64,000 bases of DNA, taken from Bacteroidia bacterium. Lineage in GTDB: Bacteria; Bacteroidota; Bacteroidia; M30B66. Location of the stretch: positions 1,440,001 through 1,504,000 of the forward strand of contig OZ257142.1 in the NCBI GenBank assembly GCA_965279035.1, written 5' to 3'. The translations under genes and the position numbers were made by a program. The notes below the pieces were generated by a model that was given only the letters and a program-made list of their open reading frames with translations, was not told the DNA's origin and did no database searches. Position 1 is the stretch's first letter; each line of letters starts with the position of its first letter. Shown here piece by piece: positions 1 through 64,000 of this stretch.

Positions 1-1488
1 AAGGTTTTCATTATTGGGTCCAGCCAAAGGATCGCCCGGCATAACCATTTCAACGTATCCAGGAATTAAAGGTGTTCCAGCAGCATGATAGTTCGGAAGG
101 TCAGGATCAGAACATTGTCCTTTTCCACACATCCAACGAATAATTGAAATTGGACGAGGAGAATCATACCAACCTTTGTTACTCCATGCTGTAATTGCCG
201 CATCATGCAATGCGCCTGATAAAGTAAAATACGATCGAATATTCCAATCCAAATCTGAAAGTTCTTCTCCTTGTCCTCCCCATTTTTGAACAAATTCTGG
301 ATGATCACTCACATAATTCAATATGGTAAACCAATGTCCAGGAGGTGTTTCTGAATTCGGACCATCAGCCCAAAACTCTGCTAGTACACGAGCATAATCG
401 CCACGACGAACAATGTTGGGAGCATAGGGTTGACCTGTTTTCGGATTCAAAGCTCGGCCAGTCCCAATATCGCCCCCATTGTAGTAATTATAAAAGTTTG
501 TACCCGTTGTGTAATTACTCGGATATGATTGAATATTACCAATAGCTCCGGGTGAAATATCGCGCATCACTTGATCTGCCGTATCGAGATGTGATTGCCA
601 AATACTCACCATTAGATATCCGGTTTTATAATCGGATGACATGCCTGCAAAATCGTTTGTATCTAATTGTGGTGGTGCTCCAGCATCGAGATATACATTG
701 TAATCGTGACCATTTCGGTTGTAAACTGTTTTGTTTCCATCGCTTAATGCAAATGGATGCACATTTCCCCATTCTGCTCCTAAAAAGGGAGGTGAAATAT
801 TATATACATTTCCATTTTGATCGATATACTGATCTAAAAATATCTGTTGCCAACGATTCGGATTCACCAAATTACTATCGCCCACATGATTCGCATAAAA
901 GGGCGGATTTACAGGTTGAAAATATTGGTTTGCATAATTTCCTTGTTGATTTGCTCCGTCAGTAAAACCATATGCTATATAACTTGATGCGATAAAATTT
1001 CCTAAAGCAGCAGGCGAACCAGTAGAATAGTCGATTGATGTATTAGTGATATCATAACCTAAGAAATTCATCAAGGTATCGAGCGGAGGTAATGTAATAG
1101 CTGCTCCAGGTGAATTCTGAAAACGAGCTCGAATCATACGATATGCTGCATAACTTACTGCTTCTTTTTGAGCTGCAACGCGATCAACTGGCTGTATAAT
1201 TCCATTGAACGGGCAGGTATATGAACCTACCGTTTTGCCTAATAAAAATGGTGTTGCGCTGGTGTCATAAACCGACCAAGCATCGTACATCGAAGCGGAA
1301 ATATGAAAGATGTTCCTGGCATGAATCGTAGGACGAGCAAAATCCTTACGAATGCATTGGAGCATGGCTTCATTCCAACGCCTTGCAACACTTTGCTGTG
1401 CTGAAATACTATTGGAAAAAGGGAGGAAACAGACAATGCAAAGAATTCGAATGACGGATTTTGAATTTTTGAAGTATATGTTCTTCAT
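1..1488 (-). CDS. Secreted vanadium-dependent haloperoxidase-like / PAP2-superfamily protein (3' end beyond window start)
   Basis: Not in the ORF track because no stop lies in the window. Manual translation from ATG at 1488: MKNIYF..signal peptide..AQQSVARRWNEAMLQCIRKDFARPTIHARN...AEFWADGPNSETPPGHW...LHDAAITAWSNKGWYDSPRP. K-x6-RP is motif 1 of VHPO/PAP2 enzymes. Confidence 0.8.
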   Translation of the reverse strand, partial: MKNIYFKNSKSVIRILCIVCFLPFSNSISAQQSVARRWNEAMLQCIRKDFARPTIHARNIFHISASMYDAWSVYDTSATPFLLGKTVGSYTCPFNGIIQPVDRVAAQKEAVSYAAYRMIRARFQNSPGAAITLPPLDTLMNFLGYDITNTSIDYSTGSPAALGNFIASSYIAYGFTDGANQQGNYANQYFQPVNPPFYANHVGDSNLVNPNRWQQIFLDQYIDQNGNVYNISPPFLGAEWGNVHPFALSDGNKTVYNRNGHDYNVYLDAGAPPQLDTNDFAGMSSDYKTGYLMVSIWQSHLDTADQVMRDISPGAIGNIQSYPSNYTTGTNFYNYYNGGDIGTGRALNPKTGQPYAPNIVRRGDYARVLAEFWADGPNSETPPGHWFTILNYVSDHPEFVQKWGGQGEELSDLDWNIRSYFTLSGALHDAAITAWSNKGWYDSPRPISIIRWMCGKGQCSDPDLPNYHAAGTPLIPGYVEMVMPGDPLAGPNNENL

Positions 1489-1628
1489 AGAGTAGCAGTT
1501 ATTTCTCAAGTATGAGAAAGATTGGGTGCGTAAATATTGGGGAGAATTCGATATCAAGCAAATTAAAATTCATAAAATCAATATTCTAGAAGCACTGGAT
1601 AAGAAAAATGTAAAAAATTATTTTTTGA

Positions 1629-1650
1629 TAAACAGTGTTTAGTATATTTG
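1629..1650 (+). promoter_or_regulatory. Putative TetR operator (TAAAC-N3-GTTTA) abutting a Bacteroidota -7 promoter box (TATATTTG)
   Basis: TAAACAGTGTTTA at 1629-1641 and TAnnTTTG at 1643-1650, ~30 nt before the tetR ATG. The palindrome recurs at 2313 and 2647. Confidence 0.7.
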
Positions 1651-1679
1651 CCTCGTTCATAAAATTCAATTTGATCACC

Positions 1680-2294
1680 ATGGGAATTTCAGAAAGGAAA
1701 GAGCGGGAGAAATTGGAAATGAGAGACTTGATTCTCCAAGCCGCCACCGAATTATTTGTGGAACGTGGGTATGACGACACCTCCATTCGCACAATTGCTG
1801 AGAAAATTGAATACAGTCCAGCAACGATTTACCTGTATTTCAAAGACAAACCAGAGTTGTTCCATGCTATGATGGATCATGCGTTTGCTAATTTGATTGA
1901 TAAATTTCGTCAAGTAGATTTACAAGCCGCTCCACTCGATCGCCTTCGTCAATTAGGAGAAGTATACATGAAGTTCGCACTTGAAAATCCTGCTTTGTAC
2001 GATCTCATGTTTATTATGCGCAAGCCAATGGATCATGTAGAATGTGCTGAGGATTTTGATTGCGGATTTCAAGCTTACAACTTTCTTCATCAAATCATGC
2101 TCGATTGCATGGAGCAGAATCTAGTCAATTTTACGGATGCTCATGTTGGCGCAATCACCGTTTGGAGCCATTTGCATGGATTAGTTGCTCTTCATCTTCG
2201 TGGTCGCTTTGTGATGATACCGGAAGAAATGCATGCTCCTTTAGTTCGTGCTTCATTCGAAAGCTTGCTTCACATTATTTTAAAACCACATTGA
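1680..2294 (+). CDS. TetR/AcrR family transcriptional regulator
   Basis: MGISERKEREK start; HTH 'SIRTIAEKIEYSPATIYLYFKDK'; WHG-like C-terminus (WSHLHGL). Confidence 0.93.
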   Translation: MGISERKEREKLEMRDLILQAATELFVERGYDDTSIRTIAEKIEYSPATIYLYFKDKPELFHAMMDHAFANLIDKFRQVDLQAAPLDRLRQLGEVYMKFALENPALYDLMFIMRKPMDHVECAEDFDCGFQAYNFLHQIMLDCMEQNLVNFTDAHVGAITVWSHLHGLVALHLRGRFVMIPEEMHAPLVRASFESLLHIILKPH

Positions 2295-2311
2295 GTTTTT
2301 TCACCCTTCTA

Positions 2312-2326
2312 CTAAACGCTGTTTAG
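2312..2326. promoter_or_regulatory. Second TetR operator-like palindrome
   Basis: CTAAACGCTGTTTAG, 3 nt upstream of the 2330 ATG. Confidence 0.65.
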
Positions 2327-2329
2327 CTT

Positions 2330-2632
2330 ATGCACGCCATATATCTTCATCCCAAGCCCATTCGCAATCACTTAAATTCCAATGAATCGATTGATCATCT
2401 TTCAGAAAAAATTCAAGGGCTAATTCGACGAAATTTTGCCCCTCAGTTAGGGCGAAATGCGTTGTTAAATAAGCAATTGTCGCTTAGGGATTTAGGGATT
2501 GAAAATGAATTTTGCACCTTATTAGGTTTCATCATCGAAAACCAATTCAACATCGTGTTTCCTACAAACCTAAATGCCGACACTAAACTCCTCGAGATCG
2601 AATCGAGCATTCAAGTTCTCTTTCAACGCTAA
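2330..2632 (+). CDS. Small hypothetical protein, degenerate acyl-carrier-protein-like
   Basis: 'LSLRDLGIENEFCTLLGFIIENQFNIVFP' aligns by eye with ACP 'DLGxDSL..ELVM.LEEEF.I.IP' but lacks the Ppant Ser. Lies in the operon between two operators. Confidence 0.5.
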   Translation: MHAIYLHPKPIRNHLNSNESIDHLSEKIQGLIRRNFAPQLGRNALLNKQLSLRDLGIENEFCTLLGFIIENQFNIVFPTNLNADTKLLEIESSIQVLFQR

Positions 2633-2646
2633 TTTTTGCCTTTCAC

Positions 2647-2659
2647 TAAACGTTGTTTA
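2647..2659. promoter_or_regulatory. Third TetR operator-like palindrome
   Basis: TAAACGTTGTTTA, 11 nt upstream of the TolC-family ATG. Confidence 0.65.
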
Positions 2660-2670
2660 TACTATAATCT

Positions 2671-4014
2671 ATGGTTAATATCAAGGCTTTCAGCTTCTTC
2701 TTCCTTCTCGGTGGAATAGCTATGGCTCAACCTTCAGTTATCGATCAACTCATTCAAACGGGTCTCGAAAGCAATCACAGTTTGAAGCAACACCAAATTC
2801 AACTCGATAAAGCCAACGCTGCTTTACATGAAGCCCGCGGACTTTTCTTGCCTTCCATAAGTTTTCAAGCCGATTACACCTATGCTCAAGGTGGACGGAA
2901 ACTTAATTTCCCCATTGGTGATCTCCTCAATCCAGTGTATGGAACGCTCAATCAACTCACCGCTTCCAATGCTTTTCCACAGGTGAATAATGTGGATATC
3001 CAATTTCTACCCAACAACTTTCACGATACACGTTTGCGTTCTTCTCTACCCATCGTAAACGCTGAAATCTGGTACTTAAATAAAATCAAGAAAGAAGCTA
3101 TTCAAGGCCAACAAGCCGAACTCATGGTATATAAGCGGAATGTGGTTCGTGACATCAAATCGGCCTACGCCAACTACCTGAAAACTCTACAAGCTATCTC
3201 TATTTATAAGTCTGGAGTTGAATTACTGGAGAAAAATCTCAAACTCACACAAGCACTGGTTCGTCAAGATAAGGCCTTGCCAGCTGCCGTTTATCAAGTG
3301 AAAGCGGAACTCAGCGCTACACAATCCAAACTCGAAAGCATGAATAACGATAGCCGAAATGCTGCAGCGTATCTCAATTTCTTGCTCAATCGTGATTTAG
3401 CTACCGAACTTCCTATCGATTCAACGTGGTTGAAAACGGCCGGTAATCAACCTGCTTTCAACTCCTTTGTCACCCAACGCGAAGAACTCCTGCAACTGCA
3501 ATCGGGATTGAAACAAACCGAATCGCTGCTCAACATGAAGAAAGCCTTTTATGTTCCAACAATAGGAACTTTTTTCGATGTCGGATATCAAGGATTTGGT
3601 TATAAGATGAATTCCGACCAACGCTACTATTTAGGTGGTTTTCAACTCAAATGGAACCTCTTTTCAGGCCGACAAAATACCTGGAAAGTCAAGCAAGCAA
3701 CTTCTGATGTTTTACTACTCAACGACCGTATTTCGGAAGCCGAAAGTCAGCTACGCTTGCAATTAACCACTTCCCAAAATGCACTTGCATCAGCACTCAA
3801 ACAACTCGAAAGCAGCAAGGAATCGCTCACGTTTGCCCGCGAAAGCTATCGACTAACTGCCATTCGTTACGAAAACGGACAAGCCATTCCACTCGAACTT
3901 ACTCAAGCTTTACAACAACTCACACAAGCTCAATTAACACTGGCCATTCAGCAATCGGAAGTGCGCATACGCGAAGCCGAACTCGAACGTGCTGCTGCCA
4001 GCTTCACCTTTTAA
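2671..4014 (+). CDS. TolC family outer membrane efflux protein
   Basis: Signal peptide, two OEP-type helical repeats, adjacent to MFP and RND genes. Confidence 0.9.
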   Translation: MVNIKAFSFFFLLGGIAMAQPSVIDQLIQTGLESNHSLKQHQIQLDKANAALHEARGLFLPSISFQADYTYAQGGRKLNFPIGDLLNPVYGTLNQLTASNAFPQVNNVDIQFLPNNFHDTRLRSSLPIVNAEIWYLNKIKKEAIQGQQAELMVYKRNVVRDIKSAYANYLKTLQAISIYKSGVELLEKNLKLTQALVRQDKALPAAVYQVKAELSATQSKLESMNNDSRNAAAYLNFLLNRDLATELPIDSTWLKTAGNQPAFNSFVTQREELLQLQSGLKQTESLLNMKKAFYVPTIGTFFDVGYQGFGYKMNSDQRYYLGGFQLKWNLFSGRQNTWKVKQATSDVLLLNDRISEAESQLRLQLTTSQNALASALKQLESSKESLTFARESYRLTAIRYENGQAIPLELTQALQQLTQAQLTLAIQQSEVRIREAELERAAASFTF

Positions 4015-4047
4015 TCGCCCCTTACCCAACCTCAAAATAGTTCAATC

Positions 4048-5103
4048 ATGCTTAGATATTTCCTTCCTCTCAGTTCCATCTTCATTGTGTTTTTTGCAGC
4101 CTGCTCCGCGAAATCGGAACCCGAAAAAGCCGAAAAAACAGCGGTCAATGTTGAGGTTCAAATCGTTCAATCGAGCTTATTAGCTGTTCCTGTTCAAGCA
4201 AGTGGAATTATTACTTCCGATGCTGAAGCACGATTATCCTTCAAAACTGGAGGACTCATCTCCAGAATGCTTGTAGAAGAAGGACAGCAAGTTCAAAAGG
4301 GACAACTTTTAGCCAGCCTGCAATTGACCGAGATCAATGCTCAGGTAAATCAAGCACAACAAGGACTCGATAAAGCCAAGCGCGATTTTAGTCGTGTAGA
4401 AGCTTTGCGTCGCGATAGTGCTGTAACACTCGAGCAATTCCAAAATGCGAAAACGGCTCTTTCTTTAGCGGAAGAAACGGTTCAGATTGCTCGTTTCAAT
4501 CAACAATATTCTTCCATAGTTTCACCTGTTTCTGGAAAAGTGATACGTAAGCTGATGAACGAAGGCGAACTAGCTGGTCCCGGTATGCCTGTTTACTTTA
4601 TCCAGTCAAATGCTCAAGCCGATTGGGTAGTGAAATTAGGCGTAGCCGATGTGGATTGGACTAGACTACAAGTAGGCGATTCCGCTTCAGTTTATGCAGA
4701 TGCTTTTCCGGGTGAAGTCATCCCTGCTATTGTGGATGAATTAGGTTTTGCTGCCGATCCTATGACTGGAACATTTCCTGTAAAACTTCGACTGGTAGCG
4801 GGAAACCGTTCATTAGCAAGTGGCATGGTGGCTAAAATGACCATTCATCCGCATGCGAAAGACGCACATCTCGTTTTGCCCATGCAGTGTTTATCGGAAG
4901 CACAAGAAGATCGCGCTTCAGTTTTTGTTTTGAGTAAGGACAGAAAAACAGTGAGTAGGGTAGAAGTGAAAATTCTTCAAATACTACCCGAAGGTGTTGT
5001 GGTGACTGGTGTTCCCGAAAATTCGAGCATTGTTACCAAAGGTGCAGCTTACCTGCATGATCAAAGTCAAGTGATTGTTTCATCCGCCTCAGCTAAAAAC
5101 TGA
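4048..5103 (+). CDS. RND efflux periplasmic adaptor (MFP) lipoprotein
   Basis: Lipobox FAAC; lipoyl motif 'GLISRMLVEEGQQVQKGQLLA'; 'SPVSGKV'. Confidence 0.92.
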   Translation: MLRYFLPLSSIFIVFFAACSAKSEPEKAEKTAVNVEVQIVQSSLLAVPVQASGIITSDAEARLSFKTGGLISRMLVEEGQQVQKGQLLASLQLTEINAQVNQAQQGLDKAKRDFSRVEALRRDSAVTLEQFQNAKTALSLAEETVQIARFNQQYSSIVSPVSGKVIRKLMNEGELAGPGMPVYFIQSNAQADWVVKLGVADVDWTRLQVGDSASVYADAFPGEVIPAIVDELGFAADPMTGTFPVKLRLVAGNRSLASGMVAKMTIHPHAKDAHLVLPMQCLSEAQEDRASVFVLSKDRKTVSRVEVKILQILPEGVVVTGVPENSSIVTKGAAYLHDQSQVIVSSASAKN

Positions 5104-5122
5104 TTAAACCTAATCTGAAGCG

Positions 5123-8100
5123 ATGAATATCTCCGAATTTTCCGTTAAGAATTACCAATTCACCATCGTCATTTCCTTGCTATTGCTAGGATTGGGCTTG
5201 TCGGCATTATTTACCATGCCACGGGGTGAAGATCCTCCATTCAATGCACCCTTGTATTTTATCATAGCTGTGTATCCCGGAACAAGTCCGAACGATATGG
5301 AGAAACTGGTTGCCGATCCTATCGAAGAGAAACTCAACGAGCTCAATGATATCAAACGTATCCGCTCAACCATAGATGATGGGTTGCTTGTGACGCAGGT
5401 TGAATTTACCTACGGTTCCGACATCGATAGTAAATACAATGAAGTCGTTCGAGAAGTGAATGGAATACGCGCCAATTTACCAGCCGACATGCTCAGTTTA
5501 GACATCCAAAAAGTGACCTCCTCGGATGTGAGCACATACCAGCTAGCATTGGTAAGCGAAACGGTTCCTTATCATATTATGCATGACAAAGCCGAAGCCT
5601 TGAAAAAGGATTTGGAAAAGATTAAAACCTTGAAAAAGGTCAAACTTCACGGGTTTCCGGAAGAAGAAATTCGGGTTCAGGTCGATTTGGAACGCATGGC
5701 ACAGCTGGGCATTCCGCTGAATCGGGTTTTGGGTGCAATTCAAACAGAAGCTTCTAATATTCCCGGTGGAAGTATTGATGCTAGTGCGCGAAAATTCAAC
5801 ATCAAAACCAGTGGAGATTATGGTTCCATTGAAGAAATTCGCAATACGGTCATTGCTACTTCGGGTGAGAAAATTGTCCATCTGCGCGATTTAGCTGAGG
5901 TGCAACTCGAAGAAGGCGATCAAGCATACCGTGCTCGGTTCAATGGAAAACGTGCTATGTTCATTTCCATCACAGAAAAGGAACATACCAACATCATCGA
6001 AACATACGGAAAGGTCATGCCCGTGCTGAATGCCTTTCAACAAAAACTCGATCCATCCATCAAACTCGAAAATGGATTTGTTCAAGCCGAAGATGTATCG
6101 AAACGCCTAACTGGATTTTCACGCGACATCACCATTGCGATTTTTCTTGTTTTGTTAACGCTGTTACCATTAGGAACGCGTGCATCCATTGTGGTAATGA
6201 TTAGCATTCCACTTTCCATCGCCATTGGATTAACTGCACTCAATCTCTTAGGTTATACAATCAATCAATTGAGCATTGTAGGTTTGGTTATCGCACTTGG
6301 TTTATTGGTGGATGATAGTATTGTGGTGGTCGAAAATATCGAACGATTTTTACGGAATGGTTACTCCCGGAAAGAAGCGGCTATTGCGGCAACCAAGCAA
6401 ATTTCACTAGCAGTTTTAGGATGTACTGCAACCTTAATTGTAGCATTTCTTCCAATTCTATTCTTGCCTGAAGGTTCTGGCGATTTCATCCGAAGCTTGC
6501 CTATGGCTGTAATCACAACCGTTCTAGCTTCTCTGCTGGTTTCCTTGACCATTGTACCTTTCCTTTCCAGTAAAATTTTGAAGCCACACGAAAATCCTAA
6601 GGGCAATATTTTTCTCCGCGGTTTACAGCGCTTGATTAGTGGCTCATATCGTGAATTATTAGTAAAAGCACTTAAGCGACCTATTCTTACTATTATTCTA
6701 GCCGTAGCAGTTTTTGTGGGAAGTGTGATGTTGTTCCCTGTGGTTGGATTTAGCTTATTTCCGAAATCCGAAAAACCCATGTTTTTGGTGAATGTCGAAA
6801 CACCTCTTGGAACCAACCTCGATGCGACCGATTCGGTTGCTCACGATGTGGAAAAAGAACTGCTTCAGGTGAAAGGTGTGAAAGCTGTTTTCGCCAATGT
6901 GGGTAAGGGAAATCCACGTGTGTATTACAATATTGCTGGCAAGAACGAATCAGCTAATACCGCTCAGTTTTTTGTCCGCATGGAAGAAATGACTCTTCCC
7001 GAAATTGAAGAACGAGTAGAAGCACTTCGGAATAAATTCACCGGCTACCCAGGCGCACGTATCGAAGTGAAGCAATTTGAACAAGGTCCGCCCATTGAAG
7101 CACCTGTGGCCATTCGTGTTTTTGGAGAAAACCTCGACACACTTCGCACATTGGCAGCACAGGTGGAAGCACGTATGAAGCAAACCGATGGAACCATCTA
7201 TACAAACAATCCGCTCGAAACCTACAAAACCGATATTCGTGTCAACATCAACCGCGACAAAGCATCGCTCTATGGTGTTCAAACATCCGAAATCGATCGC
7301 ACGGTGCGGATGGGAATTGCCGGATTGAAAGTAAGTTCATACAAAGATGCTTCTGGTGATGATTATGCGATTAATGTGACTTTATCTCATGATCGTACTC
7401 AAACCCTTGAGGTATTTAATAAGCTGCAAGTTTCTTCCTTAATAGGCAAACTCATTCCGCTCCGACAAATAGCAAGCTTGAGTTTTGAAACATCAGTTCC
7501 AACCATCAGTCACTACAATAAAAATCGGTATGTAACGGTGACTAGCTTTGTCAAGAAGGGTTTCAACACTATGAATGTGACAAACGATTTGCTCAAGAAA
7601 ATGGAAGGCATCAAACTACCCGAAGGATTTAGTTTTCAAGCTGCTGGTGAGGTAGAAAGTTCACAAGAAAGTTTTGGTGGATTAGGAACGATTATCCTCA
7701 TCACCATATTTGGTTTCTTAGCGATTTTGCTATTGGAATTCGGTACGTTTAAAAGTACGATGATTGTGCTTTCGGTTATTCCTTTGGGTATTATCGGAGC
7801 GGTGCTAATTCTCTTGCTTACCGGCAATACACTTTCGTTTGTTGCAGTTGTGGGGATGATTGCATTAGCTGGAATTGAGGTGAAAAATTCAATTCTGCTA
7901 GTCGACTACACCAACTATCTACGTGAACAAGGCATGGAACTCAACGAAGCCATCATGGAAGCAGGTGAAACACGGTTTCTTCCAATCATTTTAACTACAA
8001 TGACTGCCATTGGTGGGATGATTCCTTTGGTATTGGAAAATTCACCTTTGTATTCTCCATTAGCTTGGGTTTTAATTGGCGGATTGATAAGTTCTACAGT

Positions 8101-8182
8101 TCTAACACGATTGGTAACTCCTGTTGTATATAAACTTCTTGCTCCCAAAGTGGTCGTGAAAAATGAAGGATTGGTTGATTAA
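5123..8182 (+). CDS. RND efflux permease (AcrB/AcrD/AcrF family)
   Basis: 1019 aa; 'GLLVDDSIVVVENI'; 'KNSILLVD'; 'RFLPIILTT'. Confidence 0.95.
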   Translation: MNISEFSVKNYQFTIVISLLLLGLGLSALFTMPRGEDPPFNAPLYFIIAVYPGTSPNDMEKLVADPIEEKLNELNDIKRIRSTIDDGLLVTQVEFTYGSDIDSKYNEVVREVNGIRANLPADMLSLDIQKVTSSDVSTYQLALVSETVPYHIMHDKAEALKKDLEKIKTLKKVKLHGFPEEEIRVQVDLERMAQLGIPLNRVLGAIQTEASNIPGGSIDASARKFNIKTSGDYGSIEEIRNTVIATSGEKIVHLRDLAEVQLEEGDQAYRARFNGKRAMFISITEKEHTNIIETYGKVMPVLNAFQQKLDPSIKLENGFVQAEDVSKRLTGFSRDITIAIFLVLLTLLPLGTRASIVVMISIPLSIAIGLTALNLLGYTINQLSIVGLVIALGLLVDDSIVVVENIERFLRNGYSRKEAAIAATKQISLAVLGCTATLIVAFLPILFLPEGSGDFIRSLPMAVITTVLASLLVSLTIVPFLSSKILKPHENPKGNIFLRGLQRLISGSYRELLVKALKRPILTIILAVAVFVGSVMLFPVVGFSLFPKSEKPMFLVNVETPLGTNLDATDSVAHDVEKELLQVKGVKAVFANVGKGNPRVYYNIAGKNESANTAQFFVRMEEMTLPEIEERVEALRNKFTGYPGARIEVKQFEQGPPIEAPVAIRVFGENLDTLRTLAAQVEARMKQTDGTIYTNNPLETYKTDIRVNINRDKASLYGVQTSEIDRTVRMGIAGLKVSSYKDASGDDYAINVTLSHDRTQTLEVFNKLQVSSLIGKLIPLRQIASLSFETSVPTISHYNKNRYVTVTSFVKKGFNTMNVTNDLLKKMEGIKLPEGFSFQAAGEVESSQESFGGLGTIILITIFGFLAILLLEFGTFKSTMIVLSVIPLGIIGAVLILLLTGNTLSFVAVVGMIALAGIEVKNSILLVDYTNYLREQGMELNEAIMEAGETRFLPIILTTMTAIGGMIPLVLENSPLYSPLAWVLIGGLISSTVLTRLVTPVVYKLLAPKVVVKNEGLVD

Positions 8183-8211
8183 AATGGAAGAGTGTGGAGT
8201 TTAATTTGTGG

Positions 8212-8252
8212 AAAAATGGAGTTGAATAAAAATTTTCATTCCTCCATTTTTT
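8212..8252 (+). terminator. Probable intrinsic terminator of efflux operon
   Basis: AAAAATGGAG...CTCCATTTTTT hairpin followed by a T run. Confidence 0.55.
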
Positions 8253-8313
8253 CATGCAACTTGTTTCGGGTATGTAACGTTTCATACCTTACGCACATAA
8301 AAATAAACCGCCC

Positions 8314-8844
8314 ATGAATTGGTTCGAAACCGTTTTTGATCTTTTAAAATACACCATTCCACTCGTTGTTGTTTTTGGATTTATCTATTTTATCCTCAAC
8401 AATTACCTCGAAGAAAATTTCAAACTCCGTTCTCTCGACCTCAAGCTCACCAACCAAAATGCGATCACACCCGTTCGCATGCAAGCTTATGAGCGCATTG
8501 TCGTTTACCTCGAACGCATCACACCCAGCAACATGATTATGCGCATTCACAAAACCGGAATGAGTTCCCGTTTGCTGCATACTGAGTTACTTAAAACCGT
8601 TCGTAGCGAATACGATCATAATATCGCACAACAGATTTACATGTCGAATGCTTCTTGGGATTTGGTGAAAAGTGCCAAAGAAGAAATGATCAAGATTATC
8701 AACGCAGCTGCCCATAAAGTAGGCGAAAATGCCGATGGAGTTGAGTTAGCCAAAGTGCTTCTCGATATCACCATGAGCGTTGAAAAGCTCCCTACTCAAA
8801 TTGCGTTAGAATACGTGAAAAAGGAGATTCGTCAGTCGTTCTAA
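8314..8844 (+). CDS. Conserved Bacteroidota hypothetical membrane-anchored protein
   Basis: N-terminal TM; 'RMQAYERIVVYLERI...IRSEYDHNIAQQIYMS'-type motif familiar from Bacteroidota hypotheticals. Confidence 0.75.
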   Translation: MNWFETVFDLLKYTIPLVVVFGFIYFILNNYLEENFKLRSLDLKLTNQNAITPVRMQAYERIVVYLERITPSNMIMRIHKTGMSSRLLHTELLKTVRSEYDHNIAQQIYMSNASWDLVKSAKEEMIKIINAAAHKVGENADGVELAKVLLDITMSVEKLPTQIALEYVKKEIRQSF

Positions 8845-8862
8845 TAAACCAAACATCTAAGC

Positions 8863-8904
8863 AAATGCTGCATGAATAGATCACACTCTATTTATGCAGC
8901 ATTT
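8863..8904. terminator. Long hairpin downstream of CDS
   Basis: AAATGCTGCATGAATAGA-tcacac-TCTATTTATGCAGCATTT, an 18-bp near-perfect stem. Confidence 0.6.
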
Positions 8905-8910
8905 TCGTTA

Positions 8911-9044
8911 GACCTCACCCTAAATCCCTCTCCTCGAGGAGAGGGACTTTGAATTTCGTTAGAAAATAAAAAGCAGTTTATTTCAGCTTACTAGAATGTT
9001 TCTCCCCTTTCTCCCGAGGTGAAAGGGGCTGGGGGATTGAGGTC
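8911..9044. repeat. REP/REPIN-like inverted element (CCTCACCC...CCCTCTCC family)
   Basis: GACCTCACCCTAAATCCCTCTCCTCGAGGAGAGGGACT ... CTCCCCTTTCTCCCGAGGTGAAAGGGGCTGGGGGATTGAGGTC. Each half is a hairpin and the outer ends are inverted. Confidence 0.7.
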
Positions 9045-9050
9045 CACGGA

Positions 9051-9085
9051 TTATCGTTTATCGTTTATCGAATATCGTTCATCGA
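9051..9085. repeat. Heptamer tandem repeat (TTATCGT)x5, degenerate
   Basis: ttatcgt ttatcgt ttatcga atatcgt tcatcga. Confidence 0.75.
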
Positions 9086-9140
9086 TTTTCATTTTGTAGC
9101 CGCATTTTTAAAATTACCTTTCGCGCTTCAATCCCAGAAT

Positions 9141-11249
9141 ATGAAACTGATTCGTATTGCCGGTCTACTTATGCTTGGACTTACATCTCTGCCTGAAGCT
9201 CAGGCGCAAATTACCTATCCTAAAACTCGGAAAACTGATGTTGTGGAAGACTATCACGGAACTAAGGTTGCAGATCCATATCGTTGGTTAGAAAACGATA
9301 CTTCTGCCGAAACCAAAGCTTGGGTGATAGCCGAAAACGAAGTGACAAATTCATATTTGTCTAAAATTCCGTATCGAAATAAAATTCGTGATCGGATTAA
9401 CGAATTGCTCAATTATCCGCGTTATACAGCCCCTAATAGTGTTGGTAGATTTTACATCTACAGCAAAAACGATGGGTTACAAAACCAAAGCGTTTACTAT
9501 CGTCAAGATGGTTTAACGGGCGAACCAACCGTTTTTCTAGATCCGAATACCTTAGCAAAAGACGGCACTGCCTCAGCAGGGTTTGCAGGTGTTTCTACCG
9601 ACAAAAAATACATTGCTTACACAGTTAGTCGTGCCGGTAGCGATTGGTCCGAAATGCGTATTCGTGAAGTAGCAACGGGGAACGATTTGCCCGATGTGAT
9701 TCAATACGTGAAATTTTCGGGAGCTGCTTTCGTAGGAAATGGTTTCTATTATTCGCGTTATCCATCACCCGAAAAAGGACAAGAACTTTCGGGACAAAAT
9801 AAATTCCACTCGATATATTATCACCAATTGGGCGATAAACAAGAGCGCGATCGTTTGATCTTTGTCGATAAAGCCAATCCATTACGCTATCATAGCGCTT
9901 ATGCAACGGAAGATGAGAATTTCTTGGTTTTATCGATTAGTGAAGGAACCGATGGAAATGAAACCTGGATTCGGAATTTGAAAGCTGGCGAAGAATCATT
10001 TCATCCACTTATTAGCGGATTCGACTTTGTTAGCAATGTGGTCGATAATGAAGGAGATAAATTGCTTGTTCACACAAATATCGATGCTCCGAATTACCGC
10101 TTGGTATTGATTGATCCTAAGAATCCGGCAAAATCCAATTGGAAAAACATCATTCCCGAAAGTGTGAATTTGTTGAAAGGTGTTTCAACCTGCGGTGGGA
10201 AATTGTTTGCAGAATATTTGAAAGATGTGAATTCTCAAGTGTTTCAATACGATCGTTCCGGTAAAATGGAACACGAAATTTCGCTCCCTGGAGTTGGTTC
10301 AGCAGGCGGATTTGGTGGTTATAAAGAAGAGACATTCTGCTTTTATACTTATACTTCATTTAATTATCCACCAACAATTTTCAAGTATGATATTGCTTCT
10401 GGAAAATCGACAGTTTTCCGTAAATCAGAAGTGAAATTCAATCCCGAAGATTACGAGGTAAAACAAGTGTTTGCTCCTAGTAAAGACGGTGCAAAAGTGC
10501 CCATGTTTATAGTGCACAAAAAAGGCTTGAAACTCGATGGACAAAATCCAACCTTGCTCTATGCTTACGGAGGATTTAACGTGAGTTTAGAGCCCGGATT
10601 TTCGGCTACACGTATTCCGTTTTTAGAAAATGGTGGTGTGTATGTGATGGCTAATTTACGTGGTGGTGGAGAGTATGGTGAAACCTGGCATCGTGCCGGT
10701 ATGATGGAGAAAAAGCAGAATGTATTTGACGATTTTATTGCTTGTGCCGAATGGTTGCAATCCAATAAATACACTTCAAAAGATAAACTCGCAATTCAAG
10801 GTGGTTCTAATGGAGGATTGTTGATTGGTGCAGTTATGACACAGCGTCCTGATTTATTTGCTGCATGTATTCCTCAAGTTGGTGTGATGGACATGTTACG
10901 CTTTCAGAAATTTACTGTTGGTTGGGGTTGGGTTGATGAATATGGTTCATCGGATGATGCTAAAATGTTTCCGGTTTTACTTGGATATTCACCACTTCAC
11001 AACATTAAAGAAGTAAGCTATCCAGCCACAATGGTTATGACTGCCGATCACGACGATCGAGTTGTACCGGCACATTCCTTCAAATTCATTGCTACCTTGC
11101 AAGAAAAAAACAAAGGTGCCAATCCAGTGCTCATTCGTATTGAAACCAATGCAGGACACGGTGCAGGTACAGCGCTCAGCAAATCGGTAGAACAAGCTGC
11201 TGATATTTATTCGTTTATCTTCTTCGCTACTCATTCAACTGTCAACTAA
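9141..11249 (+). CDS. Prolyl oligopeptidase (S9A), exported
   Basis: 'VADPYRWLE'; catalytic GGSNGG, DDRV, GHG; signal peptide. Confidence 0.95.
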   Translation: MKLIRIAGLLMLGLTSLPEAQAQITYPKTRKTDVVEDYHGTKVADPYRWLENDTSAETKAWVIAENEVTNSYLSKIPYRNKIRDRINELLNYPRYTAPNSVGRFYIYSKNDGLQNQSVYYRQDGLTGEPTVFLDPNTLAKDGTASAGFAGVSTDKKYIAYTVSRAGSDWSEMRIREVATGNDLPDVIQYVKFSGAAFVGNGFYYSRYPSPEKGQELSGQNKFHSIYYHQLGDKQERDRLIFVDKANPLRYHSAYATEDENFLVLSISEGTDGNETWIRNLKAGEESFHPLISGFDFVSNVVDNEGDKLLVHTNIDAPNYRLVLIDPKNPAKSNWKNIIPESVNLLKGVSTCGGKLFAEYLKDVNSQVFQYDRSGKMEHEISLPGVGSAGGFGGYKEETFCFYTYTSFNYPPTIFKYDIASGKSTVFRKSEVKFNPEDYEVKQVFAPSKDGAKVPMFIVHKKGLKLDGQNPTLLYAYGGFNVSLEPGFSATRIPFLENGGVYVMANLRGGGEYGETWHRAGMMEKKQNVFDDFIACAEWLQSNKYTSKDKLAIQGGSNGGLLIGAVMTQRPDLFAACIPQVGVMDMLRFQKFTVGWGWVDEYGSSDDAKMFPVLLGYSPLHNIKEVSYPATMVMTADHDDRVVPAHSFKFIATLQEKNKGANPVLIRIETNAGHGAGTALSKSVEQAADIYSFIFFATHSTVN

Positions 11250-11251
11250 TT

Positions 11252-11743
11252 ATGCAAGAACCCGAAGAATTTCAAGAACTCACTGATACTGATTTTTTCA
11301 GTGTTGCCGAAGTATATCAACTCACCGAAATGGTGAATGAAACCTTGGCGCGAGTTACCTATCATTACTGGGTAAATAGGGCAAATGGGCAATTATTTGA
11401 AGTTCTTGATTGGATCACGTTTCACTTTGATAGTGGTAAAACTTTATCCATTACAGCTGGTCCCGAAACCGATGGAATCAAAGTAACTGAGCCAGATATT
11501 GAAGCGGAACGCAAACGTATCGAAGAAGAGTTTAAAGGGGTGGTTACGATTGAATCTCGAGATGTTTCTAAAACGAAATATTGGAAAGAAACGATTGGTA
11601 AATCCATTACTCCATCTTTTATTAAACACGAAGGAAAGGTGTTAAACGATAGCATTGTTTTAAAATTTGAAGATGCCGAACCAGTTGAAATTTTCCTTGG
11701 ATTAGAAGGATTGGAAGTAGATGATTTTGATGAAGAAGATTAA
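11252..11743 (+). CDS. Hypothetical acidic protein
   Basis: 163-aa ORF 2 bp after the S9A stop; host-like codon usage. Confidence 0.75.
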   Translation: MQEPEEFQELTDTDFFSVAEVYQLTEMVNETLARVTYHYWVNRANGQLFEVLDWITFHFDSGKTLSITAGPETDGIKVTEPDIEAERKRIEEEFKGVVTIESRDVSKTKYWKETIGKSITPSFIKHEGKVLNDSIVLKFEDAEPVEIFLGLEGLEVDDFDEED

Positions 11744-11745
11744 TT

Positions 11746-12081
11746 ATGACAAAAACTCGTAGACAACCCGCTCCCAAACAAGTAAGAAATTCCGTTTTTG
11801 ATGGAGTTTGCTTAGCTAGTGCTTATATCATGCAGGAAGGCAAACCTGTTGGATTTATGTACCGAGAAGAACCAGAAGAGGACTTGGATTCAGGCTGGCG
11901 CTTTTTATCGGGCGATGAAGACGATGCTTATCTCGATAATGAGGACAATTATGGTGTTTACGACGTTGAAGCAGTGATGCTTATTGATCCTGCTATCAAA
12001 CAATATCTCAAACTCCCATTCGGTTCAGAATTAGAGCGGAAAGACGATCATTTCGTTCAATTACCACCCGAAGAAGAGTAA
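11746..12081 (+). CDS. DUF2185 family protein
   Basis: 'VGFMYREEP..DSGWRFLSGDEDDAY...DPAI..YL.LP.G' signature. Confidence 0.85.
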   Translation: MTKTRRQPAPKQVRNSVFDGVCLASAYIMQEGKPVGFMYREEPEEDLDSGWRFLSGDEDDAYLDNEDNYGVYDVEAVMLIDPAIKQYLKLPFGSELERKDDHFVQLPPEEE

Positions 12082-12101
12082 GTAAAACGTAATATGCAGT
12101 G

Positions 12102-12131
12102 AGGCAGGAACATTATTTTCCTGCCTTTTTT
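12102..12131 (+). terminator. Intrinsic terminator
   Basis: AGGCAGGAA-loop-TTCCTGCCT followed by TTTTT. Confidence 0.75.
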
Positions 12132-12175
12132 ATTCTAATGGATGTTGAAATAGTGCTTTTCCCTATCATTGTGCA

Positions 12176-12472
12176 ATGAATCAATACCTCGTCGACTTAG
12201 ATCTCCCAATCGAGATGACCGAAGAGTTCATTGCACTGATTCCAGAACAACGGCGACAGATCAATGAATTAATGTCGGGAGGAATTGTTTTATCCTATGC
12301 CTTATCGCAAGATCGCACCAAAGTTTGGGCAACGATTAATGCCGAATCGGAACTGGAAGTGCAAGAGATTTTAGAATCCATGCCACTCATCGACTATATG
12401 GAACCTACCATTTACGAATTGGCATTCTACAATGCAACTGGTAACGGCTTACCAGCTATTTCCTTGAATTAA
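12176..12472 (+). CDS. Muconolactone delta-isomerase-like small protein
   Basis: 'IPEQRRQINELMSGG...SYALS.DRTKVWA....SE.EV.EILESMPL..YM' matches the Bacteroidota MLI-like family. Confidence 0.7.
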   Translation: MNQYLVDLDLPIEMTEEFIALIPEQRRQINELMSGGIVLSYALSQDRTKVWATINAESELEVQEILESMPLIDYMEPTIYELAFYNATGNGLPAISLN

Positions 12473-12483
12473 ATCTACGTATC

Positions 12484-12627
12484 GCTGGCTTCGACAGGCT
12501 CAGCCAGCGGTTGGTACTATTCTGTTCTAGTCGAATTGTTGGCTGAGCTAGTCGAATTGTTGGCTGAGCTAGTCGAATTGTTGGCTGAGCTAGTCGAATT
12601 GTTGGCTGAGCTAGTCGAAGCCAACGT
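12484..12627. repeat. REP-like element copy 1 with tandemly amplified 21-bp right arm
   Basis: GCTGGCTTCGACAGGCTCAGCCAGC, then 4 exact CTAGTCGAATTGTTGGCTGAG units (12527-12610) and a terminal CTAGTCGAAGCC. Confidence 0.85.
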
Positions 12628-12900
12628 TGGCAGCAAAAATAACTCCTGTCTAATTAATGCTTCTTTTTTTTCTCGCCTCCATTTTTGTACTTGCTTTTCT
12701 CTGTAAAAAGCTTGGTCAATTCTTTCAAATTATTCAATATAAACAATTGAAACCGGTAAGCGATTTTGTGTGTGTTTTGCACCATTTCCAGTCTGGTGTT
12801 CTCGTAAACGTTTTTCAATATTTATAGTGCTTCCCGTGTAATAAGTGCCATCTGAACAAAGCAAAATATACATGAATCCTAAATTGATATTTCTTTTCAT
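12517..12900 (-). pseudogene. GIY-YIG nuclease (YhbQ/UPF0213-like) with in-frame TAA
   Basis: Manual translation: MKRNINLGFMYILLCSDGTYYTGSTINIEKRLREHQTGNGAKHTQNRLPVSIVYIE*FERIDQAFYREKQVQKWRREKKEALI. Stop at 12730-12732; the frame then runs into the repeat (STSSANN)n. Confidence 0.85.
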
Positions 12901-13003
12901 AATTTGTTTAAATAATTTTATAATAACTTTATATACACTAAAATAAGAAAAATATTATTTGCTTGGATTATAGTGGGTTCATAATGTAAAAAATTTATCA
13001 AAG

Positions 13004-13127
13004 GCTGGCTTCGACAGGCTCAGCCAGCGGTTGGTGCTTTTCTGTTCTTGTCGAATTGTTGGCTGTTCTTGTCTAATTGTTGGCTGAGCTTGTCGAATTG
13101 TTGGCTGAGCTTGTCGAAGCCAACGTT
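13004..13127. repeat. REP-like element copy 2 (direct repeat of copy 1)
   Basis: Same GCTGGCTTCGACAGGCTCAGCCAGCGGTTGGT head, followed by ~3 degenerate CTTGTCGAATTGTTGGCTGAG units and GAAGCCAACGTT. Confidence 0.85.
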
Positions 13128-13157
13128 TATTTTCTCTATTTTTATTTAAAATGTAGT

Positions 13158-13748
13158 ATGAAATTCTTTCAATTCATATCGCTAATCACTTATGTTTTTA
13201 TAAGTATATTCACTTCTTGTAAGAAAGATGAAGTAGCAGAATCAGCTGTACATTGTGTGGATCACATTAATTATATAGGGAATTATTTATTAGATTATTC
13301 TTCAGATGATAGTTTAAACTATGCAGCTTATCCAAGTTTTAACCGTGAAAAAATATTTATCCCATCAGCCTTCACACCTAATAATGATAATATCAATGAT
13401 CATTTTATAGCAATAATTAATTTGAAAGAAAGTACAAGTAACTACCAGGCTATTTTAACTATTTATTACCAAGGATTATTTAAACATGGCGAATTTGCAA
13501 GTTTTAAAAATGATTACTTTTTTAATTGGGAGTTTCCAGATGAAGCTTATACCAAGAGATTATATGATGTGTATTTAGTTATCAGTCAAAACGGACAAGA
13601 ATTAAATAATTTTCATATGCAATGTTGGGCGTTGAAACCAGATCAAAATGGGTTCTTGCCTAAGTGGTCAAGCTGCTTAACGTATGATGATCAATTTGAA
13701 TTACGTTATGGTTTAATTTTTCCAACTCAAGAGAAATTCAAACCCTAA
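13158..13748 (+). CDS. Hypothetical lipoprotein with CHU_C/T9SS type-B-like motif
   Basis: Likely start MKFFQF with lipobox FTSC; internal 'IFIPSAFTPNNDNINDHF'. Confidence 0.65.
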   Translation: MKFFQFISLITYVFISIFTSCKKDEVAESAVHCVDHINYIGNYLLDYSSDDSLNYAAYPSFNREKIFIPSAFTPNNDNINDHFIAIINLKESTSNYQAILTIYYQGLFKHGEFASFKNDYFFNWEFPDEAYTKRLYDVYLVISQNGQELNNFHMQCWALKPDQNGFLPKWSSCLTYDDQFELRYGLIFPTQEKFKP

Positions 13749-13806
13749 TTTGACAAATTAATTTAGGGCAATATTCAGGATTAATTCCACAGAAAAATAA
13801 TCGTTC

Positions 13807-14274
13807 TTAATTGTTTTCTTTTTCCAATTCTTTATCACGAAGATTCTTAACATAATCATGATCTTTCTTCAATAATGATAATTGAAGGCTTATGATTTTG
13901 CGTTGAGTAGGAGTTAATTCGTCTGATCGATCTAATAACACACTCCTGTATACTTTTAAAGCCACATCTTCCCCGTATTCACATGAATTTAAAATTGTTT
14001 TACGATCATTTTTCCCTAATGCAACTTTTACATCCATCCAAACTCGAAAAAATTTACCTGAGATTTTAGTTTCATTGGTTGGTGTGCCTTTTAAACGAAG
14101 TATCTCAATCGACAATTCATTTTTACAATTTTCGCTTGTATGAATCATTTTTTGAAAAAGCGCTGATAAATCACTTTCTTTCGTTTCTGATTCAGCTGTT
14201 TTGTATCCTTCCATTCGATCATTGTTTATTTCTACCAATGAATTTAAAACGGCAATTGATTTTTCAGTTTCCAT
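13807..14274 (-). CDS. PA2169 family (DUF2383) four-helix-bundle stress protein
   Basis: 'LNSLVEINNDRMEGY..A...L...F','FFRVWMDVK','ILNSCEYGED.A..VY'. Confidence 0.88.
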   Translation of the reverse strand: METEKSIAVLNSLVEINNDRMEGYKTAESETKESDLSALFQKMIHTSENCKNELSIEILRLKGTPTNETKISGKFFRVWMDVKVALGKNDRKTILNSCEYGEDVALKVYRSVLLDRSDELTPTQRKIISLQLSLLKKDHDYVKNLRDKELEKENN

Positions 14275-14661
14275 AGATGTTTAGTTAGTATTATTTGATT
14301 GATTTGTTTTATTAGTTCAAAATTAGGTCTAGGAATTCGTATTCTTTAATTTTCCCTTGTTCCATCTTTGTGGATTAAATCCCTGTATTAATTTCATTGA
14401 TCCATAGTTAAAGTATGGATACTAGTCAAATTTGTTTGAATTATTCTCGAACAACCATCCTCATTCCTTGCTTCATTTGTATACCATCTGCTTGGCTCAA
14501 AAAAAAATGGTTGAATTGTTAGATTCAACGTGGTCTGGGCTTCGCCTTATTTCATTTATATTTTGACGGTAAATAGTAAAATGGGATAGAATTAGAAAAG
14601 AAAGTTGAATTGCTTCTGCGCGATTTTTATTAAACGGAAATTTATTTCCCCCCAAGGTATT

Positions 14662-14946
14662 TTAGAAAAAATTTAACCAGGAATTCCTCTCAATATTTCG
14701 TTGATTTTCATGCTCATTATTTAAGTCATTTAGCTCGTTTGGTTCCTGATATAACGTATTGGATGATAAAGAATGTGAAGCATTTTGTTGATCGTCTAAA
14801 GGAATTTTATTTTCAGGTTGAAGTACATTCATATAACTAGATTTCGATTTTTGAAATAGAATTATCTCCCTGTTTTTATTTTTTACTGCATAGTGCATGC
14901 TATGCAAATCATTGATTTCAGTTTGTTTTTTTTTCGCATGAATCAT
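14662..14946 (-). CDS. Hypothetical protein
   Basis: 94-aa ORF co-oriented directly after the GT4 fusion; no recognisable motif. Confidence 0.4.
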   Translation of the reverse strand: MIHAKKKQTEINDLHSMHYAVKNKNREIILFQKSKSSYMNVLQPENKIPLDDQQNASHSLSSNTLYQEPNELNDLNNEHENQRNIERNSWLNFF

Positions 14947-14970
14947 GATTTCTATTTTTAGAATTAAAAA

Positions 14971-17379
14971 TTAGTTTGTTACCTTTTTAATTTTCCGCTC
15001 TATAGAATTTCGGAAATCATTTAAACTGTGTTTTTCTTTGTGAAAAGCCGTATCACTCTCTTCTGCAAACGGTTTTTTTCGTAATACATTTTCTATAGAC
15101 AAACGTGCAAGTAAATAACTGATTGTTGATTCAGCACCTTGGTTTAGGTTAATGTTATTTTCTTCTAAACCATCATAACATCCTCCTGTACATGGGTTGT
15201 AAATGATTTGGTGAAGATGATTCTCTCCTAAAAACCAATTAAATGAGCTAATTAATTTTTCTCGATATGAATTATCATCTAAAAATTCATTGAATTTCTC
15301 TAATGCTAGAATTGTATATGCAACATCAATTGGTTGTTCTCCTCCAGCTGTTATATGAATTGTATCAGACTCTTTATGCATCCAGTTTTTATTGGATATT
15401 ACGTGGATTTTGCCATTCTTGAAAATTTTTGAAAGCAGAAAGTCGAAAGATTCACATGCAATTTTTTTGTAATCCTGATTGTGAGTGATTTTCCAAGCAC
15501 AAAGCAAAGCTTCGGGCAAAATACTATTCGCATAGGTTAAATAACTTTCAAACCAGAACCAATTATCATTTGATTCATGTTGATACATTTTAACCAATCG
15601 TTCTGAAAACAATGAAATCAATTCTACTTCATTTTCTGAATAATAAAATCTATTTCTAAAGTATAGTCCTTTTATTATAAATGCCATAGCACGCGTTGAA
15701 TGGATTCCATGAATGTGAGAAATTGCTTTTTTGAAAATCAATTCCGCTTTTTCTATAAGTTCTTCTGGAAATATTGCCTTAAGTGATGTAAAATAGCCCA
15801 ATGCCCATATTGCCCGTCCATTTGAATCAGCTAAGTTTGTTGAGAAATTTTGCGATGTAAATTCTTTGTATTGATCTACATAATTTAAAAAACGACCATT
15901 TTCTTTTTGACAAAACTCAATAAAATCTAAATAGATAGTAATTAGTTTTAAATCTTCTTCTTTTCCAAATAACTCGTATTTCTGACTTATTGCAATCAAT
16001 GCACGTGCATTGTCATCCAAGGTATAGCCTGTTAAAATATCAGGTTGATTTATTTCTGAAAATTGAATAATTCCGAAATCAGTTGTCATTTGTAAAATAT
16101 GACTCAAATTAATTTCTGGAATTGAATATTTTAGTTGAATTGCGTTTGGATCCATGTTTTCAATTAGTCTTGCGTGTTGTATTGCGGAATTTTCCCAAGC
16201 TGTTGGTGCCATTTTGTGAATCCCATTCAATATTATCTTTTTACGAAGTTCTTCATTCTCAATTATTTCATTGAGACATTTTGTTAAAGCTGCTGAATCT
16301 TCAAATCCAAATAGAATTCCTGTACCATCTTTTAATACTTCTACTGCATGTGGAATGGGCGTCGAAATAATAGGACAGCCACTACTTATTGCATAAGAAA
16401 ATGTTCCACTAACGGCTTGATTCGGATCTTTTGATGTAAATAAATAAATATCAGTTAATTGAAGAAAATCAAGCAATTCATTTAATGGCAAAAAGTAATT
16501 TATAAAGCGAACGTGATTTTCTAAATTCAATTCTATTACTAGATCTTCTAATGACTTTCTGTATTTCTCTCCTTCCTGTTTCAAAACAGTCGGATGTGTT
16601 TTTCCTAATATCAGAAATACACTATCCGGATGCTTTTTCACTACCTCTGGAAGTGCCTTCAAAGTGCTTTCAATGCATTTTCCACTACTTATTAATCCAA
16701 AAGTCGATAAGACTATTTTGCCACTTAAATTAGCTTTCAATTTTAAATTCTCTTTATCACGATATTCCACCAAATGAGTGCCGTGAGGTATTATTGTTAT
16801 TAAATTTGGTGAAACTCCATAATCTCTAATTAATATTTCTTGTGAGTATTTTGTCATTACAATGATCGAATCTACCAGATTTGCTATTTCTTGAACATGG
16901 ACTAAATGTTTAGAGTTTGGATTGGGTAGAACAGTGTGAAATACTATAATTACAGGTTTTTTTATGTTTTTTATCAAATCACAAAACTCATTTTCCTTGT
17001 TCTCAAATAGTCCAAATTCATGTTGAATTAGTACCATCGATAATCGCTCATTTTGATTGATTTCTCTTTTGATTTTCAAGTAATCTTCTGGCTGATCTGT
17101 ATTTAATATACTACCAACTCCATTTGGATATGTATGTTTTTCGTTTTTTGATTCAAGTGGACAAATGGTTAATTTAAATGAATCTCCAAATTTCTTTTTG
17201 AGAGCATTTATTAAATCAGTCGTATACGTAGCAATTCCACATTCTCTTGGAGGATATGTACTAATAAATAATACTTCAGGAATTTGATTTAAATAGTGAT
17301 GAACCGATATGCCGTTTCTTAAGCTAGATCTAAATTCATTCATACTACGTAGGGAAAGTTCATTTCTACTTATTTTCAT
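14971..17379 (-). CDS. GT4 glycosyltransferase fused to C-terminal (alpha/alpha)-barrel glycosidase-like domain
   Basis: 'STYPPRECGIATYT','QHEFGLF','QAVSGTFSYA' (GT4); 'GYTLDDNARAL','WFESYLTYANS','GGEQPID','GGCYDGL....NLNQGAES' (C-terminal domain). Confidence 0.88.
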   Translation of the reverse strand: MKISRNELSLRSMNEFRSSLRNGISVHHYLNQIPEVLFISTYPPRECGIATYTTDLINALKKKFGDSFKLTICPLESKNEKHTYPNGVGSILNTDQPEDYLKIKREINQNERLSMVLIQHEFGLFENKENEFCDLIKNIKKPVIIVFHTVLPNPNSKHLVHVQEIANLVDSIIVMTKYSQEILIRDYGVSPNLITIIPHGTHLVEYRDKENLKLKANLSGKIVLSTFGLISSGKCIESTLKALPEVVKKHPDSVFLILGKTHPTVLKQEGEKYRKSLEDLVIELNLENHVRFINYFLPLNELLDFLQLTDIYLFTSKDPNQAVSGTFSYAISSGCPIISTPIPHAVEVLKDGTGILFGFEDSAALTKCLNEIIENEELRKKIILNGIHKMAPTAWENSAIQHARLIENMDPNAIQLKYSIPEINLSHILQMTTDFGIIQFSEINQPDILTGYTLDDNARALIAISQKYELFGKEEDLKLITIYLDFIEFCQKENGRFLNYVDQYKEFTSQNFSTNLADSNGRAIWALGYFTSLKAIFPEELIEKAELIFKKAISHIHGIHSTRAMAFIIKGLYFRNRFYYSENEVELISLFSERLVKMYQHESNDNWFWFESYLTYANSILPEALLCAWKITHNQDYKKIACESFDFLLSKIFKNGKIHVISNKNWMHKESDTIHITAGGEQPIDVAYTILALEKFNEFLDDNSYREKLISSFNWFLGENHLHQIIYNPCTGGCYDGLEENNINLNQGAESTISYLLARLSIENVLRKKPFAEESDTAFHKEKHSLNDFRNSIERKIKKVTN

Positions 17380-18412
17380 TGCTAACTGTATTAGATAGTA
17401 ATTCTTTTATTAATCCTGATAAACTCACTGATGCGCATGCAATTTGCTCATCAGCTGCCCCGTAATAAATGTAAAGGCTATCTTCGAAAATGGCTGTTCC
17501 CGTTGGAAAACAAACATTATTGACAACGCCCGTTAATTCCCATTGTTGATCAGGATAAAAAAGCGGATAAGGTAAGCGAGCAATTTCTTTTTGAGGATCT
17601 TCTAAATCAAGTAAAGCGGCACAACTGGTATACATATACCCATTAATTGTATCATGAACTCCATGATATATTAACAACCATCCACTTTCTGTTTCAATTG
17701 GTGGACAACCACCACCTATATAACTTACTTCATGTTTGTATTTTGGGGATAATACGATGAATTTGTGTAAGTGTAGAAAATAGTTTTGCCAAAATTCGGT
17801 TGTAAGTTCTTCAAATGAATGAAAACTAACAATTTGAATATCTGGTCTTACTCGATGTAAAAAATGAATTTTATCGTTTATCTTTCTTGGAAATAAAATT
17901 ACATTCTTATCCCATATTAATACTTTTTTCCCATTTATTTCTTGCACTTTATTGTGTTCATTATATCGCAAGTATTTCTCATTCAATGTACCTTTTGATT
18001 CAGCTAAATGACTGAATTCTTGATAGGTAATTTGTGGGACAATAATTCCCTTTTTTTCAAAATGAATTAAATCTGTAGATGTTGCTAATGCACCCATTGC
18101 ATTTACTCCATCGTAAGCTGTATAGGTTAAATAATAGATTCCTTCAATGCATACTATTCTCGGATCTTCTGTTCCTTTTGATTCATAGTCAAATTGGGGG
18201 AAAATTAACGGAGTATCGAGACGTTCTATTACCTGCAATGGCCCAGATAGTTTACAAAATCCAATGCTCGAATAATTACCCTTACTTACAGCTCTATAAA
18301 ACAGATATACTTCGCCTTCAACTTTGATAATTGCTGGATTCAGAACGCCCTCATTTTCAAAACCATTTCCAGTTTTTACTAATATAACACCTTCTTTCTT
18401 TACTTCAATCAT
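17366..18412 (-). CDS. GH130 family glycoside phosphorylase/mannosidase
   Basis: 'GVLNPA','GTEDPR','YYLTYTAYDG','KNVILFP','HRVRP','GWLLIYHG','NVCFPTG','YYGAAD'. Overlaps the GT4 gene. Confidence 0.9.
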   Translation of the reverse strand: MIEVKKEGVILVKTGNGFENEGVLNPAIIKVEGEVYLFYRAVSKGNYSSIGFCKLSGPLQVIERLDTPLIFPQFDYESKGTEDPRIVCIEGIYYLTYTAYDGVNAMGALATSTDLIHFEKKGIIVPQITYQEFSHLAESKGTLNEKYLRYNEHNKVQEINGKKVLIWDKNVILFPRKINDKIHFLHRVRPDIQIVSFHSFEELTTEFWQNYFLHLHKFIVLSPKYKHEVSYIGGGCPPIETESGWLLIYHGVHDTINGYMYTSCAALLDLEDPQKEIARLPYPLFYPDQQWELTGVVNNVCFPTGTAIFEDSLYIYYGAADEQIACASVSLSGLIKELLSNTVSNENK

Positions 18413-18900
18413 GGCCTTGTTTTGTATATGAATAATGCAATTACTCCCATTGAAATGAATGTTAAAATAAAAATGGCAATGTATCTACTCACTCCAAATT
18501 CTTCCACTAAAATTCTTAATGGATATCCTATTGTTGAGTACATTACTGAAAGGAGCGTTTTCCTTCCATTCTTACTTTTTATTATATATTCATCAGCACC
18601 ATGCTGAAATGCTTCAATTGATGCTGCAACGTGCTCGTTTGAAGTAAACATTATTACTTCTGTATTTGGATTAATTTCTTTTATTTTTCCAATGACTTCA
18701 TTCCCTTTATTCCCTTCTAAATAAACATCCATTATCACTATTTCAGTACTATTGTTGATGTTTTTTAATGCCTCTTGACTACTGAAATATTTAGAAATCG
18801 CAATCGTATTATTGAATTTATTTTTAAGAAAAAGTTCTAATTCAGAAGCCATCTTTAAATTATCATCAATAATGAAAACATTCGTAAATACTGGATTCAT
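18409..18900 (-). CDS. Response-regulator receiver with C-terminal TM helix
   Basis: 'IIDD..','IVIMDVYL','MFTS','EYIIK'; hydrophobic C-terminus. Confidence 0.82.
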   Translation of the reverse strand: MNPVFTNVFIIDDNLKMASELELFLKNKFNNTIAISKYFSSQEALKNINNSTEIVIMDVYLEGNKGNEVIGKIKEINPNTEVIMFTSNEHVAASIEAFQHGADEYIIKSKNGRKTLLSVMYSTIGYPLRILVEEFGVSRYIAIFILTFISMGVIALFIYKTRP

Positions 18901-18951
18901 GGTTTCTCGTATTGAAATGATTGAAAATATTTGTTAATTGAATTTGAAAGC

Positions 18952-19182
18952 TTAAACTTTTGAATTAGGCACTTGAATATGACTTAATTCATATTTATTC
19001 ATTAATTCATTCAGTGAATTCAAATATTCTTCAAGTGATTTATCTTGAATTTCTCCTTCTTTATATCTACTTGAATTTAGTGGCATTTCACCTATGTATA
19101 TTGAAAGCTCAGGAAATCGTTTTGTTATTTCCTGGGTTTTTTCTAAAATCTTCTTCATTAAAAATTCACTGGATTTAGTCAT
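18952..19182 (-). CDS. Small hypothetical protein (Bacteroidota stress-cluster type)
   Basis: 'I...FPELS.YI.EMP........LEEYLNSL..L..KY' pattern; co-oriented in the cluster. Confidence 0.7.
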   Translation of the reverse strand: MTKSSEFLMKKILEKTQEITKRFPELSIYIGEMPLNSSRYKEGEIQDKSLEEYLNSLNELMNKYELSHIQVPNSKV

Positions 19183-19203
19183 TCTATTTATGTTGTCTTG
19201 GAT

Positions 19204-19899
19204 TTACATTTTTTCACAAATCAGAATGCATTTTTCTACATGATCTAAATGCATTTTTAGTGTAAGAAGTGTTGTTTGAGCCCATATCTTAATTTCAATA
19301 TTGGATGTTTCTTTTATTTCCTTTTCAAATGAGTTTATAGCTTCTTTATGTCCAAGAGCCATCATTTCACAATAAGCCATGTCAAATGCTTTTCCTGAAT
19401 TCTTATTTAATTTTTCAAATGATGCAATTGCTTTATCACTAGCAGCTGACGGAACTATGATATTATTCTTTTGAGCAATTTCTGTCAGAGAATTCAAGGT
19501 GTTTCCATGCTCTAATACGAGCATTTGTGCTAATTCTCTTACTTCTTTAGTTTGAGTTTTCTGTTCTGCTAAATCACCCAGGCGCATTTCTTCCAAGCTT
19601 ATTTCAGCAGCATTTATTAAAAATTTTGAATCTACTTCGTTTATTGATTTAACTGGTGATTTTTCATCTCCCGAAACTGTATTTTCATTCGATTTTTGTA
19701 CATTATTACATGCACTTAGTATGATTAATCCAATTAAGAAGAGGAATGAATATTTTTCTTTTCTTAATTTATTTCCTAAAAATGCTGACCTCGAGTTTTT
19801 AATTTTAGGAGATGGAATTGAAATTAATTCATTTTCCTTTTTTTGATTTAATTTCAAATAGTTTTCAATCTCTTGAATGAAATTATTAATCGTTATCAT
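19204..19899 (-). CDS. DUF4142 family ferritin-like (lipo)protein
   Basis: 'DSKFLINAAEISLEEMRLG.LA','AFDMAYC.MM...HKEAI..FE','L..HL'; lipobox-like ILSAC. Start uncertain. Confidence 0.85.
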   Translation of the reverse strand: MITINNFIQEIENYLKLNQKKENELISIPSPKIKNSRSAFLGNKLRKEKYSFLFLIGLIILSACNNVQKSNENTVSGDEKSPVKSINEVDSKFLINAAEISLEEMRLGDLAEQKTQTKEVRELAQMLVLEHGNTLNSLTEIAQKNNIIVPSAASDKAIASFEKLNKNSGKAFDMAYCEMMALGHKEAINSFEKEIKETSNIEIKIWAQTTLLTLKMHLDHVEKCILICEKM

Positions 19900-20010
19900 A
19901 TTGAAACTTGTTCGTAAATGAATTATTACGATTCAAATTTCCTTCTATATATCTTATTATCTATTACATAAAAAGAGTACTTAATTACACTATTCTTAGG
20001 AACGAATTCG

Positions 20011-20445
20011 CTACATTCTATCTTTATACCAAGATAATATATTCTCCATTTTTTTAAAACGTGAAATCGAGTTAATGATTTTCTGAATTCTTAAAAACGC
20101 TGTTTCACTCTTTACAACATAATCAAATGCTCTGTGATGCATACATTCTATTGCAACTTCTATTTTGTCTTGAGACGATAACATAATTACAGGTATATCT
20201 GGATTATATTCCTTTATCTTATCTAATACCTGAATTCCATTCATGGCAAAGCGATCTAAACCATCTAAGTGATAGTCTAGAATGATAATATCAGGTGTTA
20301 AATTAAGTTCAACTAAACACAATTCACCTGTCTCAAATGTCTTGATTTCATATTCATTATGAAGTCTGAAATCATTTTCAAGTAGTTTTAGATAAATTGA
20401 ATCATCATCAACTAGGAATATTAATACCTTTTTCTCCGTATTCAT
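20011..20445 (-). CDS. Single-domain response regulator
   Basis: 'LVDDD','PDIIILDYHL','MLSS','DYVVK'. Confidence 0.9.
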   Translation of the reverse strand: MNTEKKVLIFLVDDDSIYLKLLENDFRLHNEYEIKTFETGELCLVELNLTPDIIILDYHLDGLDRFAMNGIQVLDKIKEYNPDIPVIMLSSQDKIEVAIECMHHRAFDYVVKSETAFLRIQKIINSISRFKKMENILSWYKDRM

Positions 20446-22441
20446 TTTTAAATTTTAATTGTTTAATTTCCTCTTGTAATTCAATGCAAGATTGTTCACA
20501 GGTTTTTTCTATTAATTCAATTAAATCATGAATTCCATCATCCTGTTGTCGACTTCTTGCGAATTCTTGAATCTGTCTTGCCACATTCTCAATTTCTTTA
20601 TTAATTCCCATGATTGAAAAAGATGGAATCATTTTATGAACAGCCATTTGAAGGGATTTCCAATCTTCCTCCTTCAAACTTTTTTTCATTGCATTAATTA
20701 AAACCGGCGTCTGTTCCAAGTAAAGAGATATTATCTCTTTCATTAATATTGGATCTGATTTAGTTCTTTGATGTAAAAATTCAAGATTAATTAATTTTAG
20801 GGGTTTTAATATCACTTTGTCAAGCTCAAATATGTTCTTATTTATTTGACTTTTAGGATGAACTAACCCTATCATTTTCGAATACAAAATCCGTTCATCA
20901 ACCGGCTTTGCTATATAATCATTCATTCCTGCCGCTTTGCATTTTTGTATGTCAACGGTTGTCACATCAGCAGTTAATGCAATAATGGGGGTTTTTAGTT
21001 TCAATTTTTTTCTTATCACATTCGTAGCTTCAAAACCATTCATTTCTGGCATTTGAAGATCCATTAAGATAATATCATAATTATTTTTGTTTTTAAGCAT
21101 TTCTATTGCTACCTTTCCATTTTCAGCAATATCATAATCAAACCCAAAATCATCTAATAATGTTTTCATTAAAAGCTGATTAAGTTTAATATCTTCTACA
21201 ACTAAAATTCTAATATTCTTAATTTCACTATTATATTCTGGACCTTCTACTTCCAATTCAGGAAGTTCTATTGTTTTCTTAAAATTTAACTTGAAACTAA
21301 AAGTTGAACCATGTTTTAGCTTACTTGTTAGATGAATAGTTCCTTTCTGTGATTCAATTAACTGTTTCACTATTGCTAAGCCTAATCCAGTGCCTCCATA
21401 TATTCGAGAGGTTCCATTTGTTGCTTGTTGGAAATTTTCAAATATTTTTAGTTTTTTATCCTCAGGTATTCCGATTCCTGTATCTGACACTGAAAATAGT
21501 ACTGTTATAGTTTCATTTGTTTCTTCAACAAGTTTTAATTTAACAGTTATTGATCCTTCTTGTGTAAATTTTATTGCATTACTCAATAAATTCAGCATAA
21601 TTTGATTGAGTCGCATAGCATCCCCCAATACTATTTCTGGTATATATGAATCATATTTTTCATGTAACACCAAATTCTTTTCTTGAATTTTATTTTCAAA
21701 TAATTGCAAATTCATTTTAATTCCTTGAACTAAACGAAATGGCTTTTCCTCAAATACCATATTTCCAGAATCAACTTTTGCTAAATCAAGAATATCATTG
21801 ATTAAAACAACCATTGAATCTCCACTTGTTTTAATTGCATTCAAGTATTCTTTCTGTTTTGCACTAATTTCTGTCTTTAATATAACTTTTGTAAATCCGA
21901 TAATGGCATTCATAGGAGTCCTAATTTCATGACTCATATTCGATAAAAATTGTTGCTTTGACTTGAGGGCCTCTTCAGCTATTTTCATTGATTTCTCAGC
22001 CTTTTCACGTGCCTTCTCGGCCATTGTTTTTGCTTCTTCGGCCTTAATATTTGCATTCATTAATTCTCGTTCAATTCGCTTTTGTTCGGTTACATCTCTT
22101 GCTACCACAACTGCTCCAAGTGCATTCCCTTCTTCATCTTTATATAAAGATCCATTAAACAACACATCGGTCAGTTTCCCATCTCGAATTGTGAGAGGAT
22201 AATTCTTCACAAATCCTTTTAGAAATATTTTCTGATATACTTCCCGAGCTCTTTCTGGTTCAGTGAAATAATCATAAAAATGTGTACCAATTAATTCCTT
22301 TTTTGATACACCAGTTATGGTCGACATCGCTTCATTCGTATCCGTAATTTCTCCTGCAGAACTAATTGTGATTAGTGGGTCAAGACTGGCTTCAATCAAG
22401 CTTCGGGCATAATTCGATGTATACTGTTTTATTTTTATCAT
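20408..22441 (-). CDS. PAS hybrid sensor histidine kinase (PAS-HisKA-HATPase-REC-Hpt)
   Basis: 'FLSNMSHEIRTPMN','NLLSNAIKFT','DTGIGI','GGTGLGL','ILMDLQMP', Hpt-like 'AVHKMIPS'. Confidence 0.93.
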   Translation of the reverse strand: MIKIKQYTSNYARSLIEASLDPLITISSAGEITDTNEAMSTITGVSKKELIGTHFYDYFTEPERAREVYQKIFLKGFVKNYPLTIRDGKLTDVLFNGSLYKDEEGNALGAVVVARDVTEQKRIERELMNANIKAEEAKTMAEKAREKAEKSMKIAEEALKSKQQFLSNMSHEIRTPMNAIIGFTKVILKTEISAKQKEYLNAIKTSGDSMVVLINDILDLAKVDSGNMVFEEKPFRLVQGIKMNLQLFENKIQEKNLVLHEKYDSYIPEIVLGDAMRLNQIMLNLLSNAIKFTQEGSITVKLKLVEETNETITVLFSVSDTGIGIPEDKKLKIFENFQQATNGTSRIYGGTGLGLAIVKQLIESQKGTIHLTSKLKHGSTFSFKLNFKKTIELPELEVEGPEYNSEIKNIRILVVEDIKLNQLLMKTLLDDFGFDYDIAENGKVAIEMLKNKNNYDIILMDLQMPEMNGFEATNVIRKKLKLKTPIIALTADVTTVDIQKCKAAGMNDYIAKPVDERILYSKMIGLVHPKSQINKNIFELDKVILKPLKLINLEFLHQRTKSDPILMKEIISLYLEQTPVLINAMKKSLKEEDWKSLQMAVHKMIPSFSIMGINKEIENVARQIQEFARSRQQDDGIHDLIELIEKTCEQSCIELQEEIKQLKFKNEYGEKGINIPS

Positions 22442-23025
22442 TTCAATAAAATAGAATTCATTTCACCAATTTCTTCAATCGGACTCCTTCTTTTATCTTT
22501 TAGTTTTTTAAAGTGTGTTGGTGATAAACCTGTTGCTTTCTTGAATTGATTTGATAAATGCGCAACACTGCTATAATGCATCTTCCATGCTATTTCTGTT
22601 ATATTTAATTCATCATAAATAATTAATTCTTTAATCCTCTCTATTTTATTGGATATAATATATTGTTCTATTGTACTCCCTTGAACTTCTGAAAATAAAT
22701 TGGCTAAATAGGTATAATCATAATTTAATTTACTACTTAAATACTCTGAAAAATTAACCTTAATCCTCTCATCTGTATAATGAACCATTTCAATAATTGA
22801 ATTTTTAATTTTTTCGATCAATACTGACTTTTTATCATCCATTAACTCAAGACCTGATTTGAGTAATTCAGCTTTTAATTGCATTCGTGTTTCCTTATCA
22901 ATCTCCTCCATTATTTCTATTTCACCTAAGTCAACAACAACAAAATGAAGATCAAGCTTTTTAAGCTCCTCCTTCACCATCATCTTGCAACGATTACTAA
23001 CCATGTATTTTATATATAGCTTCAA
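22438..23025 (-). CDS. AraC family transcriptional regulator with N-terminal metal-binding-like segment
   Basis: 'YIKYMVSNRCKMMV'; C-terminal 'ITEIAWKMHYSSVAHLSNQFKKATGLSP'. 4-bp overlap with the kinase. Confidence 0.9.
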   Translation of the reverse strand: MKLYIKYMVSNRCKMMVKEELKKLDLHFVVVDLGEIEIMEEIDKETRMQLKAELLKSGLELMDDKKSVLIEKIKNSIIEMVHYTDERIKVNFSEYLSSKLNYDYTYLANLFSEVQGSTIEQYIISNKIERIKELIIYDELNITEIAWKMHYSSVAHLSNQFKKATGLSPTHFKKLKDKRRSPIEEIGEMNSILLK

Positions 23026-23287
23026 TGGAGTATATTTTTAACATTCAAATTTGATCACTAATGTTCACCTGAACCTTATGGTTTGAATTCAATTCTTTGC
23101 ATAATTCACACATTCAGATTTTGTTATAATTTACACATAATTACTATCTAAAATACATCCTACTATATTCAACTCAATTATTCTTATGCTCATATACACT
23201 AAGATACAAGACAAAGATTTTCATTTCAACCTGCAATGGTTTGGCTTTTTTGTCATTTCTTTTACTTTTACCACTTACCCAATTTCT

Positions 23288-26200
23288 ATGTTCAAACGTT
23301 CCCTTACATTTTTATCTCTTTTCATTTCATTTACAATTTCCGCCCAAAAAAAGCCTAACTCAAAATCTGAAACTAAGCCCGATTGGGATGTAAATATTCC
23401 TATTGGTCCAACCAAAAGTGTTTCGTTTGACCTCGATGAAGGAACTTGGATGAATTTAGATGTGAGTCCTGATGGGAAATCCATCGTCTTTGACTTGCTA
23501 GGTGATATCTATTCAATGCCCAGTTCAGGCGGAAAGGCACAATGCTTACGTGCTGGTTTAGCCTATGAAGTTCAGCCACGCTTTAGTCCTGATGGCAAGT
23601 TTATTTCTTTTACCAGTGATGCTGGTGGTGGTGATAATATTTGGATTATGAATTCAGATGGTACGAATTCTCGTCAAGTTACAAAAGAAGACTTTCGATT
23701 ATTGAATAATGCCGTTTGGACTCCTGACGGAAAATACCTCATCGCAAGGAAGCATTTTACTAGTACCCGTTCAGCTGGTGCTGGTGAATTATGGATGTAT
23801 CATATTTCGGGTGGAAGTGGAATTCAACTAACTCAAAAGAAAAATGATCAACAAGATTTAGGAGAACCATTCGTATCAACAGATAATCGTTATGTGTACT
23901 ATAGCGAGGATGTTTATCCAGGTGGATATTTTCAATACAACAAGGATCCCAATTCCCAGATTTATGTCATCAAACGACTGGATCGGAAAACAGGAACAAA
24001 CGATATTGTTGTTCGTGGTCCGGGTGGTGCTGTGCGTCCTACTTTATCGCATGATGGGAAACACATTGCTTTTGTAAGAAGAGTTCGTGAAAAAACAGTT
24101 CTCTTTATTCGTGAACTTTCAAGTGGTATTGAAAAACCGGTTTATACAGAGTTAAGCAAGGATCAACAAGAAGCATGGGCTATTTTTGGAGTCTATTCTA
24201 ATTTCAATTGGTCGCCCGATGATCAAGCTATTTATATTTGGGCTAAAGGGAAAATTCGGAAAATAGCTGTTTCCTCTGGACAATCAGAAGTAGTACCTTT
24301 CCAAGTTACCAGTTCACATAAAATATCAGAAGCACTCCATTTTCAACAAGAGGCAGCACCTGATTCTTTTGATGTAAAAACAATCCGACAGGCAATCACT
24401 TCTCCCGATAATAAATACATCGTATTTAATGCTGTTGGATATCTCTGGAAAAAAGACCTTCCATCTGGTAAACCAACACGTTTAACAAAATCTGAGAATT
24501 TTGAATTTGAACCAACATTCTCACCCGATGGGAAATCGCTTGCTTTTGTTAGTTGGAGCGATACTTCACTTGGAGCAATATGTGTTTTCGATATCAACAA
24601 TAGAACTGTCAAATCGGTTACGAAAGAAAAAGGAATTTATAGAACACCTTCATTTTCGCCCGATGCAAGCAAATTGGTTTACCTCAAAGAGGAAGGAAAT
24701 GATCATCAGGGCTTCTCTTATTGCAATGAACCTGGTATTTATATTTTGTCATTGAAGGACTTTTCCACAAGTAAAATCCAAATTGATGGTGAAAATCCTC
24801 GTTTTAGTGCTGACGGAAAACGAATCTTTTTTCAAACTGGAGGTTACCTTTTTGGTGCATTAGATAAAGCGTTTAAGAGTGTTGACTTGAATGGATTTGA
24901 TGAAAAAACGCACTATACTTCAACCTATGCAAATCTCTTTGTGCCAAGTCCCGACAACCAATGGTTAGCATTTACAGAATTATTTAAAGTGTATATCACC
25001 CCATTAATTCAAACAGGGAAGGCACTTAGCTTGAGCAATGGAACTGATTCGTATCCATTAAAAATGGTTTCGGAAGAGGCTGGAATTAATTTGCATTGGA
25101 CTGCAACAACGAATCAATTGCATTGGACGTTGGGGGATACATATTATAGTACAGATGTAAAATACTGGTTAGACTTAAACCAAGGAGTTGAAGCACCAAA
25201 GCCAGTAAGTTCAGGTTTGAAAGTGGGTCTTCGTTTAGCTCATGATAAACCACTTGGTTCAGTTGCATATATCAATGCACGAATTATTACCATGAAGGAT
25301 AGTTCTTCCATTATTGAAAATGGGACGATACTTACAAAAGGAAATCGCATTGTTCAAATTGGATTAAACGATGCTGTCTCTATTCCTATCGATGCTCAAG
25401 TGGTGAACTGTTCTGGCAAAACAATAATGCCAGGAATTATTGACGTGCATGCTCATCTTGGAACATTTCGCTATGGCTTGAGTCCGCAACAACAATGGTC
25501 ATATTTTGCCAATTTAGCTTTTGGTGTTACTACCACGCATGATCCATCCTCGAATACCGAAATGGTATTTTCACAAAGTGAGATGGTGAAAGCAGGCATC
25601 ATGACCGGTCCACGGATTTTTTCTACTGGTATTATTTTATATGGAGCTGATGGCGATTTCAAAGCGCAAATTAATAAGTTGGATGATGCTCGATTTGCAT
25701 TAAAACGTACCAAAGCTTTTGGAGCATTTAGTGTAAAAAGTTACAATCAACCACGTCGTAACCAACGCCAACAAGTAATTGCAGCAGCCAGAGAATTGCA
25801 AATGGAAGTGGTGCCTGAAGGTGGATCACATTTCTTTCATAATATGAGTATGATACTCGATGGTCATACGGGTATTGAGCATAACATACCTGTTGCGGAT
25901 ATATACAATGACGTAGTGAAACTTTGGAGCAATTCTAAAACGGGTTACACTCCAACATTGATTGTTAGTTATGGAGCAATTAATGGGGAATATTATTACT
26001 ATCAAAAAGATAAAATTTGGGAAAACGCACGTCTTCTCAATTTTACTCCAAGGGCTTTAGTCGATCCACGTTCACGTTATCGTACGGCAGTACCGGATGA
26101 AGAATATTACAATGGACACATGTTAATTGCTCGTTCTTGCAAAAAGCTAGTTGATGCAGGTGTTCGCGTTAATTTGGGTGCACACGGACAAATTCAAGGC

Positions 26201-26572
26201 TTAGGTGCACACTGGGAATTAAAAATGTTAGCCTCAGGTGGAATGAGTAATTACCAAGCTCTACAATGCGCTACTGTAAATGGTGCATATTATATTGGTA
26301 TGGAGAAAGATCTTGGAACACTCGAAGTTGGGAAATTGGCCGATTTCATTGTCTTGGATTCTAATCCATTGGATGATATTAATAATATAGGAACGATAAA
26401 ATACACTGTTGCGAATGGGACAGGGTATGATTCGATGTCAATGCAACCATTAAATCTGAAATTGAGAAAACGTATGCCTTTCTATTTTGAACAGCTCTAT
26501 GGAAATAACGATTTTCATTGGCATGATGAAACTCACAGTTTTCACGGATTGAATTGTGGTTGTAGAAAGTAG
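23288..26572 (+). CDS. TolB-like beta-propeller + amidohydrolase fusion
   Basis: Repeated 'SPDG' WD40-like motifs; 'MPGIIDVHAH'; 'GTLEVGKLADFIVL'; His/Cys-rich tail. Start MFKRSL chosen for its signal peptide. Confidence 0.9.
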   Translation: MFKRSLTFLSLFISFTISAQKKPNSKSETKPDWDVNIPIGPTKSVSFDLDEGTWMNLDVSPDGKSIVFDLLGDIYSMPSSGGKAQCLRAGLAYEVQPRFSPDGKFISFTSDAGGGDNIWIMNSDGTNSRQVTKEDFRLLNNAVWTPDGKYLIARKHFTSTRSAGAGELWMYHISGGSGIQLTQKKNDQQDLGEPFVSTDNRYVYYSEDVYPGGYFQYNKDPNSQIYVIKRLDRKTGTNDIVVRGPGGAVRPTLSHDGKHIAFVRRVREKTVLFIRELSSGIEKPVYTELSKDQQEAWAIFGVYSNFNWSPDDQAIYIWAKGKIRKIAVSSGQSEVVPFQVTSSHKISEALHFQQEAAPDSFDVKTIRQAITSPDNKYIVFNAVGYLWKKDLPSGKPTRLTKSENFEFEPTFSPDGKSLAFVSWSDTSLGAICVFDINNRTVKSVTKEKGIYRTPSFSPDASKLVYLKEEGNDHQGFSYCNEPGIYILSLKDFSTSKIQIDGENPRFSADGKRIFFQTGGYLFGALDKAFKSVDLNGFDEKTHYTSTYANLFVPSPDNQWLAFTELFKVYITPLIQTGKALSLSNGTDSYPLKMVSEEAGINLHWTATTNQLHWTLGDTYYSTDVKYWLDLNQGVEAPKPVSSGLKVGLRLAHDKPLGSVAYINARIITMKDSSSIIENGTILTKGNRIVQIGLNDAVSIPIDAQVVNCSGKTIMPGIIDVHAHLGTFRYGLSPQQQWSYFANLAFGVTTTHDPSSNTEMVFSQSEMVKAGIMTGPRIFSTGIILYGADGDFKAQINKLDDARFALKRTKAFGAFSVKSYNQPRRNQRQQVIAAARELQMEVVPEGGSHFFHNMSMILDGHTGIEHNIPVADIYNDVVKLWSNSKTGYTPTLIVSYGAINGEYYYYQKDKIWENARLLNFTPRALVDPRSRYRTAVPDEEYYNGHMLIARSCKKLVDAGVRVNLGAHGQIQGLGAHWELKMLASGGMSNYQALQCATVNGAYYIGMEKDLGTLEVGKLADFIVLDSNPLDDINNIGTIKYTVANGTGYDSMSMQPLNLKLRKRMPFYFEQLYGNNDFHWHDETHSFHGLNCGCRK

Positions 26573-26660
26573 TAGTTAATACCTGTTTCGTCAAAAAGCC
26601 TAACAGTGTTCTTTTTGATGTTTAATATTTAAATGTTTGATTGACTATCGTATAAAAAAT

Positions 26661-26685
26661 GCTCTTCGTTTGAGGAGCTTTTTTT
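26661..26685 (+). terminator. Intrinsic terminator
   Basis: GCTCTTC-gttt-GAGGAGC followed by TTTTTTT. Confidence 0.65.
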
Positions 26686-27141
26686 GTTTACAGATGTATT
26701 TATTTTCCACCCCATTCGTTTAATATATTGATAATCAAATAAATAACTATCGTAGTTATTAACACTATCTAGTTCATTGCTTTTAATAAGGCAGCTGATT
26801 AACAGCAGTTTACTACCTCTATCTTCGACAGTATGATACGGTTGTTCGGTTTACTTAGTTGTCTGCTCGCCTTGTTCTTGCTGCCCTTGAACCTTCGTTT
26901 GCTTTCAGATGCAATGGGGATGAGTTCAAATGGTTCACTTTCTGGATCTTGTTCTGGAAGTTGGATTCTTTTTGCTCTACTCTCATTAACAACTTTATTA
27001 TCAGCATTTGCTGGTATTAAAGTCATTCGTAGAGCATAAGTTCATTTTCAGCCTGAAGAGAAAGTGATATTGAATGAGTTCTGGTTGTTCTCCATTCAAT
27101 GTATTTCTTTCTCTTCAGCAAGGTTTGCAATTTTTTCCAGC

Positions 27142-27156
27142 TGGCATTATTCTTGC
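27142..27156 (+). promoter_or_regulatory. Sigma-54 (-24/-12)-like promoter
   Basis: TGGCATTATTCTTGC has GG-N10-GC spacing and matches TGGCA-N6-TTGC, upstream of the 27230 ORF and the SulP-DAB cluster. Confidence 0.55.
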
Positions 27157-27229
27157 TAAGCCCGCCGCTGCATTTTAAAAGCTACTTTTTCAAAACCATA
27201 TCGGTATTAAAAAAGTTTACATTTGCCCC

Positions 27230-27577
27230 ATGAATTTCAGGTTGTTGCGGACAAGTCTGTTTCTCACTACATTCTTTTTATTACGATTTGGCTTTATTCA
27301 AGCCGGAGGATATTTTCATCCTACCAATGTCCCTGTTCAATCTATTCATGCAGCACAGCCTCTTTCGCACGATATTGTTTGTCTTCCGATTGAAATTACC
27401 GAGGACAATGAAATAACCGAAGCGCGCAAACGGGTTTTATCAGGTCATCAAGCTATATTATTAGCTTTTGAGTTATTTATTTCAACTCAAAATTTATTTG
27501 TTCGTTCAGTTCAACTCAACAACCCAGAAATTCCAGCATTTCCTAAATGGTTGTTGTTACGTGTTTTTCGAATTTGA
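27230..27577 (+). CDS. Hypothetical exported/small membrane protein leading the SulP-DAB cluster
   Basis: Signal-like N-terminus; TACATTTG -7 box at 27218-27225. Confidence 0.55.
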   Translation: MNFRLLRTSLFLTTFFLLRFGFIQAGGYFHPTNVPVQSIHAAQPLSHDIVCLPIEITEDNEITEARKRVLSGHQAILLAFELFISTQNLFVRSVQLNNPEIPAFPKWLLLRVFRI

Positions 27578-27774
27578 AAACACCTCGATCATACTGATCT
27601 AATTTCTATTTTTCCCAGTATTGGCGACTCATGTGGAATTCTTATTTCCAATTTCATGAGTATGATTGATTTCCTCTAAATCATTTCCAATTCAATACTG
27701 ATCATTCAGCCTTTCAGGCAATCCCTTTTCATTATTCATCCCGATACTTTTTCGGGTTTTAAATAAAAGTACCC

Positions 27775-29478
27775 ATGGATTCAACTTCATTGAAAAAATC
27801 TAATTCTATTTTCTCCACCTTGAAACAGTATTGGAAATCTGATTTATTATCTGGATTCCTTGTTTCACTTATTGCGCTTCCTTTGTGTTTAGGAATCGCA
27901 GGAGCCTCAAATTTCCCACCTATTATGGGTGTATTGACTGCCATTGTTGGTGGTATTATTGTCGCATTTTTTGCAGGTTCAGAATTAACAATTAAAGGTC
28001 CAGCAGCTGGATTAATTGTTATCTGTGCTGGATGTGTTGACGAATTAGGAAACGCAGCAGCCAAACTCGGACTTAATTTAGGCTATGATCCAGCAACACT
28101 TGTCAAAGCAGCTGCTGAAATGAAAATGCCTGTTGAACAATTTTTAGGCTGGCACCTTACCTTAGGAGTTGTTCTTGTTGCTGGTGTTCTTCAATTCATT
28201 TTAGGAAAATTAAAAGTAGCTAGCCTCGCAGATTTCTTCCCTCTTTCTGCTGTTCACGGAATGCTTGCTGCAATTGGAATTATCATTATGTCGAAACAAT
28301 TGCACCTTGCAGTTGGAATTATGCCCTCTGAATTAAAGGGAAAAGAACCATTGGAATTACTTATGATGGTTCCTCATAGCTTAATGAATATGGAATGGCA
28401 CATAGCTGCTATTGGTGGAGTTGGTTTAATCATACTATTTAGTTGGAAATACATCGGAAAAGGTTTCTTGAAAAAAGTTCCTCCTGCGCTTGTAGTTTTG
28501 GTTGTGGCAGTTATTATGGGACAGTTTTTTCATCTTTATGATCCAATCTATCAAGCAAGAAAACCACTTGTAAATCCGGGTGATTTCAAAATCAATTTGA
28601 ATGTTGATTTTAGTGGACTATTAAATCCAGAATTGATTGCAATTTTTCTCAAGTATTTGTTAATGTTCACCTTGATTGGATCTTTAGAATCACTTCTCAC
28701 TGGAAAAGCAATCGATTTATTAGATCCTCATAAAGTGAAGTCTGACTTAAGTAAAGATCTATCGGCTGTTGGTATTGGCAATGCTGTTTCTGGATTACTT
28801 GGAGGATTACCAATGATCTCCGAAGTAGCACGTAGTTCGGCCAATATCAGTAATGGAGGTAGAAGTCGTTGGGCTAATTTCTTTCATGCTCTTTTCCTTT
28901 TGCTTTTTGTTGTTGCATTAGTGCCTTTGATTAAAATGGTTCCTGTTGCCGCTCTTTCGGCCATGCTCATCTTTGTTGGTTTCCGTTTAGCTTCTCCTAA
29001 AGAATTCGAACATGTTTTTCATGTTGGGAAAGAACAGCTTATCATTTTCATCTCAACCATTATCGCAACACTTCTTACCGATTTGTTGATTGGAATTGCA
29101 GTTGGTATTATTGTGAAATTCATCATTCACTCAATTAATGGTGTGCCGGCTTCCAGCTTCTTTAAGCCTTTTCTCACCATGCATGTGGATGAAGTCAATG
29201 GGATTTATTCAATTGAAGTTCAAAAATCAGCGATCTTCAGTAATTTCCTAGGTTTCAAAAAACAATTAGAGAGAATTCCTGCTGGAAAACACATCATCAT
29301 CAACTTTGAACAAACGCGTTTAGTCGACCACAGTGTGATGGAAAATCTGCACAATTTCGAAAATGCCTATGTGCGTGGTGGTGGAACTTTCGTAATTACT
29401 GGTCTTGATGGACATACACCGCTTTCGAAACATGCTTTAGCTTCACGTAAAAAAGCTGCTTTTAAAACTGTAATCTAG
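27775..29478 (+). CDS. SulP/SLC26 family anion (probably bicarbonate) permease
   Basis: 'DLLSGFLVSLIALPLCLGIA.AS','IKGPAAGL','GGLPMISEVARSSAN'; short STAS-like C-terminus. Confidence 0.92.
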   Translation: MDSTSLKKSNSIFSTLKQYWKSDLLSGFLVSLIALPLCLGIAGASNFPPIMGVLTAIVGGIIVAFFAGSELTIKGPAAGLIVICAGCVDELGNAAAKLGLNLGYDPATLVKAAAEMKMPVEQFLGWHLTLGVVLVAGVLQFILGKLKVASLADFFPLSAVHGMLAAIGIIIMSKQLHLAVGIMPSELKGKEPLELLMMVPHSLMNMEWHIAAIGGVGLIILFSWKYIGKGFLKKVPPALVVLVVAVIMGQFFHLYDPIYQARKPLVNPGDFKINLNVDFSGLLNPELIAIFLKYLLMFTLIGSLESLLTGKAIDLLDPHKVKSDLSKDLSAVGIGNAVSGLLGGLPMISEVARSSANISNGGRSRWANFFHALFLLLFVVALVPLIKMVPVAALSAMLIFVGFRLASPKEFEHVFHVGKEQLIIFISTIIATLLTDLLIGIAVGIIVKFIIHSINGVPASSFFKPFLTMHVDEVNGIYSIEVQKSAIFSNFLGFKKQLERIPAGKHIIINFEQTRLVDHSVMENLHNFENAYVRGGGTFVITGLDGHTPLSKHALASRKKAAFKTVI

Positions 29479-29486
29479 AAATAATC

Positions 29487-30818
29487 ATGAAAAAATTTCT
29501 TTTTCTCTTGTCTGCAATTGTGTGGACGGTTTCGGTTATGGGGCAAATGGATCCTTCGAATGGAACCGGAAGCACATTAAAGCTGAATGAAGATGGTAGT
29601 CATTACCTGAAGTTTACATTAACCAATCAAGTTTGGGCACGCTATAATCAAAGTAATCCAGGTACTACGGTAGAAGGAACACCGAAATCAGAAACATTCG
29701 ACATAGGAATACGCCGTAGCCGGATTCAAATGTATGGTGCTATAAATAAACGCTCTTTTATTTATGTTCAAATGGGGATGAATAATTTCAATCACCTGAG
29801 CGACCGAAAAGTAGGTTTCTTTTTTCACGATGCTATTGCTGAATATTCTATTGTAAAGGATAAGTTGAGCATCGGTGGTGGCTTAACCAATTGGGTTGGA
29901 CTTTCTCGCTTATCCAATGCAAGTGTTGTTACTTTCCTGCCTATGGATAGCCCTATTTTTCCTTTTGCAACAATCGATGCAACGGATCAATTTAATCGTA
30001 AACTCAGTTTATATGCAAAGGGGAAACTCGGCAAGTTGGATTATCGCTTAGCTGTTACCGATCCAATGAATATTGAGAAATCAACTTTGTACGATCCTAC
30101 CAAAGCTATATCGTCCTATTCTTCCTTTGCTCCCGGAGCTGCGAATAAGCAATTTCAAGGGTATTTAATGTGGCAATTTTGGGATCAAGAAAGTAATCTA
30201 ACTCCCTATACCGTTGGTTCTTATTTAGGAGCAAAACGAGTGTTTAATATTGGAGCTGGTTATATTTTCCAACATAATGCGATGTGGAGAAAAACAGGGC
30301 CTTCTGATACAGTGAAAACCGATATGGCTCTTTTAGGTGGCGATGTTTTTTTAGATATGCCATTACGCAAAGAAGCTGGTGATGCAATTACTGCTTATGC
30401 TTCGGTATACAGCAATAACTACGGAACGGGCTATTTAAGAAACAATGGGGTAATGAATCCTGCAACGGGAACTGTAGCTTCTCAAGCATCATTTAATGGA
30501 GCTGGAAATGCATTTCCGTTATTTGGAACCGGAACAGTCTACTATACTCAAATAGGATATCTGTTAGGAAAAGGTTGGACTAATCCAGAAAAACTGCGTA
30601 TTCAACCCTATTTTTGTTACATGCTGGGCGATTATAGTCGTTTAAGCAAACCGATGCAAATGACCAATGCGGGTATTAATTTCTTCCTCAATAACCACAA
30701 CACGAAAATCACACTCGACTGGCAACAACGTCCCATTTACATGAATGCGGTATCAGGACCTTTACCATTTAATGGCAGGAGAAATTGTGTTACGCTTCAA
30801 TTTCAAGTGGCTATTTAA
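29487..30818 (+). CDS. Outer-membrane beta-barrel (porin-like) protein
   Basis: Signal peptide, amphipathic beta-strands, 'FDIGIRRSRIQ' (phosphate-porin-like), terminal strand 'TLQFQVAI'. Confidence 0.7.
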   Translation: MKKFLFLLSAIVWTVSVMGQMDPSNGTGSTLKLNEDGSHYLKFTLTNQVWARYNQSNPGTTVEGTPKSETFDIGIRRSRIQMYGAINKRSFIYVQMGMNNFNHLSDRKVGFFFHDAIAEYSIVKDKLSIGGGLTNWVGLSRLSNASVVTFLPMDSPIFPFATIDATDQFNRKLSLYAKGKLGKLDYRLAVTDPMNIEKSTLYDPTKAISSYSSFAPGAANKQFQGYLMWQFWDQESNLTPYTVGSYLGAKRVFNIGAGYIFQHNAMWRKTGPSDTVKTDMALLGGDVFLDMPLRKEAGDAITAYASVYSNNYGTGYLRNNGVMNPATGTVASQASFNGAGNAFPLFGTGTVYYTQIGYLLGKGWTNPEKLRIQPYFCYMLGDYSRLSKPMQMTNAGINFFLNNHNTKITLDWQQRPIYMNAVSGPLPFNGRRNCVTLQFQVAI

Positions 30819-30842
30819 TTCAATGATTTGATTTCAATTCCA

Positions 30843-33338
30843 ATGAAAAAAGAATATTCTTCATTCGATGAGCACCGGGTGCTTCACGATTTGAAGCATT
30901 ACTTGCCCGCTCAGGCACCGCTTAAAGATTTCATCCACCACAATACCTTGCATGCATTTCAAGACCGCAAATTCCACGCGGCTATTCGAAGTGCATCCGA
31001 AATGTTTGGTTACCGAGTTTCCCTTAAACTGGAAGAGTACCATGAGCTTTATTCACAAAAACAAGTACGAGAAGACGTTCTTGAACATGTGATTGCTCGT
31101 CGTATGGGTGAATCGAATGTTCAAAAATGGAAAGATCGTATGCTAAATAAAGAGTACGATACAACTGTTTCTCCTCGTATTGGTAAGTTGCGCGCCAATT
31201 GGAAAAAACAATTTCAGATTGATCTCGACTCCCAAGTTCATCCAACGCTCTTTCGAATTCTTTGCAGCTATCTAGATCAGGGGATTTCAATGTGGCATTT
31301 TCCTGTGTGGGATAAAGGATTCCTTTCCTCTATTCGGGAAATTGAACGAAACAGCTACACCAGTTTTTTCAAAACATCACGTGCCAGAGATATACTCATG
31401 AAAGGGCATTGCTCGGTGAAGCATTTACTGGATATACTCGTGGGTGATGAATCTCTGTATGAACAATATCTTTTCGACCAACAGTTCGCTCATCAAGGAT
31501 GGTCGGGAATGGTATCGGCTGTAGAAACGGATCCAGGAACCTTATTAGATCACAAGAAAATCTCTCTTCATGATCTAATCATCTTCGAATTGATGATGGA
31601 GATTGATACGATTGATCAACATTTTGGTGAGAAATGGGAACCTCTCGCTAAAAAACTACAAGGCGATACTGTTGATTTATTTGCTTCCGTTCCTGACTCT
31701 GAACTCAGCGAGGTCTTTATTCTTTGGCAAGAAGCTTTCGAATGGACTTATTATGATGAAGTATTGAAGGGTATTGAACTTCAATCATTCAAACCAGAGA
31801 AAATAAAACCGCATAGTTTCCAAGCATTTTTCTGTATTGATGATCGGGAATGTTCTATTCGCAGACACCTTGAACATGCCGATCCAGAATGTGAAACGTT
31901 TGGTACTCCGGGATTTTTCGGTGTTGAATTTTATTACAAACCAGAACATGGAAGGTTTCACACCAAACTTTGTCCTGCTCCAGTAACTCCAAAATACTTA
32001 ATTAAGGAAATTGGAAGTAGCACTAAACGTGAAAAAGATGCGCATTTCACCAAACGTAGTCATGGACTTTTTCAAGGTTGGCTTATCTCTCAAACGCTTG
32101 GATTTTGGTCGGCATTTCGACTGTTTCTGAATTTATTCAAACCGACAATGAGTCCTGCAACAGCAACCTCATTAAGGCACATGGATAAATTCTCGCAACT
32201 AACAATCGAAAATAAAAGTCTCGATGACAAAGAAGGGAATCTTCAAATTGGATATACTATTCCTGAGATGATTCAACGTGTTGAGGGGCTTTTAAAGAGC
32301 ACTGGTTTGGTTGAGCATTTTGCACCCATTGTTTATGTTGTGAGTCATGGTTCGAGTAGTGTGAACAATCCTCATTATGCAGCTTACGATTGCGGCGCAT
32401 GTTCTGGTCGTCCGGGTTCTGTCAATGCACGCGTGATCTGTTATATGGCGAATCATCCGAAAGTGAGGGAAGAACTACGTAACCGAGGAATTCTGATTCC
32501 AGAAACAACTCAGTTCATAGGTGCATTGCATGATACAACGCGTGATGAAGTAGTATTCTATGATGAAAATTCGTTGAATCCAGAAAATGCTGCAAATCAT
32601 CCAAAACATGTTAAAGCATTTGAAAAAGCCTTAGATGAAAATTCAAAAGAACGTTCAAGACGTTTAGTATCAATTGATACTCATTTGAGTCCATCTAAAA
32701 TTCATGAGAAGATAAGGACTCGTTCTGTTTCGCTTTTTGAACCTCGTCCAGAATTGAATCATGCTACCAATGCCTTATGTGTTGTTGGAAGGCGAGAATT
32801 AAGCAAAGGTTTATTCCTCGACAGGAGATCTTTCATGAATTCTTATGATTATCGGGTTGATCCAGAAGGGAAATACTTGCTCAACATTCTCAATGCTGCT
32901 GCTCCTGTTTGTGGTGGAATTAATTTGGAATATTATTTTTCCCGTGTTGATAATCAGAAACTGGGTGCTGGTACAAAGCTTCCTCATAATGTAATGGGAT
33001 TGTTTGGTGTTGCCAATGGAATTGATGGTGATTTACGTCCAGGACTTCCTTCTCAAATGATTGAAGTTCATGACCCTATTCGTTTATTGGTGATTGTAGA
33101 ACATTTTCCAGAGGTTGTTTTGAAAACCATTAAAACAAATCCAGCTACCTATGAATGGTTTGCAAATGAATGGGTGCATTTGGTTGTCGTGAATCCACAA
33201 ACAAACAAATTGTTTTTGTTTGGAGCAGGTAAATTCGAACCTTATCAAACAGTTACAAACGCACTTCGTAGTTCGTCCGACTTAACTCCTGTATTTGAAA
33301 CTCACGAAGAAAATCTTCCGGTTTATCTTATTCCATAA
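30843..33338 (+). CDS. dabA: DabA (DUF2309/YbcC) inorganic carbon transporter subunit
   Basis: 'LPAQAPLKDFIHHNTLHAF'; Zn-ligand motifs 'FCIDDRE','HGS','YDCGACSG'; 'GALHDTTRD','RPELNHA','GGINLEYYFS'. Confidence 0.9.
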   Translation: MKKEYSSFDEHRVLHDLKHYLPAQAPLKDFIHHNTLHAFQDRKFHAAIRSASEMFGYRVSLKLEEYHELYSQKQVREDVLEHVIARRMGESNVQKWKDRMLNKEYDTTVSPRIGKLRANWKKQFQIDLDSQVHPTLFRILCSYLDQGISMWHFPVWDKGFLSSIREIERNSYTSFFKTSRARDILMKGHCSVKHLLDILVGDESLYEQYLFDQQFAHQGWSGMVSAVETDPGTLLDHKKISLHDLIIFELMMEIDTIDQHFGEKWEPLAKKLQGDTVDLFASVPDSELSEVFILWQEAFEWTYYDEVLKGIELQSFKPEKIKPHSFQAFFCIDDRECSIRRHLEHADPECETFGTPGFFGVEFYYKPEHGRFHTKLCPAPVTPKYLIKEIGSSTKREKDAHFTKRSHGLFQGWLISQTLGFWSAFRLFLNLFKPTMSPATATSLRHMDKFSQLTIENKSLDDKEGNLQIGYTIPEMIQRVEGLLKSTGLVEHFAPIVYVVSHGSSSVNNPHYAAYDCGACSGRPGSVNARVICYMANHPKVREELRNRGILIPETTQFIGALHDTTRDEVVFYDENSLNPENAANHPKHVKAFEKALDENSKERSRRLVSIDTHLSPSKIHEKIRTRSVSLFEPRPELNHATNALCVVGRRELSKGLFLDRRSFMNSYDYRVDPEGKYLLNILNAAAPVCGGINLEYYFSRVDNQKLGAGTKLPHNVMGLFGVANGIDGDLRPGLPSQMIEVHDPIRLLVIVEHFPEVVLKTIKTNPATYEWFANEWVHLVVVNPQTNKLFLFGAGKFEPYQTVTNALRSSSDLTPVFETHEENLPVYLIP

Positions 33339-33346
33339 TCTTTGTC

Positions 33347-35215
33347 ATGATCGCCTTTTTGCATATTTTAATCTATATCCCTTTGCTGGGATTTTTAATA
33401 AGTCTGTGCCTTCCTGATAAAAACGAAACCCTCATTTCGAGGACAGCATTTTTTACTGTTGGATTGCATTTACTTGTTTTACTAGTATTTCTTGGAGTTT
33501 GGCTTTTGGGAGGACATCCTCGATTAAATATTCGTGATGTTGTTCTATACAGTGCCGAAGATTATGAATTCTATTTGGATTTCAGTTTCGATCGGATTAC
33601 TGCTGTTTATTTGTTTGTAGGTGCTTTGCTCACCTTTATGGTAACGATTTATAGTCGGTATTATCTGCATCGTGAAAAAGGATACAAGCGTTTTTTCAAT
33701 ACCACCTTGTTCTTTTATCTCGGGTATAATTTGACCATTCTTTCGGGCAATCTCGAAACACTTTTCATTGGTTGGGAAATGCTCGGTATTTCTTCATTTC
33801 TGTTGATTGCATTTTACCGCGATCGCTACTTGCCAGTGAAGAATGCAGTGAAAGTATTTTCTATTTACCGAATTGGTGATGTGGGAATTATTTTAGCCAT
33901 GTGGATGACGCATCATCTCTGGCATGAGAACATCACCTTTGCCAAATTGAGCGATTCTCACATGGTAAGTGAGCACCTTCAACAACATAGCTGGATTGGA
34001 GTGTTAATTTCTCTCGCTTTCTTATTGACTGCAGCTGCTAAATCAGCCCAATTACCATTTTCGTCTTGGTTGCCGCGTGCTATGGAAGGACCAACTCCTT
34101 CGAGTGCAATCTTTTATGGATCGCTTTCGGTTCATCTCGGTGTGTTTTTGCTTTTGAGAACATTCCCGTTTTGGGAACATCAGTTTTCAGTTAGGATTTT
34201 AATCGCCCTTTTAGGATTATCTACCAGCATTGTCGCCTCTTTAGTAGCTCGAGTCCAGTCCTCTGTGAAGAGCCAAATTGCCTATTCCTCGATCGCCCAA
34301 ATTGGACTTATCTTTATTGAAATTGCTGCTGGTTTTGAGAATCTAGCATTGTTCCATTTTGCTGGAAATGCCTTTTTAAGAACGTATCAATTATTGGTTT
34401 CTCCTTCTGTTGTGAGTTACTTAATACGCGAGCAGTTTTACAATTTCATTCCTAAAAAACATACGTTCGAAGACAGCCTTCCTAAAAAGATCGAATACTC
34501 GCTCTATGTTCTTAGTTTGAAAGAATGGAATCTCGATTCGTTCATGTATCGTCGACTTTGGAATCCCTTGAAAATGATTGGTAAAAAACTCGATTTCATG
34601 AATGTGAAAAGGGTGGTTGTTTTCTTTGTAATCGTTTATGGTATTGGATTGTACATCGTTTACCATCGTGATTTGCTTTCAGAAAATGTACAACATTATC
34701 TTCCATTAGTTTTCTCGTTCATTGGAGTTATCATGGTGATAAAGTCTTTCTCCGAAAGGATAAAAGTCAAGCTGAGCTGGTTACTTATAATAATGAATCA
34801 CTTTTGGGTTGCCTTAGCCATTTCATTTAACGAGAATTTCAAATTCGAGCAAATTCACTTGTATTTAAGTGGTGTTGTGGTGATGGGTTTTGTTGGATAC
34901 CTCTGTTTAAGACGACTCAAAAAACTAGAACACAGTATCGACTTAGACCAATTTCACGGACATTCTTATAAGCATCCGAAAATTGCCTTTGTATTTTTGA
35001 TTGCCTGTTTGGGATTGACTGGTTTCCCTATCACACCAACGTTTTTAGGTGAAGATTTAATCTTTTCTCACATTCATTCCGATCAATTCTTATTGGCTAC
35101 ATTCACTTCATTGAGTTTTGTTGTAGACGGATTATCCATTATTCGAATTTTCGCTCGTGTGTTTTTGGGACCACATTCTAAATCTCCAACCGAGATGGCT
35201 TATCGTTCATCCTAA
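33347..35215 (+). CDS. dabB: DabB (NuoL/MrpA-like proton-conducting membrane subunit)
   Basis: 'FIGWEMLGISSFLLI','YRIGD','KSAQLPFSSWLPRAMEGPTPSSA'. Directly downstream of dabA with no other nuo/mrp genes nearby. Confidence 0.88.
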   Translation: MIAFLHILIYIPLLGFLISLCLPDKNETLISRTAFFTVGLHLLVLLVFLGVWLLGGHPRLNIRDVVLYSAEDYEFYLDFSFDRITAVYLFVGALLTFMVTIYSRYYLHREKGYKRFFNTTLFFYLGYNLTILSGNLETLFIGWEMLGISSFLLIAFYRDRYLPVKNAVKVFSIYRIGDVGIILAMWMTHHLWHENITFAKLSDSHMVSEHLQQHSWIGVLISLAFLLTAAAKSAQLPFSSWLPRAMEGPTPSSAIFYGSLSVHLGVFLLLRTFPFWEHQFSVRILIALLGLSTSIVASLVARVQSSVKSQIAYSSIAQIGLIFIEIAAGFENLALFHFAGNAFLRTYQLLVSPSVVSYLIREQFYNFIPKKHTFEDSLPKKIEYSLYVLSLKEWNLDSFMYRRLWNPLKMIGKKLDFMNVKRVVVFFVIVYGIGLYIVYHRDLLSENVQHYLPLVFSFIGVIMVIKSFSERIKVKLSWLLIIMNHFWVALAISFNENFKFEQIHLYLSGVVVMGFVGYLCLRRLKKLEHSIDLDQFHGHSYKHPKIAFVFLIACLGLTGFPITPTFLGEDLIFSHIHSDQFLLATFTSLSFVVDGLSIIRIFARVFLGPHSKSPTEMAYRSS

Positions 35216-35243
35216 ATCAGTAGCATTGATTAACATGATAGCG

Positions 35244-35269
35244 CCCCGGATTTAAATCCGGGGTTTTTT
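35244..35269 (+). terminator. Intrinsic terminator of SulP-DAB cluster
   Basis: CCCCGGATTTAAATCCGGGG followed by TTTTTT. Confidence 0.8.
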
Positions 35270-35294
35270 AATTTTGTGCCGAATTCCCAAAGCA

Positions 35295-36533
35295 ATGACA
35301 CAAACTAAAATGGAGCTGATGGCACCAGTTGGTTCATATGAATCACTCATGGCTGCTATTCAGGCGGGCGCAAACTCGGTGTATTTCGGGGTAGAGCAAT
35401 TGAACATGCGTACCCGCTCTTCAATCAATTTTACGTTAGAAGATTTAGCAGAAATAACACGTATCTGCTCAGAAAATTCGGTTAAAACTTATCTTACTAT
35501 TAACACCATTATCTACGATCATGACATCTCCTTGATGAAAAAGATTGTAGATGCTGCGTTTGCCAACAACATCTCGGCAGTTATTGCATCCGATCATGCG
35601 GTGATGAATTATGCTAAGAAAATTGGTATGCGGGTGCATATTTCTACGCAAGCCAATGTGACCAATATCGATACAATTGAGTTTTATTCGGCCTATGCTA
35701 ATGTGATGGTTTTAGCGCGTGAGTTAGGTTTGATGCAAGTGGAAGCTATCAGTAAAGAAATTGCTCGTCGTGATGTGCGCGGCCCTTCGGGTGATTTAGT
35801 GAAAATTGAAATTTTTGGTCATGGTGCTTTATGCATGGCAGTTTCAGGTAAATGTTATTTGAGCTTGCACTCGAATTTCGCTTCCGCCAATCGTGGCGCC
35901 TGTTTGCAAAACTGCCGTCATGCCTATGTGGTGACAGATAAAGAAACAGGTAACGAACTGGAAATCGACAACGAATACATCATGTCGGCTAAGGATTTAT
36001 GCACGATTGGATTCCTAGATAAAGTGATGGAATCAGGAGTAAGTGTGTTAAAAATCGAAGGTCGTGGGCGAAGTGCCGATTATGTGCATACCGTTATTAG
36101 CTGTTATCGTGAGGCGATCGACTCAATTTATGAAGGCACTTATTCGCGTGAAAAAGTGGAAGCTTGGACCAATCGATTGGCAACAGTTTATAATCGTGGA
36201 TTTTGGGATGGCTATTATTTAGGTCGAACTATGGGAGAGTGGAACGATGAATATGGATCGAAAGCAACTAAGCGCAAAATCTTTATTGGTAAGGGTTTGA
36301 AGTATTATGATGCAGTAAAAGTGGGCGAGTTCCAATTGGAATCACATTCCTTAGAAGTGGGCGATGAAATATTGATTACTGGTCCAACTACCGGTGTAAT
36401 TCAACAGATAGTTGAAGAGTTGAGGTTGGATAATGTGAAAACTGATAAAGTGAAGAAAGGCGATGTGTTCTCTGTTTCGGTAGATGCTAAAGTTCGTCCT
36501 TCGGATAAATTGTATAAAATAGTAGATGCCTGA
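35295..36533 (+). CDS. U32 family Fe-S protein (TrhP-like tRNA hydroxylation)
   Basis: 'ELMAPVGS','HISTQAN','HGALCMAVSGKCYLS','NRGACLQNCR','LKIEGR'. Confidence 0.88.
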   Translation: MTQTKMELMAPVGSYESLMAAIQAGANSVYFGVEQLNMRTRSSINFTLEDLAEITRICSENSVKTYLTINTIIYDHDISLMKKIVDAAFANNISAVIASDHAVMNYAKKIGMRVHISTQANVTNIDTIEFYSAYANVMVLARELGLMQVEAISKEIARRDVRGPSGDLVKIEIFGHGALCMAVSGKCYLSLHSNFASANRGACLQNCRHAYVVTDKETGNELEIDNEYIMSAKDLCTIGFLDKVMESGVSVLKIEGRGRSADYVHTVISCYREAIDSIYEGTYSREKVEAWTNRLATVYNRGFWDGYYLGRTMGEWNDEYGSKATKRKIFIGKGLKYYDAVKVGEFQLESHSLEVGDEILITGPTTGVIQQIVEELRLDNVKTDKVKKGDVFSVSVDAKVRPSDKLYKIVDA

Positions 36534-36760
36534 TGGTACGTATCACGCAGCAGCGTATTAAATGCATTGGATGTAATGCCTGTGTAGAAGTCGCAAAATA
36601 CCGTTGGCGCTTATCAACCAAAGATGGAAAATGTACCTTAATTGGTGGTGTGGAGAAGAAAGGTTGGTTCTCAGTTTTAGTGGGTGATGATGAATTGGAA
36701 TTGAACCAATTAGCTGCACGAAATTGTCCGGTAAATATTATACGCGTTGAACAGGTTTAA
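36533..36760 (+). CDS. Ferredoxin
   Basis: CIGCNAC...CP; coupled by a TGATG overlap with the U32 gene. Confidence 0.85.
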   Translation: MVRITQQRIKCIGCNACVEVAKYRWRLSTKDGKCTLIGGVEKKGWFSVLVGDDELELNQLAARNCPVNIIRVEQV

Positions 36761-36761
36761 A

Positions 36762-37748
36762 TCATTGAGTTCGTTTGATGAAGGAAATTAATCCATTCAT
36801 ATAGGTTTGCTGATCGTCGTACATGCAACAATGACTGCCATTTTTACACAGTAGGAATTCTCCTTTGGGAAGTTGTTTACTCATCCATTCCATATACAGT
36901 GGATCCATCGTATCGTATGTTGCGCCAATAACCAGGCTAGGGATTTTTATATTTTTTAATTCCTTGCTCACATCCCAATGGATTAATTTTCCAGCAACGC
37001 CAAATTCACTTGGTCCTTGCATAATCACATACAGCTCGTTGTTTAAGTGACTAAACATGCGCGATAAAGGTTCAGGCCAAACTTCCAAACGACAAATATG
37101 TTTGTTGTAAAAATGTGGAACTAATAATTCCATGTATTTAGGATTTTGGAAGTCGTTTCGCTTTTCCATTGCACGAATAGAATCTACAACTTCCGGATCC
37201 ATTTGTTTTGCAAGTACATTGTCGGCATATTTTCCATATTCTGGAATGCTTGCCATCATATTGGAAATAATAAGGGCTTTCATGTTATTCTGATACTTCA
37301 ATGCATATTGCATCGCGAGTATTCCGCCCCAAGAATGTCCCAATAAATAAAAATTATCCTTGTCTAAATTCAAGGCAATTCGAACTTGTTCAACTTCCTC
37401 CACATAGCGTGATAAATCATAAAGTGAAGTGTCTTTAGGATTGTCGGAATTTCCACAAGCAAGTTGATCGTAATAAATAAATTCAATGCCTTCTTTAGGA
37501 AAGAAATTTTCAAAGCATTCGAAGTATTCATGAGTTCCACCAGGGCCTCCATTCAATAATAAGATTTTCATTTTGGGATTTTCTCCAATTTTTTTTGTCC
37601 ACACATTGAAATTCCCTTTGGGTGTTTTTATAGAAATATATTGAACACCATCTTCAGCTTGCTTAACTACTTGATTGTTTTGAGCATTTATTGAAAATGA
37701 ATTTAATGCAATGATAAATGCGAGAAATACGATTCGTGAAATGCTCAT
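36762..37748 (-). CDS. Proline iminopeptidase family alpha/beta hydrolase (S33), exported
   Basis: 'GGPGGTHEY','YYDQL','GHSWGG','GPSEF'; signal peptide from MSISR. Confidence 0.88.
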   Translation of the reverse strand: MSISRIVFLAFIIALNSFSINAQNNQVVKQAEDGVQYISIKTPKGNFNVWTKKIGENPKMKILLLNGGPGGTHEYFECFENFFPKEGIEFIYYDQLACGNSDNPKDTSLYDLSRYVEEVEQVRIALNLDKDNFYLLGHSWGGILAMQYALKYQNNMKALIISNMMASIPEYGKYADNVLAKQMDPEVVDSIRAMEKRNDFQNPKYMELLVPHFYNKHICRLEVWPEPLSRMFSHLNNELYVIMQGPSEFGVAGKLIHWDVSKELKNIKIPSLVIGATYDTMDPLYMEWMSKQLPKGEFLLCKNGSHCCMYDDQQTYMNGLISFIKRTQ

Positions 37749-37782
37749 TTTTGTCGAAAATAAATTGATCTGACGTAGTGAA

Positions 37783-39228
37783 TTAATCATTTATAATGAT
37801 TGTCTTATGGCTTGTAATTGCTGAATTGTTATTACTCCAAACTATATGATACAATCCAGAATGCGATAAAATATCTCGTTCAATGTTGAATTGTTTTGAA
37901 TAGACATTCATCGAATGAATACATTTTCCAGTTAGGTCGTAAATGCGAAGTATTCCATTATTAGTGGGTAATTGAATCTGTATGTTTCCATTACTTGGAT
38001 TAGGATAAACACGCCATGCTTGATCTATATTTTCAATTCCTAAAATAGTTCCTGGATTCAGGTTAACATGAAAGGTATCGGTGAAAAAGCAGGTATCGGC
38101 ATTGGATGGAAATAGGTTGGTAATGTCGAGTTTAAAATCGAGCATGGTGTTTTCAGGAATAGCTTGAGTAACATGAAAGAAAAAGCTGGCTTCAACTACC
38201 GAATCGGGATTCCAAGCGGAAGCAAAAACCTGAAATCCGCTACTGTTTAAGCCGAAATCCATACCTGCCGGAAATGCCGACAATGGGGTGATTCGAGCGA
38301 GCGGATAGGCGAATCCTAATCCAGAAGTATTCGTTAAATTAAACCTCAAAACAGAATCACCAAACGATGAAATGGTACCTTCGAATATAGCTTGATCAGC
38401 AGCATTTGTGAGTGGTAAAAGCGAACAAGCTACATTTTGTATGGCTGGAAATCCTAAGAAATTAACCGTATTATTTCCTGAATTTGGAATAGCGAGTGTA
38501 TCAGAAATTTGATTGTAGTAGATATCTGCCGGGCTCGACATACCAGTAGCTATAGTGATGGGTGCATTGAGAAAATTGCGATCGTATTTTACGATTTTTT
38601 GTCCTGTCCATGCTGATATATACCAAGTATCGAGACCGTTCCAAGCAAGACCATCACAGTTTCCAAGAGTTGTTGAAGCAATTGTTGTTACTACAGAATC
38701 GGCAAGAGATAGAGCTTTGATGGGAGCATTCGTTCCCCAATTGACAAATACTAAACGGTTATGGGCTTGGTCGTAAACGATTCCGTTTGGACTTTGCACA
38801 AGATTTTGAGCCATCACATTGGAAGAACTTGTACTGGTGTTAATTCGGTAGATTTTTTTACCAGTAAAATCGGTGGCGAAGAGATTAACATATCCATCGC
38901 TGGTGATTCCATTGAGAAAAGTTGCACCTGTGTTTAGATTGAATGTTTGAGTTCCGTCTGTTAAGTCGTAGCCTTTGATGTATCCACTACAGCAAGCATA
39001 AACTGTATTTCCTACGATTTCGATTCCATAAGGAACAGGACTAATTCCCGATTTAAAAACCGATAACACACCACTTGCCGAACGAGCGAGAATGGTTCCG
39101 CTCCCGGTGTTTGAAATTAAATAACGGTTGTTGCCTGCATCAAATGCAATGCTTTCGGGACCGTTGTATGTTTGAGCTTGGATGAAATTTGAGCACAGAA
39201 TTGCAATTAGTAGTAAACAATTTTTCAT
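37783..39228 (-). CDS. T9SS-secreted beta-propeller protein (SMP-30/gluconolactonase/NHL-like)
   Basis: Blades 'GPESIAFD','PYGIEI','LNGITSD','PNGIVYD','CDGLAW','PADIYY'; CTD 'VYPNPSNG...IYDLTGK...SGLY'. Confidence 0.8.
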   Translation of the reverse strand: MKNCLLLIAILCSNFIQAQTYNGPESIAFDAGNNRYLISNTGSGTILARSASGVLSVFKSGISPVPYGIEIVGNTVYACCSGYIKGYDLTDGTQTFNLNTGATFLNGITSDGYVNLFATDFTGKKIYRINTSTSSSNVMAQNLVQSPNGIVYDQAHNRLVFVNWGTNAPIKALSLADSVVTTIASTTLGNCDGLAWNGLDTWYISAWTGQKIVKYDRNFLNAPITIATGMSSPADIYYNQISDTLAIPNSGNNTVNFLGFPAIQNVACSLLPLTNAADQAIFEGTISSFGDSVLRFNLTNTSGLGFAYPLARITPLSAFPAGMDFGLNSSGFQVFASAWNPDSVVEASFFFHVTQAIPENTMLDFKLDITNLFPSNADTCFFTDTFHVNLNPGTILGIENIDQAWRVYPNPSNGNIQIQLPTNNGILRIYDLTGKCIHSMNVYSKQFNIERDILSHSGLYHIVWSNNNSAITSHKTIIIND

Positions 39229-39284
39229 GGGTTGGGAGGAATGAAGATCAGATGTATAATTAAACTATTCCCTGTTTAAATACA

Positions 39285-39313
39285 AAAAACCCGGAATGTT
39301 GGTTCCGGGTTTT
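39285..39313 (-). terminator. Hairpin between monooxygenase and propeller genes
   Basis: AAAAAACCCGGAA-tgttgg-TTCCGGGTTTT. Confidence 0.6.
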
Positions 39314-39323
39314 CAAATGTGAA

Positions 39324-40964
39324 TTAATGCTGAACAATGAGTTTTTGAGTGTATGTTCCTGTATTGCTGCACAAACGTATAATATAAACACCACTTTTAT
39401 TGGGAGTTTGACACTGGAGAGCATTTTTCCCGACAGGTAAATTCTCTGTATTTGTTTGTTGAATGATTCTTCCTGAAATATCCCAAATACTAATTTGTAC
39501 ATCGGAAGCTTTTTCTAACTCGAATGTCAAATTGAATATTCCATTTGCTGGATTGGGGTTGATTGAAGCGAAATTCGTTTCTAAATTCTCATTACCCAAA
39601 ATAACTTCCCCCAATGTGTATTGAATATAATAGAGTTTCATTTCATCATTGGTCGTCAATCCAAAATGAACTGAAGTTGTTCCTGTATTTCTGAATGTGG
39701 CTTCTTGTATCAAACCGAGTTTTGGATTGATGGGTTCCAATGGTTCAAATTGACGAACGGGTGGATGAGAAAAACTGTAATATCCTTGATTGAACGTATA
39801 ATCGGTATTATACCAGCCTTCGTAAATCTGATCACCTTTGGTTCCATTTGAATTTCGTTTGAAAATATCGAAATCAACCCCGTATTTGTGAGTATGAGAT
39901 GTCAATTGCCAAATATTCCAATACTGAGTGGCTGATACATCATAATCGGCTTGAGAAAATGTATGAGGTGTATTGTCGGCTGGAATTAATATGTTGAGGT
40001 CGGTAATTAAATCCGAATGCATTTCGATGATCTCATCAGTTGCTGGTAATGTGTAAACATTAATAAAGACTTCAGAAGCCAAAACAGAATCGACATTGTA
40101 GTTTTTTAGATGGAAATTCATATCGAGCACACTTCCAGTTGGCCATATATACGCTGTTCCTTGAGGTAAATGAGTATCGAACGACATCTGCCAAGCATTG
40201 ATCATCGTGGATGAACTTCCTGAAGAACCAACTCCGGTTAAAGGATTCTGTAATCGTAATCCTTCGGCAAATGAAGCATCTTGTCCGGGAAGAAATTTAT
40301 AGAGAATGAAGTGATGACTTTGAGGAGCCATGATCATTTCGAGACGGTTAACCTTAATATTTGCAGGAAGTTCAAGATCGTATTTGATAAAGTATTCGGC
40401 TTCTGATTGTGGTGCTAAGAATATTTTCCCTAAGTGTAATTGAAATGATCCCGTTTCTGTAGGAATTGGTGGAGCACTAGGAATGCTATTGATTCCTCCA
40501 TTGGTATAATACTCATCGATAATTGCTGTGTTTACAACATTTCCAGTTAAAGGAGCTCCTTTATAAATCCATTGTCGAATCAATTCTAAACTTTGTTGTG
40601 GAACTGCTGGTCCTGGACCACCATAATTGGGCATACCAGCACCTTCGTCAACAGTAAGCATTTCGTTAGGGTAGAGTCCATTATTGCATTTACGCATAAG
40701 AAAGCTTCGGTCGGGATAACCAGGACGAATGAGTTTATACCCTTTCGCAATTGCTGCAGGATTTGTTGGACTTACATTCACAATGCGATTGTATACTTCT
40801 GTGTCTGTTCCACTCAAATTCAAATTCCCGGAATTATCCACTCCATTGTGACAACCAATAGCACAGGTACTTTGGAAAAAAGTATTGATTTGAGAGAATG
40901 TGTTTTGGGCTTGAATGCTATTCGAGACAAAAAGCACGATTAAGGAAAGGAGTGTGTTTTTCAT
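39324..40964 (-). CDS. T9SS-secreted cytochrome c + copper type II (PHM/DBH-like) monooxygenase fusion
   Basis: N-terminal CAIGCH (CxxxCH)...PGYPDRSFL...MP...LIRQWIYKGAP (Planctomycete-type cytochrome c); Cu ligands SHHF, NFH, SHTHKYG, DEM; CTD 'INPNPANG..IWDISGR..SGVYII'. Confidence 0.8.
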   Translation of the reverse strand: MKNTLLSLIVLFVSNSIQAQNTFSQINTFFQSTCAIGCHNGVDNSGNLNLSGTDTEVYNRIVNVSPTNPAAIAKGYKLIRPGYPDRSFLMRKCNNGLYPNEMLTVDEGAGMPNYGGPGPAVPQQSLELIRQWIYKGAPLTGNVVNTAIIDEYYTNGGINSIPSAPPIPTETGSFQLHLGKIFLAPQSEAEYFIKYDLELPANIKVNRLEMIMAPQSHHFILYKFLPGQDASFAEGLRLQNPLTGVGSSGSSSTMINAWQMSFDTHLPQGTAYIWPTGSVLDMNFHLKNYNVDSVLASEVFINVYTLPATDEIIEMHSDLITDLNILIPADNTPHTFSQADYDVSATQYWNIWQLTSHTHKYGVDFDIFKRNSNGTKGDQIYEGWYNTDYTFNQGYYSFSHPPVRQFEPLEPINPKLGLIQEATFRNTGTTSVHFGLTTNDEMKLYYIQYTLGEVILGNENLETNFASINPNPANGIFNLTFELEKASDVQISIWDISGRIIQQTNTENLPVGKNALQCQTPNKSGVYIIRLCSNTGTYTQKLIVQH

Positions 40965-40973
40965 GGGTTGGGA

Positions 40974-41684
40974 TTAATCGTATGATTCGAACCGGATTTG
41001 TTTTTTGTCTAGTACAAATGCTTGTAAATGTTCTCGGGCTTCTTTGAGCATGTTTGCCCATCCACAAAGATAGAAGAGATGATCACCTGGAAGAAGAAAT
41101 ATTTCTTTATACACATCATGAACATAACCTGATCGTCCTGACCATTGTTCTCGGGATAAAACGGGTATGTAATTGAAACTTGCTTTTTCTTCTTGAAGCT
41201 TCAGAAATTCCTGGTGATACAGTAAATCTCTTTGACTGCGTACACCTGCAATGAGTGTAATTTCATGATGCGGTTTCTCTTGTTGGAAAATGTCGAGTAT
41301 CATCGATCGAAAGGGAGCAATACCAGTACCTGTGCAAATAAAACATAATCGACGGTTTAGGTTTTCATCAAGCCTAAATTTACCTAAAGGAAGGGTTGTT
41401 TTAATTTTCGAACCAATCGAAATATCTCGAAATAAGTGCGGTGTTCCCAACCCTTGAGGATTCATTACAATGATGAGTTCTAAGGTATTGTCGCTCGATG
41501 GGGGAGAGGCAATGGAATAACTTCGGTTGGTGTATTTGCTGTCGATAGGTAAATCTAACATTACAAACTGACCTGCATGAAAATCTAGCATAACTTCACT
41601 AGGATAGCGAAGCACAAAGCGTTTCACATCTGGAGTTTCATCCAAAATCTGAATTACTTCGCAGTCATAATAGGTATATGCCAT
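40974..41684 (-). CDS. FNR-family FAD/NAD(P)H oxidoreductase
   Basis: 'FHAGQFVML','RSYSIAS','GTGIAPFRSM','YLCGW','FESY'. Confidence 0.9.
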   Translation of the reverse strand: MAYTYYDCEVIQILDETPDVKRFVLRYPSEVMLDFHAGQFVMLDLPIDSKYTNRSYSIASPPSSDNTLELIIVMNPQGLGTPHLFRDISIGSKIKTTLPLGKFRLDENLNRRLCFICTGTGIAPFRSMILDIFQQEKPHHEITLIAGVRSQRDLLYHQEFLKLQEEKASFNYIPVLSREQWSGRSGYVHDVYKEIFLLPGDHLFYLCGWANMLKEAREHLQAFVLDKKQIRFESYD

Positions 41685-41762
41685 TTCAAACCAAGATACT
41701 GAAATATCTTTTCATCCAGTTCATTTTCAAAAGATTGAGTTCGAATTTTTTTCTTGATTGAA

Positions 41763-41798
41763 AAATGCCCGGAAATGTTTAATCATCGCCGGGCATTT
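41763..41798 (-). terminator. Intrinsic terminator after S9 peptidase
   Basis: AAATGCCCGG...CCGGGCATTT hairpin with an A run on the + strand. Confidence 0.6.
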
Positions 41799-41855
41799 GA
41801 AAAAGTATTAGTAATCAATACACTATGTTATCGAATTCAATTGTATTGATGGAAT

Positions 41856-43772
41856 TTATTTTCCAATTCTTCCATTTAGGTATTTACCAAAGAAACGCTC
41901 CATTTCCTTATAAAAGTCCATACGGTTTTCTTCGTTGCCAAAGCCATGTCCTTCGTTGTCTTTCACCATATATGGCACGTCAATTCCTCGTTTTTTCAAT
42001 GCTTCTACCATTTGATCCGACTCTGCTTTTGCAACCCTTGGATCGTTTGCACCTTGAGCAATAAAGAGTGGACATTTGATTTTATCTACATGAAAAACGG
42101 GTGAAGCAGCTGTCATCAACTCTTTATCTTTCTCAGGATCTCCTACCATTTCGTACATCATATCGAGATAGGGTTTCCAATAAGGAGGAATGGTGCTCAT
42201 AAAAGTGAAAAGGTTCGAAACACCTACGTAGTCAACTGCACAAGCATATAAGTCGGGTGTTAATGTGATGCCTGCCAATGTTGCATAGCCACCATACGAT
42301 GCTCCATAGATGGCTACATGTTTTGGATCGGCAATGCCTTGTTCAATCAACCAATTCACACCATCGGTAATGTCATTTTGCATGGTTAAACCCCATTGCT
42401 TAAAACTCGCTTCCCAAAAGGCGCGACCATAACCAACCGAACCTCTAAAGTTCATCTGTAAAACCGCATATCCACGATTCGCCAAGAACTGCACTTCAGG
42501 ATTAAAACCCCATTCATCGCGTGCCCAAGGACCACCGTGCGGATTAATCACCACAGGTAAATTCTTAGCTGGAATACCTTTCGGTAAAGTCAAATACCCA
42601 TTGATTACTTTCCCATCACGAGCAATGTACTTGATAGGCTTCATTTCGGCCATATCTTCTTCCTTCAACCAAGGACTGATATCCGCCAATTTAGTGAATG
42701 CACCTGTAGTTAAATCGTAGAAATAATAGCTACCATAAGAACGATCACTCGATACAGTAATGAGTAGTTTATCCTCGTTACGATTTTGTCCGCTTAGACT
42801 TACTTCATATCCTGGAAAGCGAGCATCTAGTTTCTTTTGAAGTTCCTCACGTTGTTTATCGAAAAACTGATAGTGGCTTTTATCTGTTTCATACACAACG
42901 CCAGTAATCACTTTGCGCTTGCGGCTGCGAAGTAAAGTACTAACATCAACTTCGGGATGTTCGTACAATGAAGCAATCTCTTTTTTAGCAACCGGATCGT
43001 ATTTGATTATAGTTGATCGATCGCGTCCGATGTTTGAAGAAACAAATAGCATTTTATCGTCGAAATCGAAATACAACGGACTAAACGATTCTTTGAAATT
43101 GGTTGAAATGAGTTCGGTAAATTTTTCGGAGTCATTATTCCGGTAAAGCACGCCAGTGTTGATACCATCGGTAGTAGTAGCGATACGAATAACACCTTTA
43201 TTGTCGGTTTGCCAGCCGGTAATGTTTCCTGGATTTTCGCCAACCATTGTTAATTCACCTGTATTGATATTGATGCGGTAAGCATCGTAAAATTCAGGAT
43301 TGCGTTTGTTCAGGCCGATAATCATTTCATTATCGTTATCGTACAAATCGTCGATGATTTCTGCACGAACTTCAGCGCCTTCGGTTAATTCTTTTTGGTT
43401 TTTTCCATCAGAATCAACGGCAAACAAGTGAAAGTTTTCGTTTCCACCTTTGTCTTGTAAAAAGACCAATCGGTTGTTATTCTTCCAAAAATAGCCTTGA
43501 ATATCGCGCTCTTTTGCGAATGTAACTTGAACTTCGCCGGGTTTACCAATTTCTTGAACAAAGATATTTAGGCGGTTTTCCCATGGTTGCATAAAGGCAA
43601 GGTGCTTTCCATCAGGCGAAATGCGGAAGGCTACTTTTTCCGGATTCCGGAAAAAATCTTTCAGTGGAAGTACAGGAGCCTGTTGTGCATCGGCATTTTC
43701 AGGCATACCGACTACGAGTGTAGCCATAAGGATTGAGGCAATAAAGTTTCTAGTTGTAAACATAAGGGACAT
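41856..43772 (-). CDS. S9 family (acylaminoacyl/dipeptidyl) peptidase, exported
   Basis: 'PHGGPW','NFRGS.GYG','GASYGGY','NDPRV','EGHGF'. Confidence 0.93.
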   Translation of the reverse strand: MSLMFTTRNFIASILMATLVVGMPENADAQQAPVLPLKDFFRNPEKVAFRISPDGKHLAFMQPWENRLNIFVQEIGKPGEVQVTFAKERDIQGYFWKNNNRLVFLQDKGGNENFHLFAVDSDGKNQKELTEGAEVRAEIIDDLYDNDNEMIIGLNKRNPEFYDAYRININTGELTMVGENPGNITGWQTDNKGVIRIATTTDGINTGVLYRNNDSEKFTELISTNFKESFSPLYFDFDDKMLFVSSNIGRDRSTIIKYDPVAKKEIASLYEHPEVDVSTLLRSRKRKVITGVVYETDKSHYQFFDKQREELQKKLDARFPGYEVSLSGQNRNEDKLLITVSSDRSYGSYYFYDLTTGAFTKLADISPWLKEEDMAEMKPIKYIARDGKVINGYLTLPKGIPAKNLPVVINPHGGPWARDEWGFNPEVQFLANRGYAVLQMNFRGSVGYGRAFWEASFKQWGLTMQNDITDGVNWLIEQGIADPKHVAIYGASYGGYATLAGITLTPDLYACAVDYVGVSNLFTFMSTIPPYWKPYLDMMYEMVGDPEKDKELMTAASPVFHVDKIKCPLFIAQGANDPRVAKAESDQMVEALKKRGIDVPYMVKDNEGHGFGNEENRMDFYKEMERFFGKYLNGRIGK

Positions 43773-43977
43773 GAGTGTATGAACGAGGCAAATTAAAGGT
43801 TTCTTGTTTACTTGAAAATCATTTGAAAAATGAATGTCATTTGAAATTCAGATAATTCACAACATTAGTAGTCCAATCTTACTATTTGTTACAAAAGAGA
43901 AATTTATTTTTAGCTAACTCTGCATTATTGCGTTTCACAGCACAGCCCAAATCTTGAGTGTGTTGCTTGATGTTAAT

Positions 43978-44340
43978 TCAAAGTTCTTCCCAACCTTTAT
44001 TTTGGAAATCATATTTTGCATATTCTCCTGTGTCTGTAAATTCGGAAGCCGTCATTCCTACTTCAAAAATTGAGTTTTCATTCCAACTTGCAGTAAAATA
44101 CAGCGCTTTATTTGTCAAAAATGCCGTTCCATAGTCTTCGTTTGGATGATGGAAATGAATTCCAATATCATCTTCTTTCGTTATTTCATATTCGTATTGT
44201 AATAATCTATCTTTCAGTTCATGATATTGTTTTGCAGTAAATAATACTAAATGATCTTCATGTTCGAAAAAGGTATCATCATTTAGTTTTACTTCTTTCT
44301 CTTTTGTTTCGATTCTGTAAAGTCCTATGTCGTAACTCAT
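43978..44340 (-). CDS. Hypothetical protein
   Basis: 120-aa ORF in AT-rich flanks; 'MSYDI.LY...AKYD.Q..GWEE'. Confidence 0.7.
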   Translation of the reverse strand: MSYDIGLYRIETKEKEVKLNDDTFFEHEDHLVLFTAKQYHELKDRLLQYEYEITKEDDIGIHFHHPNEDYGTAFLTNKALYFTASWNENSIFEVGMTASEFTDTGEYAKYDFQNKGWEEL

Positions 44341-44535
44341 TTTCTTTAAAATTAGTTGTTTTAAATAGCAGCTTATTTAATTTAACTGAAATTTAGAATT
44401 TTCAGGAACAGTCAATTATTTTGAGTTTATTGAAATGAAAGTAGAAATTTATCTAAGCATTTATTTAGATTTGAGATACGTCAAATTTGAACGCTAGAAT
44501 TACATGCTAAATTAGTTCTATGGTAGTTTAGAAAA

Positions 44536-45777
44536 TCAGTTCCGCTTTTCGTTTGCGGCAATCAGTTCGGAGTGTTTTCCTAGTGTTCTCAAGGCAAAAA
44601 ACAAACTCAAAAAGCAAAATATGGCTCCTAACATAAATGCCGCACCTGGGAAATAAAATGGAGCATCATCAGCCGTAAAGCGGGCAAATACATTGGTCAT
44701 CATTACTGGTCCAATAATCGAAGTAAGACTCACTAAACTTGTTAATGCGCCTTGTAATTCGCCTTGTTCAGAACCGGGCACTTGGGCCGACATAATTCCT
44801 TGCAAAGCTGGACCACAAATACCTGAAAGGCAATAAGGAATTAATGCAGCATACATCATCCAACTTTGATTGGCAAAAGCAAAACAACTTAGTCCGATAC
44901 AATAGAGAATCAAACCCCAATAAACAGAGCGTTTCTGTCCCAACCATGGATTGATATAGCGTATTAATCCACCTTGAACAATCGCCACCAAAATCCCTAC
45001 AAAACCTAAAGAATACCCAACAGCCTTTTCGTCCCAATCAAAACGTTCCATAGTAAAGAACGACCAGGTGCTTTGTACTGCATGTGAAGCGATATACACG
45101 AAAAGCAATGATACAACTAAGCCTGAAATGATTGGATATTTTTGTAAGTGTCTTAATGCACCCACTGGATTTGCACGTTTCCAATCGAACGTTCTGCGGT
45201 TTTCTTTCGACAAGGATTCGGGTAGAATAAAATAGCCGTAAAGGAAATTAATGAAGGTAAGTGCTGCCGCTGCAATAAAGGGAATGCGAGAACCATATCC
45301 ACCTAAAATTCCACCGACAACAGGACCAATAATAAATCCTAATCCGAAAGCAGCTCCGACTAAACCAAAATTCTGAGCTCGTTTTTCAGGTGTTGAAATA
45401 TCTGCAATGTATGCTGTTGCAGTAGTGATGCTTGCTCCCATGACTCCAGCAATGAGCCTTCCTACGAATAACCATAAAATACTTGGTGCAAAAGCCAAAA
45501 AAAGATAGTCGAGAGCAAAGCCAAATAGCGAAATGAGCAAAATAGGTCGACGTCCATATTGATCGCTCAAGTTTCCTAATACAGGCGAAAACAAAAACTG
45601 CATAATGGCGAACGAAAACAAGAGCCATCCACCATATTCCGCTGCATCGCTGAGCGTTCCGCCTGTAAGTTCTTGAATGAGTTTCGGGAATACAGGAATG
45701 ATAATTCCTAATCCTGTAATATCAATTAATAAGGTAGCGAAAATGAAGCCAATTGCGGGCTTACGGGAGTTTGACAT
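44536..45777 (-). CDS. TetA-like MFS (DHA1) transporter
   Basis: 'GIIIPVFP','[11 protein letters not shown]','[12 protein letters not shown]','QGELQG'; -7 box TACATTTG at 45796-45803 (minus strand). Confidence 0.92.
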
Positions 45778-45835
45778 GTGTTTGGGTCAGGTTTTCAAAT
45801 GTACTGAATTCCTTCATTTAACAAATCGAAGCATT

Positions 45836-46513
45836 TTAATTCGATTTCTTTTTACTTAGTTTAGGTAAATCATACGATACATTGAATTGTAGAACTTGAA
45901 TAATAATTTTCGAATTCCATTGTGGTTGCCAGATATAGGATGCTTCGAAGCTAGTATGCTTATTAGGTGACCATTTTATTCCCACTGTGTTTCGAATTCG
46001 ACGAAAATAAAACTCCGAAGAACTATATCTATACATTGGTTCGGAGCTCAAAAACACTTTCAGTTTTATGATGATTTTTTGTTCGGCACCCAACTTCAAT
46101 CTGAAATTTTGTATAGAAGGATTGATGCCCCATTCAGGAATGCTTTCAAAATAATATTGATATTGGTATTTAGCTTTTGCCGACAATGTTAGTTTATCCC
46201 ATTTCCAATTGCGTCCAAAGCCAACACTGTATCTAATTCGATCCCATCGATTGGATGTGCTATATCGGATTCCTGCTTCGACAGCCCAGTGTTTATTTAG
46301 TTTATACCCTAGTGTTGCACTTATATAACTTCCGCGGAAGCGTGAACAATTTTTATCGAAACGCGATTGATATTGTGCACTTAAATCGAATCCTTTTCTT
46401 AAATCCTGATTTAATTCCAAGGCATTCCATACTTGAAAATCGCTGGGGGTTTGAGCCGATAAATTCCAGGTATTTAAAATAAGAATTAGAAACAGAAATT
46501 GCTTAATCTTCAT
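45836..46513 (-). CDS. DUF2490-like outer-membrane beta-barrel
   Basis: Signal peptide, 'DFQVW', alternating beta-strands, 'RIRNTVG'. Confidence 0.72.
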   Translation of the reverse strand: MKIKQFLFLILILNTWNLSAQTPSDFQVWNALELNQDLRKGFDLSAQYQSRFDKNCSRFRGSYISATLGYKLNKHWAVEAGIRYSTSNRWDRIRYSVGFGRNWKWDKLTLSAKAKYQYQYYFESIPEWGINPSIQNFRLKLGAEQKIIIKLKVFLSSEPMYRYSSSEFYFRRIRNTVGIKWSPNKHTSFEASYIWQPQWNSKIIIQVLQFNVSYDLPKLSKKKSN

Positions 46514-47156
46514 CACTGGCACTTTCTCCTTTGCTAGGTGTATCGTTTCGTGCAGAATTGTAAAAAACAAACATACGAGCTACATCTTTGAAAAAGTCGA
46601 TACGAATCATTTCAACTCTATGCACATTTAAACCAGTACGTTTGCGAATGTCTTCAATCATTTCTTCTTGTTTATCTGGATGAATTAAATCGATACGATC
46701 GTAGATGATTTCTTTTGAATTTTCATGAACGATTTTAACTTGATAATCGATGATCCAAGCAGTTAGTAAGATAATGGCATTCGCAGTTCCAAGCAAGAGA
46801 TAATTATCATCTACTCCAGTGAGTGAGTTTATTATTCCTAGAGTTACGCTTACGAAGAAATACCCCATTTCACGAACAGGAACTGTTACAGTTCGATAAC
46901 GCAAAATGGAGAAAATGGCAAATAAGCCAAATGCAAATCCCATTTTGAGTTTAGCACTGCTTAATAAGAAGCAAATGAGGAAATTGATGATATTAAAAAG
47001 GAAAAAGGTGAACAAGAAATCGCGGTTCTTGCTCATAGGATAATAGAGTATCCGAATAAGGATAAAAATCACTAAAAAATTAATCCCGAATCGGGTAATA
47101 AACTCAAGCCAACCATGCGTTGCAGCTATCTCATTCACTAACTCGCTTGTTTCCAT
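46503..47156 (-). CDS. DUF4956 family membrane protein
   Basis: 'GFAFGLFAIFSILRYRT..V.VREMGY.F'; 'DIRKRTGL.VHRVE...IDF'. Confidence 0.88.
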   Translation of the reverse strand: METSELVNEIAATHGWLEFITRFGINFLVIFILIRILYYPMSKNRDFLFTFFLFNIINFLICFLLSSAKLKMGFAFGLFAIFSILRYRTVTVPVREMGYFFVSVTLGIINSLTGVDDNYLLLGTANAIILLTAWIIDYQVKIVHENSKEIIYDRIDLIHPDKQEEMIEDIRKRTGLNVHRVEMIRIDFFKDVARMFVFYNSARNDTPSKGESASDED

Positions 47157-47914
47157 TGATCTTCTATTAAGTGCTTTATTTTACGGAGTTTGGATCCAAA
47201 TGCATTGCGTTTAATGTTATGATTTAATAAAGCAACTGCAATGGTATATTTACTTATTCGGGTTTCGCGTAATTGTCGTTTGCGCAAACATTCCAAGAAC
47301 TGACTATTTCGTGATGCTTTCGCTTGTTTCACTTCAACTATTACCAAGCCTTCTAATGAAATTTCCGCGATTTCATTTTTGAGGTGTAAATTGAGATCAA
47401 TGGTAACTCGCTCTTCCGAATTACGATTCATAAGTGTTAATCGTTTATAATTAACCCACATGGTAGGAACTAAGTGTAAACCATCTTTCACATATTCGCT
47501 CAATAATTCTTTTTCAGCATTACCGAGCATTTGAGGAATGCTTACAGTTTGAATTCGATGTTTATTTGTCCTTAATCCCTTGATTTTTTTCTTTATTTCA
47601 AAAAACACATCTCCAGAATCTTGATATTTTCTGTAACGGATTTTATAGCGGTTGGGCCTACCATTGTGATGATCGGTATAGGATGAATAGGAAGATGTAT
47701 CGAAATACAATGTATTATATTGTAACAATCTCTTTTCGTTGATTGAAAGAATATTATAGTCATTCAATACTTCTTTTAACACTGATTCGAGCTCGTTATA
47801 TTTGAAAATGAACTTTTGATCCACCCTATTGAATAGTTTAAGTCGGTTTATATCATCAAGGCTAGCAACCTGAAATTGATCTAAAATAGCTATAAGTGGA
47901 TTTTCAGAACTCAT
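47138..47914 (-). CDS. VTC domain (polyphosphate polymerase-like, CYTH superfamily) protein
   Basis: 'NRVDQKF','YNTLYFDT','RYKIRYRKY','FFEIK.K','ERVTID','IVEVK','ISKY'. Confidence 0.9.
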   Translation of the reverse strand: MSSENPLIAILDQFQVASLDDINRLKLFNRVDQKFIFKYNELESVLKEVLNDYNILSINEKRLLQYNTLYFDTSSYSSYTDHHNGRPNRYKIRYRKYQDSGDVFFEIKKKIKGLRTNKHRIQTVSIPQMLGNAEKELLSEYVKDGLHLVPTMWVNYKRLTLMNRNSEERVTIDLNLHLKNEIAEISLEGLVIVEVKQAKASRNSQFLECLRKRQLRETRISKYTIAVALLNHNIKRNAFGSKLRKIKHLIEDQWKQAS

Positions 47915-47921
47915 GCTAGTC

Positions 47922-48308
47922 TTAATCGTAAATAACAAAATCGGGAAGAATCAACTCTTGTTTATTTGATGTGATTTCCACATCCTGAATGATGTAATTT
48001 TGATTGAATACACAGGTGTCGCATTGTGAATAAACAAACACCTTATATTTACCTTTTCGAAGACCTTTAAAAATGTAATCTCCTGAATAGGAAGTGCGAA
48101 CATCATTATCTGCCGTGCTATTATCTCCATAAGAAATATAAACACGATAATCACCAGCATATGCACTGTCGGTAATTATTCCACTCGTATTAATATCATA
48201 TCCAAAAACTTTTCCTCTTATAGTAGCAGAGCCTCCTTCTCCCGGTTCTTTACTACAAGAAATTAGGATGATCAAACTAAGGATTAGCATAATTGAAAAT
48301 CGAAACAT
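47922..48308 (-). CDS. Small lipoprotein (carboxypeptidase-regulatory-like beta-sandwich)
   Basis: Lipobox LISC; 'TIRGKV','GDYIFKGLRKGKYKVFVYS'. Confidence 0.75.
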   Translation of the reverse strand: MFRFSIMLILSLIILISCSKEPGEGGSATIRGKVFGYDINTSGIITDSAYAGDYRVYISYGDNSTADNDVRTSYSGDYIFKGLRKGKYKVFVYSQCDTCVFNQNYIIQDVEITSNKQELILPDFVIYD

Positions 48309-48513
48309 GGTATTTTTAGCTGAATATTACGCAAAAGTTAATTCAAACTTGTCGATTCTTAAAATGGACAATGAAAATTCTACCTTTTGAAATCAGGTTT
48401 TTTAATTATAAGCTGATTTGGATTATAATTTTAAACAGAATTTATTAATCATTAAATAAAAAATGCGCACCTAAATTAAAGGCTTGATAATCGTTTTATT
48501 TAATATGGATTTA

Positions 48514-50541
48514 TTAGTCATTTTGATAAACTGAGATATCGAGATTATCAATATGTATTGTGTTTTTGCCTCTATTCCAAATATACACAGATAGTTTACA
48601 GTTAGGGCCACACGTTGGAATCATAAAGAGAGAGAGAGATTTTTTCCAGGCATTGCGTTCTTTTTTTAAAGTCTCAATGGGTGTGTCTTTATAAAATACA
48701 TTTTTACCATCTTCATCAATGGCAACAACTAAACGACTTTCAGGGGCTAATTGTGGATTAAGTAAAGCAGCACTAACGATGAGCATTGTTTCCTTTCTAT
48801 TAAAGATAGATGTTATTGGTGATCTGTAAGTTATTCCAAATTCATTTTCTGATGAAGTTATTCCAGAATACTTGCCTTCAAACGATTGAGTTGAATCGGT
48901 TTCGGTATGTTCCCATGGGGACTCTACTTTAATTTCGAAGTCGTTACTTATTTTTAAGAGTGCTTTTTTTTCGTTGAGTTGATAGAAATCTGCCAATGTT
49001 CGTTCTTTTTCGAAATCGATATGCTTGAATATACTCACTGGACCTAAATCAGCAACTTTGTGCATGTAATTAATGATTTCGGGATAATTGGGGTAGATAT
49101 CACTTAAAAACCATTCATCCTGTAGGAGAATATAATCGTATTTCCATTGTAATGCATTTCGGAGATTTTCTTCGGAGGTTGTTACTACTGCAAAGCCTTT
49201 TCGCTGCATACGAATAAAAGGAATGTTGGGTGCTTGAGAATCTAAAACCAACAATATAGCTGAACGAGCTATTCCCATTGAATCGAGCTTCACATCCATG
49301 CCTTTGTAATCTCTTACCATGGACGCAATTTTATCCCAATGTCCAGTACCTCGTTTTTCTTCTTGAATGGTAGCCGTGAAATAGACCATAAGTACTAATA
49401 GTCCGGCACCTAAATACATTGAATAATTGATACTCTCAATGGAAGATTTGAGGTAACGAAACAATAAGATAAAAGCAAGAATTCCTGGTAAAAAGAATGT
49501 ATCGAGAAAATAATAATCGTGAACTCGAAACTGTTGCAACATAGCAAACAGGAAGAATAAACAACCCAAAAAACAAATGAGCGCAAATTGTAATAGGTTT
49601 TTAGACAGTGACTCAAAACCGCCACGTTTTTTCAAATACTGATAAATAGCAATAATGATCAGAAATGATAAGAGTACAATTTGAATGGGATTGAAATAAT
49701 GATAAATCCAAGTATCTATAACGTTCGATACAATATCAATAGCTTCTCCGAAACTAGCCGCTGGTTTTAATTTGTTGAGAAAAAGCGAACCATACTGAAC
49801 ACGCAGCTGATTATTATAAATAAAGTAAAAAGCGATAAAACTAAATCCAAGAATTAATGAAACCCAATGCTTCCAGCGAAATTTTCGTTCTTGAATCATC
49901 CGCAAAAACTCCATAGAAGCAATGGCAATAAGCGGTATGACAAAAGTTGTTCGAGTAGCAGCTGCTATAGTGAATAAAGTTATTGCTAAAATAAATGTTC
50001 CAGTTTTGCTCGTTTTTCGATGCTTGAAATAATAATAAACTCCAATAATGCTAATAGAAAGTGAAGGTATTCCTGGTAGAAATCCAGCTTGGTAATAGGT
50101 AAATAATGGAGCCGTTGCAGCTATGCCAGTTAAAAACAAAGAACTCATCCAGTCATTTTCGACTAAACGCGATAGCCTATAGAAATAAAATAAACCAAGG
50201 AAACTCAACAACAATTCATAACATCGGAATACCCAAGGATCTCGTGTCTGAAAGAGTTTCATTCCTGCAGCAATGATGTATTCATGAATCGGGAAATCAA
50301 CGGCAGTAATACTAGTAGTTCCTGGAACTAAAAAATCACCAGGAAACTGTTTGTTCATCACATACGTCTGGGGATGAAAGAAATCAAAACCATTATCTAA
50401 AAATCCTAAGGCAATAGCAAAGCGGTCCGATTGTGCCCAAGCATGCGTCCATAGCGGAAACTCGTTGAGGTTTTTAGCATGAAAAAACAAGCCAAGACTT
50501 AGGATCAACGCAAATGCCCATATCTTTTCTTTCTGTTTCAT
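48514..50541 (-). CDS. GT-C fold (ArnT/PMT-like) membrane glycosyltransferase with soluble C-terminal domain
   Basis: 'HAWAQSDR..IA','DFPI..Y', about 11 TM segments, 'HDYY'. Confidence 0.72.
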   Translation of the reverse strand: MKQKEKIWAFALILSLGLFFHAKNLNEFPLWTHAWAQSDRFAIALGFLDNGFDFFHPQTYVMNKQFPGDFLVPGTTSITAVDFPIHEYIIAAGMKLFQTRDPWVFRCYELLLSFLGLFYFYRLSRLVENDWMSSLFLTGIAATAPLFTYYQAGFLPGIPSLSISIIGVYYYFKHRKTSKTGTFILAITLFTIAAATRTTFVIPLIAIASMEFLRMIQERKFRWKHWVSLILGFSFIAFYFIYNNQLRVQYGSLFLNKLKPAASFGEAIDIVSNVIDTWIYHYFNPIQIVLLSFLIIIAIYQYLKKRGGFESLSKNLLQFALICFLGCLFFLFAMLQQFRVHDYYFLDTFFLPGILAFILLFRYLKSSIESINYSMYLGAGLLVLMVYFTATIQEEKRGTGHWDKIASMVRDYKGMDVKLDSMGIARSAILLVLDSQAPNIPFIRMQRKGFAVVTTSEENLRNALQWKYDYILLQDEWFLSDIYPNYPEIINYMHKVADLGPVSIFKHIDFEKERTLADFYQLNEKKALLKISNDFEIKVESPWEHTETDSTQSFEGKYSGITSSENEFGITYRSPITSIFNRKETMLIVSAALLNPQLAPESRLVVAIDEDGKNVFYKDTPIETLKKERNAWKKSLSLFMIPTCGPNCKLSVYIWNRGKNTIHIDNLDISVYQND

Positions 50542-50580
50542 GTTAATTATTCCTACAGTTTAAATTGTATAATTAGCAAT

Positions 50581-51006
50581 TTAAGGATGATGTACAACAT
50601 TTCCTTTTTCATCCATTTCTAAAAATGGATTATAAGCTAATTCCCAAAGATTCCCTTCTGGATCAGAAATATATCCACTATATCCACCCCAAAAAACATG
50701 TTCAGGCGATTTTAAAGGTTGAGCACCTTTACTAGTGATTTCATTGAAGTGTTGATCAACTTCAGCTTCTGAATTAAAATTAATTGAAAAGCTAAATGAT
50801 TTAAAACCATTACCAAGTTCAGAAACACTAGCATCTTTGGCAAGTTCATGAGCTGGAAAAAGGCCAAGAATAAAGCCGTTTAACTTAAAAAATACAATTC
50901 CATCGCTGTCTTTGAGTAAAGTCCAGCCAAACACATGGGTGTAAAATGACTTCATATTCTGAAGATTTTTCACACCTAGGGTAATAAAACTAATACGTTG
51001 ATTCAT
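50581..51006 (-). CDS. VOC/glyoxalase family protein
   Basis: 'ISFITLGV','FWGGYSGY.SDPEGNLWELAYNP'. Confidence 0.9.
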   Translation of the reverse strand: MNQRISFITLGVKNLQNMKSFYTHVFGWTLLKDSDGIVFFKLNGFILGLFPAHELAKDASVSELGNGFKSFSFSINFNSEAEVDQHFNEITSKGAQPLKSPEHVFWGGYSGYISDPEGNLWELAYNPFLEMDEKGNVVHHP

Positions 51007-51096
51007 TTCGAGCTGAATGGGATTTTGCAAATCTATTTATTCAACAACAGCTTTCGAAGCCTCAAAAGGGAATCAACTTACATGGAATTGATTTTC

Positions 51097-51498
51097 TTAG
51101 GAATATATCCGCAGTGTTGTGCCTGTTAATTCGGTCTTGTATTGTGTTAATGCGGCATTAGCTGGGCCATTTTGTACAGCACCAGTGCTACTAAAATTAG
51201 CACCATGATTATTACAATGAAAGCGATTAGTGGCTGCTTGATAGGTTACATTCGTTCCTTCATGCGTGCATGCTGCTGCAACGGCGATGTATGTTCCCGA
51301 ATTGGTGCGGGCTACAATAATACCTTTTGTAACAACATATCCACCATTTGTATTTAAAGCCGAATTGGCACTGCTATTTAAATCAAGTGTAAAATCGGTA
51401 GCATTTGTTTCTGTTTTTTTGCAAGCACCTAAGCAAGTTGCTACTACCAAACCACCAGCAGAAATGCCAAGGATAGATAAAAATTCTTTTCTGTTCAT
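51097..51498 (-). CDS. Rieske [2Fe-2S] lipoprotein (Tat-like signal)
   Basis: 'MNRKEFL' plus lipobox LGAC; CTHEG...CNNHG Rieske ligands. Confidence 0.88.
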   Translation of the reverse strand: MNRKEFLSILGISAGGLVVATCLGACKKTETNATDFTLDLNSSANSALNTNGGYVVTKGIIVARTNSGTYIAVAAACTHEGTNVTYQAATNRFHCNNHGANFSSTGAVQNGPANAALTQYKTELTGTTLRIYS

Positions 51499-51585
51499 GG
51501 ATAAATGAGATACAAGAAGAAAGCAAATTGACTTCTTTGCTAAACTCAAGACGTTTATTAATAGTATTTCGTTGCGTAAAGAAAA

Positions 51586-52467
51586 TTATTCTTGCCAAAT
51601 AATTATGGGACGAAATCCAACTGTAGAACTAGGTTGTTGGAACGAAACAAAACTTTCATTTCGCACATCATACCCAACTGAATTCCAACTACCGCCCATT
51701 GCTTTATCTGCATCACTCACAAGTTCAGCCACATTTCCGTTCATATTATACAAACCCAAAGTGGTTTCAAAATACGATTTAACAGGAGCTGTAATGCTTG
51801 CGTTATCACTTAAATAGGAGAGAATATCATAACTTTTAGATAGCTCTATTTCAAACTGTTTTTTGTCATCATTCCAATGAATACTCTCTGCACCTATATT
51901 TCGGTAATTACATAATTGCTGTCTACGAATGTTTTGTAGGCTATTTCCACCCCAAGAATAATCTGTTCCTTTTGATCCTGAACGAGCAGCATACAACCAT
52001 TGTTCACTCGTAGGAATCATAACTTTAACCTTACTCTTTCCAGCTAATTGAGTATTGATTTTTTCTGTAAGCCATTGGCAATACAATTCGGCACCAGCTT
52101 TCGAAACACCAACAACTGGATAGTTTTTATATGCAGGATGCCAATTGTAATAATTCATGTATGGCTCGTAATAACTGACATTCCAGACTGTTGAATCATA
52201 AATAGCAATGGCGTATTTATCTAATTCACCTTTCAATTTCAAGTCGGCTAGGAATGCACGATACTGACCATTGCTAATCTCTGTTTTCGACATCATAAAT
52301 GCCGACATCTGTTTTCCTAAACCCGATTGAGTTTCAACACTAGAAGGGATGAACACAAATTCTTTTTGAATCGATTTAGGTAGCGATTTTACAACTGCTT
52401 TTGGTTTAAAGGCACTTAGTCCGATACAGATTAAGCTGATTGCGATTATTGGAGTAGCTGTTTTCAT
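51586..52467 (-). CDS. FGE-sulfatase (SUMF1/GldK-like) domain protein
   Basis: 'TEISNGQY','YPVVGVS','IPTSEQW.YAA','GLYNMNGNVAE','VGFR'. Confidence 0.85.
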   Translation of the reverse strand: MKTATPIIAISLICIGLSAFKPKAVVKSLPKSIQKEFVFIPSSVETQSGLGKQMSAFMMSKTEISNGQYRAFLADLKLKGELDKYAIAIYDSTVWNVSYYEPYMNYYNWHPAYKNYPVVGVSKAGAELYCQWLTEKINTQLAGKSKVKVMIPTSEQWLYAARSGSKGTDYSWGGNSLQNIRRQQLCNYRNIGAESIHWNDDKKQFEIELSKSYDILSYLSDNASITAPVKSYFETTLGLYNMNGNVAELVSDADKAMGGSWNSVGYDVRNESFVSFQQPSSTVGFRPIIIWQE

Positions 52468-52507
52468 AAAAATCTTAACGGTGAGCAAATCAAGAAATTG
52501 CGTGATT

Positions 52508-53035
52508 CTATTTTGATTTTTTGAAAGCTGCTTGGTAGATTTTTCGGATGCTATTTTTCTCTTCCCGTTCGCAAATAGTTTCTAAAGCAGCTTTTAAATC
52601 TTTGTGTTTGGAGAGGTTTAATTTTAAAATTTCACCTAATGCTGTTGCCGCACTCCAGCGAACAACGGTACCTGCATGTTCGGTATTGACAAGCAAGCCT
52701 TTAATCGAATCCGATAAAGTAGCAGGAAATAAATGAGCTATATGAGCAATAACTTTCGCGCTTTCCCATTTCACGCGTGGAGCTTTGGCGCCTAGTTCTT
52801 TCGTTACAAATTCCAATAATGTTGCATTCGCAATTCCTGGAACTTTATTCGTAGCAAATTCAAACGCTTCGATACAACTTGCTTTTATTGGATCTTTTGA
52901 TTTAGTTGCATATTCAATTAATGCATCAACTTCTAAGTGAGCTTCGATCAAAGCGCGACTAATAGTTTCGGTTTTTTCTTTGGTACTCAAAAAAGGATCA
53001 CCTAACAGTGCTTCAATTTGAAATTGTTTTGCCAT
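52508..53035 (-). CDS. HEAT-repeat-like protein
   Basis: 'PRVKWESAKVI','TVVRWSAATALGEI'. Confidence 0.7.
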   Translation of the reverse strand: MAKQFQIEALLGDPFLSTKEKTETISRALIEAHLEVDALIEYATKSKDPIKASCIEAFEFATNKVPGIANATLLEFVTKELGAKAPRVKWESAKVIAHIAHLFPATLSDSIKGLLVNTEHAGTVVRWSAATALGEILKLNLSKHKDLKAALETICEREEKNSIRKIYQAAFKKSK

Positions 53036-53298
53036 CAGTTTTGTAAATAAGTAATTGTAGGTGCAGGCAAATCGGGAAAAGCATTCATTGCTTGTTGGAG
53101 CATCTCGTTTATATATGCACGTGCTTTATCTAAATCTTCAGCAGAGAATAAAAACAGAACTTCCTCTGAGTCATCTGCATTGCGCCACAGATGTTCTAAG
53201 TTCATTCCACGTTCGGCATGTTCGGCAGCATCTGCAAGTAAAACCAATTCCAAATCTTCCAATTGAATCCCGCGCAAACGGGCAAACACATGTGACAT
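53035..53298 (-). CDS. Small hypothetical dimeric alpha-beta-barrel-like protein
   Basis: 'LWRNADDSEEVLFLF...DLDKARAY'; 1-bp overlap with the next gene. Confidence 0.65.
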   Translation of the reverse strand: MSHVFARLRGIQLEDLELVLLADAAEHAERGMNLEHLWRNADDSEEVLFLFSAEDLDKARAYINEMLQQAMNAFPDLPAPTITYLQN

Positions 53299-53356
53299 AG
53301 CGTAAAGGTTAAAGTCCGAAAGATAAAAATTTGCATGTGTTTTCTACGATTCTTTT

Positions 53357-53498
53357 GGGGCTGCCCTTCGCCCAATCCAATTCTTTCCTTGGGCTCAGGT
53401 CGGGCTTTCGGCTATTTCCGATAGTTATCGGAATCTCACTGCCCTCCTTCGCTATTGCTTCGGTGGGCGATGCGGGGTGCCGCCTCAATCCCTCAGCC
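53357..53498 (+). ncRNA. Flavo-1-like structured element, copy A
   Basis: GGGGCTGCCC-[stem]-GGTCGGGCTTTCGG-...-CAATCCCTCAGCC resembles my recollection of the Flavo-1 motif; GC-rich nested hairpins in an AT-rich intergenic region. Confidence 0.55.
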
Positions 53499-53770
53499 AG
53501 TTATATTTTGCTAAATATTTAAATTGAAATTAAAAAAGGTGTAAGGGAGTATGCTTCGTAAGTTGTTGTTATTCAACAATATAAATAGTAATTTCTCTCG
53601 CGCACGCGGGGCCGACCACTAACCACCCACCAACTCAAAGTTACGAATTGCGTTTGAGGTAAGTCGTATAGTAAACGTTTAAGAACGGCTAGTTTTTGAC
53701 AATGCTGTTGATTTCTTTTTTCAATTCTCGAATGCCTATTATTCTTGAAAATGACAGCTTATAGCAATAC

Positions 53771-53902
53771 GCGTGAGCGGTAGAGCCGGAACTAGCCGTT
53801 TTAGGTGCCTTCGCCAAGGCTATGGCACCTAAAAGGACTATAAGGCGATGACGCGACCTTTGTATGCCTTAGCCATAGCGAAGGCTTTCAAAGGGCACGC
53901 AC
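53771..53902 (-). ncRNA. Flavo-1-like structured element, copy B (divergent)
   Basis: Minus strand GTGCGTGCCC-[stem]-GGTCGCGT-...-CTACCGCTCACGC; same scaffold as copy A with compensatory changes. Confidence 0.5.
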
Positions 53903-53960
53903 TAACACCTAGATGCAACCTTACTATCTGGATTCGTGATTTTCGTCTTAGTTTCGCTGT

Positions 53961-55187
53961 ATGAAAAAACTGCTCATCATTGGTACCGTTTGGCCTGAGC
54001 CTACTTCATCGGCAGCTGGGACGCGTATGATGCAGATCATTGATTTGTTTCTGCAGGCTCATTGGGAGATTTGTTTTGCATGTCCGGCTGCTGAGAGTGA
54101 ATTCTCTGTATCAATGAGTGATCGAAACATTCGGAAAGAAATAATCGAATTGAACGAGGATAGTTTTGATGAATTTGTTACTGAATTCAATCCTGATGCA
54201 GTGCTTTTTGACCGTTTTATGATGGAAGAGCAATTTGGTTGGAGAGTGGCGCAAAATTGTCCAGATGCCTTGCGGATATTGGATACCGAGGATTTGCATT
54301 TTCTTCGAATTGCTCGTCAGGAAGCAGTGAAGGATGGGCGCACAATCGAGTTATCAGATTTGAAAAATGAAACTGCTAAACGTGAAATCGCTTCGATGTA
54401 TCGTTGCGATTTGAGTTTGATTATTTCTTCCTACGAGTACGAATTATTGCAATCAATAATTCAGCTTGATGCTTCGCTTTTATACTATTTACCTATGCAA
54501 GCAGGGAAGATGCCAGTTGGAAATAAATCATTTGAAGAACGTTCGGGTTTTGTTACGATTGGGAATTATCGTCACCCACCCAATTCCGATTCGGTGAAAT
54601 ATTTAAAAACGGAAATCTGGCCACTAATTCGTCAAGCTTTGCCAAATGTGGAAATGCATGTATATGGTTCGTATCCATCGCCAGCTATGTTGCAATTGAA
54701 TCATCCTGCATCTGGTTTTTATTTACATGGACGAGCAAATTCGGTGGAAGAAGTGATGCAAGATGCTCGAGTTTGTTTGGCTCCTTTACGTTTTGGAGCA
54801 GGAATAAAGGGTAAATTGATTGATGCGATGCGTTGTCAAACCCCATCCGTAACTACGCAAATAGGAGCAGAGGGGATGCATGATGGACTGGAGTGGAATG
54901 GGTTTATAGAGGACGATCCTAAAGTATTTGCTGAAGCAGCTATAACGCTATACTCAAATGAGAATATGTGGAATGATGCGAGTAAACAAGGAAAGTTTTT
55001 AATTGAAAAATGCTATCAATCCAATGAAAAAGTTCTTGGATTTTTATCTCGAATAAATGAATTAATTGAAACTCGAAATGAGCACCGTAATCAGAATTTT
55101 ATTGGTGCTATGCTGATGCATCATACGCTTCAAAGCACGAAGTATTTATCGAAATGGATACAGGGAAAAAATAAAAATAAGTATTAA
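53961..55187 (+). CDS. GT4 family glycosyltransferase
   Basis: 'WPEPTSSAAG.RM','LDTEDLHFLR','IGNYRHPPN','APLRFGAGIKGK'. Confidence 0.88.
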   Translation: MKKLLIIGTVWPEPTSSAAGTRMMQIIDLFLQAHWEICFACPAAESEFSVSMSDRNIRKEIIELNEDSFDEFVTEFNPDAVLFDRFMMEEQFGWRVAQNCPDALRILDTEDLHFLRIARQEAVKDGRTIELSDLKNETAKREIASMYRCDLSLIISSYEYELLQSIIQLDASLLYYLPMQAGKMPVGNKSFEERSGFVTIGNYRHPPNSDSVKYLKTEIWPLIRQALPNVEMHVYGSYPSPAMLQLNHPASGFYLHGRANSVEEVMQDARVCLAPLRFGAGIKGKLIDAMRCQTPSVTTQIGAEGMHDGLEWNGFIEDDPKVFAEAAITLYSNENMWNDASKQGKFLIEKCYQSNEKVLGFLSRINELIETRNEHRNQNFIGAMLMHHTLQSTKYLSKWIQGKNKNKY

Positions 55188-55783
55188 AATTTAGCAATAT
55201 CAATAACGACATCGACTAAATCTTTTTTCTTAGAAACACCAAAGTAATTTTTTAGAAATACAATGTATTTTTCTACCGTTCTTTCTGATTTAGCCAAATC
55301 TTTAGCTATTTCGGCTGCTGTTTTATTTTGTGCAATAAGTACTAAACAACGACTTAATTTGGTATTTAATTGAACGTATTTTCGTTTATTAGTTTCTATT
55401 TCTAATTTACTAGTGTCATTTAGTTTACCCTCTGTTTGTAGCAGATTCATGAAATAAATATTTAATTTTTCTTCAATTTCAGAATCATTAAAAATAAAAT
55501 CAAAATACGGGCTAACTGATTTTAGAGTTTTAAATTCTCGTTTAATAACAAGCCCAATTGTTACAGGATGATTGTCCTTGGATTTAATCTTTTTAATTTT
55601 TAAATCGAAGGAGTCTCTGTCCGTCAATTTCAATATAAAATGAGTAAAGTTTGGCAGTGGATTCTCGATAAAAAGATCGGGATGTTCGTAATGAACAAAA
55701 TTTAATTGGGGGTATTTTTTGGATAAACTGTCTGAAATAATTCGGTAAAAAGAATGGCATTCAGATACAAAAGCGACTTGCAT
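55184..55783 (-). CDS. LuxR-type HTH regulator with degenerate receiver-like N-terminus
   Basis: 'KTAAEIAKDLAKSERTVEKYI..LK..FGV'; -7 box TAACTTTG at 55803-55810 (minus strand). Confidence 0.78.
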   Translation of the reverse strand: MQVAFVSECHSFYRIISDSLSKKYPQLNFVHYEHPDLFIENPLPNFTHFILKLTDRDSFDLKIKKIKSKDNHPVTIGLVIKREFKTLKSVSPYFDFIFNDSEIEEKLNIYFMNLLQTEGKLNDTSKLEIETNKRKYVQLNTKLSRCLVLIAQNKTAAEIAKDLAKSERTVEKYIVFLKNYFGVSKKKDLVDVVIDIAKF

Positions 55784-55949
55784 GGAAGATTGGGTAGATT
55801 TTCAAAGTTAACTATTTTTTTAACTCAAAGAACTACCCAAAAAACTACCCAATAGTTGCTGTAGTTGAATTTACTCCTTCAAATTAATATAAATTTATTT
55901 AATCAACATTCTGCAACATTTATTTCATGATTTTAAAACCTAAAATACA

Positions 55950-58295
55950 ATGAAAATAAATCTACTACTTACGCTTCTCCTTATAACCAACAGCCTCTTT
56001 TCTCAAATTCCATCATGGGATTGGGCTTGGAGTATCGGTGGAAACAATGTCGACCAAATCGATTTCCTTCAACTAGATGAACAAGGCAACTCCTACGTGT
56101 GTGGTCAATTCAGAAGTTCTTCTATTTCAATTGGCGGTTTAAATTATGCAGCAAATTACTCACAACCCAAAAGTTTTTTTGCCAAGGTTTCAGTAAGTGG
56201 ACAATTGCTGTGGTATAAAGTGTATCCAGCTAATAATCAATCCAATGTTAATTTTATTCTTGACCTAATTGAAGGATACAACAATACCTACTATGTTTTG
56301 ATGCAATATGGCGGTACAATAAATCTTGATGGAAATATCTTTACTAATAATTTTCTACAGGGCAGAACATTGGTAGTAAAATATAATGCTGCTGGAAATG
56401 TTATTGATGCTTATCATTTATTTGATACTAGTGTTAATAATAATGTTTTAACAACAGCTTTTGTTCAAATTGTTAAACATCCTAGAGGAGGGTTTGCGTT
56501 TTTAGGACTAAGTACCCAAGCAACCGTATTAAATGGAATTTCAGTGCCTGCTAATAGCAATTACATTGGCTATATGGATACGTTAGGCTCAGTTCAAGAA
56601 ATTCATCTTTTAGGAGGAATGGGAGAAATGGATTCAACCTATTTTGATTTTCCTAATCAAGTAGTTTATAGGGATCTTAAAGTTTCCCCTAAGGGCAATA
56701 TTTATTTATCAGGAACAGCTAATATAAACTCATACTTAACAGTAGATACAACTACCTGGCAATTACCTGAAATTTCCTGTACATCACCCAATAGTTGCAT
56801 GGTTAGGACTTTTATTTCTTGTTTTGATTCAACATTTTCATTCAAATGGTCACATGTTGGGGTTTTGGAAGAATTTATTTCAGGAACTAGTTATGGAGCC
56901 AATTATAATGGAATACATGTTTTTCCTGATGAATCTGTAATTTTAAGTCAAACCGCAGCAGGCGAATCGAAAGTTCTTTTTGATAATGTTTCTTGTGAGC
57001 CAAGAGCTTTACTAGAAAGTTATAATGATGGTATTGTGGCTAGAATTGCTGGAGATGGAACCGTTTTATGGGTCAAGCGGTTTGATTCTTCTGATAATGC
57101 AGACAATTTTATTAATGCAATAACAGGAGATGGACTTGGAAATTCTTATTTGTTAATGTACAGTGGACAATATCAGAATACTGATGGAAGTGTTTATACT
57201 AATGCTATTGTTTCAAAAGTTGATATAAATGGAAATGTAATATGGTATAAGGGGACAGATAATGGTGCTAATGGAGGAATATACTTTTTACCAACAGGAT
57301 TTAAAGATGATGGAAAAGGAAATATTTATTTGGCAGGAGGATTCTCTTGCTATTTGGCGCCATTACCAATCTTTAATGGGAATGTTTTGCCTTGGTATAC
57401 ACCCGTTTATCAATATCCTTATGCATTCGACGCCTTTATTGCAAAACTAAATAATTGCAGCTCTTTGCCCGTAGATATTGTCTCAAACGAAAACCAAACA
57501 TTTTGCAACGAAGACAGTGCTTTCATTGAAGTTTCTGGTGGTCCAAATTTTCTTTGGTCCGATGGTGATACTTCACAAACCCGCTTTATCAACGAATCAG
57601 GAATGTATACTGTTTTGTCCTATAATAACGCAGGATGTTATGGCAATCGTGATACATTGAACTTAACTCGATTGAATAAGATTGCCAAGGAACAAAACGT
57701 TCAAATTTGTGAGGGTGAATCGTTTAACATTGGTACTCAAGTTTTCAATCAATCGGGTGAATATCAAAGTATTTTAACAGCACAAAACGGCTGCGATAGT
57801 TTGGTTACAACCCATTTAACTGTAGATTCGTTAGATGCACAAATTTCACTTAGTCAGAATGTATATTCAGCTATAAATATTCCGATTGATGCTACGCTTC
57901 AATGGCTGGATTGCGATTCGAATTTTGCCAATTTAATTGCTGAGGTAAATCCTTCTTATACAGCTACTGAAAATGGACTATATGCTCTTGAAATAAATGA
58001 TGGGAATTGTCGTGATACTTCCGAATGTTTATTATTTAATAGTTTAGGAATGATAAATACTTCCAACAATTCCATCCAACTATTTCCCAATCCGGTCGAT
58101 CAAACACTTTTCATTCAAAATCTATCAGCACATCAAACATTGAGATTATTTGATGCCACAGGACGCATTGTTTTCGAAACTCAATCATGTTCAGTTAACA
58201 GTGATTTAAATGTATCGGGAATTCAATCTGGACTCTATATCCTTCGTATTGGTAGCTTTTCTAAATCAATCCTAATTCATCACTCCAATCCATAA
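55950..58295 (+). CDS. T9SS-secreted beta-propeller (SBBP-like) protein
   Basis: 'WAWSIGG','DEQGNSYVCGQF','DGKGNIYLAGGF','DAFIAKL','GCDS' module; CTD 'LFPNPV..LFDATGR..SGLYIL'. Confidence 0.82.
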   Translation: MKINLLLTLLLITNSLFSQIPSWDWAWSIGGNNVDQIDFLQLDEQGNSYVCGQFRSSSISIGGLNYAANYSQPKSFFAKVSVSGQLLWYKVYPANNQSNVNFILDLIEGYNNTYYVLMQYGGTINLDGNIFTNNFLQGRTLVVKYNAAGNVIDAYHLFDTSVNNNVLTTAFVQIVKHPRGGFAFLGLSTQATVLNGISVPANSNYIGYMDTLGSVQEIHLLGGMGEMDSTYFDFPNQVVYRDLKVSPKGNIYLSGTANINSYLTVDTTTWQLPEISCTSPNSCMVRTFISCFDSTFSFKWSHVGVLEEFISGTSYGANYNGIHVFPDESVILSQTAAGESKVLFDNVSCEPRALLESYNDGIVARIAGDGTVLWVKRFDSSDNADNFINAITGDGLGNSYLLMYSGQYQNTDGSVYTNAIVSKVDINGNVIWYKGTDNGANGGIYFLPTGFKDDGKGNIYLAGGFSCYLAPLPIFNGNVLPWYTPVYQYPYAFDAFIAKLNNCSSLPVDIVSNENQTFCNEDSAFIEVSGGPNFLWSDGDTSQTRFINESGMYTVLSYNNAGCYGNRDTLNLTRLNKIAKEQNVQICEGESFNIGTQVFNQSGEYQSILTAQNGCDSLVTTHLTVDSLDAQISLSQNVYSAINIPIDATLQWLDCDSNFANLIAEVNPSYTATENGLYALEINDGNCRDTSECLLFNSLGMINTSNNSIQLFPNPVDQTLFIQNLSAHQTLRLFDATGRIVFETQSCSVNSDLNVSGIQSGLYILRIGSFSKSILIHHSNP

Positions 58296-58296
58296 A

Positions 58297-58330
58297 AAAA
58301 GCCCGTTCAACATTTAGCTGAACGGGCTTT
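58297..58330. terminator. Bidirectional terminator
   Basis: AAAAGCCCGTTCA-loop-TGAACGGGCTTT between convergent genes. Confidence 0.8.
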
Positions 58331-58347
58331 CTTATTTCAGTATTATC

Positions 58348-61300
58348 TTATTGCTTGATTAGCTTAATACTTTTCGAATCGTTCGTTTGCAAGTAATAAA
58401 CACCATTGCTGTATTTTTCCAACTGAAGTACATAGCTGTTTTGTACCATAAAGCTTTCCAATAATTGTCCTAAAGAATTGTACAAACGAACCTGACTTGG
58501 GCGTCCACATTCAATGTTCACTTTATCCATCGTTGGATTTGGATACACATTCAATCCTTTTATTGCCGTAGCGTTCTCCATTCCTAAAATCGTCATCGTA
58601 ACACAACTCGAAGTATCAACACATCCTAAAAGATATACTTTCACCGCATAATCACCCGTACTTACTGCCGTAAAACTTTGATTCGTTTCTCCTGAAATTG
58701 GTGCATAAGCTGCTACGCAATCGAGCCACTGATAAGAAGCTCCTGCTTGATTCGCTGTAATCGTATTATTCAACACTGTAGTCGAAATATCAGGTGAATT
58801 TATACTCACATTCATCGTTTGAGCTATACTTGCTCCACATGAATTGACCGCACTCACACTCAGAATTCCTCCTGATGTTCCACTTTGTACCGAAATCACA
58901 TCTGTACTCGAAGATCCTGTCCAACCGAAAGGTAAATTCCAAGTATACGAACTTGCTCCCGAAACCGGAGTAATGCTGTATGTATACGATGATGCCCTAC
59001 ATACACTTACGTTTCCACTAATACTACTTGGCTGACTAGGCGCACTTTCTCCCGTAACATTTAATGTTTGTGCTGTTGAAGTACCACACGTACCGTTTGC
59101 ACTTACACTAACAATTCCGCTTCCAGCACTGAGTGAGTTTATGATATTGGTTGGTGAAGTTCCTGTCCAGCCATTGGGTAAAGTCCATGTGTACGAAGTG
59201 GCGCCACTTACCGGAACAACAGAATAAGTCACCAATAAACCAACACAGTAATTGCTCGGACCGCTGATTGTTCCTGGTTGAGCAGGACCTGCATCCGGAG
59301 CAACTGATAATGTTTGTGCAAGCGAACTACCGCATGTGCTATTTGAACTAACCGATATTATTCCCGCTACCGATCCAATCGTATTGATACTTGTGGTACT
59401 TGATGTTCCTGTCCAACCATTAGGCAAAGTCCAAGTATAGGATGTTGCGCCACTTACAGCCGCAATGCTATACGTAAGCGATTGACCTAAACAATAACTG
59501 CTGCTTCCAGAAATACTTCCCGGTTGTGCCGGAGTTGCATTCGGACTAACTGTTAACGTTTGTGCTGTAGAACTTCCGCAACTTCCATTCGCAGTCACGC
59601 TAACAATTCCACCATTTGCACCTGCTGTTGCATTGATGCTCGTTGTAGTGGAGGTTCCAGTCCAGCCGTTTGGTAATGTCCACGTATACGATGTTGCACC
59701 ACCTACGGTCGAAATACTATAAGTAATCGCATCTCCTTGGCAAAAGCTTGAACTACCTGTAATTGCGCCCGGTTGTGCAGGAGTACTGTTCGGACTAACA
59801 GTTAAAGTTTGAGCTGTAGAACTTCCGCAACTACCATTTGCAGTCACGCTTATAATTCCTCCATTAGCTCCTGCCGTAGCATTGATGCTTGTTGTAGTAG
59901 ATGTTCCTGTCCAGCCGTTTGGTAATGTCCATGTATACGACGTTGCACCACTAATGGCTGAAATGCTATAAGTGAGCGCATTTCCTTGGCAGAAAGTTGT
60001 GCTTCCTATTATTGCTCCTGGTTGAGGTAAGGTGCTGTTCGGTGTTACATTTAAGAACTGTGCGCTACTGCTTCCGCATGCACTATTAGCCGTTACACTG
60101 ATATTTCCTCCATTCGCTCCTGCAATTGCTGTAATGCTTGTTGTTGTAGAAGTTCCAGTCCAGCCGTTTGGTAAAGTCCAAGTATAAGAACTTGCTCCAC
60201 TAACAGCCGAAATGCTGTATGTAAGCGAATTACCCTGACAGAATGTAGTGCTTCCAGTAATACTTCCCGGTTGCGCCGGTGGATTATTCGCATTCACTGT
60301 TAAGGTTTGAATGGCTGATGCTCCACAACTGTTATTAGCTGTTACGGTAATATTTCCAGCTGTGCTTGATGGTGTTGTCGTAATGCTATTTGTAGTTGAA
60401 GTACCTGTCCATCCATTCGGCAACGTCCAAGTATACGAAGTTGCACCACTTACTGCAGAAACACTGTATTGCTGAGAAACTCCATTACAGAATGTAACAC
60501 TTCCCGTTATTGCTCCCGGTTGATTTGGAACATTACTTACCGTAAGAACTGTATTCGATGAATTAGCCGTTGAAGTCGTTAAACAACTAGCATTTGAAGT
60601 AATGCTTACTGTGATCACATCATTATTATTCAACGAAGTGCTACTATAAGTGCTCTGGTCATTTCCGACAGTATTCCCATTGAGTTTCCATTGATAGCTT
60701 GGAGATAATCCTCCATTGATCACATTGGCTGTAAACGTTACAGATGTTCCAAAACAAATTGTTGTACTTGGTGATGCACTAACTGTAACTGCTGGTGTCA
60801 AAGCTGGATTCACTGTCATTGTGATGCTATTCGAAGTAGCTGGATTCGTTCCAACACAAGGAACATCTGAAGTCATCACACACGTAACAATTGCATTATT
60901 CGTTAAGCTACTGCTGCTAAATGTTGCACTGTTTGTTCCCACATTGCTGCCATTTACTTTCCACTGATAACTAGCATTTCCACCATTTACAGGTGTTGCA
61001 GTAAACGTAACTGAAGTTCCCGCGCAAATAGCTCCACTTGGACTAGAACTAATACTTACCGAAGCATTGGTTGCTGCAGGTGTAACATTCACTTGAACTG
61101 TATCAGCCAAAATACATCCTGCATTGTTCGATTGCACAATGTATTGAGTCGAAGCCGTTGGACTTGCAATAGGATTGTAAATAGTAGATGAATTCAATCC
61201 TGTAGCTGGCGTCCACGAATAATTACTTCCGCCTGTAGCAACTAATTGAACATTCTGTCCCGGACATAAAGTCGTTAATGCTGGTGCTGCAACTAAAGCT

Positions 61301-64000
61301 CCTGGTAAAATAGTAAAGTACGCATCCGATAAATCATAATTAGTCAAACTACCCGCTTGCCTTACACGCAAGAGCACCGTGGATGAATTGATGTTTGGAA
61401 CAACCCAACTGTATTGATGACTGGTGGTAGCATAATTGGTCACAATGGCTATCCAAGTTGATCCACCATTCGTTGAATAATGCAAATCGTAAGTTCCGTA
61501 AGTACTTGTCTCGTTCCAAGTCACCAGTTTATTGGTACATCCATGCAGTGTATCGCTAATTCCATTGGGTGTTTGAAGGGTAATTGGAGGAGCTGATGAA
61601 CTAATGATGAATGCGATATCGGACGTGTCTGATTTACAATTATTCACATTATCACGCACCCAAATACGACAGTTGCTTGATGGCAAATTCGGAACGTTCC
61701 ATGAATACGTATTGTTCGAAGTATTGTATCCCATCACAATGTTTGTAAAGCTCGTTCCTCCATTGGTCGAATAAAAGATGTCATACAAATTCGAAATTCC
61801 ATCCGATGTCCATTGGATATTGTAATTCGTTCCAACCTGCATGATTCCTCCAAAATTCGGTTGGATAATCGTTACTGGTTTGCGAATCGTAAAGGTATTG
61901 TCCGATTGATCTGCATATTGCGAATACGAAGTTGGATAAACTCGAACAAGTGTTGGAACATTGTTGAGGTTTGGCATGGTCCAATTATACGTCGCTGGAT
62001 TCGCAGAAGTGTTCCAACTCGAAACGATAATATTCCAAGTGCTTCCTCCATTGGTCGAATATTCAATGCGATAATTACTCCAAGCTGGCGAGCGATCAAA
62101 GGTTATCGAGGTAATCGTACATCCTCCCCAAAGTGTTGTTCCATCATCTCCATTCGGTGTGATAATGGTTACCGCTGGTTTAATCGTAAATACTGCATCC
62201 GAAACATCCACAACCGATAAATCCTGATAGTTAGAAATACGCACCAAAGCTGTTGTACTCGAAACATTCGGACAAGTCCAATAATAATATCCATTGTTTG
62301 ATGAGCCATTCGTGATATTGGTCCAAGTCAATCCACCATCCAACGAATAATCTAATCGAACATAGTTGTATATCGTGCTTTGTGTCCACGTAATTTGATA
62401 ATCCATTCCCGAATAATACGTCTCACCACCATTAGGTGTTAAGAGAATCGGTGTAGCTGGAACAATGGTAAAATTGGCATTGGAAATATCGAACTTACAG
62501 GTGTTTTGATAATCAATCACCTTAACCAAACACTGAGTTGACGGGTTATTGGGAACGCTCCATGTGTATGAATTTCCAGTGATGTTCGATACGATGTTGT
62601 TCCAAGACGAACCAGCGTTGGTTGAATACTGCAAAGTATAATATCCCGAAGCCGAAGGCAGATTCGTCCAGGTGATGGTGTGAGAAGAAAGTCCAACCCA
62701 AGATTCACCACCGTTTGGAGAAGTAACAGTGATGTCGTTGGAAGGAATGATGTTGAATACCGCATTCGATTGATCGGTGATGTAGTTGTAGGAATATCCG
62801 CGCACGCGAATGAGCGCTTGGGAAGAAGTAATTCCGTTTGGAACTGTCCAATTATACGTTTGATTTGGACTGCCATTATCGCTCGGATTAGCAATATCGG
62901 TCCAAGTAGAACCATTGTTGGTCGAGTAGGCAATGTTCCAAGTTCCAACACAATAGGATTTAGTCCAAGCAATGGTGGCAGTGGCACAACCCACCAATGT
63001 TTCACCTCCGTTGGGATAGGTAACTGAAACAGGTGGTGCAATGGTAAAAGTCGCATTGGACACATCCGAAACAGAAAGATCTTGGTAGTTCGAAAGTCGG
63101 ATCAAACACTGAGTAGAAGCAGAAATGGTCAATGGAACACTCCAATAGTAATATCCATTGTTTGAAGAACCGTTGGTGATGTTTACCCAAGTTGAACCAT
63201 TATCGAGCGAATAATCTAATCGAACATAGTTGTATATCGTGCTTTGCGTCCACGTAATTTGATAATCGCAACCTACTTGCAAAGTCTCGCCACCATTAGG
63301 CGTTAAGAGAATGGGCGTAGCTGGAACAATGGTAAAATTGGCATTGGAAATATCGAACTTACAGGTGTTTTGATAATCAATCACCTTAACCAAACACTGC
63401 GTTGATGGGTTGTTAGGAACGCTCCACGTGTAGGAATTTCCGGTGATGTTCGATACGATGTTGTTCCAAGACGAACCTGCATTGGTTGAATATTGCAAAG
63501 TATAATATCCCGAAGCCGAAGGTAGATTCGTCCAGGTGATGGTGTGAGAAGAAAGTCCAACCCAAGATTCACCACCGTTGGGTGATGTTACTGTAATGTC
63601 GTTGGAAGGAATGATGTTGAATACCGAATTAGATTGATCGGTGATGTAGTTGTAGGAATATCCGCGCACGCGAATGAGTGCTTGGGAAGAAGAAATTCCG
63701 TTTGGAACTGTCCAATTATACGTTTGATTTGGACTGCCATTATCGCTCGGATTAGCAATATCGGTCCAAGTAGAACCATTGTTGGTCGAGTAGGCAATGT
63801 TCCAAGTTCCGACGCAATAGGATTTCGTCCAAGCAATGGTAGCAGTTGCACAACCCACCAATGTTTCACCTCCGTTGGGATAGGTAACAGTAACGGGCGG
63901 AGCAATGGTAAAAGTCGCATCGGACACATCCGAAACTGAAAGATCTTGATAGTTCGAAAGACGAATCAAGCACTGTGTAGAAGCAGAAATAGTAAGCGGA
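58348..64000 (-). CDS. Very large T9SS-secreted repeat surface protein (PNGGE Ig-like repeats + PKD-like repeats), 5' end beyond window
   Basis: More than 1873 aa, open to the window edge; many 'PNGGE...W...YSTN.G.TW' domains; 7 'QPG.I.G....C.G...Y....[13 protein letters not shown]' repeats; CTD 'VYPNPT..LYNSLGQ..NGVYYL'. Confidence 0.88.
62344..64000. repeat. Intragenic 864-bp near-identical tandem duplication
   Basis: Matching anchors 864 bp apart (62344/63208, 62467/63331, 63061/63925); the encoded 288-aa units are almost identical. Confidence 0.9.

Follow-up and report, generated by a model that had tools for sequence, protein, structure and literature searches.

A Bacteroidota protein with a type IX sorting domain that joins a c-type cytochrome domain to a PHM/DBH-like, putatively two-copper core

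[quoted passage not shown] The original prediction had described this four-part secreted haem-copper architecture, and tests independent of that reading now confirm the observation. The electron relay that it had built on the architecture gains indirect support, and Gly-extended peptides are unlikely as the substrate. Our preferred reading, which we judge on balance to be probable, is that the protein is a two-copper monooxygenase that works outside the cell, depends on O2 and takes in electrons through its own haem.

The two-copper enzymes of animals serve peptide-hormone amidation (PHM) and noradrenaline synthesis (DBH). Together with TBH they are textbook eukaryotic enzymes, and there is still debate over the reduction of their two distant coppers and over how these communicate.

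Gene and domain layout

The gene and its features are set out in Table 1; every motif that had been listed for the open reading frame was recovered when the DNA was read again. The N-terminus, MKNTLLSLIVLFVSNSIQAQ, reads like a signal peptide, as had been claimed, and its cleavage is likely to take place after IQA or AQ.

Table 1. Positions in the window of the haem-copper gene, its parts and its neighbours
Feature	Position	Strand	Remark
Whole gene: signal peptide, cytochrome c domain, PHM-like two-copper core, T9SS CTD	39324..40964	(-)	546-aa ORF, ATG start (ORF list)
Sec signal peptide, residues 1-20	40905..40964	(-)	direct sequence reading
c-type cytochrome domain, residues 21-160	40485..40904	(-)	FoxE / PSCyt1 / cytochrome c6-like
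Haem c attachment motif CAIGCH = CX3CH (C34, C38, H39)	40848..40865	(-)	
M111-P112	40629..40634	(-)	candidate distal (sixth) haem ligand
WIYKGA motif	40554-40571	(-)	re-read from DNA
PHM-like N-terminal beta-sandwich (CuH subdomain), residues 165-320	40005..40472	(-)	fold match to PHM and DBH
H217-H218	40311-40316	(-)	CuH subdomain; re-read from DNA
H285	40110-40112	(-)	CuH subdomain; aligned to PHM H172
PHM-like C-terminal beta-sandwich (CuM subdomain), residues 321-460	39585..40004	(-)	
H357-T-H359	39888-39896	(-)	CuM subdomain; aligned to PHM H242/H244
D440-E441-M442	39639-39647	(-)	M442 codon 39639-39641; aligned to PHM M314
T9SS type A C-terminal sorting domain, residues 468-546	39327..39563	(-)	PF18962, TIGR04183
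Terminator-like hairpin, 12-bp stem then T run	39285..39314	(-)	10 bp after stop codon; consensus match
FNR-type FAD/NAD(P)H reductase	40974..41684	(-)	upstream, 9 bp away; PF00970 and PF00175
T9SS NHL beta-propeller, secreted, six-bladed	37783-39228		downstream gene

A two-copper core with the PHM/DBH fold

When an AF2 model of the whole protein (pLDDT 84, pTM 0.72) was compared with solved structures, the top Foldseek matches were without exception PHM and DBH (1sdw: E 5.1e-13, TM 0.60 by target). VIA-align matched rat PHM (6ala_C; Z 22.8, rmsd 2.7 A, 262 residues) and human DBH (4zel_A; Z 21.4, rmsd 2.6 A, 265 residues) to a region spanning model residues 161-474, and the best match to the core outside these two enzymes was a PNGase at Z 9.3. 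The predicted fold, for which a Foldseek comparison with PHM had been named as a check, is thus borne out. Relative to PHM, the model has a low-confidence insertion of about 13 residues at positions 388-400.

A profile of the core alone found PHM as its best match among PDB sequences (E 0.037) and aligned H285, H357, H359 and M442 with the corresponding copper ligands of PHM (Table 1), the PHM numbering being the chain index +44, in agreement with the structural alignment. H217 and H218 lie at the expected spacing inside the structural alignment and are placed by position, with no residue-level alignment to PHM. No PHM match was obtained with a profile of the N-terminal subdomain alone when it was compared with solved structures, and the whole protein and its whole-length profile returned T9SS CTDs only, and not PHM, from the same source. 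The proposed HMM check on the copper domains had a divided outcome: Cu2_monoox_C (PF03712) matched residues 350-450 at E 0.048 but scored 13.6 bits, below its 23-bit cut-off, and Cu2_monooxygen (PF01082) did not match the target. Among 32 relatives, 29 matched Cu2_monoox_C at E<=1 and none matched Cu2_monooxygen at that level; three relatives scored above the gathering threshold of PF03712 (23.5-26.3 bits).

Conservation was assessed in a set of 102 copies, namely the target together with 101 ORFs, some of them fragments, that were taken from 80 related loci; identity to the target falls to about 37-40% within the set. H285, H357 and H359 are kept in all 102 copies, while H217, H218 and M442 are kept in each of the 101 copies that cover them. 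This conservation of motifs is far more than chance would produce. Of the complete two-copper ligand set that had been proposed, four of the six residues are therefore aligned to PHM residue by residue, and the HH pair is invariant but placed by spacing. We infer from this pattern that the core would be loaded with copper at both sites.

The PNGase match also bears on the idea that the protein is not an enzyme at all but a surface adhesin or binding module built on a PHM / PNGase F-like beta-sandwich. The fold class is common to PNGases, and many T9SS cargos are adhesins. We nevertheless find this idea barely credible, since the six metal ligands and the haem motif stay invariant down to about 37% identity, which is not expected of a mere scaffold.

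In PHM (1OPM), R240 and N316 are the anchors for the C-terminal carboxylate and backbone of the peptide, with Y318 as a further contributor. Their equivalents in the target are positions 355, 444 and 446. Across the 102 copies, position 355 is Ser in 48, Thr in 27, Gln in 14 and some other residue in 13, with no Arg. At position 444 the copies have Leu, Ile, Val, Gly or Ala, and Asn in no case; at position 446, Phe occurs in 49 copies and Tyr in 40. Given that neither Arg nor Asn occurs at the two anchor positions in any copy, the Gly-extended peptides that had been put forward as test substrates are unlikely ones, and the natural substrate is probably something other than a peptide with a C-terminal glycine.

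The haem domain

At the proposed haem attachment site, C34, C38 and H39 are kept in all 100 copies that cover it. Every one of the 87 N-domain copies from the 80 loci has the motif C(X2-4)CH, in the form CX2CH in 23, CX3CH in 45 and CX4CH in 19, and the spacing is thus variable while the Cys...Cys-His framework is fixed. Site 111 is Met in 91 of the 100 covering copies and is replaced in the other nine by Cys (5), Glu (2) or Ala (2). In the alignment of the domain profile, M111 falls on the Met of the 'AMP' motif of cytochrome c6 chains, in keeping with the distal MP noticed earlier, and it is a candidate for the sixth ligand.

The domain profile had 14 matches among PDB sequences, all of them c-type cytochromes (E 0.07-2.1), and the NCBIfam dihaem cytochrome c model TIGR03806 matched residues 24-134 at E 1.6e-5, far below its cut-off. 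PSCyt1, a family that had been expected to match, was not found in the target; at E<=1 it was found in 11 of 32 relatives (best E 0.0048), and Cytochrome_CBB3 in 12 of the 32 (best E 0.0023). With the isolated domain modelled at pLDDT 90.7, a wide VIA search gave FoxE as the best structural match (5mab_A; Z 7.6, rmsd 3.3 A, 95 residues, 24% identity), the next match reaching only Z 4.2. Foldseek on the isolated domain returned nothing at E<=0.001, and its weak matches were all haem c proteins. The claim of a c-type cytochrome domain is supported by the retention of C(X2-4)CH in the family, the modest match to FoxE and a set of PDB profile matches that consists entirely of c-type cytochromes.

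FoxE (5MAB), from phototrophic iron oxidisers, shares the motifs PG.P..S and W.L.GAP with the haem domain of the target. A passage in PMC10654088 describes it as a dihaem cytochrome with His/Met-ligated haems. Whereas FoxE is periplasmic and stands alone with its two haems, the target would have one haem in a domain that is fused to a copper enzyme. The likeness is modest, and the electron donor cannot be read from it.

An N-terminal domain without haem would use its Cys pair as a disulfide or a metal site and would leave the core to draw on a diffusible small reductant, as its relatives in eukaryotes do. This alternative, which we regard as decidedly unlikely, takes some encouragement from the CX3CH spacing found here in place of CXXCH, from cytochrome family matches that all lie below curated cut-offs, and from at least one genuine haem-less relative (P0194), whose signal peptide is followed directly by the core; the existence of that form means that the core may not strictly need the haem domain. 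Against it, Cys...Cys-His is present in 87 of 87 copies, 23 of which have the canonical CXXCH, and a disulfide would not require the His that follows. The domain profile matches c-type cytochromes only, and in the alignment both the motif and the distal Met line up with theirs; maturation genes are present in the relatives, Cytochrom_C_asm proteins being encoded in all five of the genomes checked. Furthermore, covalent haem on CXXXCH and CXXXXCH has a mass-spectrometric precedent in MmcA, as documented in a passage of PMC11024163. These observations suggest that the domain would carry covalently bound haem. In the best 150 of 1183 core-profile library matches, the core starts almost always at residue 150-190, which leaves room for an N-terminal domain.

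Predicted docking of the haem domain on the CuH subdomain

When the haem domain and the core were modelled with haem as two independent chains, ipSAE was 0.83 (0.79-0.83 in three runs), and the best of three controls reached 0.00. In the calibration set, 58 of 80 solved complexes attained this mark, as did 2 of 110 mismatched pairs; the present set-up lies outside that calibration in that the two domains belong to one chain, the linker ends were included and the ligand rode along. At least 80% of the contacts were common to the runs, and partner pLDDT was at least 89. All of the contacts on the core side fall within residues 165-300, that is to say in the CuH subdomain, and in the predicted complex they include residues 211-215, in the strand that leads into H217/H218, and 288-298, just after H285. 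Among the interface residues that are not ligands, G179, N288, S293, P81, G82, E127, R130, Q131, G136 and A137 are invariant or nearly so. The haem domain is predicted from these models to dock on the CuH subdomain.

The docking and the invariant interface residues are consistent with the proposal that the fused haem is a built-in relay to CuH. The further statement that the haem replaces ascorbate was overstated, because the relay itself still needs an upstream reductant; none was identified for the haem in this analysis.

The sorting domain and secretion

The C-terminal domain scored above the curated cut-offs of both PF18962 (47.1 bits against 27, E 3.1e-12) and TIGR04183 (49.6 bits against 23, E 2.8e-13), so that the T9SS CTD was found by the HMM check that had been suggested for the type A domain. 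Solved CTD structures match that of the target at Z 9.7-10.8; the mirolase CTD (8qb1_A) does so at Z 10.8, with an rmsd of 2.2 A over 76 residues in VIA-align. A C-terminal beta-sandwich sorting domain is thus common to the target and to T9SS type A cargo such as mirolase (CTD 8QB1) and NucA (CTD 8GLK), and GldM is encoded in all five of the relatives' genomes that were checked. On these sequence and structure matches we infer that the protein is a T9SS type A cargo and would be extracellular. By keyword, the main text of a 2023 review of T9SS effectors (PMC10202324) contains no mention of cytochrome, copper, oxidoreductase or monooxygenase; to that extent, a haem-copper redox enzyme seems to be an unusual class of T9SS cargo.

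Gene neighbourhood

The FNR-like reductase encoded immediately upstream has no signal peptide. It may be co-transcribed with the haem-copper gene. Of the 80 related loci, only 4 have it next to the target's homologue, and these are all in close relatives. When 737 ORFs from the 80 loci were clustered, neither a conserved neighbour nor a conserved redox partner emerged, the commonest neighbour family being present in 17 of the loci, and no conserved neighbour in the 80 loci was related to a substrate. A redoxin/thioredoxin-like neighbour (4 of 80 loci) and a PF06491 disulphide-isomerase family neighbour (5 of 80) are both absent from the window, whose 64,000 nt encode neither an HMA protein nor a paralogue of the target. 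The downstream NHL propeller and an S9 peptidase are each neighbours in 3 of the 80 loci, again in close relatives only. The terminator-like hairpin that follows the haem-copper gene is no more than a consensus match: the region has 3 sites of this kind, and shuffling gives an expectation of 4.6.

The propeller raises the question of whether we are dealing with a true bacterial peptidylglycine alpha-hydroxylating enzyme, with the propeller as the lyase of a split extracellular amidating system. PHM is the top fold match of the core, the downstream gene encodes a secreted six-bladed propeller of the NHL type, PAL belongs to the same broad fold class, and genes of secreted peptidase families flank the cluster. 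We consider such a system very improbable: the core lacks the Arg and Asn anchors of PHM in all 102 copies, PAL is absent from the 44 PDB sequence matches of the propeller, and a single His in propeller residues 1-270 makes a three-His zinc site impossible there. In addition, only 3 of the 80 loci have the propeller gene next door, and a terminator-like hairpin stands between the two genes. A PAL-like role for the propeller is not supported (0 of 44 PAL matches, one His in residues 1-270, the intervening hairpin).

Proposed mechanism

We propose that the metalloenzyme would be exported by Sec and then secreted by the T9SS. Its mono-haem c domain would bind haem at C34/C38, with axial ligation by H39 and probably by M111, and would be packed rigidly against the CuH-bearing half of the PHM/DBH-fold core. 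The core would hold two separate coppers, CuH at H217, H218 and H285 and CuM at H357, H359 and M442, and its chemistry is presumably, by analogy, the uncoupled two-copper O2 chemistry of PHM. As in PHM and DBH, CuM would be the site of O2 activation, and the bound substrate would be hydroxylated at a C-H bond. The two electrons needed per turnover would travel one at a time from the fused haem to CuH and on to CuM, and would thus arrive via haem instead of from ascorbate bound at CuH. An external donor would then re-reduce the haem, and candidates for this role are a surface or periplasmic cytochrome, Fe(II) and reduced organic compounds.

PHM, the catalytic core of PAM (1PHM, 1OPM, 1SDW, 6ALA), has in common with the target the fold of two beta-sandwiches and the ligand pattern HH...H / HxH...M, in which four of the six ligands are aligned residue by residue; the two proteins are about 14-17% identical. 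Unlike PHM, the target is bacterial, is secreted by the T9SS according to prediction and has an N-terminal haem c domain fused to it, and it is without the R240/N316 substrate anchors and without an evident PAL partner. DBH (4ZEL) has the same catalytic fold and, like the target, a further domain ahead of the copper core. DOMON domains in other proteins bind haem b. In contrast to DBH and its DOMON-containing relatives, the extra domain of the target is an alpha-helical c-type cytochrome and not a DOMON beta-sandwich, and the target differs from DBH also in lacking a dimerisation domain, in being prokaryotic and in its predicted extracellular location.

If the monooxygenase mechanism is correct, a tethered one-electron donor at CuH would provide a self-contained system for the study of PHM-type electron transfer, and the PHM/DBH/TBH family would be extended into bacteria. 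The known cargo of the T9SS would also come to include a haem-copper oxygenase, which would be a sign that environmental Bacteroidota carry out O2-dependent oxidation outside the cell.

The haem and the coppers could both be real and yet belong to an extracellular oxidase or electron sink instead of a substrate hydroxylase. Such a protein might pass electrons from Fe(II) or a surface cytochrome to O2, yielding H2O2 or water, or it might oxidise Fe(II) and let the electrons leave through the coppers. It would accord with the finding that the best structural relative of the haem domain is FoxE, an Fe(II)-oxidising cytochrome, with the lack of the substrate-binding residues of PHM and with the absence of conserved substrate-related neighbours. 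We think it unlikely, however, in view of the invariance of the full CuH and CuM ligand sets, including the Met that is typical of an O2-activating CuM; the resemblance to FoxE is at the level of the fold only (Z 7.6). To our knowledge, the only chemistry of the PHM fold with these ligands is coupled hydroxylation, as performed by PHM, DBH and TBH, and this also counts against an oxidase.

The monooxygenase reading, with haem as the electron entry point, invites comparison with fungal CDH and LPMOs. In those systems, the cytochrome domain of CDH, or a secreted redox partner in bacteria, uses haem to deliver single electrons to the LPMO copper; that copper is mononuclear and held in a histidine brace, and the electrons of CDH originate from a fused flavin domain. 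The target shares the functional idea of a haem domain that feeds a secreted copper oxygenase, a comparison of how the proteins might work and not of family membership, and it differs in its fold and copper site, in having no histidine brace and in having no fused flavin. Taken further, the comparison would make the target an ascorbate-independent C-H hydroxylase on a PHM scaffold, surface-bound or released, whose haem is fed by the environment and which oxidises recalcitrant organic matter as a bacterial counterpart of the CDH-LPMO idea. Its FoxE-like haem would take single electrons from Fe(II), reduced humics or T9SS-exported cytochromes, and its extracellular targets would be, for example, polymers, lignin-derived aromatics or modified peptides. 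This extension is rather doubtful; if it were true, the Bacteroidota would gain a previously unrecognised oxidative arm of extracellular degradation. Identity with an LPMO was considered separately and rejected: the predicted mature N-terminus is Gln or Asn, the first His is H39 within the haem motif, and the fold in Foldseek and VIA-align is PHM-like and not LPMO-like.

Family size, spread and literature

The family to which the protein belongs is large and unstudied. Searches of the main full texts found no paper on a bacterial cytochrome c-PHM fusion and no characterised member, in agreement with the earlier statement that no characterised enzyme has this architecture. The term 'PHM-like' in passages of PMC12164859 refers to subdomains of DBH only, and the main text of PMC9084895 has no passage with the motif terms. 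Among 8000 scored candidates there were 436 homologues at E<=1e-3, mostly of about 550 aa, and among clusters made at 50% identity the core profile matched 255 at E<=1e-30 and 1183 at E<=1e-3. Of 301 genomes sampled from the phylum, 17 contain relatives. Longer fusions with a substrate-binding module were not seen among 1052 candidates, and the two longer fused forms in that set have spacers of the PKD/Ig type. Some relatives have been named copper monooxygenase by automatic annotation.

A predicted haem-tethered copper protein in a bacterium

The gene under study encodes what is predicted, from its sequence and modelled structure, to be a bacterial, T9SS-exported, haem-tethered two-copper protein of the PHM/DBH fold. 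It is read from one open frame of 546 amino acids with an ATG start, and all the motifs named in the original prediction were recovered at their positions when the DNA was re-read (see the table). The proposed architecture, a cytochrome c domain, a PHM/DBH-like core and a T9SS C-terminal sorting domain (CTD), is well supported. The CTD was said to be of type A and this holds: it passes the curated cut-offs of PF18962 (47.1 bits against 27) and TIGR04183 (49.6 bits against 23) and superposes on solved CTDs such as that of mirolase (8qb1_A, Z 10.8, rmsd 2.2 Å over 76 residues). Searches of the literature in main full texts turned up no description of cytochrome c fused to PHM in bacteria, in agreement with the earlier statement that no characterised enzyme of this architecture was known. 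A 2023 review on T9SS effectors (PMC10202324), searched by keyword in its main text, mentions no cytochrome, copper, oxidoreductase or monooxygenase.

Features of the target and other loci (window coordinates in nucleotides unless marked as residues or by a locus handle)
Feature	Position	Strand	Remark
Target open frame	39324-40964	-	
Signal-peptide-like N-terminus			MKNTLLSLIVLFVSNSIQAQ; read from sequence
CAIGCH (CX3CH motif)	residues C34, C38, H39	-	re-read from DNA
M111-P112	M111 at 40632-40634	-	re-read from DNA
WIYKGA		-	re-read from DNA
Copper-ligand motifs	residues H217-H218, H285, H357-T-H359, D440-E441-M442	-	re-read from DNA
Low-confidence loop	residues 388-400 (about 39765-39803)	-	about 13 residues
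C-terminal domain	residues 468-546	-	
FNR-type FAD/NAD(P)H reductase	40974-41684	-	upstream of target, 9 bp gap; without signal peptide
NHL-type six-bladed beta-propeller	37783-39228	-	T9SS-secreted; downstream of target
Sister subfamily, first frame read	L081:960-2354	-	about 460 aa
Sister subfamily, second frame read	L083:939-2309	-	about 460 aa
HMA-domain lipoprotein, example	L029:5335-5739	-	related locus
SulP/DabA/DabB-like cluster	27775-35215	+	
Low-G+C region	12000-24000		several minus-strand ORFs

The copper core

The Pfam family Cu2_monoox_C matches residues 350-450 of the target with an E-value of 0.048 and 13.6 bits, below the cut-off of 23, and PDB sequence searches with the whole protein or a whole-length profile returned CTDs only. 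Among 32 relatives, 29 match the Pfam family at E<=1 and three exceed its gathering score. An AlphaFold2 model built on the 32 relatives (pLDDT 84, pTM 0.72) gave top Foldseek matches that were all rat PHM entries together with human DBH (1sdw, E 5.1e-13). VIA-align placed PHM (6ala_C) at Z 22.8, with an rmsd of 2.7 Å over 262 residues, and DBH (4zel_A) at Z 21.4; these matches cover residues 161-474. Outside PHM and DBH, nothing matches the core better than a PNGase (Z 9.3). The structural comparison with PHM that the original prediction called for thus finds both PHM and DBH clearly matched.

The ligands proposed for the two copper sites, CuH (H217, H218, H285) and CuM (H357, H359, M442), are conserved across the family: of 102 copies, 101-102 of those covering each site retain them. 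These copies comprise the target and 101 ORFs, fragments included, from 80 related loci, and their identity to the target falls to about 37%. A core-only profile of 41 sequences found PHM as its best PDB sequence match (E 0.037), aligning H285 with H172, H357/H359 with H242/H244 and M442 with M314, the PHM numbers being chain index plus 44, consistent with the chain ranges of the structural alignment. No sequence alignment to PHM was obtained for the H217/H218 pair; counted from the start of the structural match it stands at residues 56-57, compared with 62-63 for the PHM pair (107/108 in PHM numbering). A peptide-amidating enzyme is unlikely. Across the 102 copies the equivalent of PHM R240 is never Arg and that of N316 never Asn, the two positions that bind the peptidylglycine substrate in PHM, and because they are not kept the target is best filed as a divergent two-copper protein of the PHM/DBH fold rather than as an amidating enzyme.

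Nearly all copies (99 of 102) keep M315. The low-confidence loop has no counterpart in PHM spacing and leads up to H400-P401, where 91 of 102 copies have the His.

The haem domain and its predicted coupling to the core

The Cys...Cys-His pattern is kept in all 87 copies of the N-terminal haem domain from the 80 related loci with a spacing that varies (CX2CH in 23, CX3CH in 45, CX4CH in 19). Such a fixed pattern with variable spacing is as expected for haem c attachment but not for a disulfide. In MmcA, mass spectrometry has shown haem bound covalently at CXXXCH and CXXXXCH motifs (PMC11024163). Foldseek with the isolated domain model (pLDDT 90.7) gave weak matches only, all of them haem c proteins, and a wide VIA search gave FoxE (5mab_A, Z 7.6, rmsd 3.3 Å over 95 residues, 24% identity), with the next match only at Z 4.2. 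All 14 PDB sequence matches of the domain profile are c-type cytochromes (E 0.07-2.1), and its alignment puts the haem motif and M111 in register with the motif of cytochrome c6 and its 'AMP' Met. M111 is therefore a candidate sixth haem ligand, a probable rather than certain one since it is replaced in a minority of copies (Met 91, Cys 5, Glu 2 and Ala 2 in 100). Two paralogues have a His just behind the replaced residue (...AAAH..., ...PAAH...), and the swaps suggest subclades with His/Cys or bis-His haems of very different potentials.

In the best 150 of 1183 core-profile matches from a library of 1.84 billion proteins the core almost always begins at residue 150-190, leaving room for an N-terminal domain. 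Ten of 11 shorter matches inspected are N-terminally truncated fragments; the other, P0194, is a genuine haem-less form in which the core directly follows the signal peptide. When the haem domain and core were folded as separate chains with haem as a ride-along ligand, the three runs gave an ipSAE of 0.83 (0.79, 0.83 and 0.83), while none of three controls rose above 0.00. In calibration, 58 of 80 solved complexes attained this mark but so did 2 of 110 mismatched pairs, counts that hold only roughly for our own alignments and a ride-along ligand. The runs shared at least 80% of their contacts, and partner pLDDT was at least 89. In the predicted complex the core-side contacts all fall within residues 165-300, the CuH subdomain; among them are 211-215, on the way into H217/H218 along their strand, and, just past H285, 288-298. 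Many family residues that are invariant without being ligands lie at this predicted interface: G179, N288 and S293 on the core side, and P81, G82, E127, R130, Q131, G136 and A137 on the haem-domain side. The models support a haem docked in a fixed position next to CuH, and a haem-to-CuH relay is the best-supported of the proposed mechanisms, though still an inference.

A widespread family with paralogues

The family is widespread. Of 8000 candidates scored, 436 are homologues at E<=1e-3, and 232 of 263 pattern matches in species-representative genomes are relatives; the 80 kept from that search are all in Bacteroidota-labelled MAGs. At 50% identity the core profile finds 1183 clusters at E<=1e-3, 576 at 1e-10 and 255 at 1e-30, and 17 of 301 genomes sampled evenly across the phylum carry the family at E<=1e-10, mostly as open frames of about 445-485 aa. 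Tandem paralogue arrays are frequent among the 101 copies from the 80 loci, as in L059, with four haem-domain copies (at 3914, 5936, 7945 and 9795), and in L053, L049, L071, L064 and L048. Genome G172 has four copies; five relatives' genomes (G001-G005) have one each. A sister subfamily, of which we read two frames, has the same cytochrome-plus-PHM-like fusion with a lipoprotein signal (Cys then acidic residues) and no T9SS CTD; its N-terminal domain has a weak match in fatty acid cis/trans isomerase (PF06934), to the haem region. Public records name homologues 'hypothetical' or 'T9SS type A sorting domain-containing protein', and in one case 'mono/diheme cytochrome c family protein'; in the Atlas, some clusters bear the automatic name copper type II monooxygenase.

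Gene neighbourhood

The neighbourhood of the target is not conserved. The FNR-type reductase gene adjoins the family gene in 4 of the 80 loci, and the propeller gene and that of a secreted S9 peptidase, further upstream of the target, in 3 each, all in close relatives. The reductase gene may be co-transcribed with the target, given the short gap between them; a cytoplasmic enzyme of this type cannot directly reach a secreted haem. Downstream lie an alpha/beta hydrolase gene and the propeller gene. A PHM-like gene beside an NHL propeller recalls the PHM-PAL arrangement of animal PAM, but PAL is absent from the propeller's 44 PDB sequence matches, the best of which come from the designed propellers called 'Pizza' and from the sensor domain of PknD, and only one His lies in the propeller region. 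The target's stop codon is followed by a terminator-like hairpin (consensus match) that separates the two genes, and this, with the rarity of the pairing, also counts against the propeller as a PAL partner.

When 737 ORFs from the 80 loci were clustered, the commonest neighbour was a small, copper-chaperone-like HMA-domain lipoprotein with an unusual GMxCxxGC (CX3C) motif, found in 17 loci (L029 and 16 others) divergently upstream of the family gene. None occurs in the window; in one subclade this lipoprotein may serve specifically to supply periplasmic copper. A redoxin gene neighbours the family gene in 4 of the 80 loci and is likewise absent from the window. All five relatives' genomes encode both cytochrome c assembly proteins and GldM.

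Elsewhere in the window, a SulP-family transporter, a 443-aa ORF, DabA (PF10070, E 2.7e-222) and a DabB-like Proton_antipo_M protein form an apparent inorganic-carbon uptake cluster, with a U32 peptidase gene just downstream. The low-G+C region has a G+C content of 0.29-0.34, compared with about 0.38-0.43 elsewhere, and a negative AT skew.
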